A DNA stretch of 47,989 bases, from contig CALIRD010000114.1 of NCBI GenBank assembly GCA_938042355.1, positions 1-47,989 of the forward strand. The letters are read 5' to 3'. Every line of letters begins with the position of its first letter. Within the stretch, counting starts at the first letter, position 1. Shown here one piece after another: positions 1 through 47,989 of the stretch. This DNA is from an uncultured Thiotrichales bacterium (GTDB taxonomy: Bacteria; Pseudomonadota; Gammaproteobacteria; CAZUMV01). The translations under genes were made by a program, and so were the position numbers. The notes under the pieces are model-generated. The model searched no databases and was not told the DNA's origin. It saw nothing but the letters and a program-made list of their open reading frames with translations.

Positions 1-351
1 ACAGATGAGTACTGGCAGGCAATCAGCGGTCATGACAGTACACACTGTGTTAATTTCTTCAGTGGTCGAGGCATCTGCAATTTCACTTTCTGCCGCCAAC
101 TCGGCACGCACCACCTGTATGCCATGCACTTGTTGCAGCCAGACAGGTTCGGCAGGCAACTGAAGTGTCTGCCGCAGTAACTGGCGATTAGCTAGAACGT
201 GTTCGGGAGCATCTTCCACATGATCCGCGACATTAAAACTGTCAAAAGGCGGCAGACTTTCGCCGCTGTTGCGGGTGGTTACCACCGCTTTTACCGCGGC
301 GGGTGCGGGCCAGTCCGGCTCGATGAAATCGGGATGATTAGTCAGTGCCAT
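1..351 (-). CDS. pgeF: Peptidoglycan editing factor PgeF / YfiH family (5' part only, runs off window start)
   Basis: Not in the ORF track. Manual translation from ATG at 351 gives MALTNHPDFIEPDWPAPAAVKAVVTTRNSGES...FNVADHVED...WLQQVHG...VMTADCLPVLIC. The QVHG and ADCLPV motifs are typical of YfiH. Overlaps the rluD stop, the canonical rluD-pgeF arrangement. Confidence 0.93.
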   Translation of the reverse strand, partial: MALTNHPDFIEPDWPAPAAVKAVVTTRNSGESLPPFDSFNVADHVEDAPEHVLANRQLLRQTLQLPAEPVWLQQVHGIQVVRAELAAESEIADASTTEEINTVCTVMTADCLPVLIC

Positions 352-1291
352 GGGCACGAATGACTTCTAACAATTGTCGGTAATCTTCCGGAATCCCGGC
401 GGTCCAACTCATCTCTTGTTCGCTATCAGGATGGATGATGGTCAGCGTCTCGGCATGCAGCGCCTGGCGTTTGAAGGTTTTAAGTTTATCAACCAGCTCA
501 TCATTTGCGGCACGCGGTAATTTCAAACGACCGCCATACACCGGATCACCCACAATGGCATGATTGGCTTGCGCCATGTGTACCCTGATCTGATGGGTTC
601 GACCGGTTTCCAGCCTGACGCGTAACAGAGTGTAATCGATAAACCGTTCTTCGATACGATAGTGCGTGATGGCTTCTTTACCGGTCGGCACCACCGCCAT
701 CCTTTTGCGTTCCACTGGGTGCCTGCCAATCGGCTGATCGATGGTCGAGCCCGCAATCAACTCACCCGCGACCAGCGCCAGGTATTGACGACCAACTGTT
801 CGCGCTTGCAATGCCTCCACCAGCAACTTGTGACTTTTTAAAGTGCGCGCCACTACCATCAAACCACTGGTCTGCTTGTCGAGTCGATGCACGATTCCCG
901 CGCGGGGTAGTTGCTCCAAATCCGGGAAACGATGTAGCAAACCATTCAACAGGGTTCCCGACCAGTTACCCGCAGCAGGATGTACCACCAGGCCTGCCGG
1001 TTTATTCAGGACAATAATTGCCTCGTCTTCATAGACCACATCCAAATCAATAATTTCTGCCTCAAAATCACTAGATTCAGTAATTTCAGGTACCTCAAGC
1101 ACCACCTGCTCGCCCCCTTTGACCTTGTCTTTGGGCCGCCATTCACCTTCATCAATCCTGATTGCCCCGCTGAGTAACCAGCTTTTGAGTCGAGATCGTG
1201 AATAGTTCGGGAACAGTTGCGCCAGAGCGCTGTCCAAACGGGTGCCTCTCATCTCTGCGGGTATGACACTATTAAGAATTTCAGATGGCAT
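338..1291 (-). CDS. rluD: 23S rRNA pseudouridine(1911/1915/1917) synthase RluD
   Basis: N-terminal S4 domain (RLDSALAQLFPNYSRSRL), NKPAGLVVHP, catalytic HRLDKQTSG, GRTHQIRVH; divergent from bamD. Confidence 0.96.
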   Translation of the reverse strand: MPSEILNSVIPAEMRGTRLDSALAQLFPNYSRSRLKSWLLSGAIRIDEGEWRPKDKVKGGEQVVLEVPEITESSDFEAEIIDLDVVYEDEAIIVLNKPAGLVVHPAAGNWSGTLLNGLLHRFPDLEQLPRAGIVHRLDKQTSGLMVVARTLKSHKLLVEALQARTVGRQYLALVAGELIAGSTIDQPIGRHPVERKRMAVVPTGKEAITHYRIEERFIDYTLLRVRLETGRTHQIRVHMAQANHAIVGDPVYGGRLKLPRAANDELVDKLKTFKRQALHAETLTIIHPDSEQEMSWTAGIPEDYRQLLEVIRAHGTD

Positions 1292-1367
1292 GGAAGGCGA
1301 CTGTGGTTAACATCTAAGGTATTATACGCAGGCTGTAAATTGACATGCACGAACTGACGGAAATCTC

Positions 1368-2129
1368 ATGAAAAATGCGCTTCTTTTATCACTAATTCTC
1401 GCTCTAACCAGCGGTTGTAGCGTTTTTGGCAACAAAGATGATGATAAACCGGTCGCTGAGGTAGATACCAATGAACCGGCCGCTATTCTTTATAATGCCG
1501 GCAGAAAATCTCGGGATAACGGTAATTATGACAAAATGATCCGTATCTACGAGACGCTTGAGTCCCGTTATCCTTTTGGACCCTATGCTCAACAAGCCCG
1601 ACTGGAAAATGCCTACGGTCATTACAAACGTGGGCGGCATGAACTCGCCATTGAAACGCTGGATCAGTTTTTCAAGCTCTATCCGCGGCATGAAAACCTG
1701 GATTACGCCTATTACCTGCAAGGCCTGGCTAATTTTCACCAGCTGGAAAACTTTGTGGACAAATTTCTCGACCGCAACATCGCCTCAATGGACAGCTTGC
1801 CTATACAGGATTCCTTCAGTCAGTTTAAAACCCTGGTTGAAAATTATCCCGACAGTAAATACGCGCCGGATGCACGCCAACGCATGATCTATTTGCGTAA
1901 CCTGCTGGCTGACCACGAAATAGAAGTCGCACGTTTTTACGAAAGTCGTGGGGCCTATGCGGCGGTCGCCAAACGTGCAGCCTATGTCGTCGAGCATTAT
2001 CATAATGCGAACGCCACTCCACAGGCGTTGCTAATGCTGATCAACGCCTATGATGAGCTAGGCCTGCAAGCTTCAAAAGAAGAAACCCGGAAAGTGTTGG
2101 AAATGAATTTCCCAGAACTGGCAAAATAA
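1368..2129 (+). CDS. bamD: Outer membrane protein assembly lipoprotein BamD
   Basis: Lipobox LTSGC, TPR-like helices, RYPFGPYAQQA, YPDSKYAPDARQRM, LADHEIEVARFY; conserved divergent position next to rluD. Confidence 0.95.
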   Translation: MKNALLLSLILALTSGCSVFGNKDDDKPVAEVDTNEPAAILYNAGRKSRDNGNYDKMIRIYETLESRYPFGPYAQQARLENAYGHYKRGRHELAIETLDQFFKLYPRHENLDYAYYLQGLANFHQLENFVDKFLDRNIASMDSLPIQDSFSQFKTLVENYPDSKYAPDARQRMIYLRNLLADHEIEVARFYESRGAYAAVAKRAAYVVEHYHNANATPQALLMLINAYDELGLQASKEETRKVLEMNFPELAK

Positions 2130-2156
2130 CTGCGGCGCGGTTAGTTTGATCAATTC

Positions 2157-3449
2157 ATGAAAGTACACCTCAAAGCGCTTGGCTGTCGCTTGAATGAGGC
2201 GGAGCTGGAACAATGGTCCATTGCCTTTCAGGCCGATGGCCATACCGTCACCAATACCGCCATCGATGCCGACTTAATGGTACTTAACACCTGCGCCGTC
2301 ACCAATGATGCCTCCCGTAAATCCCGTAATCTGATTAACCGACTGCATCGGGAAAACTCAACAGCCAAACTCGTGATAACCGGCTGCCATGCATCATTAA
2401 ACCCGGATCAAGTCGCTGACACTCATGGTGTTGATCTGGTGGTCAGCAATGATAAAAAATCCAGTTTGCCTGAAATTATCAATACCCAGCTGATGCCGGA
2501 CACCATGCCTTTACGTGCCACCAACCCGGATGATATTGCTCTGTATAATCGTCATCGACAGCGTGCCTTTATTAAAGTGCAGGATGGCTGTCGTTACCGC
2601 TGCGCTTTTTGTATTGTGACGCACGCGCGCGGCAATGAAATCAGCCGAACGGTTGATGACATTATTAACGAACTCAACTTTTTGCACACGCAAGGCGTAC
2701 AGGAAGCGGTACTTACAGGCGTACATGTTGGCGGCTATGGAAGCGATCTTGACTCCAGTCTGTATCAACTGGTTGAAACCATTCTTGCCGATACAGAGAT
2801 ACCACGCATACGCTTTGCTTCGGTCGAGCCGTGGGATCTGGGCGATCAATTTTTTGATTTATTCAGTAACCCGCGTTTGATGCCACATATGCACCTGCCA
2901 TTACAGAGTGGCAGTAACACCGTGCTCAAACGTATGTCGCGCCGCTGTAAAACCGAAGACTTTGCGCAACTGGTTAATCAGGCACGCAATGCTATTTCCG
3001 GTTTTAATATCACTAGCGACATCATTGCCGGCTTTCCTGGTGAAACAGAACAGGAGTGGCAACAAACCATGGAGTTTGTCGAGCAAACCGGGTTTGGGCA
3101 CATTCATATCTTTCCCTACTCTCCACGCTCCGGCACCAAAGCAGCCAACATGCCGGAGCAAGTTGAGCTGGAAATAAAACGTGCACGCTGTAAACAACTG
3201 GCTGAGTTGGCCGAACGCCTCAAATCAAATGTGCTTGAACAAACGCTGGGTAACACAACAGAGGTACTGTGGGAAAGCCCGAAACAGTCGCCACTAAAAG
3301 ACCACCAGCGCTATCACGGCTACACCAATAATTTTTTACGGGCACAAATTGATGTTCCTGATAATAATGATCTAAGCTCCAGCATTACTCCTGTCAAAAT
3401 TACTGCTATTGACCGGGAAAATTCTTTCTTGAAAGTTGAATTACAATAA
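2157..3449 (+). CDS. mtaB: tRNA methylthiotransferase, MtaB-like radical SAM enzyme
   Basis: UPF0004 cysteines (LGCRLN, NTCAVT, ITGC), radical SAM CxxxCxxC (QDGCRYRCAFC), HLPLQSG, FPYSPRSGTKAA. GCRLN and QDGC fit MtaB better than MiaB or RimO. Confidence 0.82.
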   Translation: MKVHLKALGCRLNEAELEQWSIAFQADGHTVTNTAIDADLMVLNTCAVTNDASRKSRNLINRLHRENSTAKLVITGCHASLNPDQVADTHGVDLVVSNDKKSSLPEIINTQLMPDTMPLRATNPDDIALYNRHRQRAFIKVQDGCRYRCAFCIVTHARGNEISRTVDDIINELNFLHTQGVQEAVLTGVHVGGYGSDLDSSLYQLVETILADTEIPRIRFASVEPWDLGDQFFDLFSNPRLMPHMHLPLQSGSNTVLKRMSRRCKTEDFAQLVNQARNAISGFNITSDIIAGFPGETEQEWQQTMEFVEQTGFGHIHIFPYSPRSGTKAANMPEQVELEIKRARCKQLAELAERLKSNVLEQTLGNTTEVLWESPKQSPLKDHQRYHGYTNNFLRAQIDVPDNNDLSSSITPVKITAIDRENSFLKVELQ

Positions 3450-3940
3450 TGACTTCACTGGAAGATCAACTCAATCTTGCCGCTGAAAAGCTAGTCACAA
3501 CATTGGCCAGACTCGAGCTGATGCTGGCTACGGCAGAATCCTGTACCGGAGGCTTGCTTGGAAAAGTAATCACCGATGTCTCTGGCAGCTCGGCTGTTTA
3601 TGAGCGAGGTTTTATCACTTATGCCAATCAAGCAAAAATTGAAATGCTTGGCGTTGAACGCAACCAGTTACTACAACATGGTGCGGTCAGTGAAGAAGTC
3701 GCTGCTGCTATGGCTAGTGGAGCAATCCAACATTCCGGGGCGAACGTTGCCTTCAGCACGACGGGTATCGCCGGCCCCGGTGGTGGTACAGTAGAAAAAC
3801 CGGTTGGCACTGTCTGTTTTGGCTGGCAGGTAAGTGACAAGTTGAATACGAGTACACAACACTTCGACGGCAACCGGGATGAAGTACGACATCGGGCATG
3901 TATTTACCTTATTGAACAAACACTTGGCGCACTTGAGTAA
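3449..3940 (+). CDS. pncC: CinA C-terminal domain protein / NMN amidohydrolase PncC
   Basis: ATAESCTGG, GAVSEEVA, STTGIAGPGGG, KPVGTVCFG; start overlaps the mtaB stop (TAATG). Confidence 0.88.
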   Translation: MTSLEDQLNLAAEKLVTTLARLELMLATAESCTGGLLGKVITDVSGSSAVYERGFITYANQAKIEMLGVERNQLLQHGAVSEEVAAAMASGAIQHSGANVAFSTTGIAGPGGGTVEKPVGTVCFGWQVSDKLNTSTQHFDGNRDEVRHRACIYLIEQTLGALE

Positions 3941-4053
3941 TTGGAACATATTGTTACAACAGTAGTTAAATCGCGCCGCTTGATTTACACTTGGCATGAA
4001 ACTAATCGCTTCCAGAGAAAACAAAGAAGCTTTACACAGAGGTAGTCATTACA

Positions 4054-4296
4054 TTGCAAGACGACAAGGGAATCTTTGCTGAATACGAAGGCGGTGAGAA
4101 TGTCATGCACATCGCCGGCTCAAAGAAATTGCTACTTGAGCGTACTCATAGTGAAAACTCCTTTCACACTCTGGCTACTATTCGTAAAAAGTCAAAGCGC
4201 AATAAACGCACATCCTGGTTACTATTGACACTGTATTTGATGGCCGGCCTGTTTATTGGCGCCGAAATTTACCTTTACCTCATCAAACCTGGCTAG
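4054..4296 (+). CDS. Small hypothetical membrane protein (start uncertain: TTG 4054 or ATG 4105)
   Basis: Fills the gap between pncC and the methyltransferase. Basic stretch RKKSKRNKR followed by one C-terminal hydrophobic helix. Confidence 0.45.
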   Translation: MQDDKGIFAEYEGGENVMHIAGSKKLLLERTHSENSFHTLATIRKKSKRNKRTSWLLLTLYLMAGLFIGAEIYLYLIKPG

Positions 4297-4306
4297 ACAC
4301 AGCCCA

Positions 4307-4918
4307 TCAGGTTACCGGCTTGGTTGCCCTGATCGTTTTTACCACATCCAGAAATATATGATTGACCTCGGTGATGTCGAAGCCGGCCGCTCTGACGTTA
4401 TCTACCGTGGGTCGATTCATATCCGGTCCAATTCTTCTCGACACTAACGTCATCAGATCCATCATCAACTTGAACGGATAGTAGCGACTACCAGTATGCT
4501 CAAACATCAATAGCTCACCACCCGGCTTGAGCACGCGCTTTAACGACTTCAAACCATTGACCGGATCAGGCACAGAGCAAAACGTGCACGAGGTGAAAAT
4601 TTGATCAAAACTATTATCTTCAAAATCCAGATTATGCACATCCATAACTGATACGTTAATCTCACCATCGTAATTAGCTACACGATCTCGTGCCTGCTCA
4701 AGCATTGCGGGGCTGATATCAATCGCCTGAATCGTTTGCCCTGTTGGAAAAAAAGGAATATCCAGACCGGTACCCAATGCCAGAAACAAAACATTGCCCT
4801 GCATGGTTGAAAATAATTCTCGCTTGAAAGGCTCCCAGCGTTCTTCTGCACCCTTACCCGCCATCAGGTCAAATGTCGGTGCTGCTTTATCCCATTTTTT
4901 TTGCGTTGCCAAATCCAT
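4307..4918 (-). CDS. Class I SAM-dependent methyltransferase
   Basis: Start reassigned to ATG 4918 (MDLATQKKWD), coupled TAATG to the upstream gene. Motif I LFLALGTG, AIDISPAML, FEDNSFD, FCSVPDP, RVLKPGG. Confidence 0.85.
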   Translation of the reverse strand: MDLATQKKWDKAAPTFDLMAGKGAEERWEPFKRELFSTMQGNVLFLALGTGLDIPFFPTGQTIQAIDISPAMLEQARDRVANYDGEINVSVMDVHNLDFEDNSFDQIFTSCTFCSVPDPVNGLKSLKRVLKPGGELLMFEHTGSRYYPFKLMMDLMTLVSRRIGPDMNRPTVDNVRAAGFDITEVNHIFLDVVKTIRATKPVT

Positions 4919-5301
4919 TAGTACTTCACCATCGCTTGTATGCCGCGAATTCTGGTGTTGAGAAACCACACCAATACAATACTGATCAAGCCGGTCGTGC
5001 CACCCGCACCAATCGCTTGAGCTAATGTGATTGGTTGCATAGCCGCCCACATACCCACTACCATGCCACTCAGCATGCCGCTGAGTTTCATCGGCAACAT
5101 CACTTCCATCGCACCAAACAGAATACCGGCAGGTAGTGCAAACAACATGGCCAGCACCATACCAACGAACATCATCAACCACATCGCAAACAACATGTTC
5201 CAGTTGGTACTCACCAGCCAATAACTCACCAAAGCCACCAGTAATGCGATAGCCACATTGACCAGCACATCGCCCACTACAAAATAAATTCTCTGATCCA
5301 T
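4918..5301 (-). CDS. Met-rich integral membrane protein of unknown function
   Basis: 127 aa, about four hydrophobic segments, 15 Met including a GMxxGMxxGM run; SD-like AGAGAAAGG upstream. Confidence 0.7.
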   Translation of the reverse strand: MDQRIYFVVGDVLVNVAIALLVALVSYWLVSTNWNMLFAMWLMMFVGMVLAMLFALPAGILFGAMEVMLPMKLSGMLSGMVVGMWAAMQPITLAQAIGAGGTTGLISIVLVWFLNTRIRGIQAMVKY

Positions 5302-5313
5302 CAGCCTTTCTCT

Positions 5314-5997
5314 TTATCCTCTCGGTGCACGCCAGCCCGCAGAAATCGCTTCCTGCTCTGTACAAAACCACTTTTCACCACGCTTTTCATTAATGCGTGT
5401 GTCGGCATAATTCCTGCTGGAACCTGGTATGTGATAAATCCGATCACCTTTTCGATTGATATTGCCTTTGATCAGACATCCATCAGTACGTTTTTCCGGT
5501 ACAGAATCCGAGACCACTCTGCCTGCAGCTCTGAAAGAATCGGGTCGTACAAATTCACCTTGCCACAATCCTTTTTTGTTCAACCTCGCCATACGCTGTG
5601 CGGAAACAAATTGCACATCATACTTTTCAAAAGCAACGGCCCAACCTTGAGCCACCAGATACTGATTGAGATTAACCCCCCCACGGAAACAAATCGCGAG
5701 CGTACGATGATAGGAATCGATGCCTGTCACCTCACAACGCACGGATTTAGCCAGAATCATCTCGCGCAATACACCGGCTGCGTATTGTCCGCAAGGGTAA
5801 GCCTGACCACTTCGATCCAGACAATCCTGTCCAAGTTCGGGCGCATCAATACCCTGTAGACGAATTGAGGTATTTGCAATAGTGATTGAATCGGCATCCT
5901 GAACTTTTTTCACCACACCATTGATCACTGCAGTTTCTGCCACTGCGCCAGATGCAATCAGCATCATGATAGTGCTTAACACTGCCCGGATATTCAT
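5314..5997 (-). CDS. Secreted thermonuclease (SNase-like) with C-terminal ExoI-like small domain
   Basis: Signal peptide, DADSI, IRLQGIDAPE, DSYHRTLA, LVAQGWA; C-terminal CLIKGNI...IYHIPG...WFCTEQEAISAGWR. Confidence 0.85.
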   Translation of the reverse strand: MNIRAVLSTIMMLIASGAVAETAVINGVVKKVQDADSITIANTSIRLQGIDAPELGQDCLDRSGQAYPCGQYAAGVLREMILAKSVRCEVTGIDSYHRTLAICFRGGVNLNQYLVAQGWAVAFEKYDVQFVSAQRMARLNKKGLWQGEFVRPDSFRAAGRVVSDSVPEKRTDGCLIKGNINRKGDRIYHIPGSSRNYADTRINEKRGEKWFCTEQEAISAGWRAPRG

Positions 5998-6140
5998 CCT
6001 GTTGAAGCTACTCCCTGCTGTATAAATTCAGTGTAGTCAATGAATCCTTAATGATCCAGTATTCAATATTGATCAAGCATAGACACTCAAGGTTACTTAC
6101 TTTACTGTCTACCCATAATAACAACAATCAGGATATATCA

Positions 6141-7631
6141 ATGCAAATCGGCGCCTATCTATCCCTCACTCTGTATTTACTGGCCATGCTCGGCATCGGC
6201 TACTATTCCTATAAAAACACCAATGCTGATGTCTCCGGATTTATGCTCGGAGGCAGGCAACTAAGTCCTGCTGTGACCGCCTTGTCAGCCGGCGCATCCG
6301 ATATGAGTGGCTGGATGTTAATGGGCTTACCCGGTGCCTTGTACCTCAGCGGGTTGAGCAGTGCCTGGATCGGAATAGGCCTGGTAATTGGTGCCTATTT
6401 CAATTACTTATTAGTCGCGCCACGTCTGCGAGTCTATACCGAAATTGCCTCCGACTCGGTGACCATACCCGAATATTTTGAACGACGTTTTGAAGATCAC
6501 CAACACTTGCTGCGTATCATCTGTTCTGTTGTGATAATTGTCTTCTTTGCTATCTATACTACGTCCGGCATTGTCGCCGGCGGCAAACTATTTGAAACAT
6601 CTTTTGGATTAAGTTATCAGACCGGGCTGCTTGTCACCGCCGGGGTAGTTGTCGCCTATAGTGCGTTCGGAGGTTTTCTGGCGGTCAGCACCACCGATTT
6701 TGTGCAAGGTTGCATCATGTTTATTGCATTGATACTGGTACCACTAGTCACGATCACTGAAGTAGGCGGGATCTCTAATACTGTCAGTACCATCAAAAGC
6801 ATTGACCCGGCCTTGCTCAGTCTCGGCGGTGGTACCACCCTGGGTGTAATCTCTGCCATGGCCTGGGGTCTGGGTTATTTCGGACAACCACATATCATTG
6901 TGCGCTTTATGGCAATCCGCTCGGTGGATGAAGTCAAAACAGCACGTCGCATTGGCATGAGCTGGATGATCGTAACGTTGATTGGTGCGTGTGCAGTCGG
7001 CCTGGCTGGCCTGGCCTTCATTACGGCCAATGATTTAGCGCTGCGAGACCCGGAAACTATTTTTATTGTTCTTTCAACCACACTCTTTCACCCACTGATT
7101 GCCGGCTTCCTACTAGCCGCCATTCTGGCTGCGATTATGAGTACTATCTCATCGCAGTTATTGGTCACCTCCAGTTCATTAACAGAAGATATTTATCACA
7201 CCCTGCTGAATAAGAAGGCGAGTGAAAAACAACTGGTCTTAACTGGTCGCTTGTCGATCGTGGCCGTTGCGGTGCTGGCGATCTTGCTGGCACAAAACAG
7301 GGATAACAGCATTCTGTCTCTGGTCAGTAATGCATGGGCCGGGTTTGGCGCAGCCTTTGGACCGGTAGTCCTGTTCAGTCTGTTCTGGAAAGAGATGACA
7401 CGTGCCGGCGCGCTGGCCGGTATTCTCACCGGGGCTGGCACGGTTTTGATCTGGGTCTATGCGCCGTTACAAATCAATGGCAATTCGCTGAGCGATTATC
7501 TCTATGAAATCGTCCCGGGCGTTATTCTTGCAGCGCTGGCTATTTATATTGTGAGCAAATGTAGTCGTCCGGCCTCTGAAAAAATGCGTTCACAGTTTGA
7601 TCAAATGGTCCAAAAAGTAAGGCACACATAG
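6141..7631 (+). CDS. putP: Sodium/proline symporter PutP
   Basis: Start reassigned to ATG 6141 (AGGA SD). ALSAGASDMSGWMLMGLPG, WGLGYFGQPHIIVRFMAI, AAIMSTISSQLLV, AWAGFGAAFGP. Confidence 0.9.
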   Translation: MQIGAYLSLTLYLLAMLGIGYYSYKNTNADVSGFMLGGRQLSPAVTALSAGASDMSGWMLMGLPGALYLSGLSSAWIGIGLVIGAYFNYLLVAPRLRVYTEIASDSVTIPEYFERRFEDHQHLLRIICSVVIIVFFAIYTTSGIVAGGKLFETSFGLSYQTGLLVTAGVVVAYSAFGGFLAVSTTDFVQGCIMFIALILVPLVTITEVGGISNTVSTIKSIDPALLSLGGGTTLGVISAMAWGLGYFGQPHIIVRFMAIRSVDEVKTARRIGMSWMIVTLIGACAVGLAGLAFITANDLALRDPETIFIVLSTTLFHPLIAGFLLAAILAAIMSTISSQLLVTSSSLTEDIYHTLLNKKASEKQLVLTGRLSIVAVAVLAILLAQNRDNSILSLVSNAWAGFGAAFGPVVLFSLFWKEMTRAGALAGILTGAGTVLIWVYAPLQINGNSLSDYLYEIVPGVILAALAIYIVSKCSRPASEKMRSQFDQMVQKVRHT

Positions 7632-7690
7632 TAATCTGTTAGTGATCATCCAAATGATGCCTTCAGGCTGAGCAATAGATAATGTATCAT

Positions 7691-7708
7691 TGGTATAACA
7701 TTATATCA
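7691..7708. promoter_or_regulatory. Imperfect 18-bp palindrome upstream of the VOC operon (putative operator)
   Basis: TGGTATAA-CA-TTATATCA (7 of 8 arm positions pair), with TATCATT direct repeats at 7685-7691 and 7704-7710. Confidence 0.4.
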
Positions 7709-7730
7709 TTTGCACTGGATCGAGATCATT

Positions 7731-8219
7731 ATGAGTGAGAAAAAAGTACCTACCGACTTTCGTCGCGTGACGATGATGGTCAATGAAATGGATACGCCAC
7801 TGAAGCTATACAAAGATATCCTGGGGATGGAGGTCTATTATGATCAGGAAATCATTGTCAGTGGCAAAGGCTTACCGGCCGGAGAACCTGATTCGAAAAC
7901 TCGTCTGGTATTACTGCAGTGCAACGATCCCTATATAGGTATGTTGGGCATACTGCAATATATAGACCCTCCCTTGCCCGCACCACTACCACGCCCCGAG
8001 CCTAATAGAGTCCGTGCAGGCGAAATAGTATTTGTAATGCACAATGATGATGTCGAGGGCGTATACCAGCAATTACTCGAGGTTGAAGGAATTGAAATGG
8101 TCAGCGAACCTCACATAAGCGAGTACCCGAAAGATGGAGGTGGCGTATTCAGAGTGTTGGGTATCAGCTTTTTTGATCCCAACGGCTATTTCATAGAACT
8201 CAACCAGTCTCTTAACTAG
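7731..8219 (+). CDS. VOC (glyoxalase/bleomycin resistance) family protein
   Basis: FRRVTMMV...LYKDILGMEV at the N-terminus, FFDPNGYFIELNQ at the C-terminus; ATG 7731 preferred over TTG 7710. Confidence 0.8.
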   Translation: MSEKKVPTDFRRVTMMVNEMDTPLKLYKDILGMEVYYDQEIIVSGKGLPAGEPDSKTRLVLLQCNDPYIGMLGILQYIDPPLPAPLPRPEPNRVRAGEIVFVMHNDDVEGVYQQLLEVEGIEMVSEPHISEYPKDGGGVFRVLGISFFDPNGYFIELNQSLN

Positions 8220-8226
8220 CTCGTCG

Positions 8227-9246
8227 ATGCAGGATGATAAAAATTGCCAATGGCGCATAGCAGCCAGACCTGAGGGCAATGTAAAGCCAAGCGATTTTTC
8301 CTATACCGAAGAACCTGTACCGTCCCCTGGCGACGGCGAATTTTTGGCAAAAACCCTGTATCTCGGACTGGCACCTGTCATGCGTATGTACATGGCGGGC
8401 ACAGCGCGCACCGGTGACAGTCAGCTCAACATCGGCGATATAATTCATGGCCGCGGTACCGCTGTAATCATTGAATCCAACCACCCGGACTATGCTGTAG
8501 GTGAGGTGGTACAAGGTCAAATGGGTTGGCAAACTTACAAAATCAGCGCCGCTAGCAGCCAGGAAAAATTCTTTAAGTGTACTGATTACAACCTGCCCTG
8601 GAGCCTGTGCGCTGGCGTGTTAGGTATGACCGGCTTAAGTGCCTGGGCAGGGATGATCGACATCGGTAAACCACAAGCAGGAGAACGGGTCGTGATCTCA
8701 GGTGCCGCAGGAGGAGTGGGCTCAATGGTCGTGCAAATGGCCAAACTGTATGGCTGTGAAGTTATCGGTATTGCCGGTGGCGAGAGCAAGTGTAACTTCA
8801 TTAAAGAACTGGGCTGCGATCACACTATTGACTACAAACACGACGATGTAGCCGAATGTATTGCAGAACTTTGTCCGAATGGAATAGATCTATACTTTGA
8901 CAATGTTGGTGGAGAAATTCTGTCAGCCTGCCTGGAAAATCTCGCCATGCACGCGCGCATTGTTTTATGTGGCTCAATCTCGGAATACACACGAGACACT
9001 CCTTTTGGTCTTGAAAACTATACTCGCTTACGCGCAACCAACTCCAGCATGACTGGCTTCTTTGTCTACAATCACATACATCAATGGTATCAAGCTATGG
9101 ACCAAATCGCTGGCTGGATACAGGACGAGAAAATACGCCCGGTACAAGACATGATTGAAGGCTTTGAAAATATGCCTGCTGCGCTGGCTCGTTTATACGA
9201 CGGTAGTAATGTCGGTGTGCAATGTTGTCAGGTACGAGAATATTAA
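8227..9246 (+). CDS. NADP-dependent oxidoreductase, prostaglandin reductase/CurA-like MDR
   Basis: AARPEG, LGMTGLSAWAG, ISGAAGGVGS, GIDLYFDNVGG, LCGSISEY, EGFENMPAA. Confidence 0.88.
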   Translation: MQDDKNCQWRIAARPEGNVKPSDFSYTEEPVPSPGDGEFLAKTLYLGLAPVMRMYMAGTARTGDSQLNIGDIIHGRGTAVIIESNHPDYAVGEVVQGQMGWQTYKISAASSQEKFFKCTDYNLPWSLCAGVLGMTGLSAWAGMIDIGKPQAGERVVISGAAGGVGSMVVQMAKLYGCEVIGIAGGESKCNFIKELGCDHTIDYKHDDVAECIAELCPNGIDLYFDNVGGEILSACLENLAMHARIVLCGSISEYTRDTPFGLENYTRLRATNSSMTGFFVYNHIHQWYQAMDQIAGWIQDEKIRPVQDMIEGFENMPAALARLYDGSNVGVQCCQVREY

Positions 9247-9267
9247 TACTTAACTTACAGGTGATTT

Positions 9268-9714
9268 ATGAGTACTCCCCGCTTTCAACGTGGTAATTTT
9301 CTGGTCTCGGATCTGGATCGTGCCTTGTCTTTTTATTGTGACATATTGGGTTTTGAGCTGGCGTTTAGTAAAGATTCTGAACCCGACTCATACAGCTATG
9401 ATGTGTTTGAAATACCAACGGATAGAAAGTTACGCTTCGCCGTGCTAAACAGCCCAACCCAACCGAGGGTCATGGCGCTAACCGAGGTATCGGGAGAGCT
9501 GGATACTCCATCATTTCCACGACGCGGTGCTATCGTAGTGGAAATTCCTGAAATTGACGAGGTAGTAACAAAAAGTACTGCCGCAGGACTGAAAGTGTAT
9601 GAGGAAGACCACCTGATTACACAAGATGAACGCGAAGGACGCGAAGTTGGTATAGTCGATTATGATGGTAATCTGGTTGTTATCTATTACATCACCAGCC
9701 ACCCCGAAAAATAA
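9268..9714 (+). CDS. VOC family protein
   Basis: NFLVSDLDRALSFYCDILGF and DYDGNLVVI, the typical VOC pattern. Confidence 0.8.
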   Translation: MSTPRFQRGNFLVSDLDRALSFYCDILGFELAFSKDSEPDSYSYDVFEIPTDRKLRFAVLNSPTQPRVMALTEVSGELDTPSFPRRGAIVVEIPEIDEVVTKSTAAGLKVYEEDHLITQDEREGREVGIVDYDGNLVVIYYITSHPEK

Positions 9715-9729
9715 TAACTAGAGAATGTT

Positions 9730-11064
9730 ATGAACGAATCAAGCAACAGAGTCTATCCATCCACATCACGCGCCTGGGGCATGGTCATATTACTAACCAT
9801 CGCTTATGTTTTTTCTTTTGTGGATCGCTATGTACTGGGTTTATTAATAGAACCTATAAAAGGCGATCTCGGCTTAACCGATACTCAAATAGGTTTACTG
9901 ATGGGGCCGGCATTCGCCATATTTTATGCCACCATGGGATTGCCTCTGGGTTGGCTGGCAGACAAGAAACGGCGCACCTGGATTGTAGCGGCTGGTGTTG
10001 CACTCTGGTCTGCTGCTACTGTCGCTTCCGGTATGGCCAAAAACTTTGGCCATATGTTCCTTGCCAGAATGAGTATTGGTGTTGGCGAGGCAACACTCAG
10101 TCCGTGCACCATGTCCATGATTTCAGACAGTTTCCCGAAACACCGCCGAGCTAAACCAATTGCTTTTTATACCATGGCCTTGTCACTCGGGGCCGGGGTT
10201 GCAGGCCTGATATCTGCTGCTGTCTTGAAATGGGCAAAAACTGTGGATGAAATTGTACTGCCCGTGTTCGGTAGCGTAGCACCCTGGCAATTTACTTTTA
10301 TTATTGTAGGTTTACCAGGTCTGGTTCTCGCCGTATTCATATTCTTTATGAAAGAGCCGCCCAGACAGCCACTCGAGTCAGACCCCAATGCGCATGAAGG
10401 CGACAATCTGTTGAGTATGCTCAAGCATGTCTTTAAGGAGTGGAAACTGTTCTTTCCGTTTATTGCTATGTTCTGCTACATGACTATCGTCGCCTACAGT
10501 CAGGGCTGGGGTGCTTCCATGTTCAAACGAACGTGGGGATGGGAAGCTTACCAATACGCCACATGGAATGCTGTGGCGCTATTAATCATGGGCCCTCTAG
10601 CGGTCAATTTTGCAGGTTGGCTATCTGACAAGTGGACAGCATCCGGGATCAAGGATGCAACAGTACGCATCGCCCTGATCGGTATCGTCATCATTATTGT
10701 TACCGGGATAATATTTCCCTTGTTGCCGAGTCCCTGGATGGCAATTGTGGTCATCGGTTTTAATACCGCCGGTATTGCCATGGTCTCGGCTATTGGCGTC
10801 ACCGGTTTGTTAAACATATCGCCTGCCAGGATGCGTGCGCAAATTGTCGCTTTTTATTATATGTGTATCAGTATGGCTGGTCTGTTTCTGGGCCCTACTA
10901 CCATTGCCTTACTCAATGACAATGTCTTCGGCGAAGACGGTATTCGCTATTCAATGGCTTTACTGCCTGTTATCTACGGCATTCCAGTTTTACTCATGGC
11001 CGGCGTGATTCGTAAAAATTACATCAAGGCATATGAGTACTATGAGTCTATAGGGCAAGAATAA
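9730..11064 (+). CDS. MFS transporter, spinster-like
   Basis: FSFVDRYVL, LTDTQIGLL, GWLADKKRR (motif A), ARMSIGVGEATLSP; about 12 TM segments. Confidence 0.88.
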   Translation: MNESSNRVYPSTSRAWGMVILLTIAYVFSFVDRYVLGLLIEPIKGDLGLTDTQIGLLMGPAFAIFYATMGLPLGWLADKKRRTWIVAAGVALWSAATVASGMAKNFGHMFLARMSIGVGEATLSPCTMSMISDSFPKHRRAKPIAFYTMALSLGAGVAGLISAAVLKWAKTVDEIVLPVFGSVAPWQFTFIIVGLPGLVLAVFIFFMKEPPRQPLESDPNAHEGDNLLSMLKHVFKEWKLFFPFIAMFCYMTIVAYSQGWGASMFKRTWGWEAYQYATWNAVALLIMGPLAVNFAGWLSDKWTASGIKDATVRIALIGIVIIIVTGIIFPLLPSPWMAIVVIGFNTAGIAMVSAIGVTGLLNISPARMRAQIVAFYYMCISMAGLFLGPTTIALLNDNVFGEDGIRYSMALLPVIYGIPVLLMAGVIRKNYIKAYEYYESIGQE

Positions 11065-11070
11065 ACTGCC

Positions 11071-11853
11071 ATGAAAAAAACCTACGTTGAAACCGGTTTT
11101 GGACAAATCCATTGCCGAATTACTGCCGCAGAAAGTAACCAGAATAAAACTATTTTATTCTTACACCCCATGCCTTTCAGTGGGCTGTTTTATGACACAA
11201 CTACACCATACCTAAATAAAAACCATACTGTCATTAGCCCGGATTACCCGGGTTATGGTGGCTCTGATCGAATCGCGGATATATCTATCGAAAAGTGGGC
11301 AGACTGTATGGCGGAAACCCTCGAAGCTTTAAATATTGAGCATCCGGCAGAGATTATCGGCTTTCACACTGGGTGTCTGGTTGGCACAGAGCTCTCATTA
11401 CGCCATCCCAAGCTGGTGAACAAACTGTTACTCATAGACGCACCTTATTTTGATGCGACTGACAGAGCCGACATGTTGAAAAATAATTCTGCACCACCAG
11501 AATTCACAAAGGACGTGACTAGCTTGGCAGGAATCTGGAAAATGAATGTAGGTAGCAAACTGGGAAAAGTTACTGTGAATCGCGCTATGGAAAACCTGGC
11601 TGAACATTTACGTAATGGTGAAAACGCGAATCTGGGATTTGCCGCAGCCTTTCGTTACGACGCGGATAGGATGAAAAAAATCACTCATCCCACCCTGATA
11701 ATCGCCTCTAAAAGTAATATGTATGAAACCAGTCTTGCTGCAGCCGAATTGATTTCAGACTCTACTCTAATAGAACGCAAAGATATAGAACCACCCGTGT
11801 TCGAAGTTTATGCACAACAAATTGCAGATGAAATTCTGCAGTATCTCAGCTAA
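11071..11853 (+). CDS. Alpha/beta hydrolase fold protein with non-canonical active site
   Basis: LFLHPMP, PDYPGYGGS, LRHPKLVNKLLLID. The elbow reads GFHTG instead of GxSxG. Confidence 0.75.
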   Translation: MKKTYVETGFGQIHCRITAAESNQNKTILFLHPMPFSGLFYDTTTPYLNKNHTVISPDYPGYGGSDRIADISIEKWADCMAETLEALNIEHPAEIIGFHTGCLVGTELSLRHPKLVNKLLLIDAPYFDATDRADMLKNNSAPPEFTKDVTSLAGIWKMNVGSKLGKVTVNRAMENLAEHLRNGENANLGFAAAFRYDADRMKKITHPTLIIASKSNMYETSLAAAELISDSTLIERKDIEPPVFEVYAQQIADEILQYLS

Positions 11854-12476
11854 AGCTTACGTATATATTCTGCGGCTTCCTGCTCGCTCACAACGTCAGC
11901 ATATTTCGCATTCATATCAAACAGATTTGCCTGATGAGGATCATCATGGCGGTCACCACAAGCCTCTTCAACAATGATAGTTCTGAAACCATAAGAACAG
12001 GAATCAATACAACTCGCACGAATACAACCACTGGTGGTAACACCAGTAATAAGCAAGGTGTCAACACCAGCTGCTGTTAGTGTTGATGATAATGAAGTCC
12101 CAAAAAAGGCACTGGGATACTGCTTGCTGATGACCAACTCATTATCGGCAGGCTGCAGACCCTCAGGCCACTCCCCCATAGGATTACCTGCCAGCATGTT
12201 ATGTAATGGCTTGGCTTTTTTGAAAAATACACCTCCATCCAGACCTTGGGCCTGATAGACCACGTTGGTGTAGATCACCGGAATTTTGGCGGCACGCGCA
12301 ACTTCAACCAGACGCAACGCCGACGCGAGATTATCTTCAACCTCGGAATACAACTCACAATCCGGATCAAAGTAAGCCTGTACAAAATCAACCAGCAATA
12401 AGGCTGGAGATTTTCCGAAACCAATTTTATTACCGTAAGCCTTTTTATAATTAGCGACCAGATCGTCAGTCATCAT
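11850..12476 (-). CDS. Isochorismatase-family cysteine hydrolase (maleamate amidohydrolase/N-carbamoylsarcosine amidase-like)
   Basis: Asp-Lys-Cys triad: LVDFVQAY, ISKQYPSAFFGT, GVTTSGCIRAS. Confidence 0.87.
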   Translation of the reverse strand: MMTDDLVANYKKAYGNKIGFGKSPALLLVDFVQAYFDPDCELYSEVEDNLASALRLVEVARAAKIPVIYTNVVYQAQGLDGGVFFKKAKPLHNMLAGNPMGEWPEGLQPADNELVISKQYPSAFFGTSLSSTLTAAGVDTLLITGVTTSGCIRASCIDSCSYGFRTIIVEEACGDRHDDPHQANLFDMNAKYADVVSEQEAAEYIRKL

Positions 12477-12554
12477 TAATACTCAATTATTCAATTTCGA
12501 TATCATAACATTAGACACAACAGAGTCTTTTCTCAGGGTGAGAAGCACGCCGTG

Positions 12555-13115
12555 TCATTTGACGTAAGGCATAACGCTATTGGCTATACCGGGCTTGTTC
12601 GCTTCAATTTCTGATTTGCTCAAACCTCTAAGCTCATGTGGAAAAACCAGCCACTTATCCGTCTCATGCAAATAAAAATCCGGTGTAATCTCCGTAATAT
12701 TTTTTGTTGGTTTATACCACGGCATGGCGACTTTTATTTCTGTCGGCATGTTACGTCTGGTTTTCAATTGTAATCGTTCGAAAATTGCTCGAATGCTTCT
12801 TCCCGAATCAAACACATCATCTACCAATAATACCTTGTCATCTGCATTGATATTACTGACGATATAACTCAAGCCGTGTACTTTGACTGTCTTGTCTTGC
12901 TGATCTATACCGGTATAAGACGAGGTTCGAATCGATATATGGTCGGTACTGACACCAACGTAGTCCAGATACTCTTGTATAGCGATACCGACCGGCGCTC
13001 CTCCGCGCCAGACACCGATAATGAAGTCAGGTTGGAAGCCACTCAGGTATATTTTTTCAGCCAGATTAAATGAATCGTTGAGTAACTCTTCTGCTGTGAT
13101 GTAGTGCTTATCCAT
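12555..13115 (-). CDS. Type I phosphoribosyltransferase (purine salvage, Gpt/Hpt-like)
   Basis: IIGVWRGG, PRPP-binding VLLVDDVFDSGRS, WLVFPHE. Confidence 0.85.
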   Translation of the reverse strand: MDKHYITAEELLNDSFNLAEKIYLSGFQPDFIIGVWRGGAPVGIAIQEYLDYVGVSTDHISIRTSSYTGIDQQDKTVKVHGLSYIVSNINADDKVLLVDDVFDSGRSIRAIFERLQLKTRRNMPTEIKVAMPWYKPTKNITEITPDFYLHETDKWLVFPHELRGLSKSEIEANKPGIANSVMPYVK

Positions 13116-15124
13116 TAAAAGTCTGTTCTCATAATGTCGCTATTAGCATTCTTCTGATTCGTTTTCACCAAACGGGAATTTTTAATACTGTAGTAATGCG
13201 CGCCTTCCAATACACCCGGCATCTGCGTGAGTCCGTCTGACGCTTGCCACTGTAATAAGTTGCCACGCGTATTAGCATCGAGACAATAAATTTTATCGCC
13301 ATCCAGTAGCACAGTTAATTGATATCTGATCAGCGGACGAGTACATTCCAAACCATTGCTTTTACCGAGCAGCTCACCGGACTCGAGAACCACATTCAGC
13401 TCCTGATCCAGATAAGCTGTATGCGAGCCGTCAGACGTGATAAATGCATAATCAGAATCGAGTTGCTTTAGGTTGGCTCCAGTCATATCGGATTGATATA
13501 TATTCCAGCGTCCATCTTGATGCAAACTGTACGAGAATCGACCAATAGCTGACCACAATACTGCATGGGCCTGTTCTTGCATTTTAATCGTATTGACGAT
13601 GGTTTTTCTTTCCACATCGAAGATGATCACACCGCTGTTGGTATTCGCCAGAATGTATTGATCATCATACGACCACTCCAGACTATAAAAGGTACGACCG
13701 GTATCATCTGGCTCGATGCTGATTAATTCGTCGGAGTCGACGCCTTTGATCCAGACCTTGCTATAGCCCGAGCGCTTAGAAATGAAGGCTAATCGTTGAC
13801 CATCTCTTGAGAGGCTGGGTAAATAATCCATCACCGCAGAGTTAAATGAGCCGGTTGTCCCGCCGTCAATAACGATATCCAGATTATTCAGATAAGAACT
13901 AAACAAATAATCTTTCTGGTTATTAATACGTTTCGGAAGGGTAATGCGCCTGCTGTCTGATACCAGCACTGTAGACTTTCCGGTCAGCCAGTTAGTTTCT
14001 ATTAATTCATATGAAGGATGCTTACCCTGATGCACGACAGTATCTTTTTCATGCCCCCATATCGCTGAACTCACGCGGTAATCAAAGTCGTATAGCTTTT
14101 CAAATGAATTAGCCGCTGCATCAAGCACAAACAAACTGCTGTCTCCCGGTGACGCTTCAACCAGTAACAGAATGCGTCCGCTATCCGGATCCACATCCAG
14201 ATAGTGCGCACCTAAAGAGCTTGGCAGTGGCTGCGACAAACGCCATTTATTTTGTTGCTCAATGTCCAGCGCAAAAATTTCATAGGGCTGATATAGGCCC
14301 TGTCGCTCAACAAAATACAATATCTGGTCATCCGGGCTAAAAGCGAAAGTGGCGTATGAATCAGCGACACAAGTTTGCAACACCTCAGGTGGCTGAGGCT
14401 GACCTTCAAGCATCGTGACCTGATGAAACTCACAGAGATCATCCTTGATAAACTGATATACCAGCTTGTCTCCAGCGTGACTCCAGTGACCGGCATAGGC
14501 ATAACCGGAAGTATCACTCACGGTTCTTGCTGACTGTGATTGTAGATCAGTAAGGTGCAGCACGACGCCATCATCTACACTCATAGAGTAAACCAGTAGC
14601 TGCTGGTCATCTGACAGATCTGCTTCAAATTGCCAATTGGATAATCTGGATAAGGGCGCCAGCTTTTGATTACTACTGTCACCGGAGTCCGGTGTGTTAC
14701 CGCGTATGATGAAAAACAACACCAGCAAACCAAGTACGCCAAATAATAACAATAACCAGTAACGTTGCCGATTATTCGAACCAGCACTCCTTACAGCATC
14801 TGGCTTTTCCTCTTCCAGCCTGGTTACATCGGCAATAAAACGGTAACCCAGCTTAGGTACTGTGGCGATAAATTTTCTTGGTGTTTGCTCATCGCCCAAA
14901 GCTTTTCGTAGCTGAACAATCACACGGTTGATCGCATTATCACTGACGACCTGTCCCCGCCACACATCTTGCATGAGCTGATCACGACTCAAGTCCTCAT
15001 GAGGGTGGTCGCATAAATAGTTCAGCAAAGCATTTGCTTTAGGCTCTAGTACAACCTCGGCTGTCGCTGAGGTAAGCGTGCCCTGTTCCTGATGGTAAAT
15101 AATGTCTGCTATTTGCAAACGCAT
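13115..15124 (-). CDS. CadC/ToxR-like membrane-anchored regulator with periplasmic TolB-like beta-propeller
   Basis: N-terminal winged helix (LEPKANALL, SRDQLMQDVW, IVQLRKALGD, IATVPKLGYRF), one TM helix (WLLLLFGVLGLLVLFFII), repeated WS/FSPD PD40-like motifs (PSLSRDGQRLAFISKRSG). Confidence 0.85.
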   Translation of the reverse strand: MRLQIADIIYHQEQGTLTSATAEVVLEPKANALLNYLCDHPHEDLSRDQLMQDVWRGQVVSDNAINRVIVQLRKALGDEQTPRKFIATVPKLGYRFIADVTRLEEEKPDAVRSAGSNNRQRYWLLLLFGVLGLLVLFFIIRGNTPDSGDSSNQKLAPLSRLSNWQFEADLSDDQQLLVYSMSVDDGVVLHLTDLQSQSARTVSDTSGYAYAGHWSHAGDKLVYQFIKDDLCEFHQVTMLEGQPQPPEVLQTCVADSYATFAFSPDDQILYFVERQGLYQPYEIFALDIEQQNKWRLSQPLPSSLGAHYLDVDPDSGRILLLVEASPGDSSLFVLDAAANSFEKLYDFDYRVSSAIWGHEKDTVVHQGKHPSYELIETNWLTGKSTVLVSDSRRITLPKRINNQKDYLFSSYLNNLDIVIDGGTTGSFNSAVMDYLPSLSRDGQRLAFISKRSGYSKVWIKGVDSDELISIEPDDTGRTFYSLEWSYDDQYILANTNSGVIIFDVERKTIVNTIKMQEQAHAVLWSAIGRFSYSLHQDGRWNIYQSDMTGANLKQLDSDYAFITSDGSHTAYLDQELNVVLESGELLGKSNGLECTRPLIRYQLTVLLDGDKIYCLDANTRGNLLQWQASDGLTQMPGVLEGAHYYSIKNSRLVKTNQKNANSDIMRTDF

Positions 15125-15185
15125 AGTACAAAACCCGCCCCCTGACGCGGAATCTACCCACTGTAAGTCTATGGTTTAAAAGGAC

Positions 15186-15220
15186 AATCATAAAATATCA
15201 TCCTAAATCACCAGTCTTCA
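15186..15220. promoter_or_regulatory. Four WTCA direct repeats at exact 10-bp phasing (putative winged-helix binding site)
   Basis: ATCA at 15187, 15197 and 15207 and TTCA at 15217, between the divergent CadC-like and NTF2-like genes. Confidence 0.55.
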
Positions 15221-15305
15221 ACGACTTGAATACAGCGTAGCAGCATGATTTCAGACTCAAGTTTAACTGTTAATGGCATCAAGCCAAACTTTAAAAGGAA
15301 ATATC

Positions 15306-15722
15306 ATGAAAAAGTTAGTAGCAATAGCCTTACTCTTACTCCTGAGCATAAGTGCCGCTCAGGCCAGTGATCGCAGCGAGATAGCAGCTGCCATCGATTG
15401 CTTTATCAGCTGGGACCGGGAAGGTGGTACACCGGAAAGCGTACAACCCTGCGTCTCCGACAAAGTTCAGTACCAACGTGTTAACGACCAGGGTGAGTTA
15501 ATCGTATATACGCCGGATTTCAACTTTGACGGTAAAGGTCTCGATGACTACGTACCCTACGTCACCGCCCTGGAAATCTTTGGCAATATGGCAATGGTTA
15601 AAACGCACAAGCATCGAGCCTCACCAAAGACAGCTTATATGAAAGCTTTCATTCTTTATAAGCTCAAAGACGGCTGGCGAATCACCAATGTCATCTGGGG
15701 TGGCATTACCCCGGAAATGTAA
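15306..15722 (+). CDS. Secreted NTF2-like (putative lumazine-binding-like) protein
   Basis: Start reassigned to ATG 15306 (AAGGAA SD). Signal peptide MKKLVAIALLLLLSISAAQA; C-terminal LEIFGNMAMVK...LYKLKDGWRITNVIW. Confidence 0.7.
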   Translation: MKKLVAIALLLLLSISAAQASDRSEIAAAIDCFISWDREGGTPESVQPCVSDKVQYQRVNDQGELIVYTPDFNFDGKGLDDYVPYVTALEIFGNMAMVKTHKHRASPKTAYMKAFILYKLKDGWRITNVIWGGITPEM

Positions 15723-15736
15723 AAACAGAAGATTAC

Positions 15737-15788
15737 TACGACAATTGTCGCATTATATATTTACAATACGACAGTTGTCGTGTAACTT
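15737..15788 (+). promoter_or_regulatory. Two BlaI-type operator palindromes and overlapping sigma70 promoter
   Basis: TACGACAATTGTCGCA (15737-15752) and TACGACAGTTGTCGTG (15767-15782), 30 bp apart. TTTACA (15760-15765)-N17-TAACTT (15783-15788), with the second box in the spacer. Confidence 0.75.
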
Positions 15789-15794
15789 CACCGC

Positions 15795-16178
15795 ATGACT
15801 AAATTAATCAAACCATCAGACGCAGAAACGACCATTCTAAATACTCTCTGGGAGCTACAGCCCTGCAGTGTAAAAGTAATACATGAATCACTGAGTAAGG
15901 CTCGTAACGTTGGTTATACCACTACCCTCAAGCAAGTGCAGCGCATGGAGGAAAAGGGTCTGGTGGTGCGGGAGCCAGGTAAAGGAAAATCCTTTAACTA
16001 CCGCGCTAACGTTAGCGAAGCGGACACCAAGTCACATCTGCTGGACAGTTTCGTTGCAACCACGTTTGGTGATTCGGTATCCGAGTTGGTTATGCACGCA
16101 CTGGGTAATAGTGAAACCAGTGAAGACGAAATAAAGAAAATTAAACAGTTCATTAAAGAACTTGAGAGCAATGGATAA
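15795..16178 (+). CDS. BlaI/MecI/CopY family transcriptional repressor
   Basis: PSDAETTILNTLW, VGYTTTLKQVQRMEEKGLV, TFGDSVSELVMHAL. Confidence 0.9.
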   Translation: MTKLIKPSDAETTILNTLWELQPCSVKVIHESLSKARNVGYTTTLKQVQRMEEKGLVVREPGKGKSFNYRANVSEADTKSHLLDSFVATTFGDSVSELVMHALGNSETSEDEIKKIKQFIKELESNG

Positions 16179-16191
16179 AGTGGAGAATACT

Positions 16192-18030
16192 ATGATCAAC
16201 CTGACTCAGATTTTACCAGCGCACTTTCTGGACAGCCTTGGCTGGGCGATCGTACACAGCGTTTGGCAGGGAATTATCGCCTTGTCGCTGGTGCTGATTT
16301 ATAAAACGGTTGCCGCCAATAAGTCTCCAGCCTCTCATTATATTGTGCAAATGCTCTGCCTTGGTCTCTGCTTAATCAGCTTTTTCATCACATTTGCTAT
16401 TTATTACACTTTGCCCGGCACGAGCATTCCTTCCATCCTGGCAAGTGATAATGGGCAGCTGCTGTCTTTAGCCAATGCCGGCCAGACACTACAAGTATTG
16501 ACCATGAACGAAAACCAATTCAGCACAAATCTAAACAGCTTAACTCCCCTAGTTGGCATTTTGTGGTGTATTGGTTTTCTGTTCATGGCCACCCGCTATT
16601 TTGGCGCATTTTTATTAACCCAGCAGTTAAAAGAAAAAGGGACTACACCTGTTTCCGGCTTTTGGATGGATCGATTTCTTGCGCTGGCACAAAACTCAGG
16701 TGTGACGACTACAGTCCGATTATTGATTTCAAAGCATGTTGATGGGCCATTGACTATCGGATTTTTCAAACCTGTCGTGTTGGTTCCTGCAAGTTTTCTT
16801 AGCTCGTTGCCACAGGATCAAATAGAGGCAATCCTGCTACATGAACTCGCACATATCAGACGCTTTGACTATCTGCTTAATTTGATTCAGGTTTGCATCA
16901 AGACGGTGCTGTTCTATCATCCTGCCATCCACATAATCTGTCGCCATATTGATGAAAACCGAGAACAAGCCTGTGATGATGTGGCAGTTTCACAAACACA
17001 TAACCCCCATCCACTCGTGCTCGGTCTGGCGAGCTTACGCTTGCAAGAACACAATGAAATGGCAATGGCTGCCAATGACCAGGAAACACCATTACTATTC
17101 AGATTGAAACGCCTGGTCGGGCCGATTGAAAAACAAAAACGCCCGGAACAGATCGTTTTTTCAGTGATTACCGCCACCCTCATCGCTTCACTGGTGATCG
17201 GCTCTTCATCAATTGCTGCATCAATGCAAACGAACGACGCCGCCAAAGAAGATCGCCATTCATCAGCTCATAATGAAGACTATCACTTTGAAACCCTCAG
17301 AATTGACAACCGTGGCTTTACTATCAAGAAAGTCGCTGATGGTAGCCGCTGGGTGCTGGTAGATAATGGTTGGTACGATATTGATAAAACCCCGAATATT
17401 ATCAACCAGATATCTTCGCTACCCACACCTCCCCAACCGCCCAGCCCTGGCTGGTGCGAGTCTTGCGAACTGGCAGGCGAGCATACCTATATTGATATGA
17501 AAGACTTTCAAGCCAAAATGGAACAGTATCAAATCAATATGGAGTATTACGCGGCAGATATGGCACGTTATGCGGCAGAAGTTGCTAATAAAAAACCACG
17601 TCTTGAAGAAATTCAACGTTGGGAACGTAACTATAATGAAGATCTTGAGAACACGATAAATAACAAGATTAATCGCAATCTGAACAAAAAATCCAAGGCG
17701 TATAAAAATCGCGACCCCAAAACCAATATTGATTACATCACTTATCATGTAGAAACTGATACTAAAAGCACCTATCAAATTGAAACTGAATTAAAGAATG
17801 AAATTGTAGAAATGATGCTTACTGATGGTGTTATCTCATGGTCAGATAATATGACAGTGCTCTCTAATCTGGATGATGAAATTACTATCAATGGAAACTC
17901 TGTTCCAAAAAATCTATGTGGTAAATATGACAAAGTTCTGGATGACTTGGAAATCCGTGGCGAATTAATTTTACAAATACCCAGCCAACGTGAAGCGTTC
18001 AAAACAATCAAAAACGCTTTCGATACTTAA
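16192..18030 (+). CDS. M56 family (BlaR1/MecR1-like) membrane metallopeptidase with non-PBP C-terminal domain (alternative start ATG 16171)
   Basis: LGWAIVHSVWQG, GPLTIGFFKPVVLVP, HELAH (HExxH), REQACDD, LLFRLKRL; GGAG SD before 16192. Confidence 0.88.
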   Translation: MINLTQILPAHFLDSLGWAIVHSVWQGIIALSLVLIYKTVAANKSPASHYIVQMLCLGLCLISFFITFAIYYTLPGTSIPSILASDNGQLLSLANAGQTLQVLTMNENQFSTNLNSLTPLVGILWCIGFLFMATRYFGAFLLTQQLKEKGTTPVSGFWMDRFLALAQNSGVTTTVRLLISKHVDGPLTIGFFKPVVLVPASFLSSLPQDQIEAILLHELAHIRRFDYLLNLIQVCIKTVLFYHPAIHIICRHIDENREQACDDVAVSQTHNPHPLVLGLASLRLQEHNEMAMAANDQETPLLFRLKRLVGPIEKQKRPEQIVFSVITATLIASLVIGSSSIAASMQTNDAAKEDRHSSAHNEDYHFETLRIDNRGFTIKKVADGSRWVLVDNGWYDIDKTPNIINQISSLPTPPQPPSPGWCESCELAGEHTYIDMKDFQAKMEQYQINMEYYAADMARYAAEVANKKPRLEEIQRWERNYNEDLENTINNKINRNLNKKSKAYKNRDPKTNIDYITYHVETDTKSTYQIETELKNEIVEMMLTDGVISWSDNMTVLSNLDDEITINGNSVPKNLCGKYDKVLDDLEIRGELILQIPSQREAFKTIKNAFDT

Positions 18031-18076
18031 CTTAATCTATTACTTATTTACGCATTAAAACAACAACGGAAAATAA

Positions 18077-20119
18077 ATGCATAGTTTACTAATGAGGCTA
18101 GCGACTTGCCTTTTCATAGTTACCCTGTTGATTTCCAGCGCATTGAGGGCTGAAGAATTAACAGCAAGTGAATCCTATAACCCAGACTTTTTTTCACAGT
18201 ATGCACCTAACACAGCATTGGATATGGTGTCACGATTACCCGGTTTCATGATTTCATTTGCAGAAAACAAGAGAGGGCTTGGTCAAGGAGGCGCAAACAT
18301 ACTGATTAATGGTGAGCGAATAACGGGTAAAACAGATGCCAATTCCCAACTAGGTAGAATCTCGGCGAAAAATGTCACACGTATAGAGATTCTGGATGGA
18401 GCATCACTGGATATTCCTGGTCTTACAGGGGAAGTCGCAAACATCATTACTGCAACATCTGGAATCAGTGGCACCTGGTCATGGTCACCACAAGTTCGTC
18501 GGCGTCAGCCAGTCAGTTTGGGACACATACACGCCACTGTCTCTGGCGAATACAAGAACTGGACCTACTCTGCAGAACTGCGTAATGAACAACGGCGAAA
18601 TGGCAATTGGGGCATAGAAAAAGTGACAGCAGCAGACGGCACTTTATTTGAGACACGCAATGAAGACGGACAATATCAGGCTGACACGCCTGGACTATTA
18701 ATCGACCTGAGCTGGAAGCCTGCCGCTGATCGGACTGGCAACATCAATCTGGAATACAACCGACACAATTATAGAGAACGTGAACTGTCGAATCGAACCG
18801 CTATCACCTCACGTGGGAATACTCTGGATACCATCTTCTCTTTCGGTGAGGATGAAACCAATGGCTCAATAGGTACAGATTATGAATTCCCCTTGGCAAA
18901 CGGTACCTTGAAGACCATTGCCTATCATCGCTTTGAAGAATCACCTACCGCGTCAATTTTTGAAGTATTTGAGACCAATAATCTGGTGCAAGGCTCGCGC
19001 TTTTCTCGTCAAGCAGATGAATCAGAATCAATACTAAGAACCGAGTACTCCTGGAACACCTCTGAGGAGAGTGATTGGCAAATTGGAATTGAAGGTGCAT
19101 TCAATGTTCTGGATATTGAAGCACAACTTCAAACTCGAACCGCGCAAGAAAATTATACGGACGTCGCCCTCGAAGGTGCGTCTTCTCGAGTTGAAGAAAA
19201 ACGTTCAGAACTTACCCTTACTCACAGCCGAAAACTCAATGACAAATGGGATTTGCAAGCTTCTCTGGGAGGCGAGTTTTCCGAGTTAAGCCAGACCGGC
19301 GGACTTACTCGGGAATTTACCCGCCCTAAAGGTTTTATATCCAGCACCTATAAACCAGACGACAGTCTCTCCATACGCACCAAACTGGAACGCGAGGTCG
19401 GTCAACTGAGTTTCTTTGATTTTATTTCATCAGTCAGTGTTATAGATGATCTTAACAGTACCGGTAACGTGAATTTGGTTCCAAGCCAAAGCTGGTATGC
19501 CGAGGTTGAGTTTGACAAAGACTTTGGTGAGGGAAATAGCACCACCATAAATATCTATGGCTCAAAGATATCGGATCTGGTCGACCGAATTCCCGTTGGC
19601 GATAGCGGTGACGCGGTTGGCAACATAGACAGTGCTTATCAGTATGGCTTAACAACAAATACCACAGTAAAAGGAGACCGCTGGGGCTATGCAGGCACCG
19701 AACTGATTATTGGCCTGGATTTACAAAAATCTGAAGTGGATGATCCACTGACAGGCATTAGCCGGCGCTTGAACGGCGATGAAAAATACTATTGGGGATT
19801 AGATTTTCGCCACGATATCCCGGATACGGAATGGGCTTATGGCTTTAGTGTCAGCCAAGACAAAGATGCTCCTCGCTATCGTTTAAACAACATTGGTCAA
19901 TACGAATTCAAAGGTCCCAGAAGCAGTATATTTATTGAGCATAAAAACTTTTATGGTATGAAAGTAACCCCGTCCATTGTGAACCTATTCAGTGGCACTG
20001 ACGATTTCACCCGTCAATTGTTTACCGATCGACGTGATCTTGGCGTACTGGATTTCACAGAATCACGCTCTCGAGGCTTTGATCCATTTTTTAGCCTCGA
20101 AGTATCGAGCACCTTTTAA
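18077..20119 (+). CDS. TonB-dependent receptor-like outer membrane beta-barrel
   Basis: Signal peptide, short plug (PNTALDMVSRLPGF, NILINGER, VTRIEILDG), amphipathic beta strands, GNVNLVPSQSW, C-terminal Phe. Confidence 0.82.
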   Translation: MHSLLMRLATCLFIVTLLISSALRAEELTASESYNPDFFSQYAPNTALDMVSRLPGFMISFAENKRGLGQGGANILINGERITGKTDANSQLGRISAKNVTRIEILDGASLDIPGLTGEVANIITATSGISGTWSWSPQVRRRQPVSLGHIHATVSGEYKNWTYSAELRNEQRRNGNWGIEKVTAADGTLFETRNEDGQYQADTPGLLIDLSWKPAADRTGNINLEYNRHNYRERELSNRTAITSRGNTLDTIFSFGEDETNGSIGTDYEFPLANGTLKTIAYHRFEESPTASIFEVFETNNLVQGSRFSRQADESESILRTEYSWNTSEESDWQIGIEGAFNVLDIEAQLQTRTAQENYTDVALEGASSRVEEKRSELTLTHSRKLNDKWDLQASLGGEFSELSQTGGLTREFTRPKGFISSTYKPDDSLSIRTKLEREVGQLSFFDFISSVSVIDDLNSTGNVNLVPSQSWYAEVEFDKDFGEGNSTTINIYGSKISDLVDRIPVGDSGDAVGNIDSAYQYGLTTNTTVKGDRWGYAGTELIIGLDLQKSEVDDPLTGISRRLNGDEKYYWGLDFRHDIPDTEWAYGFSVSQDKDAPRYRLNNIGQYEFKGPRSSIFIEHKNFYGMKVTPSIVNLFSGTDDFTRQLFTDRRDLGVLDFTESRSRGFDPFFSLEVSSTF

Positions 20120-20143
20120 ATCACCACAAGAAAATTTATACAT

Positions 20144-21244
20144 CTAGAAGTTAATAATTATTTTACCTCGAGCACGGCCGGATTCTGAATAATCAATCGC
20201 TGCTGGCACTTGATCAAGCCTGTAAGTGCGGTCAATAACTGTCCTCAGCTCTCCATTCTGCATTAGCTCAGACAACAGCTTTAGATCATTCTGTGATAAT
20301 TCCGCCATTAAATTGCTAAAAGTCTGGCCTGCTTTTGGCTTGATAAATTGAAGTTTAATTATGTTTTTGAAAGGCATAATCCAATCACCAGCAGTAGCCC
20401 CTACTAATACATACGTGCCATCATCAGCTAGAATTCTTTGAAATTCTGAAGGCGAAAAATTACCTACATTATCTACAATAAGGTCAAACTTAGTGTCGCG
20501 ATCAACCACATTTTCTACTCTGTAATCGACCATATCATCCGCCCCGAGTGAAAAAACCATTTGATGATTTCTGGCACTGCTTACTCCCGTAACTTCTGCG
20601 CCAAACGATTTTGCTAATTGCACTGCATAGGTACCAACGCCACCAGAAGCTCCATTTATCAGTACTTTATTCCCAGCTGCAATAGTCCCTTTATCACGTA
20701 ACGCCTGTAAAGCTGTGATTGCAGCAATAGAAACCCCGGCGGCTTCATCAAATGATATCGACTCAGGCTTGATGGCGATGGCTCTATCATGATTGACGAC
20801 CAGATATTCAGCAAATGCACCGTTTGCTGTACCAAAAACCGCGTCGCCCGCTTTAAAATCAGATACATCACTGCCAACTTCTTCAACCACTCCTGCATAG
20901 TCAGATCCAAACGCCCTGACCTTTGGTCTTCCTATACCACTGACAAGGCGCATTACATAGGGCGAACCACGCATGTAATGCCAATCAAGTGGATTAACAG
21001 ATGCGGCTTCGACTTTTACCAGAACCTGGTTGGCAGCAGGAATCGGCTTCTCAATCAATTCAATATTCAGAACCTCAGAGGCACCGTAGCAGTTATAGGT
21101 TACTGCTTGGATCAGGCTATCCTGTTGATCTGTTGGTGTCGGTTGCAGGCAGCGGGCACTATAACCAAGCGTAAACATACTCACTAGCAACAACAGACTC
21201 AGAAGAGCCAGCAAATAGAGCGGGATTTTAAAGCGTAGTTTCAT
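20144..21244 (-). CDS. Zn-independent MDR NAD(P)-dependent oxidoreductase with N-terminal hydrophobic extension
   Basis: AASVNPLDW, GAFAEY, INGASGGVGTYAVQLAK, GRARGKIII; strong SD CAGGAGG. Confidence 0.87.
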   Translation of the reverse strand: MKLRFKIPLYLLALLSLLLLVSMFTLGYSARCLQPTPTDQQDSLIQAVTYNCYGASEVLNIELIEKPIPAANQVLVKVEAASVNPLDWHYMRGSPYVMRLVSGIGRPKVRAFGSDYAGVVEEVGSDVSDFKAGDAVFGTANGAFAEYLVVNHDRAIAIKPESISFDEAAGVSIAAITALQALRDKGTIAAGNKVLINGASGGVGTYAVQLAKSFGAEVTGVSSARNHQMVFSLGADDMVDYRVENVVDRDTKFDLIVDNVGNFSPSEFQRILADDGTYVLVGATAGDWIMPFKNIIKLQFIKPKAGQTFSNLMAELSQNDLKLLSELMQNGELRTVIDRTYRLDQVPAAIDYSESGRARGKIIINF

Positions 21245-21282
21245 CTGAACCTCCTGATATTTTTATGTCATCACTACAAACA

Positions 21283-21298
21283 TACAAAATCTATGCCA
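21283..21298 (-). promoter_or_regulatory. Possible sigma54 (-24/-12) promoter
   Basis: Minus strand TGGCATA-GATT-TTGTA has the correct spacing, but -12 reads GT rather than GC. Confidence 0.35.
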
Positions 21299-21513
21299 GA
21301 GCTACCAAAGGCTTCTGATACAGCTATACAAACAATACAATATTACTCTGCGCTGAATACACTGTAGAACAACTACGTTCTTGGTAGGAATATTACATCG
21401 GCCTTATCTTTATACCTACTCATACGAGAAGGTAACTAAGAACAAATTAGAGATTGATAAATACACCCTTTGCAATCAATATATGACCTCAATTTGATGC
21501 TATGGAGTTAAAC

Positions 21514-21810
21514 ATGCCGGCTTACATGATAATCGCTGCCAAAATCAACGATCGCGACAAATTCAGGGATGGTTACGGAACTGAAGCGGCCAAACTCGTG
21601 GCAAAACACGGTGGTGAATATCTGATACTGGCACCGGGCGCAACGCTTCTTGAAGGTACTCTGGAAGGTTATACCTCAGTAGCACTCTCTAAATGGCCAA
21701 ATAAACAAGCGGCAGAAACCTTCTGGAACTCAGATGAATATGCAGAGGTGAAAAAGCTGCGCGAAGGGCTGGCTGATGTTGAAGTTATTTTGGTGGAAAT
21801 GCCCGACTGA
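21514..21810 (+). CDS. DUF1330 family protein
   Basis: MPAYMI, KHGGEYL, LEG, FWNSDEYAEVKKLR; GGAG SD before ATG 21514. Confidence 0.85.
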   Translation: MPAYMIIAAKINDRDKFRDGYGTEAAKLVAKHGGEYLILAPGATLLEGTLEGYTSVALSKWPNKQAAETFWNSDEYAEVKKLREGLADVEVILVEMPD

Positions 21811-21838
21811 AAGCTTACAACGCTGACTTAGCAGTCCT

Positions 21839-23044
21839 TTAATTAGATTGTGTCAACATCAAGTCAACCATAACCTTGACTTCATAACCCACGGTCGGGT
21901 CATCGAACCAACCACCATCGCCAATAGCAAAATCTCTCCTATTCACAACCGCAGTACCGACCAGCGTTGCCGTATTTTCATCAACAACTTCCCAGTTGAA
22001 TTCCAGAGGCACGGATTTACTGACACCTTTCAATTCCAGTATTCCATTGGCTCGATACTGCCCGCTTTCAAGTGATTCAAAACTGGTAGCGACATAAGTA
22101 GCTTCTTGATATTTTTCAAACCAGAACCAATCCGTCAATGGCAGCAGTTCATCACGATCGTAATTATCGGTATCTACGGTCGTGGTATTAATGCTGACAT
22201 CAAAGATTGAACCTGCCAGGTCGGTGGCATCAAAATTTATCACTGGCGCAAATTCTGAAAACCCACCTTTAAATTCGATATCATCGTAAGTAGCAATAAA
22301 CGTTAACGAGCTGCTTTCGGCGTCCATTACCCATAGTGGAGCGGTCTTGGCCCCAGCAGAAACACCACTCACAGACTCTTGAGTAACAGCTTGCCCTGCT
22401 GACTGGTCTTGATTCGCTCTAGACGAAGGCGTTGAATACGACATGGTATAAGCCAGGCCAACCCAGGCAGCACTCAAGCCCAACAAAAAGGCGAGTGTAG
22501 GAACAATACCCAACCTTTCAGGCAACATTCGTGACAATAATGGAATACCAGCCAGGTGATGCTTGAATGCCATAACCACATGCCCCGCCACTAACGCCGC
22601 TAGAATACAGAACAGTGTCCAATGCGCTCTGGTAGCCGCTGTTTGAATGTCTTTATCTGGCCCCATTAACATGGGTATTTCAAACAATCCAAACCATCTG
22701 AAGGGATAATTAGCCGCTGAATTTAATATCCAGCCACTAAGCGGTAACAAAATGGCAAAGGCGTATAAAACCCAGTGACCAAGATTGGCTAGTTTCAACT
22801 CCTGCGCAGTCATACCACTAACGTCTTGCGGGGCTGCATGGATAAGACGCCAGACCAAGCGTAAACACATCAAGCCCAGGACGGTAATCCCCACCGACTT
22901 ATGCCATAAAAATAACTGCAGCTTGCCCGGCGACATTGCCGATTCGTGTGCGATCCAGCCCAACATAGCTGCGACAAAAATACACATCGCAATCAACCAA
23001 TGCATGCTTTTGGAAAAACGGCTCCAGCTGGTATAACTTGTCAT
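21839..23044 (-). CDS. Cytochrome b561 - YceI fusion protein
   Basis: Four-His b561 pattern (MHWLIA, WHKSVG, AHWTL, GHVVMAFKH) followed by a YceI domain (SSLTF, DTDNYDRD, LELKGVSKSV, VNRRDFAIG). Confidence 0.88.
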   Translation of the reverse strand: MTSYTSWSRFSKSMHWLIAMCIFVAAMLGWIAHESAMSPGKLQLFLWHKSVGITVLGLMCLRLVWRLIHAAPQDVSGMTAQELKLANLGHWVLYAFAILLPLSGWILNSAANYPFRWFGLFEIPMLMGPDKDIQTAATRAHWTLFCILAALVAGHVVMAFKHHLAGIPLLSRMLPERLGIVPTLAFLLGLSAAWVGLAYTMSYSTPSSRANQDQSAGQAVTQESVSGVSAGAKTAPLWVMDAESSSLTFIATYDDIEFKGGFSEFAPVINFDATDLAGSIFDVSINTTTVDTDNYDRDELLPLTDWFWFEKYQEATYVATSFESLESGQYRANGILELKGVSKSVPLEFNWEVVDENTATLVGTAVVNRRDFAIGDGGWFDDPTVGYEVKVMVDLMLTQSN

Positions 23045-23159
23045 GCAGACTCCTGATAAATTGTTACTAAAATATAATGTTGGTAGGGTTTATTTTAGTA
23101 TAACCTCTGTTGAGTACAAACTGATCACGCTTGTGATTTAAACACGGGAAAAAAACAGA

Positions 23160-24587
23160 ATGATTACTCGCCGAACCGCACTCAAAGGCATTGCCGCTGG
23201 CCTGGTAACCTCAGGACTTCCAACTGCACATGCCGCTACCGCAGAATCTAAAGTAGACGTAATTGTTATTGGCGCGGGACTATCCGGCCTGTATGCCGCA
23301 TCACTACTTGAAGAAATCGGCGCAACCGTTCAGGTGGTAGAGGCTCGTGACAGAGTGGGTGGTCGCGTGCACACCAATTTTGATCTGCCAGGACACCCTG
23401 AATACGGTGCCAATACCATGGGTTCCGGCTATGCTCGCACAATTAATACAGCCAAAAAACTCGGGGTTGAGTTACTGGACTACACTCCGCGTCTTGCTGC
23501 CGGCAGTCCTTTGCAACTGGTCATCAATGATCAAGTAGTAGCGTCCGACCAATGGGCAGAATCGATCTTAAACCCTTTCGAAAAAGAAAAACGAAAACAC
23601 ATGCCATGGAGACTTATTGGTTCACAACTGAAGGAAAACCCTCTCCCAACAGCAGCCGACTGGCTTAACCCTGACTATTCGAAATACGATATTCCGTTAC
23701 AGGATTATTTTTTACAACTTGGCCTCACTGATGCAGAGATCAAGCTTGCCTGGGACAATAGTCCAAGCTTTGGCACCTCTGCCGCAGATGTCTCGGCACT
23801 TACCTGGTTATTTAACAACCGCTGGATAACCGAGCAAGTAAAAATCGGCCGCTCTCAATACACCGTGGTTGGAGGCAATCAGAAACTACCGCAAGCTATG
23901 GCAGGCAACCTGAAAAAAGAAGTCATGCTTAACCGGGCAGTTACCGAGATAAATACCAGCTCAACGCCGATGGTACGCTTTGACGATGGCTCAACAATGT
24001 CAGCCAAACACATTATCAGTAGTGTGCCCTTCGCCACACTTCGCAATATATCGATTACGCCCACACTGGAAAGAGTGCAACGCACCGCAGTCAAGTCTCT
24101 TCAATATTCACGTGTTTCGCGTTTGTTTCTGGTGCCACGCACCCCCTTCTGGGAGAAAGATGGTTTATCAGAATCAATGTGGACCAATGGGCTAGCCAGC
24201 GCCATATATGCGGCCAGATTCGCCAAAGATAACAACGAAGTGACAGGACTTGCCGTCAGTGTGCGTGGCTGGGGAGCAGATCGCCTTGATCGTCTTGGAC
24301 CTGCAGGTGCCGCCGAAGCGGTGATCAAACAAATTGAAAAAATAAGACCGGCAGCCAAAGGCCAGCTAGAATTTGGCGACTACAAATCCTGGTGGATGGA
24401 ACCCTACTCCGCCGGTGCCTGGGCTGTACCAGCACCAGGGCAGGTCAGCACGCTACTACCAGAGATGAGTAAGCCGCACGGACAACTCTACTTCTGCGGT
24501 GAACACACCGCCGTTACTCAGCGTGGCATGGAAGGTGCCATGGAATCTGCAGAACGAGCCGTCATAGAAGTCGCAACGGCGATATAA
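23160..24587 (+). CDS. Tat-exported flavin monoamine oxidase family protein
   Basis: Tat signal TRRTALK...AHA, IGAGLSG, EARDRVGGR, GGNQKLP, FCGEHT...MEGAMESA. Confidence 0.85.
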   Translation: MITRRTALKGIAAGLVTSGLPTAHAATAESKVDVIVIGAGLSGLYAASLLEEIGATVQVVEARDRVGGRVHTNFDLPGHPEYGANTMGSGYARTINTAKKLGVELLDYTPRLAAGSPLQLVINDQVVASDQWAESILNPFEKEKRKHMPWRLIGSQLKENPLPTAADWLNPDYSKYDIPLQDYFLQLGLTDAEIKLAWDNSPSFGTSAADVSALTWLFNNRWITEQVKIGRSQYTVVGGNQKLPQAMAGNLKKEVMLNRAVTEINTSSTPMVRFDDGSTMSAKHIISSVPFATLRNISITPTLERVQRTAVKSLQYSRVSRLFLVPRTPFWEKDGLSESMWTNGLASAIYAARFAKDNNEVTGLAVSVRGWGADRLDRLGPAGAAEAVIKQIEKIRPAAKGQLEFGDYKSWWMEPYSAGAWAVPAPGQVSTLLPEMSKPHGQLYFCGEHTAVTQRGMEGAMESAERAVIEVATAI

Positions 24588-24595
24588 AAACCGGC

Positions 24596-26164
24596 TCAAT
24601 CCAATCCGATCACACCCGGGTTTATAATCCCATCCTGATCAAGCGAGGTTTTGATAGCGGTTACCAGTTTTGCTGCAGCAGGATTGAGACGTTGCTGGTA
24701 ATCATAGGCTCGGCCTATCTGAAAGAAACTGGCAGCGTGTTTAACATATAACTCGATCAGATCTGATTTAAAACGATCTACATATTCTCGTGCTTCCGGA
24801 TTGTCATCATAGATCGGTAGGCTTGCCAGATACTCTGCATCTACTTCTCGCTCGTGATAAACCGTGCGCGCATCGGGCCAGTAAATGGCAATCTCATAAA
24901 GAAAACCACTCGAACCGACACTGGTAAACATTCCACCTGTCCATATTCCATAACGATCCATATCCTCTTTGCGCTGCTCATAAAACTCTTGTAGCGCCGC
25001 ATGAAACAAAGGAGTTTCTCGATGACTCATCACACCATGTAAAGGTACCCAGCGCTCACCCGCCAACCCTAGGGTATTGAAGAGAGGCGCAAAGGGCATG
25101 CCTCTGACGACACTGGGAACGGTGTTCATAATCTCGTCCCCGTGAGGCGAGACTATATCGCGCAAGCGAGACAACTTGGCTTTCACCTCGGCATCACTCG
25201 ATCCATCGATAATGTAATGACAGGCAAATTTAATTTTTTTAACAGTGCGCCTGGCACCAAAAGCCAACTTGAACAATTGTGGAATACCACGAAACAAACC
25301 ATGGGTATCCAGCACGGTAGTTATCATTTCACGATATCGACCAGCATTTTCTTCTTTGCCCAGCTGGCCCTGACTCAGAGCAGCGTCCAGAGCAAAGTTT
25401 TCATCATCCAGTCCTTCCAATGAACTGGCACGCATACCAGCATGTAACGAGGCGAAATCTGCAAAGGTAAATGAAGCCGCACGAAAGAAAGGCTTGCTAC
25501 GAATTAAAGGTAGGGTAATGCTGGCTTTAATACCAAATGCTCCACAATCTCCAGTAAACAAACCGGTCAGATCAGGGCCAAAATGGCGCACTCCAGCGGC
25601 ACCCCCGGCCGCCGCTGCACCGGTAGTAAGTATCTCACCGTTGGCCAGCACAATATCCATACCAAGCACCGAGTCGGCTGAAATACCATAACCGCCCGAA
25701 CCATGACTGATTGAGTTCTGGCTTAGTGAACCACCCACTGTAGCGGCTATGCCTGAAAATGGCCCCCAAAAAGGCGTTCGCCAACCTTCAGCATCCAGGC
25801 TGTTTTTCAACTGTGCCCAGGTCACACCTGCACCTACCGTTACAACCGCATTGGTATCATCAATTGAAATATCAGACAAATCCAGAAGATCAAGTACGAC
25901 ATAGGCAAGGTTTTGAGTTACATAGCCATCGGAGTAGGAGGCGCCTCCGCCCCTGGGCACGACCTTCAACTTGCTGTTATTGGCTGCCTTGATAGCAGCT
26001 GCCAGACTCTTAATGCTCGCTGGACGAACTCCTGCAACGGGTCTATCACCTGAGCGATAAACATCTGTGCTCAGATATTCGAGCTCATCATTGTCTGTGA
26101 TCAGTTCATTGTGATGACAACCACCAGCTACCGCCAACTCTACAAATTGATGCTGTGAATCCAT
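24596..26164 (-). CDS. FAD-binding oxidoreductase (VAO/PCMH, FAD_binding_4 fold)
   Basis: PRGGGASYSDG, VGAGVTW, ATVGGSLSQN, GPDLTGLFTGDCGAFGI, C-terminal DQDGIINPG; ATG 26164 preferred. Confidence 0.82.
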   Translation of the reverse strand: MDSQHQFVELAVAGGCHHNELITDNDELEYLSTDVYRSGDRPVAGVRPASIKSLAAAIKAANNSKLKVVPRGGGASYSDGYVTQNLAYVVLDLLDLSDISIDDTNAVVTVGAGVTWAQLKNSLDAEGWRTPFWGPFSGIAATVGGSLSQNSISHGSGGYGISADSVLGMDIVLANGEILTTGAAAAGGAAGVRHFGPDLTGLFTGDCGAFGIKASITLPLIRSKPFFRAASFTFADFASLHAGMRASSLEGLDDENFALDAALSQGQLGKEENAGRYREMITTVLDTHGLFRGIPQLFKLAFGARRTVKKIKFACHYIIDGSSDAEVKAKLSRLRDIVSPHGDEIMNTVPSVVRGMPFAPLFNTLGLAGERWVPLHGVMSHRETPLFHAALQEFYEQRKEDMDRYGIWTGGMFTSVGSSGFLYEIAIYWPDARTVYHEREVDAEYLASLPIYDDNPEAREYVDRFKSDLIELYVKHAASFFQIGRAYDYQQRLNPAAAKLVTAIKTSLDQDGIINPGVIGLD

Positions 26165-26288
26165 ACTTTCTTCCAGACTAAAGTGACAATATGCCAAGAG
26201 TATGCATCACCACACTATACATACCAAAGATGCTCACCGACTATTTCATACTATGAATCACATTGGGTAATCACCACACATCTGAAAT

Positions 26289-26738
26289 TTAATCCAAAGG
26301 TAATAACGTCGTACGCTTCATGGTCTCCATGACAAAACTGGCACTCACATCAAACAAGTCTGCGGCAATCAGTTTTTTGTATAAATCGTCATAATCTTTC
26401 ATGTCTTTTACAACAGCTTTAATCAGATAATCAAGATCACCACTCATTCTGTAAGCTTCCAGCACACCGGGAATATTACTGGTAACGTTGCGAAATGTTG
26501 TCATCCAGTCTTCGTTGTGTTGGTTGGTGCGCACCGAAATATACACCGTCAATGGCAAGTTAACCTTTTCCTCATCCAGCAAGGCAACTCGCGCGCGAAT
26601 GACGCCATCTGCTTCAAGATTTTGTATGCGACGCCAGCAAGCCGATTTTGATATGCCAATCTTTTCTGCGATGACACCAACCGGCAATACTGCGTCTACC
26701 TGAATTTGTTTCAAAATCTCTTTATCCAGCTTATCCAT
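26289..26738 (-). CDS. Lrp/AsnC family regulator, DecR-like
   Basis: MDKLDKEIL, SKSACWRRIQNLEADGVI, YRMSGDLDYLIK, FVMETMKRTTLLPL. Confidence 0.85.
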   Translation of the reverse strand: MDKLDKEILKQIQVDAVLPVGVIAEKIGISKSACWRRIQNLEADGVIRARVALLDEEKVNLPLTVYISVRTNQHNEDWMTTFRNVTSNIPGVLEAYRMSGDLDYLIKAVVKDMKDYDDLYKKLIAADLFDVSASFVMETMKRTTLLPLD

Positions 26739-26762
26739 GCAGATTACAACACCTATTTGAAA

Positions 26763-26796
26763 ATTGTTCCCTATAATATAGATTTAAAGGAATAAT
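26763..26796. promoter_or_regulatory. Inverted repeat in the Lrp/class V PLP enzyme divergent intergenic region
   Basis: ATTGTTCC (26763-26770) ... GGAATAAT (26789-26796), one mismatch, in AT-rich Lrp-like sequence. Confidence 0.3.
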
Positions 26797-26891
26797 ATGC
26801 TATTTTTTAACGCGACTGTGCTCGTATTAGGCACATAATTCACAATAAATCCACATAAAATACCATTTCTTATAGCCCAGACTGGACCTTG

Positions 26892-28583
26892 ATGAACAAC
26901 ACTGCCCTGATTCACTCTATCCGTAACGCGGTGATCGGTGAACGCTCCATTCTCAACACGACCTTTGGATCCAAGCCATTAGTTTATGCCGACTACACAG
27001 CATCCGGTAGAAGTCTGAGTTTTATCGAACAATACATACAAAATAAAGTTTTACCTTATTACGCTAACACCCATACCGAAACCTCTTACACTGGTGCACA
27101 AAGTACGGCACTCCGCGAACAAGCCCGTGAGATCATTCGACAGGCTATTAACGCACGTGCAGAGGATCAAATTATTTTTTGCGGTGCGGGTGCCACGGCC
27201 GCCGTCAATAAGTTAATTGATATTCTCAATATCAAATTACCAGCTGATCTGGATAGACAATACAAGCTCAAACAATCAATACCTGAAGAACAAAGACCCG
27301 TTATCTTCATCGGTCCTTATGAGCACCATAGCAACGAGTTACCCTGGCGTGAAACCATTGCAGATGTAGTGAGAATCCCGCTAAACTCTAGCGGCAAAAT
27401 CGATCAGAAAATACTGACAACAAAACTTCAACAGTACCACTCCAGACCCCTAAAAATCGGTAGCTTTTCTGCCGCATCAAATGTCACCGGGATAAAAAGT
27501 GAGGTTGATACTATCTCGGCACTGTTGCATGCGTACGACGCGTACAGCTTTTGGGACTATGCAGCAGCAGCCCCGTATATCGCTCTTGATATGAACCCTG
27601 ACATGCAGCATGAAAGTTTCAAGGATGCTGCTTTTATCTCTCCCCACAAGTTTGTGGGCGGGCCAGGTACACCCGGTATACTGGTTGTCAAACAATCACT
27701 TTTAAAAAACAGTGTACCTGCCGTTCCTGGTGGCGGCACGGTTCGTTATGTGACACCGGATGATCATCAGTATCTTGATGATGCAGAACGACGCGAAGAA
27801 GGTGGCACGCCGGGTATTGTTGAATCTGTCCGGGCCGGCCTCGTGTTCAAGCTACAACAGGAAGTCGGTCTGGATAAGATTGAAGAACTGGAGCATTCGT
27901 TTACCCAACGAGCTTTGAATCGACTCAAAACAATCGACAACCTTGAAATCCTCGGCAATCAGGAATGTGATCGTCTGGCAATTTTTTCTTTACGTTTCAA
28001 GCATGCTGATAAAGATCTACACTACGGTTTTGTTGTTGCTTTGTTAAATGATTTATTTGGTATACAAGCACGAGGCGGCTGTTCTTGTGCCGGCCCATAT
28101 GGTCACGAATTGCTGGGGATGGATATTGCACACAGTAAGGCACTGGAAGCCGAACTAGGCAATGGCTTGATGATTATGAGGCCGGGTTGGGTTCGACTTA
28201 ATTTCAATTACTTTATCGATGAAGAGACCTTTTCCTACCTACTCGATGCGCTGGAACTCATTGCTATGCACGGATGGCGTTTGCTGCCGTACTATAAATT
28301 CAATACCGATAGTGGTAATTGGTGTTTCCAAAATAGAAAACCCGAAATGGCTACCGATATAAAGGAAGTGCGTATAGAAGAACTAAATATGAATAATTCC
28401 GCAGCTGGAATTTACAGCGAGCCTTTACATAAAATGCTCCAACTGGCAGAAAAAGAACTGACTTATCAGCGACAGGAAGAGCAAAGATTCACTGTAGACT
28501 TGCCTGCCAGCGCAGAGAAGCTCAGATGGTTTGTTCTACCACAAGAGATTGAAGTGCACATTGATAGCCGCCAGAGCGCATAA
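26892..28583 (+). CDS. Aminotransferase class V PLP enzyme, cysteine desulfurase-like
   Basis: YADYTASGR, YANTHTE, EHHSNELPW, WDYAAAAP, SPHKF (PLP Lys), GGTPGI, RGGCSCAGPY. Confidence 0.85.
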   Translation: MNNTALIHSIRNAVIGERSILNTTFGSKPLVYADYTASGRSLSFIEQYIQNKVLPYYANTHTETSYTGAQSTALREQAREIIRQAINARAEDQIIFCGAGATAAVNKLIDILNIKLPADLDRQYKLKQSIPEEQRPVIFIGPYEHHSNELPWRETIADVVRIPLNSSGKIDQKILTTKLQQYHSRPLKIGSFSAASNVTGIKSEVDTISALLHAYDAYSFWDYAAAAPYIALDMNPDMQHESFKDAAFISPHKFVGGPGTPGILVVKQSLLKNSVPAVPGGGTVRYVTPDDHQYLDDAERREEGGTPGIVESVRAGLVFKLQQEVGLDKIEELEHSFTQRALNRLKTIDNLEILGNQECDRLAIFSLRFKHADKDLHYGFVVALLNDLFGIQARGGCSCAGPYGHELLGMDIAHSKALEAELGNGLMIMRPGWVRLNFNYFIDEETFSYLLDALELIAMHGWRLLPYYKFNTDSGNWCFQNRKPEMATDIKEVRIEELNMNNSAAGIYSEPLHKMLQLAEKELTYQRQEEQRFTVDLPASAEKLRWFVLPQEIEVHIDSRQSA

Positions 28584-28595
28584 TTTTCCAAGTCG

Positions 28596-28613
28596 GTGAG
28601 AACGGATTCTCAC
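28596..28613. terminator. Possible hairpin between convergent genes
   Basis: GTGAGAA-CGGA-TTCTCAC 7-bp stem; no clear adjacent U-tract. Confidence 0.25.
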
Positions 28614-29428
28614 AAGTTAAAACGCGCGCAGGTGCAACCGACTGCAAAAATCGGTATCGGTGCAAAAAAATGTACATCAGCGGTAGCGCCTTTTGCTGCA
28701 GCGGCTGCAGCAATAAAGGTGCGAATCTCAAACCCGCCCTGCCCGGCATCGTTGTACGTTTCTACATCGTCATAGGCCAGCATTGCGTCCTTGTCATTGC
28801 GCTTGAATTTCTCAAGGAATTCACGATCCCAAGCCTCGTTAATTTTTCCTGAATCGGGTGTGGCTGGCCAATGTGAAATTCCGCCAGTACCCACTAAAGC
28901 CACTTTTTCGGGCACCGCATCGCAAGCGCGTCTCAAGGCTTCACCAAATTCCCAGGCGCGATGCAGCGGTGTAAGTGGTGGACCCTGACAGTTTATATTT
29001 ACGGGAATGATGGGCAAATCATATTCCGGGGTCAAAAAATGTAACGGTACCATAATGCCGTGATCAAACTTCCACTCCTCAGCGAATGCGGTGTCTACTG
29101 TCTGCATCACTTCCGAGATGATGCGCATCGACAGATCAGGCGTACCGGGCACTTTGTGCGGCTGTATCTTGAGCCATTCCGGATCTTCAATCGGCCCCTG
29201 ATATTCTTCACCCATGCCAATACAAAAGGCCGGCATATTATTCATGAAAAAATTGGCAAAATGTTCCGCACCCACGACGATCAAGGCCTCGGCACCCGAG
29301 TTTTTTATATCCTCAGACATTATTTGGAGATTGGCGTAAAACTCATCTCTGACGACTGGGTCGGCACGCTCGGCACGAGCAGTTATTCCAGGCGCATGAC
29401 TACAAACTCCAGCATAAACTAACGGCAT
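28610..29428 (-). CDS. Extradiol ring-cleavage dioxygenase, LigB-type catalytic subunit
   Basis: SHAPG, AEHFANFF, FDHG, GGISHWP and GFEIR match the LigB Fe ligands and catalytic His positions. Confidence 0.87.
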   Translation of the reverse strand: MPLVYAGVCSHAPGITARAERADPVVRDEFYANLQIMSEDIKNSGAEALIVVGAEHFANFFMNNMPAFCIGMGEEYQGPIEDPEWLKIQPHKVPGTPDLSMRIISEVMQTVDTAFAEEWKFDHGIMVPLHFLTPEYDLPIIPVNINCQGPPLTPLHRAWEFGEALRRACDAVPEKVALVGTGGISHWPATPDSGKINEAWDREFLEKFKRNDKDAMLAYDDVETYNDAGQGGFEIRTFIAAAAAAKGATADVHFFAPIPIFAVGCTCARFNL

Positions 29429-29775
29429 TAGTCCGACTCCTGCTTTACTTCGGATGCTTTGGTAAAGTTATCACCACCGCCGGTCATTGCGTATACACCG
29501 GCACGCACGGGCCCATGCGCGGTAACGCCATCACGCATTGATTGCAGATAGTCGTCCCATTCAATTTTATGAAAGGCAGCAAAGTGCATCAGTATTTGAC
29601 CGTTCACACCCAACACATACAACAAACCTATATCAGGCTTTATTAATGCCAGACGCTCTTCTTCGCTGAGAGAGTATTTTTCCAGCAAGCTATCAACATC
29701 CTCCAGATACTGTTGCTGTACGGCGGGATCGCGGTTTAATTCGTACAATACTTTTTGCAAATAATACAAACTCAT
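29428..29775 (-). CDS. LigA-type small subunit of extradiol dioxygenase
   Basis: Start reassigned to ATG 29775 (MSLYYLQK). YLEDVDSLLEKYSLSEEERLAL...LYVLGVNGQILM; TAATG-coupled to the LigB-type gene. Confidence 0.8.
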   Translation of the reverse strand: MSLYYLQKVLYELNRDPAVQQQYLEDVDSLLEKYSLSEEERLALIKPDIGLLYVLGVNGQILMHFAAFHKIEWDDYLQSMRDGVTAHGPVRAGVYAMTGGGDNFTKASEVKQESD

Positions 29776-29776
29776 A

Positions 29777-30574
29777 TCAGTATCCTGCCGACTTTTCGCT
29801 ATCCACATAACTAATAAAGTCCGCTGCCAGTTGTTTCGTGGCATTGGCTAGCAAAGCGGCATCGACGCCCACTCCAATAAAACTGGCATTCGCAGCCACA
29901 TAGGTTTCCACCAACTCTTTCGTCACCGCTAAAACACCAGCATGCTTACCTGCGCTAATGATTGTCGAAAAAGCACTTTCAATCGCACTAATCACCTCAG
30001 GGTGGCCAGGGTTACCAATGTAGCCCATCGAGGCCGACAAATCTGAAGGGCCAATGAAAACCGCATCAATGCCTTTAACGGCCACAATTTCATCAATATT
30101 TTTCAAGCCTTCAACAGATTCTATTTGCACAATCAAACAAATCTCTTCGTTTGCGTGTTGCAAATAATCCGGTGTACGGTTCCAGTTCGCTGCTCTGGCC
30201 ATTGAGGTGCCCAGACCACGAATACCCAATGGCGGATAATACGCCGCCCGCACCAATTGCTCGGCCTGTTCGGCTGAATCTACCATTGGAATTAATAATG
30301 TCTGCACACCAATATCAAGATATTGTTTGATCAATGCGGTTTGACCTTCAACAGGGCGAACAATGGTAGCAACTGGATACGGCGCAATGGCTTGTAAATG
30401 ATGTAACACAGAATTCAGATCGAACGGTCCGTGCTCAGCATCAATCAAGACCCAGTCAAACCCTGCTCCAGCTCCAATCTCGGCCACAGTGGTATCAGGT
30501 ATGCCCATCCATAAGCCAAACATCGGTTTTTCAGCGGATAAGGAGTGTTTAAAACTATTTTTCTTAATCGACAT
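29777..30574 (-). CDS. hpaI: 4-hydroxy-2-oxoheptanedioate aldolase (HpaI/HpcH family)
   Basis: GFDWVLIDAEHGP, IVRP, LIKQYLDIG, QIES, FIGPSDLSASMG; in hpa context. Confidence 0.88.
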   Translation of the reverse strand: MSIKKNSFKHSLSAEKPMFGLWMGIPDTTVAEIGAGAGFDWVLIDAEHGPFDLNSVLHHLQAIAPYPVATIVRPVEGQTALIKQYLDIGVQTLLIPMVDSAEQAEQLVRAAYYPPLGIRGLGTSMARAANWNRTPDYLQHANEEICLIVQIESVEGLKNIDEIVAVKGIDAVFIGPSDLSASMGYIGNPGHPEVISAIESAFSTIISAGKHAGVLAVTKELVETYVAANASFIGVGVDAALLANATKQLAADFISYVDSEKSAGY

Positions 30575-30583
30575 GACCCGAAC

Positions 30584-31387
30584 TCATATGAAATTGACAG
30601 AAATGTCGCCTAACGGCCCATATTCAGCGGTAATCTTATCACCTGCCTTGACCTTCACCGGTGCTGTAAACGAACCCGATAATAAAATTTGTCCTGGCTC
30701 CAGTGCAATATCATGCTTGGCAAAGCGTTTTGCAATCCAGCAAATACCATTCGCCGGATGATCCAGTACCGCTGCAGCCAGACCAGTTTGTTCAACCACA
30801 CCATTTTGTTTGACGATAGCGCCACACCAGCGCAAATCCAGTTCCGTTGCTGACACTTGATGGCCGCCCATAATTATACCGGCGTTAGCCGCGTTATCAG
30901 AGATCGTGTCGCAAACAGTTCTAGTATAGCCTGTCTCCGGATGAATACGGAAACTGCGCGCCGCAATCAACTCAAAGGCAGGCACAACATAATCGGTTGC
31001 GGCAATGACTTCTTCCCGGGTAACATTTTCACCAAACAATCGATCTTTAAGCACGAATGCCAGTTCTACTTCTATCTGCGGATCGGTAAAGTCTGCGGCA
31101 AGAATCTCACTACCATTTTCAAACACCATGTCGTCAAGCAACACGCCGTAATCCGGAGTTTCGATTTTCATGACTCGCTGCATCGCGCGCGAGGTTAAAC
31201 CGATCTTATAGCCAACCACTTTTCGACCATCATCGATTTTTTGATCCACCCAATTCGATTGTATGGCATAGGCATCCTCCATATTCATTTGCGGATGCGT
31301 CAAAGTCACCGGATCTATCTGGATACGGTCTTGCTCAGCCTGATAGAGGTCGGCGGCTGCTTTTTGTATTTCGCTTTCAGTCAGCAC
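30584..31387 (-). CDS. hpaH: 2-oxo-hept-4-ene-1,7-dioate hydratase
   Basis: GTG 31387 preferred (MLTESEIQ). GYKIGLTSRAMQ, PDYGVLLDDM, EVELAF, DTISDNAANAG, LSGSFT. Confidence 0.9.
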   Translation of the reverse strand: MLTESEIQKAAADLYQAEQDRIQIDPVTLTHPQMNMEDAYAIQSNWVDQKIDDGRKVVGYKIGLTSRAMQRVMKIETPDYGVLLDDMVFENGSEILAADFTDPQIEVELAFVLKDRLFGENVTREEVIAATDYVVPAFELIAARSFRIHPETGYTRTVCDTISDNAANAGIIMGGHQVSATELDLRWCGAIVKQNGVVEQTGLAAAVLDHPANGICWIAKRFAKHDIALEPGQILLSGSFTAPVKVKAGDKITAEYGPLGDISVNFI

Positions 31388-31766
31388 TGATATAGTCCGC
31401 GATATTGTTTTTGTTGAACTTGGTGACAGGCTCAAGCTCTTTCATCTCAAACGACAAAGCCATGCCATGCGAAGCGAAATGATCTTCAAAATGCTTGCTA
31501 TACACTGCGAACAACACGTCAGCGGCGCTCTTACGCTCTTCCAGAGAACGACCGACTCCCAACTTGATCTCTAAATGTGCAAAGGTATGCTCGGGATTCC
31601 CGTCAGCCATGCGGTATTGATGACAGACATAGGCGCGACCTCGGAGGCCTTTTCTTGGAAATAAACCGGTAGATTCTGCAGCATCGTGTAAATCGGCAAA
31701 CAATTGCTGAATTGACTCATCAGTCTCACCCAGGTTATCCGAGTACTCCAATATAAAATGTGCCAT
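31377..31766 (-). CDS. hpaF: 5-carboxymethyl-2-hydroxymuconate isomerase
   Basis: HFILEYSDNL, GLFP, LRGRA, YRMADG, GVGRS, LSFEMKE, KFNKNNI. Begins Met-Ala rather than Met-Pro. Confidence 0.83.
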   Translation of the reverse strand: MAHFILEYSDNLGETDESIQQLFADLHDAAESTGLFPRKGLRGRAYVCHQYRMADGNPEHTFAHLEIKLGVGRSLEERKSAADVLFAVYSKHFEDHFASHGMALSFEMKELEPVTKFNKNNIADYISAD

Positions 31767-31772
31767 CTTGTC

Positions 31773-33299
31773 TTATCCTTGATTAACGCCCAGCTTGGGA
31801 ATTCTATGAGTACCGTGGGCAATACACACGTTTTTGGTTTCCATATAAAAATCAAAACTGTAATCACCACCATCTCGACCAATGCCGGATGATTTCACAC
31901 CACCAAATGGTGAAGGTAGATTACGGTTGTTTTCTGAATTCACCCATACCATACCAACTTCCAAGCCATGCGCCATACGCAGACCTCGACTTGAATCGTT
32001 AGTCCACACGTATCCTGCCAATCCATACTGACTGTCGTTGGCGATCGCCAGCGCCTGCTCTTCAGTTTCAAACTCCAGAGCCGTTAATACTGGCCCGAAA
32101 ATTTCTTCCTGCGCAATACGCATATCATTTTTAGCACCACTAAAAAGCGTTGGTGCTACATAATTACCGGCACCCAAATCTGAAAGTCTGATTCCACCGG
32201 CAGCCACTTGTGCACCATCCTCTTTAGCGATATCGAAATAGCCCATCACCTTTTCCAAATGCCCGCTGTGTACTAACGGACCGATCTCGGTTGCAGGATC
32301 CAGAGGATGACCTACAGTGATGTTTGCGATGCGCTCTTTGAGCGCCTCCATGAATCTATCTTTGATACCAGATTGAATAATTAACCGGCTTGAAGATGTG
32401 CAACGCTGACCATTCAGACTGAAGATCATAAATACGACAGCATCCAGTGCGCGTTCAAAGTCGGCATCGTCAAAGACCACCACCGGATTTTTACCGCCCA
32501 GCTCCAGATGGATGCGTTTCAATGTGTCCGCGCCTTGTCTCATAATATGACGACCAGTCGTCGTATCGCCTACCAAGGCGACCGCTTTGATAGCGGGGTG
32601 CTCGGACACGTGTTTACCGGCTGTCTCACCAAAACCATTTACCATATTCCACACTCCATCAGGCAGTCCGGCTTCTTTGGAGATACCTGCCAATATGTGC
32701 GCGCTTAATGGCGATAACTCGGCTGGCTTATGCACCACGGTACAACCAGCAGCCAGTGCTGGTGCAATTTTCCAGGTCGACAACATAAACGGTGTATTCC
32801 AGGGAGTAATGATGCCAACCGGGCCGATGGGTGATCGCACCGTGAAGTTAGTGTGCTCATCCTGATGCGATGACAAACCATCTGCCGCTTCAACCGCTTT
32901 GTCAGCAAAAAAATGGAAGTTGGCAGCACCCCGTATCGCTGCTTTTTGCATAAATTTGATCGGCTGACCACAATCGACAGATTCCACCAGAGCAATTTCC
33001 TCAGCGCGTTCAACAATCTTGTCACCGAGACTATGTAACAGTTCCTGCCTATCCTTACCCTGCAACTCTTTCCATGCCACAAAAGCGGCCGCGGCCGCCT
33101 CGCAAGCCTGATCGACATCGGCAGTCGTACCAGCCACCACTTTTCCTAATCCACTGTTGTCCACCGGCGTAAAGTTGTCAAAAGTTTCGGCTCCCTCTGG
33201 CACGACATAATTGCCATTAATGAAATGTCCCGTGAGATTATCAGCGTAGTTTGCCAGATAACCTTTGGCGGCAGCCAGATTGTGATCAAGTGTTTTCAT
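31773..33299 (-). CDS. hpaE: 5-carboxymethyl-2-hydroxymuconate semialdehyde dehydrogenase
   Basis: ITPWNTPFMLSTWKIAPALAAG, LELGGKNP, FSLNGQRCT, EEIFGPV, GIGRDGGDYSFDFY. Confidence 0.9.
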   Translation of the reverse strand: MKTLDHNLAAAKGYLANYADNLTGHFINGNYVVPEGAETFDNFTPVDNSGLGKVVAGTTADVDQACEAAAAAFVAWKELQGKDRQELLHSLGDKIVERAEEIALVESVDCGQPIKFMQKAAIRGAANFHFFADKAVEAADGLSSHQDEHTNFTVRSPIGPVGIITPWNTPFMLSTWKIAPALAAGCTVVHKPAELSPLSAHILAGISKEAGLPDGVWNMVNGFGETAGKHVSEHPAIKAVALVGDTTTGRHIMRQGADTLKRIHLELGGKNPVVVFDDADFERALDAVVFMIFSLNGQRCTSSSRLIIQSGIKDRFMEALKERIANITVGHPLDPATEIGPLVHSGHLEKVMGYFDIAKEDGAQVAAGGIRLSDLGAGNYVAPTLFSGAKNDMRIAQEEIFGPVLTALEFETEEQALAIANDSQYGLAGYVWTNDSSRGLRMAHGLEVGMVWVNSENNRNLPSPFGGVKSSGIGRDGGDYSFDFYMETKNVCIAHGTHRIPKLGVNQG

Positions 33300-33350
33300 A
33301 GCGTTTCCTCTACTTTAAGCCTGTTTCTGCATGGTTATCGCACTATTTTA

Positions 33351-33405
33351 TTAACACGTTAACTATTATTGTTAACATGTTAAGTGGTTTGCTATACAAT
33401 TGCAA
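33351..33405. promoter_or_regulatory. Two HpaR-type operators overlapping divergent sigma70 promoters
   Basis: TTAACACGTTAA (33351-33362) and perfect TTAACATGTTAA (33372-33383). Plus strand TTAACA-N17-TACAAT (33372-33400); minus strand TTGCAA-N17-TAACAT (33405-33377). Confidence 0.72.
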
Positions 33406-33466
33406 CTCGACCAGCCTCAAGAATATGGTTTCTCAGGCTACTACATAATGACAACAGGGGTGGTGT

Positions 33467-34330
33467 ATGAGATTTATTACCTATAGCTTTGCAGACAAAA
33501 TTTCCTGGGGCGCGTTAGATAAAGACGATCGGGTTATTGATCTGGGCGCTGCACTTGGTGGCGACTTGCAATCCACCATCACGAATAATCAATTAGCGCA
33601 TGCCAGAGAAGTCGCCAGTGAAACAAGCGGCAGCATCAAGCTGGAAGACGTAACACTGATGGCTCCTATCTCCAATCCGGGCAAAGTTGCCTGCATCGGC
33701 GTTAACTATGCCAATCGCAATGCTGAATATAAAGATGGCTCCGAGGCACCAAAATTTCCCAGTCTGTTTATGCGCGTTCCCGAGTCTTTGACAGCGCATG
33801 GGCAACCACTGTGGCGTCCACCGGAATCCGAGCAACTCGATTACGAAGGCGAAATTGTTCTGATTATTGGCAAAGCAGGCCGACGAATCACCGAGGAAAA
33901 TGCCTATGACCACATTGCCGGACTTACCATCATGAACGAAGGTACACTGCGTGACTGGGTGCGACATGCCAAGTTCAATGTTACCCAAGGCAAAAACTTC
34001 TGTAACTCCGGGGCGATAGGTCCCTGGATGGTTTCTGCTGATGAGTTCAGCGCTGCCGACTATGAGGATATGCAAGTCACCACAACGGTTAACGGTGAAG
34101 TGCGTCAAGACGATACTACGGCCAACATGATGTTTCCGATCAAATACATTATTAGTTATATTTCTCAATTCTTTCATCTACAACCCGGCGATGTGATAGC
34201 GACGGGCACACCTAATGGGGCCGGCGCACGCTTTGACCCCCCAAAGTATCTGGTGCCCGGAGATGTCATTGAAGTCACAGTAAATGGCGTTGGCACGCTC
34301 AGCAATGGCGTGATTGATGAGCCTCTCTAA
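33467..34330 (+). CDS. Fumarylacetoacetate hydrolase family protein, HpaG-like decarboxylase/isomerase
   Basis: CIGVNY, LDYEGE, NEGTLRDW, TQGKNF, GPW, LQPGDVIATGTP; divergent from hpaE. Single FAH domain. Confidence 0.82.
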   Translation: MRFITYSFADKISWGALDKDDRVIDLGAALGGDLQSTITNNQLAHAREVASETSGSIKLEDVTLMAPISNPGKVACIGVNYANRNAEYKDGSEAPKFPSLFMRVPESLTAHGQPLWRPPESEQLDYEGEIVLIIGKAGRRITEENAYDHIAGLTIMNEGTLRDWVRHAKFNVTQGKNFCNSGAIGPWMVSADEFSAADYEDMQVTTTVNGEVRQDDTTANMMFPIKYIISYISQFFHLQPGDVIATGTPNGAGARFDPPKYLVPGDVIEVTVNGVGTLSNGVIDEPL

Positions 34331-34811
34331 AAAAGACCCTGATAATAACGACGAGCAGTCAAAAAAATCCAGGCTGCTTAGTTTTGACCGGTCATTACCG
34401 ATGACCTTGTTGCGCGCACGCGAAGTTGTAATGGCTGAGTTCATTCCAGCACTCCAGCAACATGGCTTGTCACCACAACAGTGGCGTACCTTGAGAGTAT
34501 TGGAACAAGAAGACGGCTTGGATATGTCAGAAGTGGCTAAAAGGTGTCACCTGTTACTGCCGAGCATGTCTCGCATTATCCAGAATCTGGAATCACGAGA
34601 GTTGATATCTCGCCAAAGTGTAGCGGATGATCAACGCAAAAACGCCCTGTTCATCACCCAACAAGGACTGGCCCTGTTCGCAGTAATTGCACCTAAATCT
34701 GCCGAACGTTATGAAATCATCACCCGTCAGTTCGGGGAAGACAAGTTGGAGCAACTCTACCAGCTACTCGAGAATTTAATCACAACGCTGGAAGATCAAG
34801 AATCACCCTGA
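34317..34811 (+). CDS. hpaR: Homoprotocatechuate operon regulator HpaR (MarR family), copy 1
   Basis: SLPMTLLRAREVVM, GLSPQQWRTLRVL, LLPSMSRII, DDQR. Confidence 0.85.
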   Translation: MSLSKKDPDNNDEQSKKSRLLSFDRSLPMTLLRAREVVMAEFIPALQQHGLSPQQWRTLRVLEQEDGLDMSEVAKRCHLLLPSMSRIIQNLESRELISRQSVADDQRKNALFITQQGLALFAVIAPKSAERYEIITRQFGEDKLEQLYQLLENLITTLEDQESP

Positions 34812-34815
34812 ATAA

Positions 34816-35907
34816 CTAAATTATTGCATTGCGAATCTTGATCTCTTTACGAGGATATTTTTCTCGCTCTTCTTTGATCATACGATCCCAGACTTTTCTA
34901 AAATGCATGAACGGTCTATCTGCAGTTAACATACGCGGCTGGAATGGCTCACTATTTTCCAGTAACACCTGTTGCTGCTCGATCAAGACCTTATCTTCCA
35001 TAAACCCGGCTAACAAACTGTCCCGCAGGGAAATTGTGGTAGCCTCATTATCAAGATCATAATTTCTCATATAGCACCACCAAAAGTGTGTGGTGCTCCG
35101 TGTTTCCGGGGTCATGAACTGACAGTTTCGGTATTCTCTGACTTTATCGGTATCACCGCTGTCAGGATCCCAACCAACCGGTGCGAAGGTAGTCTCCATA
35201 AAAAATACGCCGGGCGTATAAATCGTCACCACATTACGGCGATCAACCTTAGCCTCACCCTCTGGACTTACTACAGAATGGTATGGAGGTGGTGCCGAGT
35301 TCTTATGCCAACGCGTCCATTGAAATCCATTATAATACTTTTCGATGTCCTGATGCGTCGATTGATAGGCGTACTCTTCAGAACCACCCAATGTATTTGG
35401 GTGCACAAACGCCAAATGCGAAAAGTCCGCCAGATTATCAATGATCATCATCCAGTTAGCGTCATAGTGAATTTGTTGTTCAAGACCGACATAGGCCGGA
35501 TCAGACAGAGGAGCATAGTCGTGAATGTCATCCGGGTTTGCTAATTCGGAGTCGCCCATCCAGATCCACAACATGCCACTCTTCTCAACCAGTGGATAGC
35601 TCGGCACTACAAAATTCTCTCCAATTAAATCCTGACCGGGTATTTCGATACATTTGCCTTCTGAGTCATACTTCATGCCGTGATACATACAGCGGATACA
35701 ATCACCTTCGATACGCCCTAATGACAAGGGCGCAGCACGATGACAACAACGGTTGTCCATGGCAACGTAGTTACCGCTTTCACCTCGATACATGACTACC
35801 GGCTTTTCCAGAAAGGTACGCGCCAGTGGCTTACCGTCTTCAATCTCGGATGCCCAGCCAGCGTTGTACCAACAGTTATAAACAAACAACTCTTCAGGTG
35901 TTTTCAT
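34816..35907 (-). CDS. Rieske non-heme iron oxygenase, VanA/DdmC (O-demethylase)-like
   Basis: NCWY, Rieske CCHR...CMYHG, mononuclear Fe site DNLADFSHLAFVH and EDK, TPETRSTTHFWW. Confidence 0.87.
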   Translation of the reverse strand: MKTPEELFVYNCWYNAGWASEIEDGKPLARTFLEKPVVMYRGESGNYVAMDNRCCHRAAPLSLGRIEGDCIRCMYHGMKYDSEGKCIEIPGQDLIGENFVVPSYPLVEKSGMLWIWMGDSELANPDDIHDYAPLSDPAYVGLEQQIHYDANWMMIIDNLADFSHLAFVHPNTLGGSEEYAYQSTHQDIEKYYNGFQWTRWHKNSAPPPYHSVVSPEGEAKVDRRNVVTIYTPGVFFMETTFAPVGWDPDSGDTDKVREYRNCQFMTPETRSTTHFWWCYMRNYDLDNEATTISLRDSLLAGFMEDKVLIEQQQVLLENSEPFQPRMLTADRPFMHFRKVWDRMIKEEREKYPRKEIKIRNAII

Positions 35908-35917
35908 ACGCTCACTC

Positions 35918-36379
35918 CTATTTTTTCATGGCTATTTTCTGCGTAGCCTGTGCTTCTGTGTTATCAATTATTTGTTGCAAGGTATTCATCATGATCTGCC
36001 AGTCGTAAGGTTTTATGCCCGATGCAATACGTGCATAACACTCATCCACCAACGGTTGGATTTTTTCCTCGAGACGGCGTCCTTTTGCAGTGGTACTAAT
36101 GCGTACGCTGCGCCTGTCTGAGGTGGATCGAATACGTTTCAGCAATCCCTTGTCTTCCATTCTATCAATGATGCCAACCAGACTGGGTTTGGGTAACAAG
36201 GTTTGCTTCGATATATCGCTGAGCTTGATGCCATTCTCATGCCACAACACGCGCAAGATACGCCACTGTTGTTCAGTAAGATCAAACGCTTTGAATACTG
36301 TCCGGAATTCTGGCAGCACGCTATCCAGCGTGCGGTTCATCATCATCGGCAAAGAGTGGGAGAAGTCCTGCATAAACAC
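35918..36379 (-). CDS. hpaR: HpaR-like MarR regulator, copy 2 (GTG 36379 or ATG 36373)
   Basis: SLPMMMNRTLD, DLTEQQWRILRVLW, PSLVGIIDRME, SDRR. Confidence 0.72.
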   Translation of the reverse strand: MFMQDFSHSLPMMMNRTLDSVLPEFRTVFKAFDLTEQQWRILRVLWHENGIKLSDISKQTLLPKPSLVGIIDRMEDKGLLKRIRSTSDRRSVRISTTAKGRRLEEKIQPLVDECYARIASGIKPYDWQIMMNTLQQIIDNTEAQATQKIAMKK

Positions 36380-36384
36380 CGTAA

Positions 36385-36432
36385 TATTAACTTATTAATA
36401 GTTAATATATTAACTAATTATTGAGTTGTCAA
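36385..36432 (-). promoter_or_regulatory. Sigma70 promoter with two HpaR-type operators
   Basis: Minus strand TTGACA (36432-36427)-N17-TATATT (36409-36404). Perfect 18-bp palindrome TAGTTAATATATTAACTA (36399-36416) and TATTAA-CTTA-TTAATA (36385-36400). Confidence 0.75.
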
Positions 36433-36444
36433 GAATCAGAGCCA

Positions 36445-37383
36445 TTACTCTCCACGGTAAACCACTCTGAATCCGATGTGATTGGTTGAGAAATCCAGCT
36501 CCTGTGGATGTCTGGCAGCAGGACGATATCGCTGGCAATAATTTTCAGCACATAAGAAGGAACCACCTTTTATCAGGCCCAGGTTTTTGGCTTGACTGGC
36601 TGAGTCTTCCTGCTTGACCCACTCCCAAACATTCCCGGTCATATCTGCCAGCCGGTAGCCATTCAACTCATAACAACCCACAGGAGAAGAACCGTAAAAC
36701 CCATCTTTTGCTGTGTTGAGTACAGGAAATACCCCTTGCCAGGTATTGGCCATTGCAATCGGCATCTCATCGGGCGCTACATCACCCCAACTGTATTGCG
36801 CTGACTCTAGACCACCTCGCGCTGCATACTCCCACTCGGCTTCAGTGGGCAAGTCACCTCCCGTCCACTGTGCGTAGGCGAGAGCATCCGCATAGGTAAT
36901 ATGCACCACCGGATTATCCATCATCTCATCAATAGATGAGCCAGGCCCTTCAGGCTGGCGCCAACTGGCATCAGGTATAAAGTGCCACCTGCCAGCCACT
37001 TTACTGTCAAACGATAATTTAAATGCCGCCGAACCAGCCACCAATTGCTCAACCGGAATAGTAGGGTGTAATGCCGGATCGGGCGTTCGCTCAGCATTCG
37101 TTACATAGCCCGTTTGTTTAACAAATTTCATGAATTGCCGATTCGTCACTTCATGAACATCAATACGAAATGCTGACACTTCAACATCTCTGATCGGTCC
37201 TTCCTCAGGATAGAATGCCTCCGAACCCATCTTGAAAGTACCGCCAGGAATTAAGACGCTGGTGCTTGTTAATGGCTCACAGTTGGCCTGTTTAACTTGG
37301 GTATCTGTCGCATTACTCGTGAGTAGATAAGCAAACCCGGCAATAGCGAGCGCCAATATTAAAGAAATAAGAATTTTCTGCAT
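36445..37383 (-). CDS. Formylglycine-generating enzyme (SUMF1/FGE) with N-terminal signal or anchor
   Basis: GGTFKMGS, EVTNRQF, LPTEAEWEYAARGG, DMTGNVWEW, KGGSFLCAENYCQRYRPAAR (both active-site Cys), HIGFR. Confidence 0.85.
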   Translation of the reverse strand: MQKILISLILALAIAGFAYLLTSNATDTQVKQANCEPLTSTSVLIPGGTFKMGSEAFYPEEGPIRDVEVSAFRIDVHEVTNRQFMKFVKQTGYVTNAERTPDPALHPTIPVEQLVAGSAAFKLSFDSKVAGRWHFIPDASWRQPEGPGSSIDEMMDNPVVHITYADALAYAQWTGGDLPTEAEWEYAARGGLESAQYSWGDVAPDEMPIAMANTWQGVFPVLNTAKDGFYGSSPVGCYELNGYRLADMTGNVWEWVKQEDSASQAKNLGLIKGGSFLCAENYCQRYRPAARHPQELDFSTNHIGFRVVYRGE

Positions 37384-37409
37384 GCAGCGAGTTTCTCAAA
37401 TATACCGTA

Positions 37410-38084
37410 TTAATCCCACTCTACATCCGGGAAAGCACGTAATTTCTCCAGACTATTCTTGCGCTGGTGCCAAGGAAGCTTATCTTTTGAGTCTGCTTTA
37501 GCCTGCACATCATGCGCTTCACAACCAGCGATAACTGCCTCGGCAAGCCCTGGTGGTAGCACCACTACACCATCAGCATCTGCAAGAATAATGTCTCCCG
37601 GATTTACAATAACACCACCACAAATAACCGGCACATTGAGTGAACCGGGTTGATTAGCATCCTTGGTGACCGGTGCTACACCACGCGTAAAGACCGGTAT
37701 TTGTGGCTGCTCTTGAACATGCAAGTTAAGGTTCATACAGCTGCCATCAATAACCACACCCTCGGCACCTGCCATGTTTGCAGCTTTACTCATTGACAAG
37801 CCCCATACAGCAAGCTCTTTATGTCCCGCCGCGTCGATAACAATGATATCTCCTTCTTCTATATACTTCGGTGCAACCTCAGCCATCAATCGATCGTCCC
37901 AGTAATGAGGCCGCACAGTAAATGCCGGCCCACATATTCTCCACTCAGAATGGAGCGGCTTTATTTCAGGATCACACACCTGACGAGGACCAATCTCATA
38001 TCCCGCAACACCAACATGTTGCTTGCTGACACGGTTAATCAGATCTCTAGATGGGCGTTCAAATTTTGTAATTATTTTATGCAT
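37410..38084 (-). CDS. RraA / HMG-CHA aldolase family protein, divergent
   Basis: ICGPAFTV, GDIIVIDA, GSLNVPVICGGVIVNPGDIILADADGVVV. Confidence 0.78.
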   Translation of the reverse strand: MHKIITKFERPSRDLINRVSKQHVGVAGYEIGPRQVCDPEIKPLHSEWRICGPAFTVRPHYWDDRLMAEVAPKYIEEGDIIVIDAAGHKELAVWGLSMSKAANMAGAEGVVIDGSCMNLNLHVQEQPQIPVFTRGVAPVTKDANQPGSLNVPVICGGVIVNPGDIILADADGVVVLPPGLAEAVIAGCEAHDVQAKADSKDKLPWHQRKNSLEKLRAFPDVEWD

Positions 38085-38327
38085 ACCAAGACATCCATGT
38101 TTCCGACCTTCAAATTACTCGAAAGCATTCAAATAAGGAAGTGCTTGTTATAATTAATAAATCCTGAGCTATACGAAACACATCTGGTTTTATACTATAC
38201 GGTGTCTTTATACAAAATAATTGACAGTCTCGAAGACAGTTTTATCGATATCTTCTCCCTCATGAACTTGTTGGTAGGCATAATCAGATTTCAAATATTT
38301 ACCGAGCCAACTACCGAAAAAAATATA

Positions 38328-38714
38328 ATGACAAAACCAATCACTCTCTGCCTCGTAATCGTCGGGCTAATTAACTTCTTACCTGTCGTCGGCTTACTTG
38401 GCACAAGCAAACTGGAATCCACTTATCACATCGAGCTTATATCAAATGATTTGGTTATCTTGATGCAACATCGAGCACTTCTGTTCGGCTTGCTTGGCGG
38501 CTTTATTTTGTATTCAGCGTTCTTTCCTAAATTTCAAACTGCATCCATGATAATGGCTGCAGTGAGCATGAGTGGTTTCGCTGTCTTGGTACATCTGGTT
38601 GGTAGTGATAACCAGGCAATAACCAAGGTTCTTAAGGTTGATTACGTTGGACTATTTTTCTTATCCATTGCCGTAGTTTTAAAATATATTCTTAATAACG
38701 ACGAAACAAACTAA
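38328..38714 (+). CDS. Hypothetical four-TM membrane protein
   Basis: ATG 38328 preferred. Hydrophobic segments, VGLINFLP and LMQHRALLFG. Confidence 0.65.
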   Translation: MTKPITLCLVIVGLINFLPVVGLLGTSKLESTYHIELISNDLVILMQHRALLFGLLGGFILYSAFFPKFQTASMIMAAVSMSGFAVLVHLVGSDNQAITKVLKVDYVGLFFLSIAVVLKYILNNDETN

Positions 38715-38724
38715 AGGTTAAGCA

Positions 38725-39159
38725 ATGATAGATTGGACATCAGTAGCCTCTATAGCAACAGCACTCGGTGTTTTTATTGCTGCTTATGAACTTAGAGAAA
38801 CTCAAAAAATTGCCCAGACGGAATTTGAAGATTCTTTAGACCAACAATACAGGCAACTAGCAAGAGGTATTCCTGTTGACGCTCTAATTGGTAAAACAGT
38901 TTCAGACGATAAAAAAGAGCTTACACGTGAACTGATCTACAACTATCTGGACTTGAGCAACGAACAAGTATCTCTAAGACAGAAAAAAAGAATTCGGAAA
39001 GACTCATTGTCAGATTGGTCGGCTGGCATTAAATCTCATTTGGAAAAGATTGAGTTTCAATCTGTGTGGGAAGAAATAAAAATCGAATCACCCGGTACGT
39101 TTACTTTCCTGGAAAAACTTGAGCAAACTGATTACAGTAAAGATCCAGCCAAATGGTAA
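38725..39159 (+). CDS. Hypothetical protein with N-terminal TM helix
   Basis: 144 aa, AAGG SD, hydrophobic N-terminus then a charged helical domain. Confidence 0.65.
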   Translation: MIDWTSVASIATALGVFIAAYELRETQKIAQTEFEDSLDQQYRQLARGIPVDALIGKTVSDDKKELTRELIYNYLDLSNEQVSLRQKKRIRKDSLSDWSAGIKSHLEKIEFQSVWEEIKIESPGTFTFLEKLEQTDYSKDPAKW

Positions 39160-39212
39160 ACAATACCTAGTACGATTTGTATAAAGTAAGACTTGAAATT
39201 GTTTAAACGACT

Positions 39213-39716
39213 ATGAAACTTGTTTCTCCCTCAACCATTTACCAGGCAAGTTATATTTCCTATATCAAAGAATTAGGAAACGAAGAACGTTATCCTTTTA
39301 CACTGGACCTGACATTCAACAACTTTCAGACTCTTCTAAAACAACTCAACGATTATTCATTTGGGAAAAACCTGCCAACAGGCACTGTTCAAAACACAAC
39401 CTTATGGCTGGTTGATAATATTGAGATAGTGGGGGTAACTAACTTAAGACATTATCTTAATGAAGCAATTACACATTGTGGTGGTCATATCGGCCTCAGT
39501 ATTCGCCCATCCAAACGTGGCAATGGTTTTGGCAATCGTTTAATGCGTCTTTCTATTGATTATTTGAACAAGCTAGGTGTTTCACAAATTCATATTCATT
39601 GCTATAAAGACAACCTAGGCTCGGCCAAAGCTATTCTTAATTGTGGGGCTATTCTCGATTCAGAAATTACGGATAATAACCACACTGTTCAGCGATATAT
39701 TAAATCCACTGACTAA
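39213..39716 (+). CDS. GNAT family N-acetyltransferase
   Basis: LRHYLN, GGHIGLSIRPSKRGNGFG (acetyl-CoA binding), DNLGSAKAI. Confidence 0.85.
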   Translation: MKLVSPSTIYQASYISYIKELGNEERYPFTLDLTFNNFQTLLKQLNDYSFGKNLPTGTVQNTTLWLVDNIEIVGVTNLRHYLNEAITHCGGHIGLSIRPSKRGNGFGNRLMRLSIDYLNKLGVSQIHIHCYKDNLGSAKAILNCGAILDSEITDNNHTVQRYIKSTD

Positions 39717-39878
39717 CCATACGCATATAATTCCCACACTCACAAACGATGTATTCTGTAAATGACAACAGTTATGCATTTCTATATTCACTAATGAAGT
39801 CTTTAGATACACTCATCTCTCATGCACTGTTTAAATTCTCTGTCGCCATATACACGACAGTAAATTGCAAGAAAGTAT

Positions 39879-39915
39879 AAAGTCCTGCAGATAATGTGGA
39901 CTGTAGGCTTTTTTT
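39879..39915 (+). terminator. Probable intrinsic terminator
   Basis: CCTGCAG-N10-CTGTAGG stem (one G-U pair), extendable with AAG/CTT, followed by C and T7. Confidence 0.5.
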
Positions 39916-39987
39916 GAACAACATCATCAGAGTATAATCTTTGCGCCTTGTTGATTGGCCATGTTTCTCACTACTGAATGGAATCAA

Positions 39988-40803
39988 ATGCAGCAAAATA
40001 TTGAAGCTGAAAAAAAATCGGGCATTTTTAAATATAAAGAGGATAAATGGCCTGTTTTTATTATCTTGTTACTTACCCTGATAGACATCGCACTTTACTT
40101 CACTGTCGATAGTAAACTGTTTTTCTTTCTTTATTATCTGGTCATGATTATTCCCAAAGGCATAATTTGTGCCTGGAATCATCACCATCAACATCTATTT
40201 ACCTTCAGAAATAATCTACTAAACCGTGGCCTTGAGTTTTCGTATGCTTTGCATACCGGCGTCACCAGTAATTTATGGCGGCTACATCATGTGCTGGGAC
40301 ATCATAAAAACTATCTCAACCAAAAACTGGACGAGAGTCGCTGGCAAAGAAAAGATGGCACAAAAATGGGTGTAATTGAATACACGCTAAGCGTTGCCTT
40401 AACCGCCTATCCACGAGGTTACACGGTAGGCAAACATTTCCCCAAGCAAATGAAAACCTTTCTGGTGTGTGCAGCCGCGTCATTCATAGCAGTTGGATTA
40501 CTGGTTTGGTTTAAACCAGCTGCCGGGCTGTATTTGTTCGTCTTACCGATGATTACCAGCTTGTTGTTTACCGCCTACGTCACTTACGATCATCACGCGG
40601 GGTTGAAGACAGATAATGAGTTCGAAGCGTCTTACAATAATTTAAGCAAGGTCTTTAACTTCTTTACCGGCAATCTCGGATATCACACAGCACACCATCA
40701 CCGTCATGGCGTACATTGGTCTAGGTTGCCAGAATTACACGCAACTATCGCTGACAAAATACCCGAACATCTTTATACACGCTCGCTCTTTACGCACCGA
40801 TAG
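39988..40803 (+). CDS. Membrane fatty acid desaturase-like (di-iron His-box) protein
   Basis: His boxes HHHQH, HHVLGHH and YHTAHH; TM segments; TATAAT at 39933-39938 upstream. Start uncertain (39955, 39961 or 39988). Confidence 0.82.
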   Translation: MQQNIEAEKKSGIFKYKEDKWPVFIILLLTLIDIALYFTVDSKLFFFLYYLVMIIPKGIICAWNHHHQHLFTFRNNLLNRGLEFSYALHTGVTSNLWRLHHVLGHHKNYLNQKLDESRWQRKDGTKMGVIEYTLSVALTAYPRGYTVGKHFPKQMKTFLVCAAASFIAVGLLVWFKPAAGLYLFVLPMITSLLFTAYVTYDHHAGLKTDNEFEASYNNLSKVFNFFTGNLGYHTAHHHRHGVHWSRLPELHATIADKIPEHLYTRSLFTHR

Positions 40804-40812
40804 TTTGAAAAA

Positions 40813-42792
40813 TTAACTCGCTTCGAACGACAACAGCTCGTCGCCACCGGAAACCAGGTCACCAGAGCTAAAAAATATTTCCGTAACGGTGCCATCTTCT
40901 GAAGCAACAATCGTGTTTTGCATTTTCATTGCCTCCAACACCAGCAGCGCATCACCGGCACTCACACTGGCACCCTTCTCGACCAGTAATTCAACGACAG
41001 TACCGTTCATTGGTGCACAAAAATCACCTGCACCACCCGAAACAGAATCACCATAGTCTGGTAGTGACAAATTCAGATCGACCGTCGCATCTTCAGTAAA
41101 TACTCGGAAGTTACTATTACTTACTGCCACAACCGCTTTTTCACTGTGCCTATTTATCTCGGCAATGATGGAGTCATTCTTCAGTTGTGCGCTCACATTG
41201 CAGGTTGTTTCGTTTACGCTCACTCTGAAGTTATTGTTTGAATCCTTATCAAGATCTTCCACCACGACATGATGTATAGATTCTCCGTGCTCGAATTGAA
41301 ATCGATGGTGATTCGGTTGATTCATACGAAACGCATTTCCACTATGCCAGGGGTTATCTGATTTCGCCTCTTGTCTACGACTCAAGATACAATACAGTGC
41401 CAACATAGTTAAACTGCTATCAAGATTGATCTCGGTAGACTTGAACACTTCATCCTTGTTTTTTTCAATAAAGCCTGTGTCCAGTTTTGCTTGAGCAAAT
41501 GCTTGGGAATTAAAGATCTTTTGAAGAAAGGCTATGTTGGTAGTAACACCAAAGATACGAAACTCTTGTAACGCGGCCTGCATTCTAGTCAGCGCTTGAC
41601 TTCTGTCTTCCCCCCAGACAATTAACTTCGCAATCATCGGGTCATAATAAGGACTGATTTCGTCACCTTGCTGTACGCCGGTATCAACGCGTACATTGTT
41701 ACTCTCTGGTGGGTTTTGTAGAAACTCCAGCGTACCGGAGGTAGGTAAAAAATCATTGTCAGGGTCTTCGGCATAAATTCGGGCTTCAAAAGCATGACCA
41801 GTATGACTAAGTTGTTGCTGAGTTTTAGGTAATGACTCACCATTGGCGACGCGAAGTTGCCATTCAACCAGATCTTCACCGGTGATCATTTCCGTTACCG
41901 GGTGTTCTACCTGCAGGCGTGTATTCATCTCCATGAAGTAAAATGAGCCATCTGTATCGAATAAAAACTCAACCGTGCCTGCACCCTCATAATCTATTGC
42001 CTGTGCTGCACGCACGGCCGCCTCACCCATTGCCTGGCGTTGCTCATCAGACATGCCTGGCGCAGGCGCTTCTTCTATCACTTTTTGGTGGCGACGCTGA
42101 ATAGAACAATCACGTTCAAACAAATAGACACCATTACCATGGGCATCACAAAACACTTGAATTTCAACATGTCGCGGTTGAGTAAGATATTTCTCAACCA
42201 GCATGACATCATCTGCGAACGACGCCATGGACTCACTTTTGGCTTGCTTAAGCGCAGACTCAAATTCGTCAGCACTCCATACCTGACGCATGCCTTTACC
42301 ACCACCACCCGCAACTGCTTTCAACAGGACCGGATAACCCATCTCATCAGCTGCAGACTTTAATACCTGCAAGTCCTGATTATCACCGTGATAACCGGGC
42401 ACTAAAGGCACGTCTACTTTACTCATGATATTTTTCGCTGCAGATTTTGAGCCCATCGCTTTAATCGCAGCAACGGGTGGACCAATGAAAACAATATTGT
42501 TTGAGACACACTGCTCTGCTAACGTGGCATTTTCTGAAAGAAAACCATAACCCGGATGTATGGCATCGGCGCCTGTCTTGATAGCCGCATTGATGATCTT
42601 ATCCACCACAAGATAAGACTCTTGTGCCGCTGAAGCGCCAATATGTACCGACTCATCAGCCATCTTTACATGCAATGCATCACGATCTGCATCTGAAAAG
42701 ACGGCCACCGTTTGAATACCCATGGCCTTCGCTGTCTTGATGACCCGGCACGCTATTTCGCCTCTATTGGCTATCAATACTTTTTTAAACAT
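40813..42792 (-). CDS. liuD: 3-methylcrotonyl-CoA carboxylase alpha (biotin) subunit
   Basis: IANRGEIACR, HPGYGFLSEN, ERDCSIQRRHQK, EMNTRLQVEHP, biotinylation motif EAMKM; liu operon context. Confidence 0.9.
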   Translation of the reverse strand: MFKKVLIANRGEIACRVIKTAKAMGIQTVAVFSDADRDALHVKMADESVHIGASAAQESYLVVDKIINAAIKTGADAIHPGYGFLSENATLAEQCVSNNIVFIGPPVAAIKAMGSKSAAKNIMSKVDVPLVPGYHGDNQDLQVLKSAADEMGYPVLLKAVAGGGGKGMRQVWSADEFESALKQAKSESMASFADDVMLVEKYLTQPRHVEIQVFCDAHGNGVYLFERDCSIQRRHQKVIEEAPAPGMSDEQRQAMGEAAVRAAQAIDYEGAGTVEFLFDTDGSFYFMEMNTRLQVEHPVTEMITGEDLVEWQLRVANGESLPKTQQQLSHTGHAFEARIYAEDPDNDFLPTSGTLEFLQNPPESNNVRVDTGVQQGDEISPYYDPMIAKLIVWGEDRSQALTRMQAALQEFRIFGVTTNIAFLQKIFNSQAFAQAKLDTGFIEKNKDEVFKSTEINLDSSLTMLALYCILSRRQEAKSDNPWHSGNAFRMNQPNHHRFQFEHGESIHHVVVEDLDKDSNNNFRVSVNETTCNVSAQLKNDSIIAEINRHSEKAVVAVSNSNFRVFTEDATVDLNLSLPDYGDSVSGGAGDFCAPMNGTVVELLVEKGASVSAGDALLVLEAMKMQNTIVASEDGTVTEIFFSSGDLVSGGDELLSFEAS

Positions 42793-42801
42793 GGGTCACC
42801 C

Positions 42802-43584
42802 TTAACTCTTTGACGAACTCTTGTTCTTATCTAAAAATGCGGCGAGTCTCTTCTGCGCTTCTTCAGTACCACGCAAATCAGCAATGACCTCACAGGTACG
42901 TTTGATGATCGCATTACTGATAGGCTGGTCATTAACTTCTGCTATCAATTCTTTGGCTACACGCATGGCATGACTGCCATTGGCTAACACTATCTCGCAA
43001 TAACGCTGTACTTCAATATCAAGTTGATCATTCTCTACCACGTTACTTAACAAGCCCAATTTGAGAGCACTGTCAGCATCAATCACTTCTGCCGTTAGCA
43101 TATAACGCCGCGCCGCGCGTTGCCCGATTGCCGCGACCACATAGGGACAAATAGTGGCAGGTGCCAAGCCGATTTTTACTTCGCTCAAACATAATGTTGC
43201 TTGTGGGGTAGCGACTGCTATATCACAACAACTCACCAGCCCGACCGCACCACCATAGGCCGCCCCCTGCACTCTGGCAATCACTGGCTTACCAATCTCA
43301 TTAAGCGTTTTGAGCATGGTCGCCAAGCCCTGTGCATCGGCCAGATTTTCTTCGTAAGAAAATTCTGCCATGCGTTTCATCCAGGCCAAATCGCCTCCGG
43401 CAGAAAAACTTTTACCCTGCGCCGCCAGCACAACTACTTTTACTTGCGAGTTTTCGTCAACTTCACGAAACGCATCAGTCAGTTCAAGAATCATTTGATC
43501 ATCAAAGGCGTTGTGTTTTTGCGGGCAACACATAGTAATCCTTGCCACGCCTGTACTGTCGATATCTATTGAAACATCTTTCAT
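42802..43584 (-). CDS. liuC: Methylglutaconyl-CoA hydratase (crotonase family)
   Basis: HNAFDD, FSAGGDLAWM, GGAVGLVSCCD, SEVKIGL; located between liuB and liuD. Confidence 0.87.
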   Translation of the reverse strand: MKDVSIDIDSTGVARITMCCPQKHNAFDDQMILELTDAFREVDENSQVKVVVLAAQGKSFSAGGDLAWMKRMAEFSYEENLADAQGLATMLKTLNEIGKPVIARVQGAAYGGAVGLVSCCDIAVATPQATLCLSEVKIGLAPATICPYVVAAIGQRAARRYMLTAEVIDADSALKLGLLSNVVENDQLDIEVQRYCEIVLANGSHAMRVAKELIAEVNDQPISNAIIKRTCEVIADLRGTEEAQKRLAAFLDKNKSSSKS

Positions 43585-43586
43585 GC

Positions 43587-45197
43587 TTACATCCTGAACA
43601 CGCCAAAGCGCGTTTCTTCAATTTCTTTGTTCAGACTGGCTGATAACGCCAATGACACCACCAGTCGCGTATCGAGTGGATCAATCACACCGTCGTCCCA
43701 TAATCTGGCCGAGGCGTAATATGGATGTCCCTGTTTTTCATATTGTTCAAGTACCGGCTGTTTGAAGGCTTGTTCTTCGGCTTCACTCCATTCCTCACCC
43801 TTATACTCTTTCTGGGTTCGCTTCACTTGTGCCAGAACACCCGCTGCTTGCTCGCCACCCATGACTGAAATGCGAGCATTTGGCCACATAAACAAAAAGT
43901 TGGGATCATAGGAACGACCACACATACCATAGTTGCCCGCGCCATAGGAGTTACCGATGATGACTGTAATTTTCGGTACTTTTGCATTGGTGACTGCCAT
44001 CACCATCTTGGCACCATGTTTGGCTATACCGCCCGCTTCATATTGTTTACCGACCATGAAACCGGTGATGTTTTGTAAAAACAGTAATGGTATTTTTCGT
44101 TGGGCACAAAGCTCAATAAAGTGCGCACCCTTTTGGGCGGACTCGGAAAACAAAATTCCGTTATTGGCCAAAACACCAACAGGGTAGCCATGAATACGGG
44201 CAAAACCGCACACGAGAGTACTGCCAAAAAGCGCCTTGAATTCATCAAACTCTGAACCATCAACCAGTCGCGCGATAATCTCGCGCACATCAAAGGGTTG
44301 CCGAGCATCTTTCGGTAAAATGCCATAGATTTCTTTCGGGTCGTATTTTGGTTCAACGCTTTCGGTACGATCCAGCTGATCGGGTTTGACCCGGTTAAGC
44401 CGGCTCATGGAACGACGTGCCAGCTCCAGCGCGTGATGATCATTCTGGGCATAGTGGTCAGAGACACCCGACTCACGACAATGAACGTCAGCACCGCCCA
44501 GCTCTAAAGCGGTGACTTCTTCGCCAGTGGCGGCCTTGACCAGTGGTGGGCCTGCCAGAAAGATAGTTGCCGTATCTTTTACAATAATCGATTCATCCGA
44601 CATCGCAGGCACATAGGCGCCACCGGCCGTGCAGGAACCCATGACGACCGCAATTTGCGGAATATTTTTAGCTGACATTGCCGCCTGGTTATAAAACGAT
44701 CGACCGAAGTTATCTCTGTCTGGAAAGACCTCATCCTGTCTAGGCAGTATTGCGCCACCTGAGTCGACCAGATAAATGCAGGGTAAGTGATTTTGCTCGG
44801 CAATGAATTGGGCGCGTAAATGTTTCTTTACCGTCATGGGGTAATAACAACCGCCCTTAACGGTCGCATCATTAGCGACTATCACGCACTCTTGTCCAGC
44901 CACCATGCCAACACCGGTTATCACACCGGCAGCAGGTACGTCCTCTCCTTCATACAATTCATAAGCAGCCAGCTGCGATAACTCAAGAAAGGGTGAACCC
45001 GGGTCTATCAAGGCATTGATACGTTCGCGTACCGGTAACTTGCCGCGTGAGCGATGACGCTCCATACGTGCTTCACCTCCACCGGCAACAATACGCTGAA
45101 CCACCTGATACAAGTCATCCACTTGCGCCTGACTATGCTCAACGTTTTCCTGATACTCGGCAGAACGTGGATTAATAGTACTTTTGATTACATTCAA
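43587..45197 (-). CDS. liuB: 3-methylcrotonyl-CoA carboxylase beta subunit
   Basis: TTG start with GGAGAG SD; [42 protein letters not shown]. Confidence 0.92.
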
Positions 45198-45217
45198 AAT
45201 TGTTCTCTCCTGCTTGC

Positions 45218-46387
45218 TCAGGCCGTTTCGCCAAACAATTCCCGTCCAATCAACATGCGACGGATTTCTGATGTACCGGCCCCAATTTCATAGAGCTTGG
45301 CATCGCGCAGCAAACGACCGGTAGGGTAATCATTGATATAGCCATTACCCCCTAATGCCTGTATTGCCTGTAACGCCATTTGTGTTGCCTGTTCGGCGGT
45401 ATACAAAATCACAGCAGCCGCGTCTTTACGACTTTCCTGACCACGGTCGCACGCGCCAGCAACGGCATACAAATACGAACGACTGGCACTGAGAACGGTA
45501 TACATATCAGCCAACTTGCCTTGCATTAACTGAAACTCGCCAATGGGTGTATCGAACTGTTTACGCTCATGCACATAAGGCACCACCACATCCATGCAGG
45601 CTTGCATGATGCCAACCGGCCCACCCGACAACACCGTACGCTCGTAGTCCAGACCAGACATCAGTACCCGTACTCCACCACCCTCGACACCGAGAATGTT
45701 TTCTTCGGGCACAATACAATCCTGGAATACCAGCTCGCAGGTATTGGAGCCACGCATGCCTAGCTTGTCCAGTTTTTGTGCCTGACTAAAACCTTCAAAA
45801 TCCCGCTCGATAATAAATGCAGTGATCCCTTTGGAACCGGCGTCTGGCTCCGTTTTGGCATACACCACATAAGTGTTCGCATCCGGTCCGTTGGTAATCC
45901 ACATCTTATTACCATTAAGAACGTAGTGATCGCCATTCTTTCGTGCATGCAACTTCATGCTGACGACATCTGAACCCGCATTGGGTTCAGACATTGCCAA
46001 AGCACCGACATGCTCACCAGAACATAACTTCGGCAAGTACTTGTTCTTTTGTTGCTCATTGCCATTCTTGTGAATTTGATTCACACACAAATTCGAATGC
46101 GCACCGTATGACAAGCCCACAGATGCAGACGCACGGCTAATTTCTTCCATTGCAATAGAATGCGCCAGATAGCCCATATTACTGCCACCGTATTCTTCGG
46201 CGACGGTGATACCCAACAAGCCGAGTGATCCCAGCTTTTCCCACAAATCTGCCGGGAACTGATTGTCGCTATCGATTTGTTCTGCCCTGGGTGCAATCTC
46301 GGCTGCCGAAAATTGTGCAGTCACATCCCGCAACATCACCAGCTCTTCGCTGAGTCCATAATCAAGTGTTGGGTAGTTGGTAGTCAT
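45218..46387 (-). CDS. liuA: Isovaleryl-CoA dehydrogenase
   Basis: [59 protein letters not shown]. Confidence 0.93.
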
Positions 46388-46402
46388 ACGTTATTTTCCG
46401 GT

Positions 46403-46774
46403 TTAATCTGCCATAGATGACAGGCATCGTTGTTCCACATGGCGCAAATCCTCGAGCATAGTTTCCAGATCTTTTTGCTGCTCCTGTAACTGCTCGCATT
46501 TTTCTCTGACCTTGCCAAGCAACACCCGCATCTGATTTTTATTGCCAGCCTTGGGGTCGTACATATTGATGATCTCGGCACTTTCATCCAATGAGAAACC
46601 AAGACGCTTACCTCTCAAGATTAATTTCAAACGCGTTCGATCAGCATGGTCATACGTCCGAGTCTGCTTATGACGATCAGGACTCAAGAGCCCTTTTTCT
46701 TCATAAAAACGCAACGAGCGTGTAGTGACATCAAACTCCTGGGCTAAATCTCGTATTGAATAGGTTGCTGGCAC
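46403..46774 (-). CDS. liuR: MerR-family regulator LiuR
   Basis: YSIRDLAQEFDVTTRSLRFYEEKGLL, RLKLILRGKRLGFSL; heads the liu operon. Confidence 0.9.
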   Translation of the reverse strand: MPATYSIRDLAQEFDVTTRSLRFYEEKGLLSPDRHKQTRTYDHADRTRLKLILRGKRLGFSLDESAEIINMYDPKAGNKNQMRVLLGKVREKCEQLQEQQKDLETMLEDLRHVEQRCLSSMAD

Positions 46775-46800
46775 GGGCTGTATCTCTTGATAGAGTAAAA

Positions 46801-46829
46801 ACTATACCTTACGTTTACGTTCACGTAAA
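46801..46829 (-). promoter_or_regulatory. LiuR operator and liuR promoter
   Basis: TTTACGT-TC-ACGTAAA palindrome (46814-46829) matches the known LiuR motif. Minus strand TTTACG-N17-TATAGT. Confidence 0.82.
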
Positions 46830-46947
46830 GTAGATTGGGTCTAATACGCTTGTACTGGCGCACACTCTTATTTATTCACTATGGATTCATTGCCGTTTTA
46901 GCATTACTGTTAGCGTCCTTTTTCAGCCAGCACCTAACCACACTGAC

Positions 46948-47325
46948 ATGAGCTTAAATAGACGAGAACTTGTACTAATCATTTGCTGTTTTGTTGTCTT
47001 GTCGGCGTGCACCGCAGCAAAAACTGTAGGCAAGGTTGCCACCCTTCCAGTCAAAGGCGTTTATCAAGCTGGTAAATTGACGGGTAAAGCGGTGATGTGG
47101 TCAGGTAAAGGGTTTGTTAAAAGTGGCGAGACTGTCATTAATGTCACCAATGCAGCACTGGATACCACCAGTCGTTTGTTAACCGTTACCTCTCAAGTCA
47201 TCAGTGTCTCAGGGCAGATCGTCACCGTCACAGAACAGATCAGCCGAGCAGAACTGGAAGCTACTCTGGAAGCGGCTCGTCAATCTACTGACGTGATAAG
47301 CGTACTGGTGGATGTTGCCACATAG
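46948..47325 (+). CDS. Hypothetical lipoprotein
   Basis: Lipobox VLSAC followed by a Thr/Val/Gly/Lys-rich amphipathic sequence. Confidence 0.65.
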   Translation: MSLNRRELVLIICCFVVLSACTAAKTVGKVATLPVKGVYQAGKLTGKAVMWSGKGFVKSGETVINVTNAALDTTSRLLTVTSQVISVSGQIVTVTEQISRAELEATLEAARQSTDVISVLVDVAT

Positions 47326-47426
47326 TAAGCGCTGGCGTTCAACACATACGCTCCACACTCAAAATTAATTTCCTCGTATTAGCACGGTATTGCTAAACTA
47401 GACTTTCATTACCGCAAGGAAGTCTC

Positions 47427-47989
47427 GTGAGTACAACATTATTTGACCTGACCGATAAAGTCGCTTTAGTAACGGGCGCAAGTCGGGGTATAGGTGAGGC
47501 TATTGCCTGCCTGCTAGCCGAGCAAGGAGCGACCGTCGTTGTGAGTAGTCGCAAGATTGATGGTTGCCAGACTGTCGTCGATAAAATCACCAGTGCGGGT
47601 GGTAAGGCCGAGGCATTTCCCTGCCATATCGGTGACATGGATGATATCGAAAAAATCTTCAGTCATATTAAAGCCACTCACAACAAACTCGATATTCTGG
47701 TTAATAATGCGGCCGCGAATCCTTACTATGGCCACATTCTGGATACTGATCTCGGCGCATTTAATAAAACTGTCGACGTTAATATTCGCGGTTATTTTTT
47801 CATGTCAGTCGCTGGTGGCAATCTCATGAAGGAACAAGGTGGCGGCATCATCGTCAATACCGCATCGATTAATGGCCTGGTTCCGGGCAGTCTCCAGGGA
47901 ATATATTCAATAACAAAAGCGGCTGTGGTTAACATGACCAAATCATTTGCCAAAGAATGTGCCCCATTCAATATTCGCGTCAATGCCAT
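47427..47989 (+). CDS. Short-chain dehydrogenase/reductase (3' end beyond window)
   Basis: Not in the ORF track. GTG 47427 with AAGGAAG SD gives MSTTLFDLTDKVALVTGASRGIG...LVNNAA...NTAS...YSITK...IRVNA. Confidence 0.9.
   Translation, partial: MSTTLFDLTDKVALVTGASRGIGEAIACLLAEQGATVVVSSRKIDGCQTVVDKITSAGGKAEAFPCHIGDMDDIEKIFSHIKATHNKLDILVNNAAANPYYGHILDTDLGAFNKTVDVNIRGYFFMSVAGGNLMKEQGGGIIVNTASINGLVPGSLQGIYSITKAAVVNMTKSFAKECAPFNIRVNA

Follow-up and report, generated by a model that had tools for sequence, protein, structure and literature searches.

Which enzyme supplies homoprotocatechuate (3,4-dihydroxyphenylacetate) to a set of hpa meta-cleavage genes that have no hpaBC beside them is the question raised by a stretch of DNA from an uncultured Thiotrichales bacterium (contig CALIRD010000114.1, 47,989 nucleotides, hereafter the window). 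Indeed, Pfam and NCBIfam scans found no hpaBC among the 48 open reading frames (ORFs) of the window, in agreement with an earlier reading made from the letters alone (the sequence-only reading). That reading had proposed that a VanA-like, HpaR-controlled Rieske oxygenase opens the homoprotocatechuate pathway, either as a homovanillate demethylase or as a hydroxylase replacing HpaBC. The features that bear on this proposal are as follows.

28610..34330, no single strand: hpa meta-cleavage genes, encoding a LigB/LigA-type dioxygenase, HpaI, HpaH, HpaF and HpaE (all minus strand) and an HpaG-like protein (plus strand)
33351..33383, no strand assigned: hpaE/hpaG divergent control region with putative HpaR operators, TTAAC-N2-GTTAA palindromes
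34314..34811, plus strand: bona fide HpaR, the homoprotocatechuate operon repressor (TIGR02337, 144.9 bits, above the cut-off of 121.2)
34816..35907, minus strand: Rieske oxygenase gene (363 aa; Rieske and VanA_C domains), candidate homoprotocatechuate-forming entry enzyme of the alpha-only type
35918..36373, minus strand: MarR2, a MarR-family regulator and HpaR paralog, gene 1 of a two-gene operon
36387..36398, no strand assigned: imperfect second site TTAAC-TT-ATTAA, an inverted repeat located after the -10 box and before the start codon
36399..36416, no strand assigned: 18-bp perfect palindrome TAGTTAATATATTAACTA (core TTAAT-AT-ATTAA) over the -10 box, a putative operator of MarR2
36404..36432, minus strand: sigma-70-type promoter TTGACA-17-TATATT of the MarR2-Rieske operon, 11 of 12 positions matched

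The MarR2-Rieske operon and its putative operators

The hpa genes are recognized by their NCBIfam scores (HpaE 789 bits, cut-off 638; HpaH 399 bits, cut-off 351.5; HpaI 358.5 bits, marginally below its cut-off of 368.8) and by the Pfam domains CHMI, LigA, LigB and FAA_hydrolase. The hpaR gene is convergent with the Rieske gene, their stop codons being 4 bp apart, while the Rieske gene follows that of MarR2, whose ORF runs from 35918 to either 36379 or 36373. With the MarR2 stop codon ending at 35918 and the Rieske ATG at 35907, the gap measures 10 bp; a GGAG there overlaps with the stop codon. Homologs of the oxygenase were confirmed by tblastn at 504 genomic loci, the best 80 of which, none of them from a cultured carrier of the subclade described below, carry L-numbers here, and the MarR2-Rieske pair is kept in L005, L039, L044, L046, L050, L053 and L058. 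In the promoter, 17 bp separate TTGACA (-35 box, 36432-36427) from TATATT (-10 box, 36409-36404); this promoter is the top-scoring site within 33200-38300, a region with no excess of promoter-like sites (7 vs 8.1 in shuffles). The operon with its 10-bp gap, the promoter and the perfect palindrome overlapping it at the -10 box had all been claimed from the sequence, and all three are borne out.

The palindrome TAGTTAATATATTAACTA is present once in the window (0.03 expected), and it is a phylogenetic footprint that recurs upstream of the orthologous regulator, TTAATATATTAAC being kept upstream of MarR2 orthologs in five of seven other, distant loci. In L005, L039, L044, L046 and L053, TTGACA is found at the equivalent spot and a second TTAAT-containing site comes after the palindrome. 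The window's own second site is a hybrid, made of one hpa-type and one MarR2-type half-site. The TTAAC-N2-GTTAA motif type of the hpaE/hpaG region recurs in the corresponding intergenic stretch of L005, L008, L010, L050 and L058. That the MarR2 palindrome has the same core as the hpa operators, as previously suggested, is true of the common design TTAAY-N2-RTTAA, of the spacing and of the 10-mer TTAACTATTA found in both regions (2 occurrences in the window, 0.12 expected), but one half-site position is changed (TTAAT vs TTAAC).

The regulators show a comparable relationship. The best family match of MarR2 is HpaR (TIGR02337), in E. coli the MarR-family repressor of the hpa meta operon, and its putative palindromic operator overlaps the promoter; unlike HpaR proper, it scores 98.8 bits, under the equivalog cut-off of 121.2, and is associated with the TTAAT half-site. 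Its sequence identity to the bona fide HpaR encoded in the window is 31%. Thus, the notion of an HpaR-controlled oxygenase holds in so far as the adjacent regulator is HpaR-like, but this regulator is a paralog below the family cut-off with an operator variant of its own.

The oxygenase and its relatives

The oxygenase matches the Pfam families VanA_C (123 bits, cut-off 23.5) and Rieske (81.7 bits), and neither Pfam nor NCBIfam detects an HpaB or flavin-reductase domain in its 363 residues. The Rieske [2Fe-2S] motif is intact (C54-C55-H56 ... C73-M-Y-H76), and its ligands C54, H56, C73 and H76 are invariant across 19 relatives together with D161, H164, H169 and D305. These last four residues align to D157, H160, H165 and D294 of DdmC, which we take to be the iron ligands and the bridging Asp of that enzyme. 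In an AF2 model (pLDDT 80) the closest fold is that of DdmC (TM 0.82/0.88; Foldseek E 2e-26), followed by GdmA (TM 0.75/0.78), and full-length profile alignments reach both (E 4e-51 for DdmC and 6e-52 for GdmA). With its Rieske motif, 2-His-1-carboxylate site and bridging Asp, VanA_C domain and a fold like that of solved alpha3 members, the protein falls into the alpha-only VanA_C group, and no ORF for a small (beta) subunit was found beside the gene in the window or among the neighbour clusters that recur across the 80 loci. Judged by sequence, its clade is uncharacterised, with about 26% identity to the dicamba and guaiacol O-demethylases. The enzyme has no equivalog-level family match (the best NCBIfam hit is SdmA, 88 bits vs a cut-off of 600), its ESM Atlas matches are to generic Rieske/VanA_C clusters only, and the family, with 1827 database proteins at E <= 0.001, is currently annotated only as 'aromatic ring-hydroxylating dioxygenase subunit alpha' or 'vanillate O-demethylase'.

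Like DdmC (PDB 3GKE/3GB4) and GdmA (PDB 7QWT; a guaiacol O-demethylase according to excerpts of PMC12445004 and PMC11837543), the oxygenase is an alpha-only protein in the range of about 340-370 aa with Rieske and VanA_C domains, and in all three the ligands of the Rieske cluster and of the 2-His-1-Asp iron site are conserved, as is the bridging Asp. Unlike them, it has hpa meta-cleavage genes as genomic partners, not dicamba or catechol genes, and no adjoining reductase or ferredoxin genes. With VanAB it has in common the VanA_C catalytic domain and, as proposed here, mono-oxygenation next to the ring of an aromatic acid, but it has no neighbouring vanB-type reductase gene and is linked to the homoprotocatechuate rather than the protocatechuate pathway. 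As to the electron partner, a VanB-type FNR-[2Fe-2S] reductase was found neither in the window nor among the recurrent neighbours of the 80 loci; no dedicated reductase adjoins the gene, and among FNR-Fer2 fusions the genome yielded PaaE alone, encoded in the paa operon. A GR-type ferredoxin reductase gene is divergent from the oxygenase locus in L039, L044, L046 and L053, and its homologs in the window's genome are only 25-31% identical (contigs C144 and C110), so that no partner can be named.

Linkage to hpa genes and competing routes

Genes of the hpa set lie within 10 kb of the oxygenase homolog in 27 of the best 80 of the 504 loci. On the tree, a quick IQ-TREE run, linkage is seen in 28 of the 43 rows of the window's subclade (the window included) and in 0 of the 38 rows of the sister clade, from which the subclade is split with 99% support; this is not the consistent lack of linkage that the sequence-only reading had named as counter-evidence. 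Carriers of the subclade include genomes labelled OM182, Pseudohongiella, Luminiphilus and other Halieaceae as well as SAR86-labelled and Arenicella metagenome-assembled genomes (MAGs). Among sequencing runs, no RNA data set was listed for the sequence, and the best DNA data set is a marine metagenome from which this DNA may itself come. The linked oxygenase genes occupy positions within or next to hpa clusters, in seven or more different arrangements; in one of these, LigA-LigB-Rieske-symporter, a gap is only 5 bp long, and in another HpaE<-|->Rieske-HpaG adjoins the gene of a single-subunit HpcB-type dioxygenase. HpaE scores above the equivalog cut-off in 46/50 oxygenase-bearing genomes, and likewise in 22/23 genomes whose oxygenase is unlinked to hpa genes, compared with 14 of 399 background genomes (an evenly drawn sample of the same class; Fisher p = 3e-26, uncorrected for kinship). 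Linkage and co-occurrence support the earlier proposal that this VanA_C-type Rieske enzyme, with its HpaR-like regulator, is an entry enzyme into the homoprotocatechuate pathway.

No competing entry enzyme is evident in these genomes. The window's genome (72% complete) has one distant HpaB-superfamily gene on another contig, with 137 bits against the HpaB-1 cut-off of 480 and 95 bits against the HpaB-2 cut-off of 885. Bona fide HpaB was found in 0/39 subclade genomes, no HpaB-1 or HpaB-2 score exceeding 211 bits; weak superfamily matches of 105-211 bits in 12 of them, Luminiphilus among them, could be divergent hydroxylases. HpaB is present in 4/13 background HpaE-positive genomes without the oxygenase (p = 0.003 against the subclade), and since 7 of 14 background HpaE-positive genomes lack both an HpaB family protein and the oxygenase, absence of HpaB is not unusual per se. 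The anti-correlation between HpaB and the Rieske enzyme, drawn from 14 background HpaE-positive genomes, is thus suggestive but not decisive, and this and other absences are soft because most of the genomes are MAGs. Homogentisate dioxygenase is found in 2/39 subclade genomes vs 9/11 sister-clade genomes, and neither hmgA nor HPPD was found in the window's genome, where paa genes are present; this fits degradation of tyrosine and phenylalanine via aryl-acetates.

The neighbours of the oxygenase genes also point to unmethylated aryl-acetates. Among the 80 loci, an indoleacetamide-hydrolase-like amidase (449 bits) is found in 9 and a nitrilase in 2, and a StyD-like (phenylacetaldehyde-dehydrogenase-like) ALDH and PaaX/PaaK are further neighbours; an aromatic-acid:H+ MFS carrier is present in 7 loci and an ActP-like symporter in 12. 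Upstream of the window's hpa cluster, at 23160-28583, are genes for a flavin amine oxidase, an FAD-linked oxidase, an AsnC regulator and a class-V aminotransferase-like protein. As companions of the oxygenase these were rejected: the two oxidases and the aminotransferase-like gene are unmatched in the 80 loci, and the AsnC regulator has weak matches in L009 and L074 only. NCBIfam gives no specific name to either oxidase, and a route from tyrosine through 4-hydroxyphenylacetamide to 4-hydroxyphenylacetate (4-HPA) is speculative.

Substrate, alternatives and meaning

Because of hpa linkage, co-occurrence with HpaE, the absence of HpaB and the aryl-acetate neighbours, the oxygenase is probably a homoprotocatechuate-forming enzyme. 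The best explanation, which we hold tentatively and at just short of an even chance, is hydroxylation of 4- or 3-hydroxyphenylacetate (3-HPA) to homoprotocatechuate. The protein would be the oxygenase component of an alpha-only (DdmC/GdmA-like) Rieske mono-oxygenase that converts an aryl-acetate to homoprotocatechuate, with 4-HPA, and perhaps 3-HPA too, ring-hydroxylated at the adjacent carbon, and it would thereby act as a non-homologous stand-in for the flavin enzyme HpaBC. The product would then be degraded by the neighbouring LigAB-HpaEFGHI; MarR2 would probably repress its own promoter via the palindrome over the -10 box and be released by the aryl-acetate substrate, and electrons would be supplied by a reductase encoded elsewhere. 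The proposed reaction and first pathway step, under HpaR-type control, would be equivalent to those of HpaBC (and of the Acinetobacter C1/C2 type), but the oxygenase is unrelated to HpaBC in sequence, fold and cofactors, with a Rieske [2Fe-2S] cluster and non-heme iron instead of reduced flavin.

The same product would serve the linked hpa genes equally if it arose by O-demethylation of methoxyphenylacetates (homovanillate, homoisovanillate, 4-methoxy- and 3,4-dimethoxyphenylacetate), with methyl hydroxylation releasing formaldehyde, a possible but unlikely alternative. The closest characterised relatives by sequence and fold, DdmC and GdmA, are both O-demethylases, and a separate homovanillate enzyme would be needed since the VanAB enzymes tested do not use homovanillate, according to excerpts of PMC9867520. 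However, identity to DdmC and GdmA is only about 26%, and the oxygenase is constant in the hpa clusters of genomes with no other homoprotocatechuate route, which is easier to square with a main substrate than with a niche, methoxylated one. Moreover, the amidase, nitrilase and ALDH neighbours suggest unmethylated substrates, while no methoxy-specific or C1-handling genes were found in the neighbourhoods of the homologs, and nothing specific speaks for homovanillate as the preferred substrate. The DdmC residues N230, H251 and W285, presumably its substrate contacts, are replaced by M237, Q263 and S297 in the alignment, which also argues against demethylation; a reading of the pocket from this alignment was discarded, as the residues differ yet do not separate a hydroxylase from a demethylase. 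We therefore favour hydroxylation of hydroxyphenylacetates over O-demethylation, that is, the Rieske hydroxylase given as the second option of the sequence-only reading, for which the aryl-acetate neighbours and a subclade without HpaB and homogentisate dioxygenase both argue.

It is improbable that the oxygenase acts on a compound that gives no homoprotocatechuate, such as another aromatic acid or an amide, with proximity to hpa genes reflecting the general clustering of aromatic catabolic genes. The sister clade (38 rows), which is never beside hpa genes and may have a different substrate, would agree with this, as would the window's own Rieske gene, which is convergent with hpaR, outside the hpa operon and under its own regulator, but two findings argue against mere clustering: seven or more gene orders are independent of each other, some of them placing the gene truly within an operon at 5-bp gaps, and HpaE is found in nearly all genomes with an unlinked oxygenase against few in the background. 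Very improbable is a 3,4-dioxygenase of para-substituted phenylacetates (4-chloro-, 4-bromo-, 4-amino-, 4-sulfo-), whose unstable diol would shed the substituent to give, again, homoprotocatechuate. Such a reaction, by a two-component 4-chlorophenylacetate 3,4-dioxygenase, has reportedly been described biochemically in Pseudomonas sp. CBS3, and an alpha-only Rieske architecture with a reductase as second component would be compatible with it, as would hpa linkage; on the other hand, a dehalogenation, deamination or desulfonation context is seen in 0/80 loci, and such substrates are an unlikely reason for a conserved core place in open-ocean hpa clusters. A literature search confined to sources outside subscription journals found no link between a Rieske oxygenase and hydroxyphenylacetate hydroxylation, no homovanillate demethylase gene and no 4-chlorophenylacetate dioxygenase sequence.

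On hydroxyphenylacetate hydroxylation, the clade might, with a likelihood somewhat short of even, represent a fourth, iron-sulfur type of 4-hydroxyphenylacetate 3-hydroxylase, performing the first aryl-acetate step for tyrosine-derived carbon under paired HpaR-type repressors. If so, two HpaR-type paralogs, with operators distinguished by a single half-site position, would allow the entry step and ring cleavage to be regulated separately, and the paired operators would be a simple natural case of specificity divergence between paralogous repressors. A single-gene, flavin-independent route from 4-HPA (or, on the rival reading, homovanillate) to a catechol would be of interest for biocatalysis, for example for hydroxytyrosol, L-DOPA-type hydroxylations or lignin-monomer demethylation. 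Should the clade make homoprotocatechuate, a function would be assigned to a large, generically annotated family. The missing first step would be supplied in widespread marine Gammaproteobacteria that have neither HpaB nor the homogentisate pathway, the source of the ring-cleavage substrate would be explained for marine bacteria with hpa meta-cleavage genes and no HpaB, and predictions of the pathways by which aromatic amino acids and phytoplankton exudates are turned over would be corrected.

Operon, operators and protein

The oxygenase (P0001) is encoded together with MarR2 (P0002), a paralogue of the regulator HpaR, in an operon with the following elements:

36432-36404, minus strand: predicted promoter TTGACA-17-TATATT, upstream of the P0002 gene, 11 of 12 positions matched
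36399-36416: perfect palindrome TAGTTAATATATTAACTA, over the -10 box
36387-36398: second, hybrid site TTAAC-TT-ATTAA
35918-36373, minus strand: P0002 ORF, MarR-family protein, 151 aa
34816-35907, minus strand: P0001 ORF, Rieske [2Fe-2S] and VanA_C catalytic domains by domain search, 363 aa

ORF coordinates and a promoter scan confirm the operon described in the sequence-only reading: 10 bp separate the two genes, a GGAG overlaps the P0002 stop codon, and the promoter is the top promoter-like site within 33200-38300. The palindrome overlapping it was also recovered, in a single copy in the window against 0.03 expected by chance. Its core had been called the same as that of the hpa operators, which holds for the spacing but not for the half-sites, as one position is changed in the putative MarR2 operator (TTAAT vs TTAAC). 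TTAAC-N2-GTTAA palindromes lie between hpaE and hpaG in the window and in five related loci around oxygenase homologues (L005, L008, L010, L050, L058), and the 10-mer TTAACTATTA is common to both control regions of the window (2 copies in the window vs 0.12 expected).

The MarR2-Rieske pair is present in seven further loci. Five of them (L005, L039, L044, L046, L053) carry TTAATATATTAAC behind a TTGACA box and then a second TTAAT-containing site, and in L050 and L058 the upstream site is degenerate or different. Because it recurs upstream of MarR2 in five of seven other loci, the palindrome is, on this comparison, a phylogenetic footprint and no chance product of AT-rich DNA. Since the hybrid site mixes TTAAC and ATTAA half-sites, it may leave room for HpaR cross-talk. 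P0002 itself has HpaR as its top family (98.8 bits, under the cut-off) and shares 31% identity with the adjoining true HpaR. Two genes directly upstream of the promoter, on the same strand (36445-38084, minus), encode a protein with an FGE-sulfatase domain and one that is RraA/aldolase-like. L005, the 94%-identical relative, keeps both, and in L021, L057 and L061 there are FGE-domain genes at a distance of a few kb from the oxygenase.

The metal ligands of P0001 are intact: C54, H56, C73 and H76 for the Rieske cluster, D161 as the bridging residue, and H164, H169 and D305 for the iron. They are invariant in 19 relatives and align to their counterparts in dicamba O-demethylase (DdmC). No NCBIfam equivalog applies (top match SdmA, 88 bits vs a cut-off of 600), and DdmC N230, H251 and W285, which we take to be substrate contacts, align to M237, Q263 and S297. 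Accordingly, P0001 is classed as an alpha-only member of the VanA_C group, outside every characterised enzyme family. The structures nearest to its AlphaFold model (pLDDT 80, pTM 0.79) are two O-demethylases, DdmC (TM 0.82/0.88, 26% identity) and the guaiacol O-demethylase GdmA (7QWT, TM 0.75/0.78), the latter named in PMC12445004 and PMC11837543.

The hpa cluster and its genome

A bona fide hpaR (TIGR02337, 144.9 bits, cut-off 121.2) lies immediately downstream of the oxygenase gene, convergent with it, the stop codons being 4 bp apart. Beside it are an HpaG-like gene and, transcribed divergently, an operon encoding:

HpaE: 789 bits, cut-off 638
HpaF (31377-31766, minus strand): CHMI-family protein
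HpaH: 399 bits, cut-off 351.5
HpaI: 358.5 bits, slightly under the cut-off of 368.8
28610-29844, minus strand: two-subunit LigA/LigB-type extradiol dioxygenase, last member of the operon

The dioxygenase scores weakly against every named NCBIfam dioxygenase (HpaD_Fe just 31.6 bits); Luminiphilus clusters with the same Rieske gene (L028-L033, L040) have a single-subunit LigB/HpcB-type ring-cleavage enzyme instead. HpaF starts MAHF, so that Ala takes the position of the catalytic Pro behind the initiator Met, as in L010, L050 and L058; the other 13 hpaF genes of the related loci start MPH, one of them having a longer N-terminus as called.

As the sequence-only reading had stated, hpaB and hpaC are absent from the window, here over 48 scanned ORFs. 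The genome is a MAG of 2.24 Mb, 72% complete, and the window DNA is near-identical to marine metagenome contigs. The genome's only HpaB-superfamily gene lies on another contig and reaches 137 bits vs 480 (HpaB-1) and 95 vs 885 (HpaB-2). It encodes a 511-aa monooxygenase (contig C106; L087 7039-8574, minus strand), and the genes around it are unrelated, coding for a GMC oxidoreductase, a TonB-dependent receptor and a luciferase-like monooxygenase. Neither hmgA nor HPPD was found in this 72%-complete genome; paaC, paaD, paaE and paaX are present, PaaE being its sole FNR-Fer2 fusion.

Just upstream of the hpa cluster, 23160-28583 holds genes for two oxidases (a flavin amine oxidase of 475 aa and an FAD_binding_4 oxidase of 533 aa), for a regulator of the AsnC/Lrp type and for a class-V aminotransferase/SufS-like protein of 564 aa. 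Together the four could make up an upstream module for amines or amino acids; beside the oxygenase they are absent from the 80 related loci, apart from weak AsnC matches in L009 and L074. Elsewhere in the window are a leucine/isovalerate (liu-type) cluster headed by a MerR regulator (40813-46774, minus strand; acyl-CoA dehydrogenase, carboxyltransferase, enoyl-CoA hydratase, biotin carboxylase with a BT_MCC_alpha domain) and a BlaI/BlaR1-type pair (15795-18030, plus strand; Penicillinase_R repressor, Peptidase_M56 sensor) followed by a 680-aa ORF without family match.

Linkage and co-occurrence among relatives

A protein database search with P0001 returned 1827 proteins at E <= 0.001, with uninformative names. 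Confirmed loci in species-representative genomes numbered 504, of which the best 80 (51-94% identity) were retained; 27 of these 80 count as hpa-linked, with matches to hpa proteins of the window no more than 10 kb away from the oxygenase. In a quick maximum-likelihood tree the 81 rows fall into two clades (99% support). The sequence-only reading had proposed checking whether homologues are linked to hpa genes: linkage is found in 28 of the 43 rows of the window's clade (window included), which comprises marine Gammaproteobacteria, and in 0 of 38 rows of the sister clade (Woeseiaceae, Burkholderiales, Bradyrhizobium). At least seven gene orders occur.

Gene orders of hpa-linked loci
MarR2-Rieske convergent with hpaR-hpaG: window, L005, L058
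MarR2-Rieske adjoining ligB: L050
Rieske adjoining hpaI: L008
Rieske directly after hpaR: L010
Single operon hpaF-hpaE-ligA-ligB-Rieske-symporter, ligB-Rieske gap 5 bp: nine OM182/Pseudohongiella-type loci
hpaE divergent from Rieske-hpaG, plus single-subunit HpcB-type dioxygenase: eight Halieaceae loci (seven Luminiphilus, one Pseudohaliea, L030)
ligA-ligB-(MFS)-Rieske: five loci, one SAR86-labelled
hpaG-hpaR-hpaH-Rieske: L074

Since two different ring-cleavage enzymes occur, yet always with the same downstream genes, the arrangement points to homoprotocatechuate (HPC) as the common intermediate of the linked clusters.

Fifty oxygenase-holding genomes were searched (all linked plus 23 unlinked). 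HpaE reaches its equivalog cut-off in 46 of 50, including 22 of the 23 unlinked; of the four misses, three are due to genes truncated at contig ends and one is real. In an evenly drawn same-class background (399 genomes, completeness >= 90% requested) it passes in 14 (Fisher p = 3e-26, kinship uncorrected). HpaB-1 is above cut-off in two of the 50, both sister clade, and HpaB-2 in none, reaching about 690-700 bits in two sister-clade genomes. Within the window's subclade (39 genomes) no HpaB match exceeds 211 bits and 27 genomes have none at all. Among the 14 HpaE-positive background genomes, one holds an oxygenase clade member (53% identity), six hold an HpaB family protein (three above the HpaB-1 cut-off, one with 682 bits on HpaB-2) and seven hold neither. 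The contrast of HpaB in 0/39 subclade vs 4/13 background HpaE-positive genomes (p = 0.003; few, related genomes) fits replacement of HpaB by the oxygenase. Homogentisate 1,2-dioxygenase is found in 2/39 subclade vs 9/11 sister-clade genomes.

Candidate reactions

Recurrent neighbours of the oxygenase gene
ActP-like sodium:solute symporter: 12 loci
TonB-dependent receptors: 13 loci
Aromatic-acid:H+ MFS carrier: 7 loci
Amidase nearest indoleacetamide hydrolase (449 bits vs cut-off 532): 9 loci
Nitrilase: L039, L044
ALDH nearest aminobutyraldehyde and phenylacetaldehyde dehydrogenases: recurrent
PaaX and PaaK: Luminiphilus loci
PPOX-type FMN protein directly after the oxygenase: SAR86-labelled group, L039
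GR-type ferredoxin reductase (Pyr_redox_2 + Reductase_C), divergent from MarR2-Rieske and sharing its operator region: L039, L044, L046, L053

No ferredoxin gene lies beside the GR-type reductase in these four loci, the next ORF in L039 and L044 being a glyoxalase-fold protein. The PPOX-type flavoprotein gene adjoins the Rieske gene in L049, L054, L055, L057, L061 and L039; in L054 (TIGR04025, 217 bits) it follows after 45 bp on the same strand, and in L039 and L061 it is on the opposite strand. Its product might serve as an unconventional electron donor or carry out a second step.

As predicted from their families, the upstream enzymes among these neighbours all make aryl-acetic acids. Linked carriers would import an aryl-acetate, which the oxygenase would turn into HPC and hand to the dioxygenase. 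Ring hydroxylation of 4- and/or 3-hydroxyphenylacetate is ranked first, at not quite an even chance, because the oxygenase holds a conserved core place in clusters without another entry enzyme, the neighbours produce plain aryl-acetates, and the carrier genomes are without a homogentisate route. O-demethylation of homovanillate-type compounds, which the sequence-only reading had favoured, is drawn mainly from both nearest solved relatives, DdmC and GdmA, being demethylases; it ranks second and is rather unlikely, and no neighbour enzyme hints at a methoxy group. Linkage and HpaE co-occurrence support a Rieske entry into the pathway; nothing specific speaks for the homovanillate preference. Eliminating 3,4-dioxygenation of para-substituted phenylacetates, for which the CBS3 enzyme is reportedly a precedent, is ranked third and improbable. 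Taking all routes together, the oxygenase quite likely makes HPC, and a function outside the HPC pathway appears improbable.

A literature search of main texts outside subscription journals found neither a Rieske enzyme for the HPC-forming step nor a gene for homovanillate demethylation, and PMC9867520 states that the VanAB enzymes tested do not accept homovanillate. Collectively, a known architecture would have been recruited as a conserved, separately regulated entry module of the HPC pathway, one that probably replaces the flavin enzyme.
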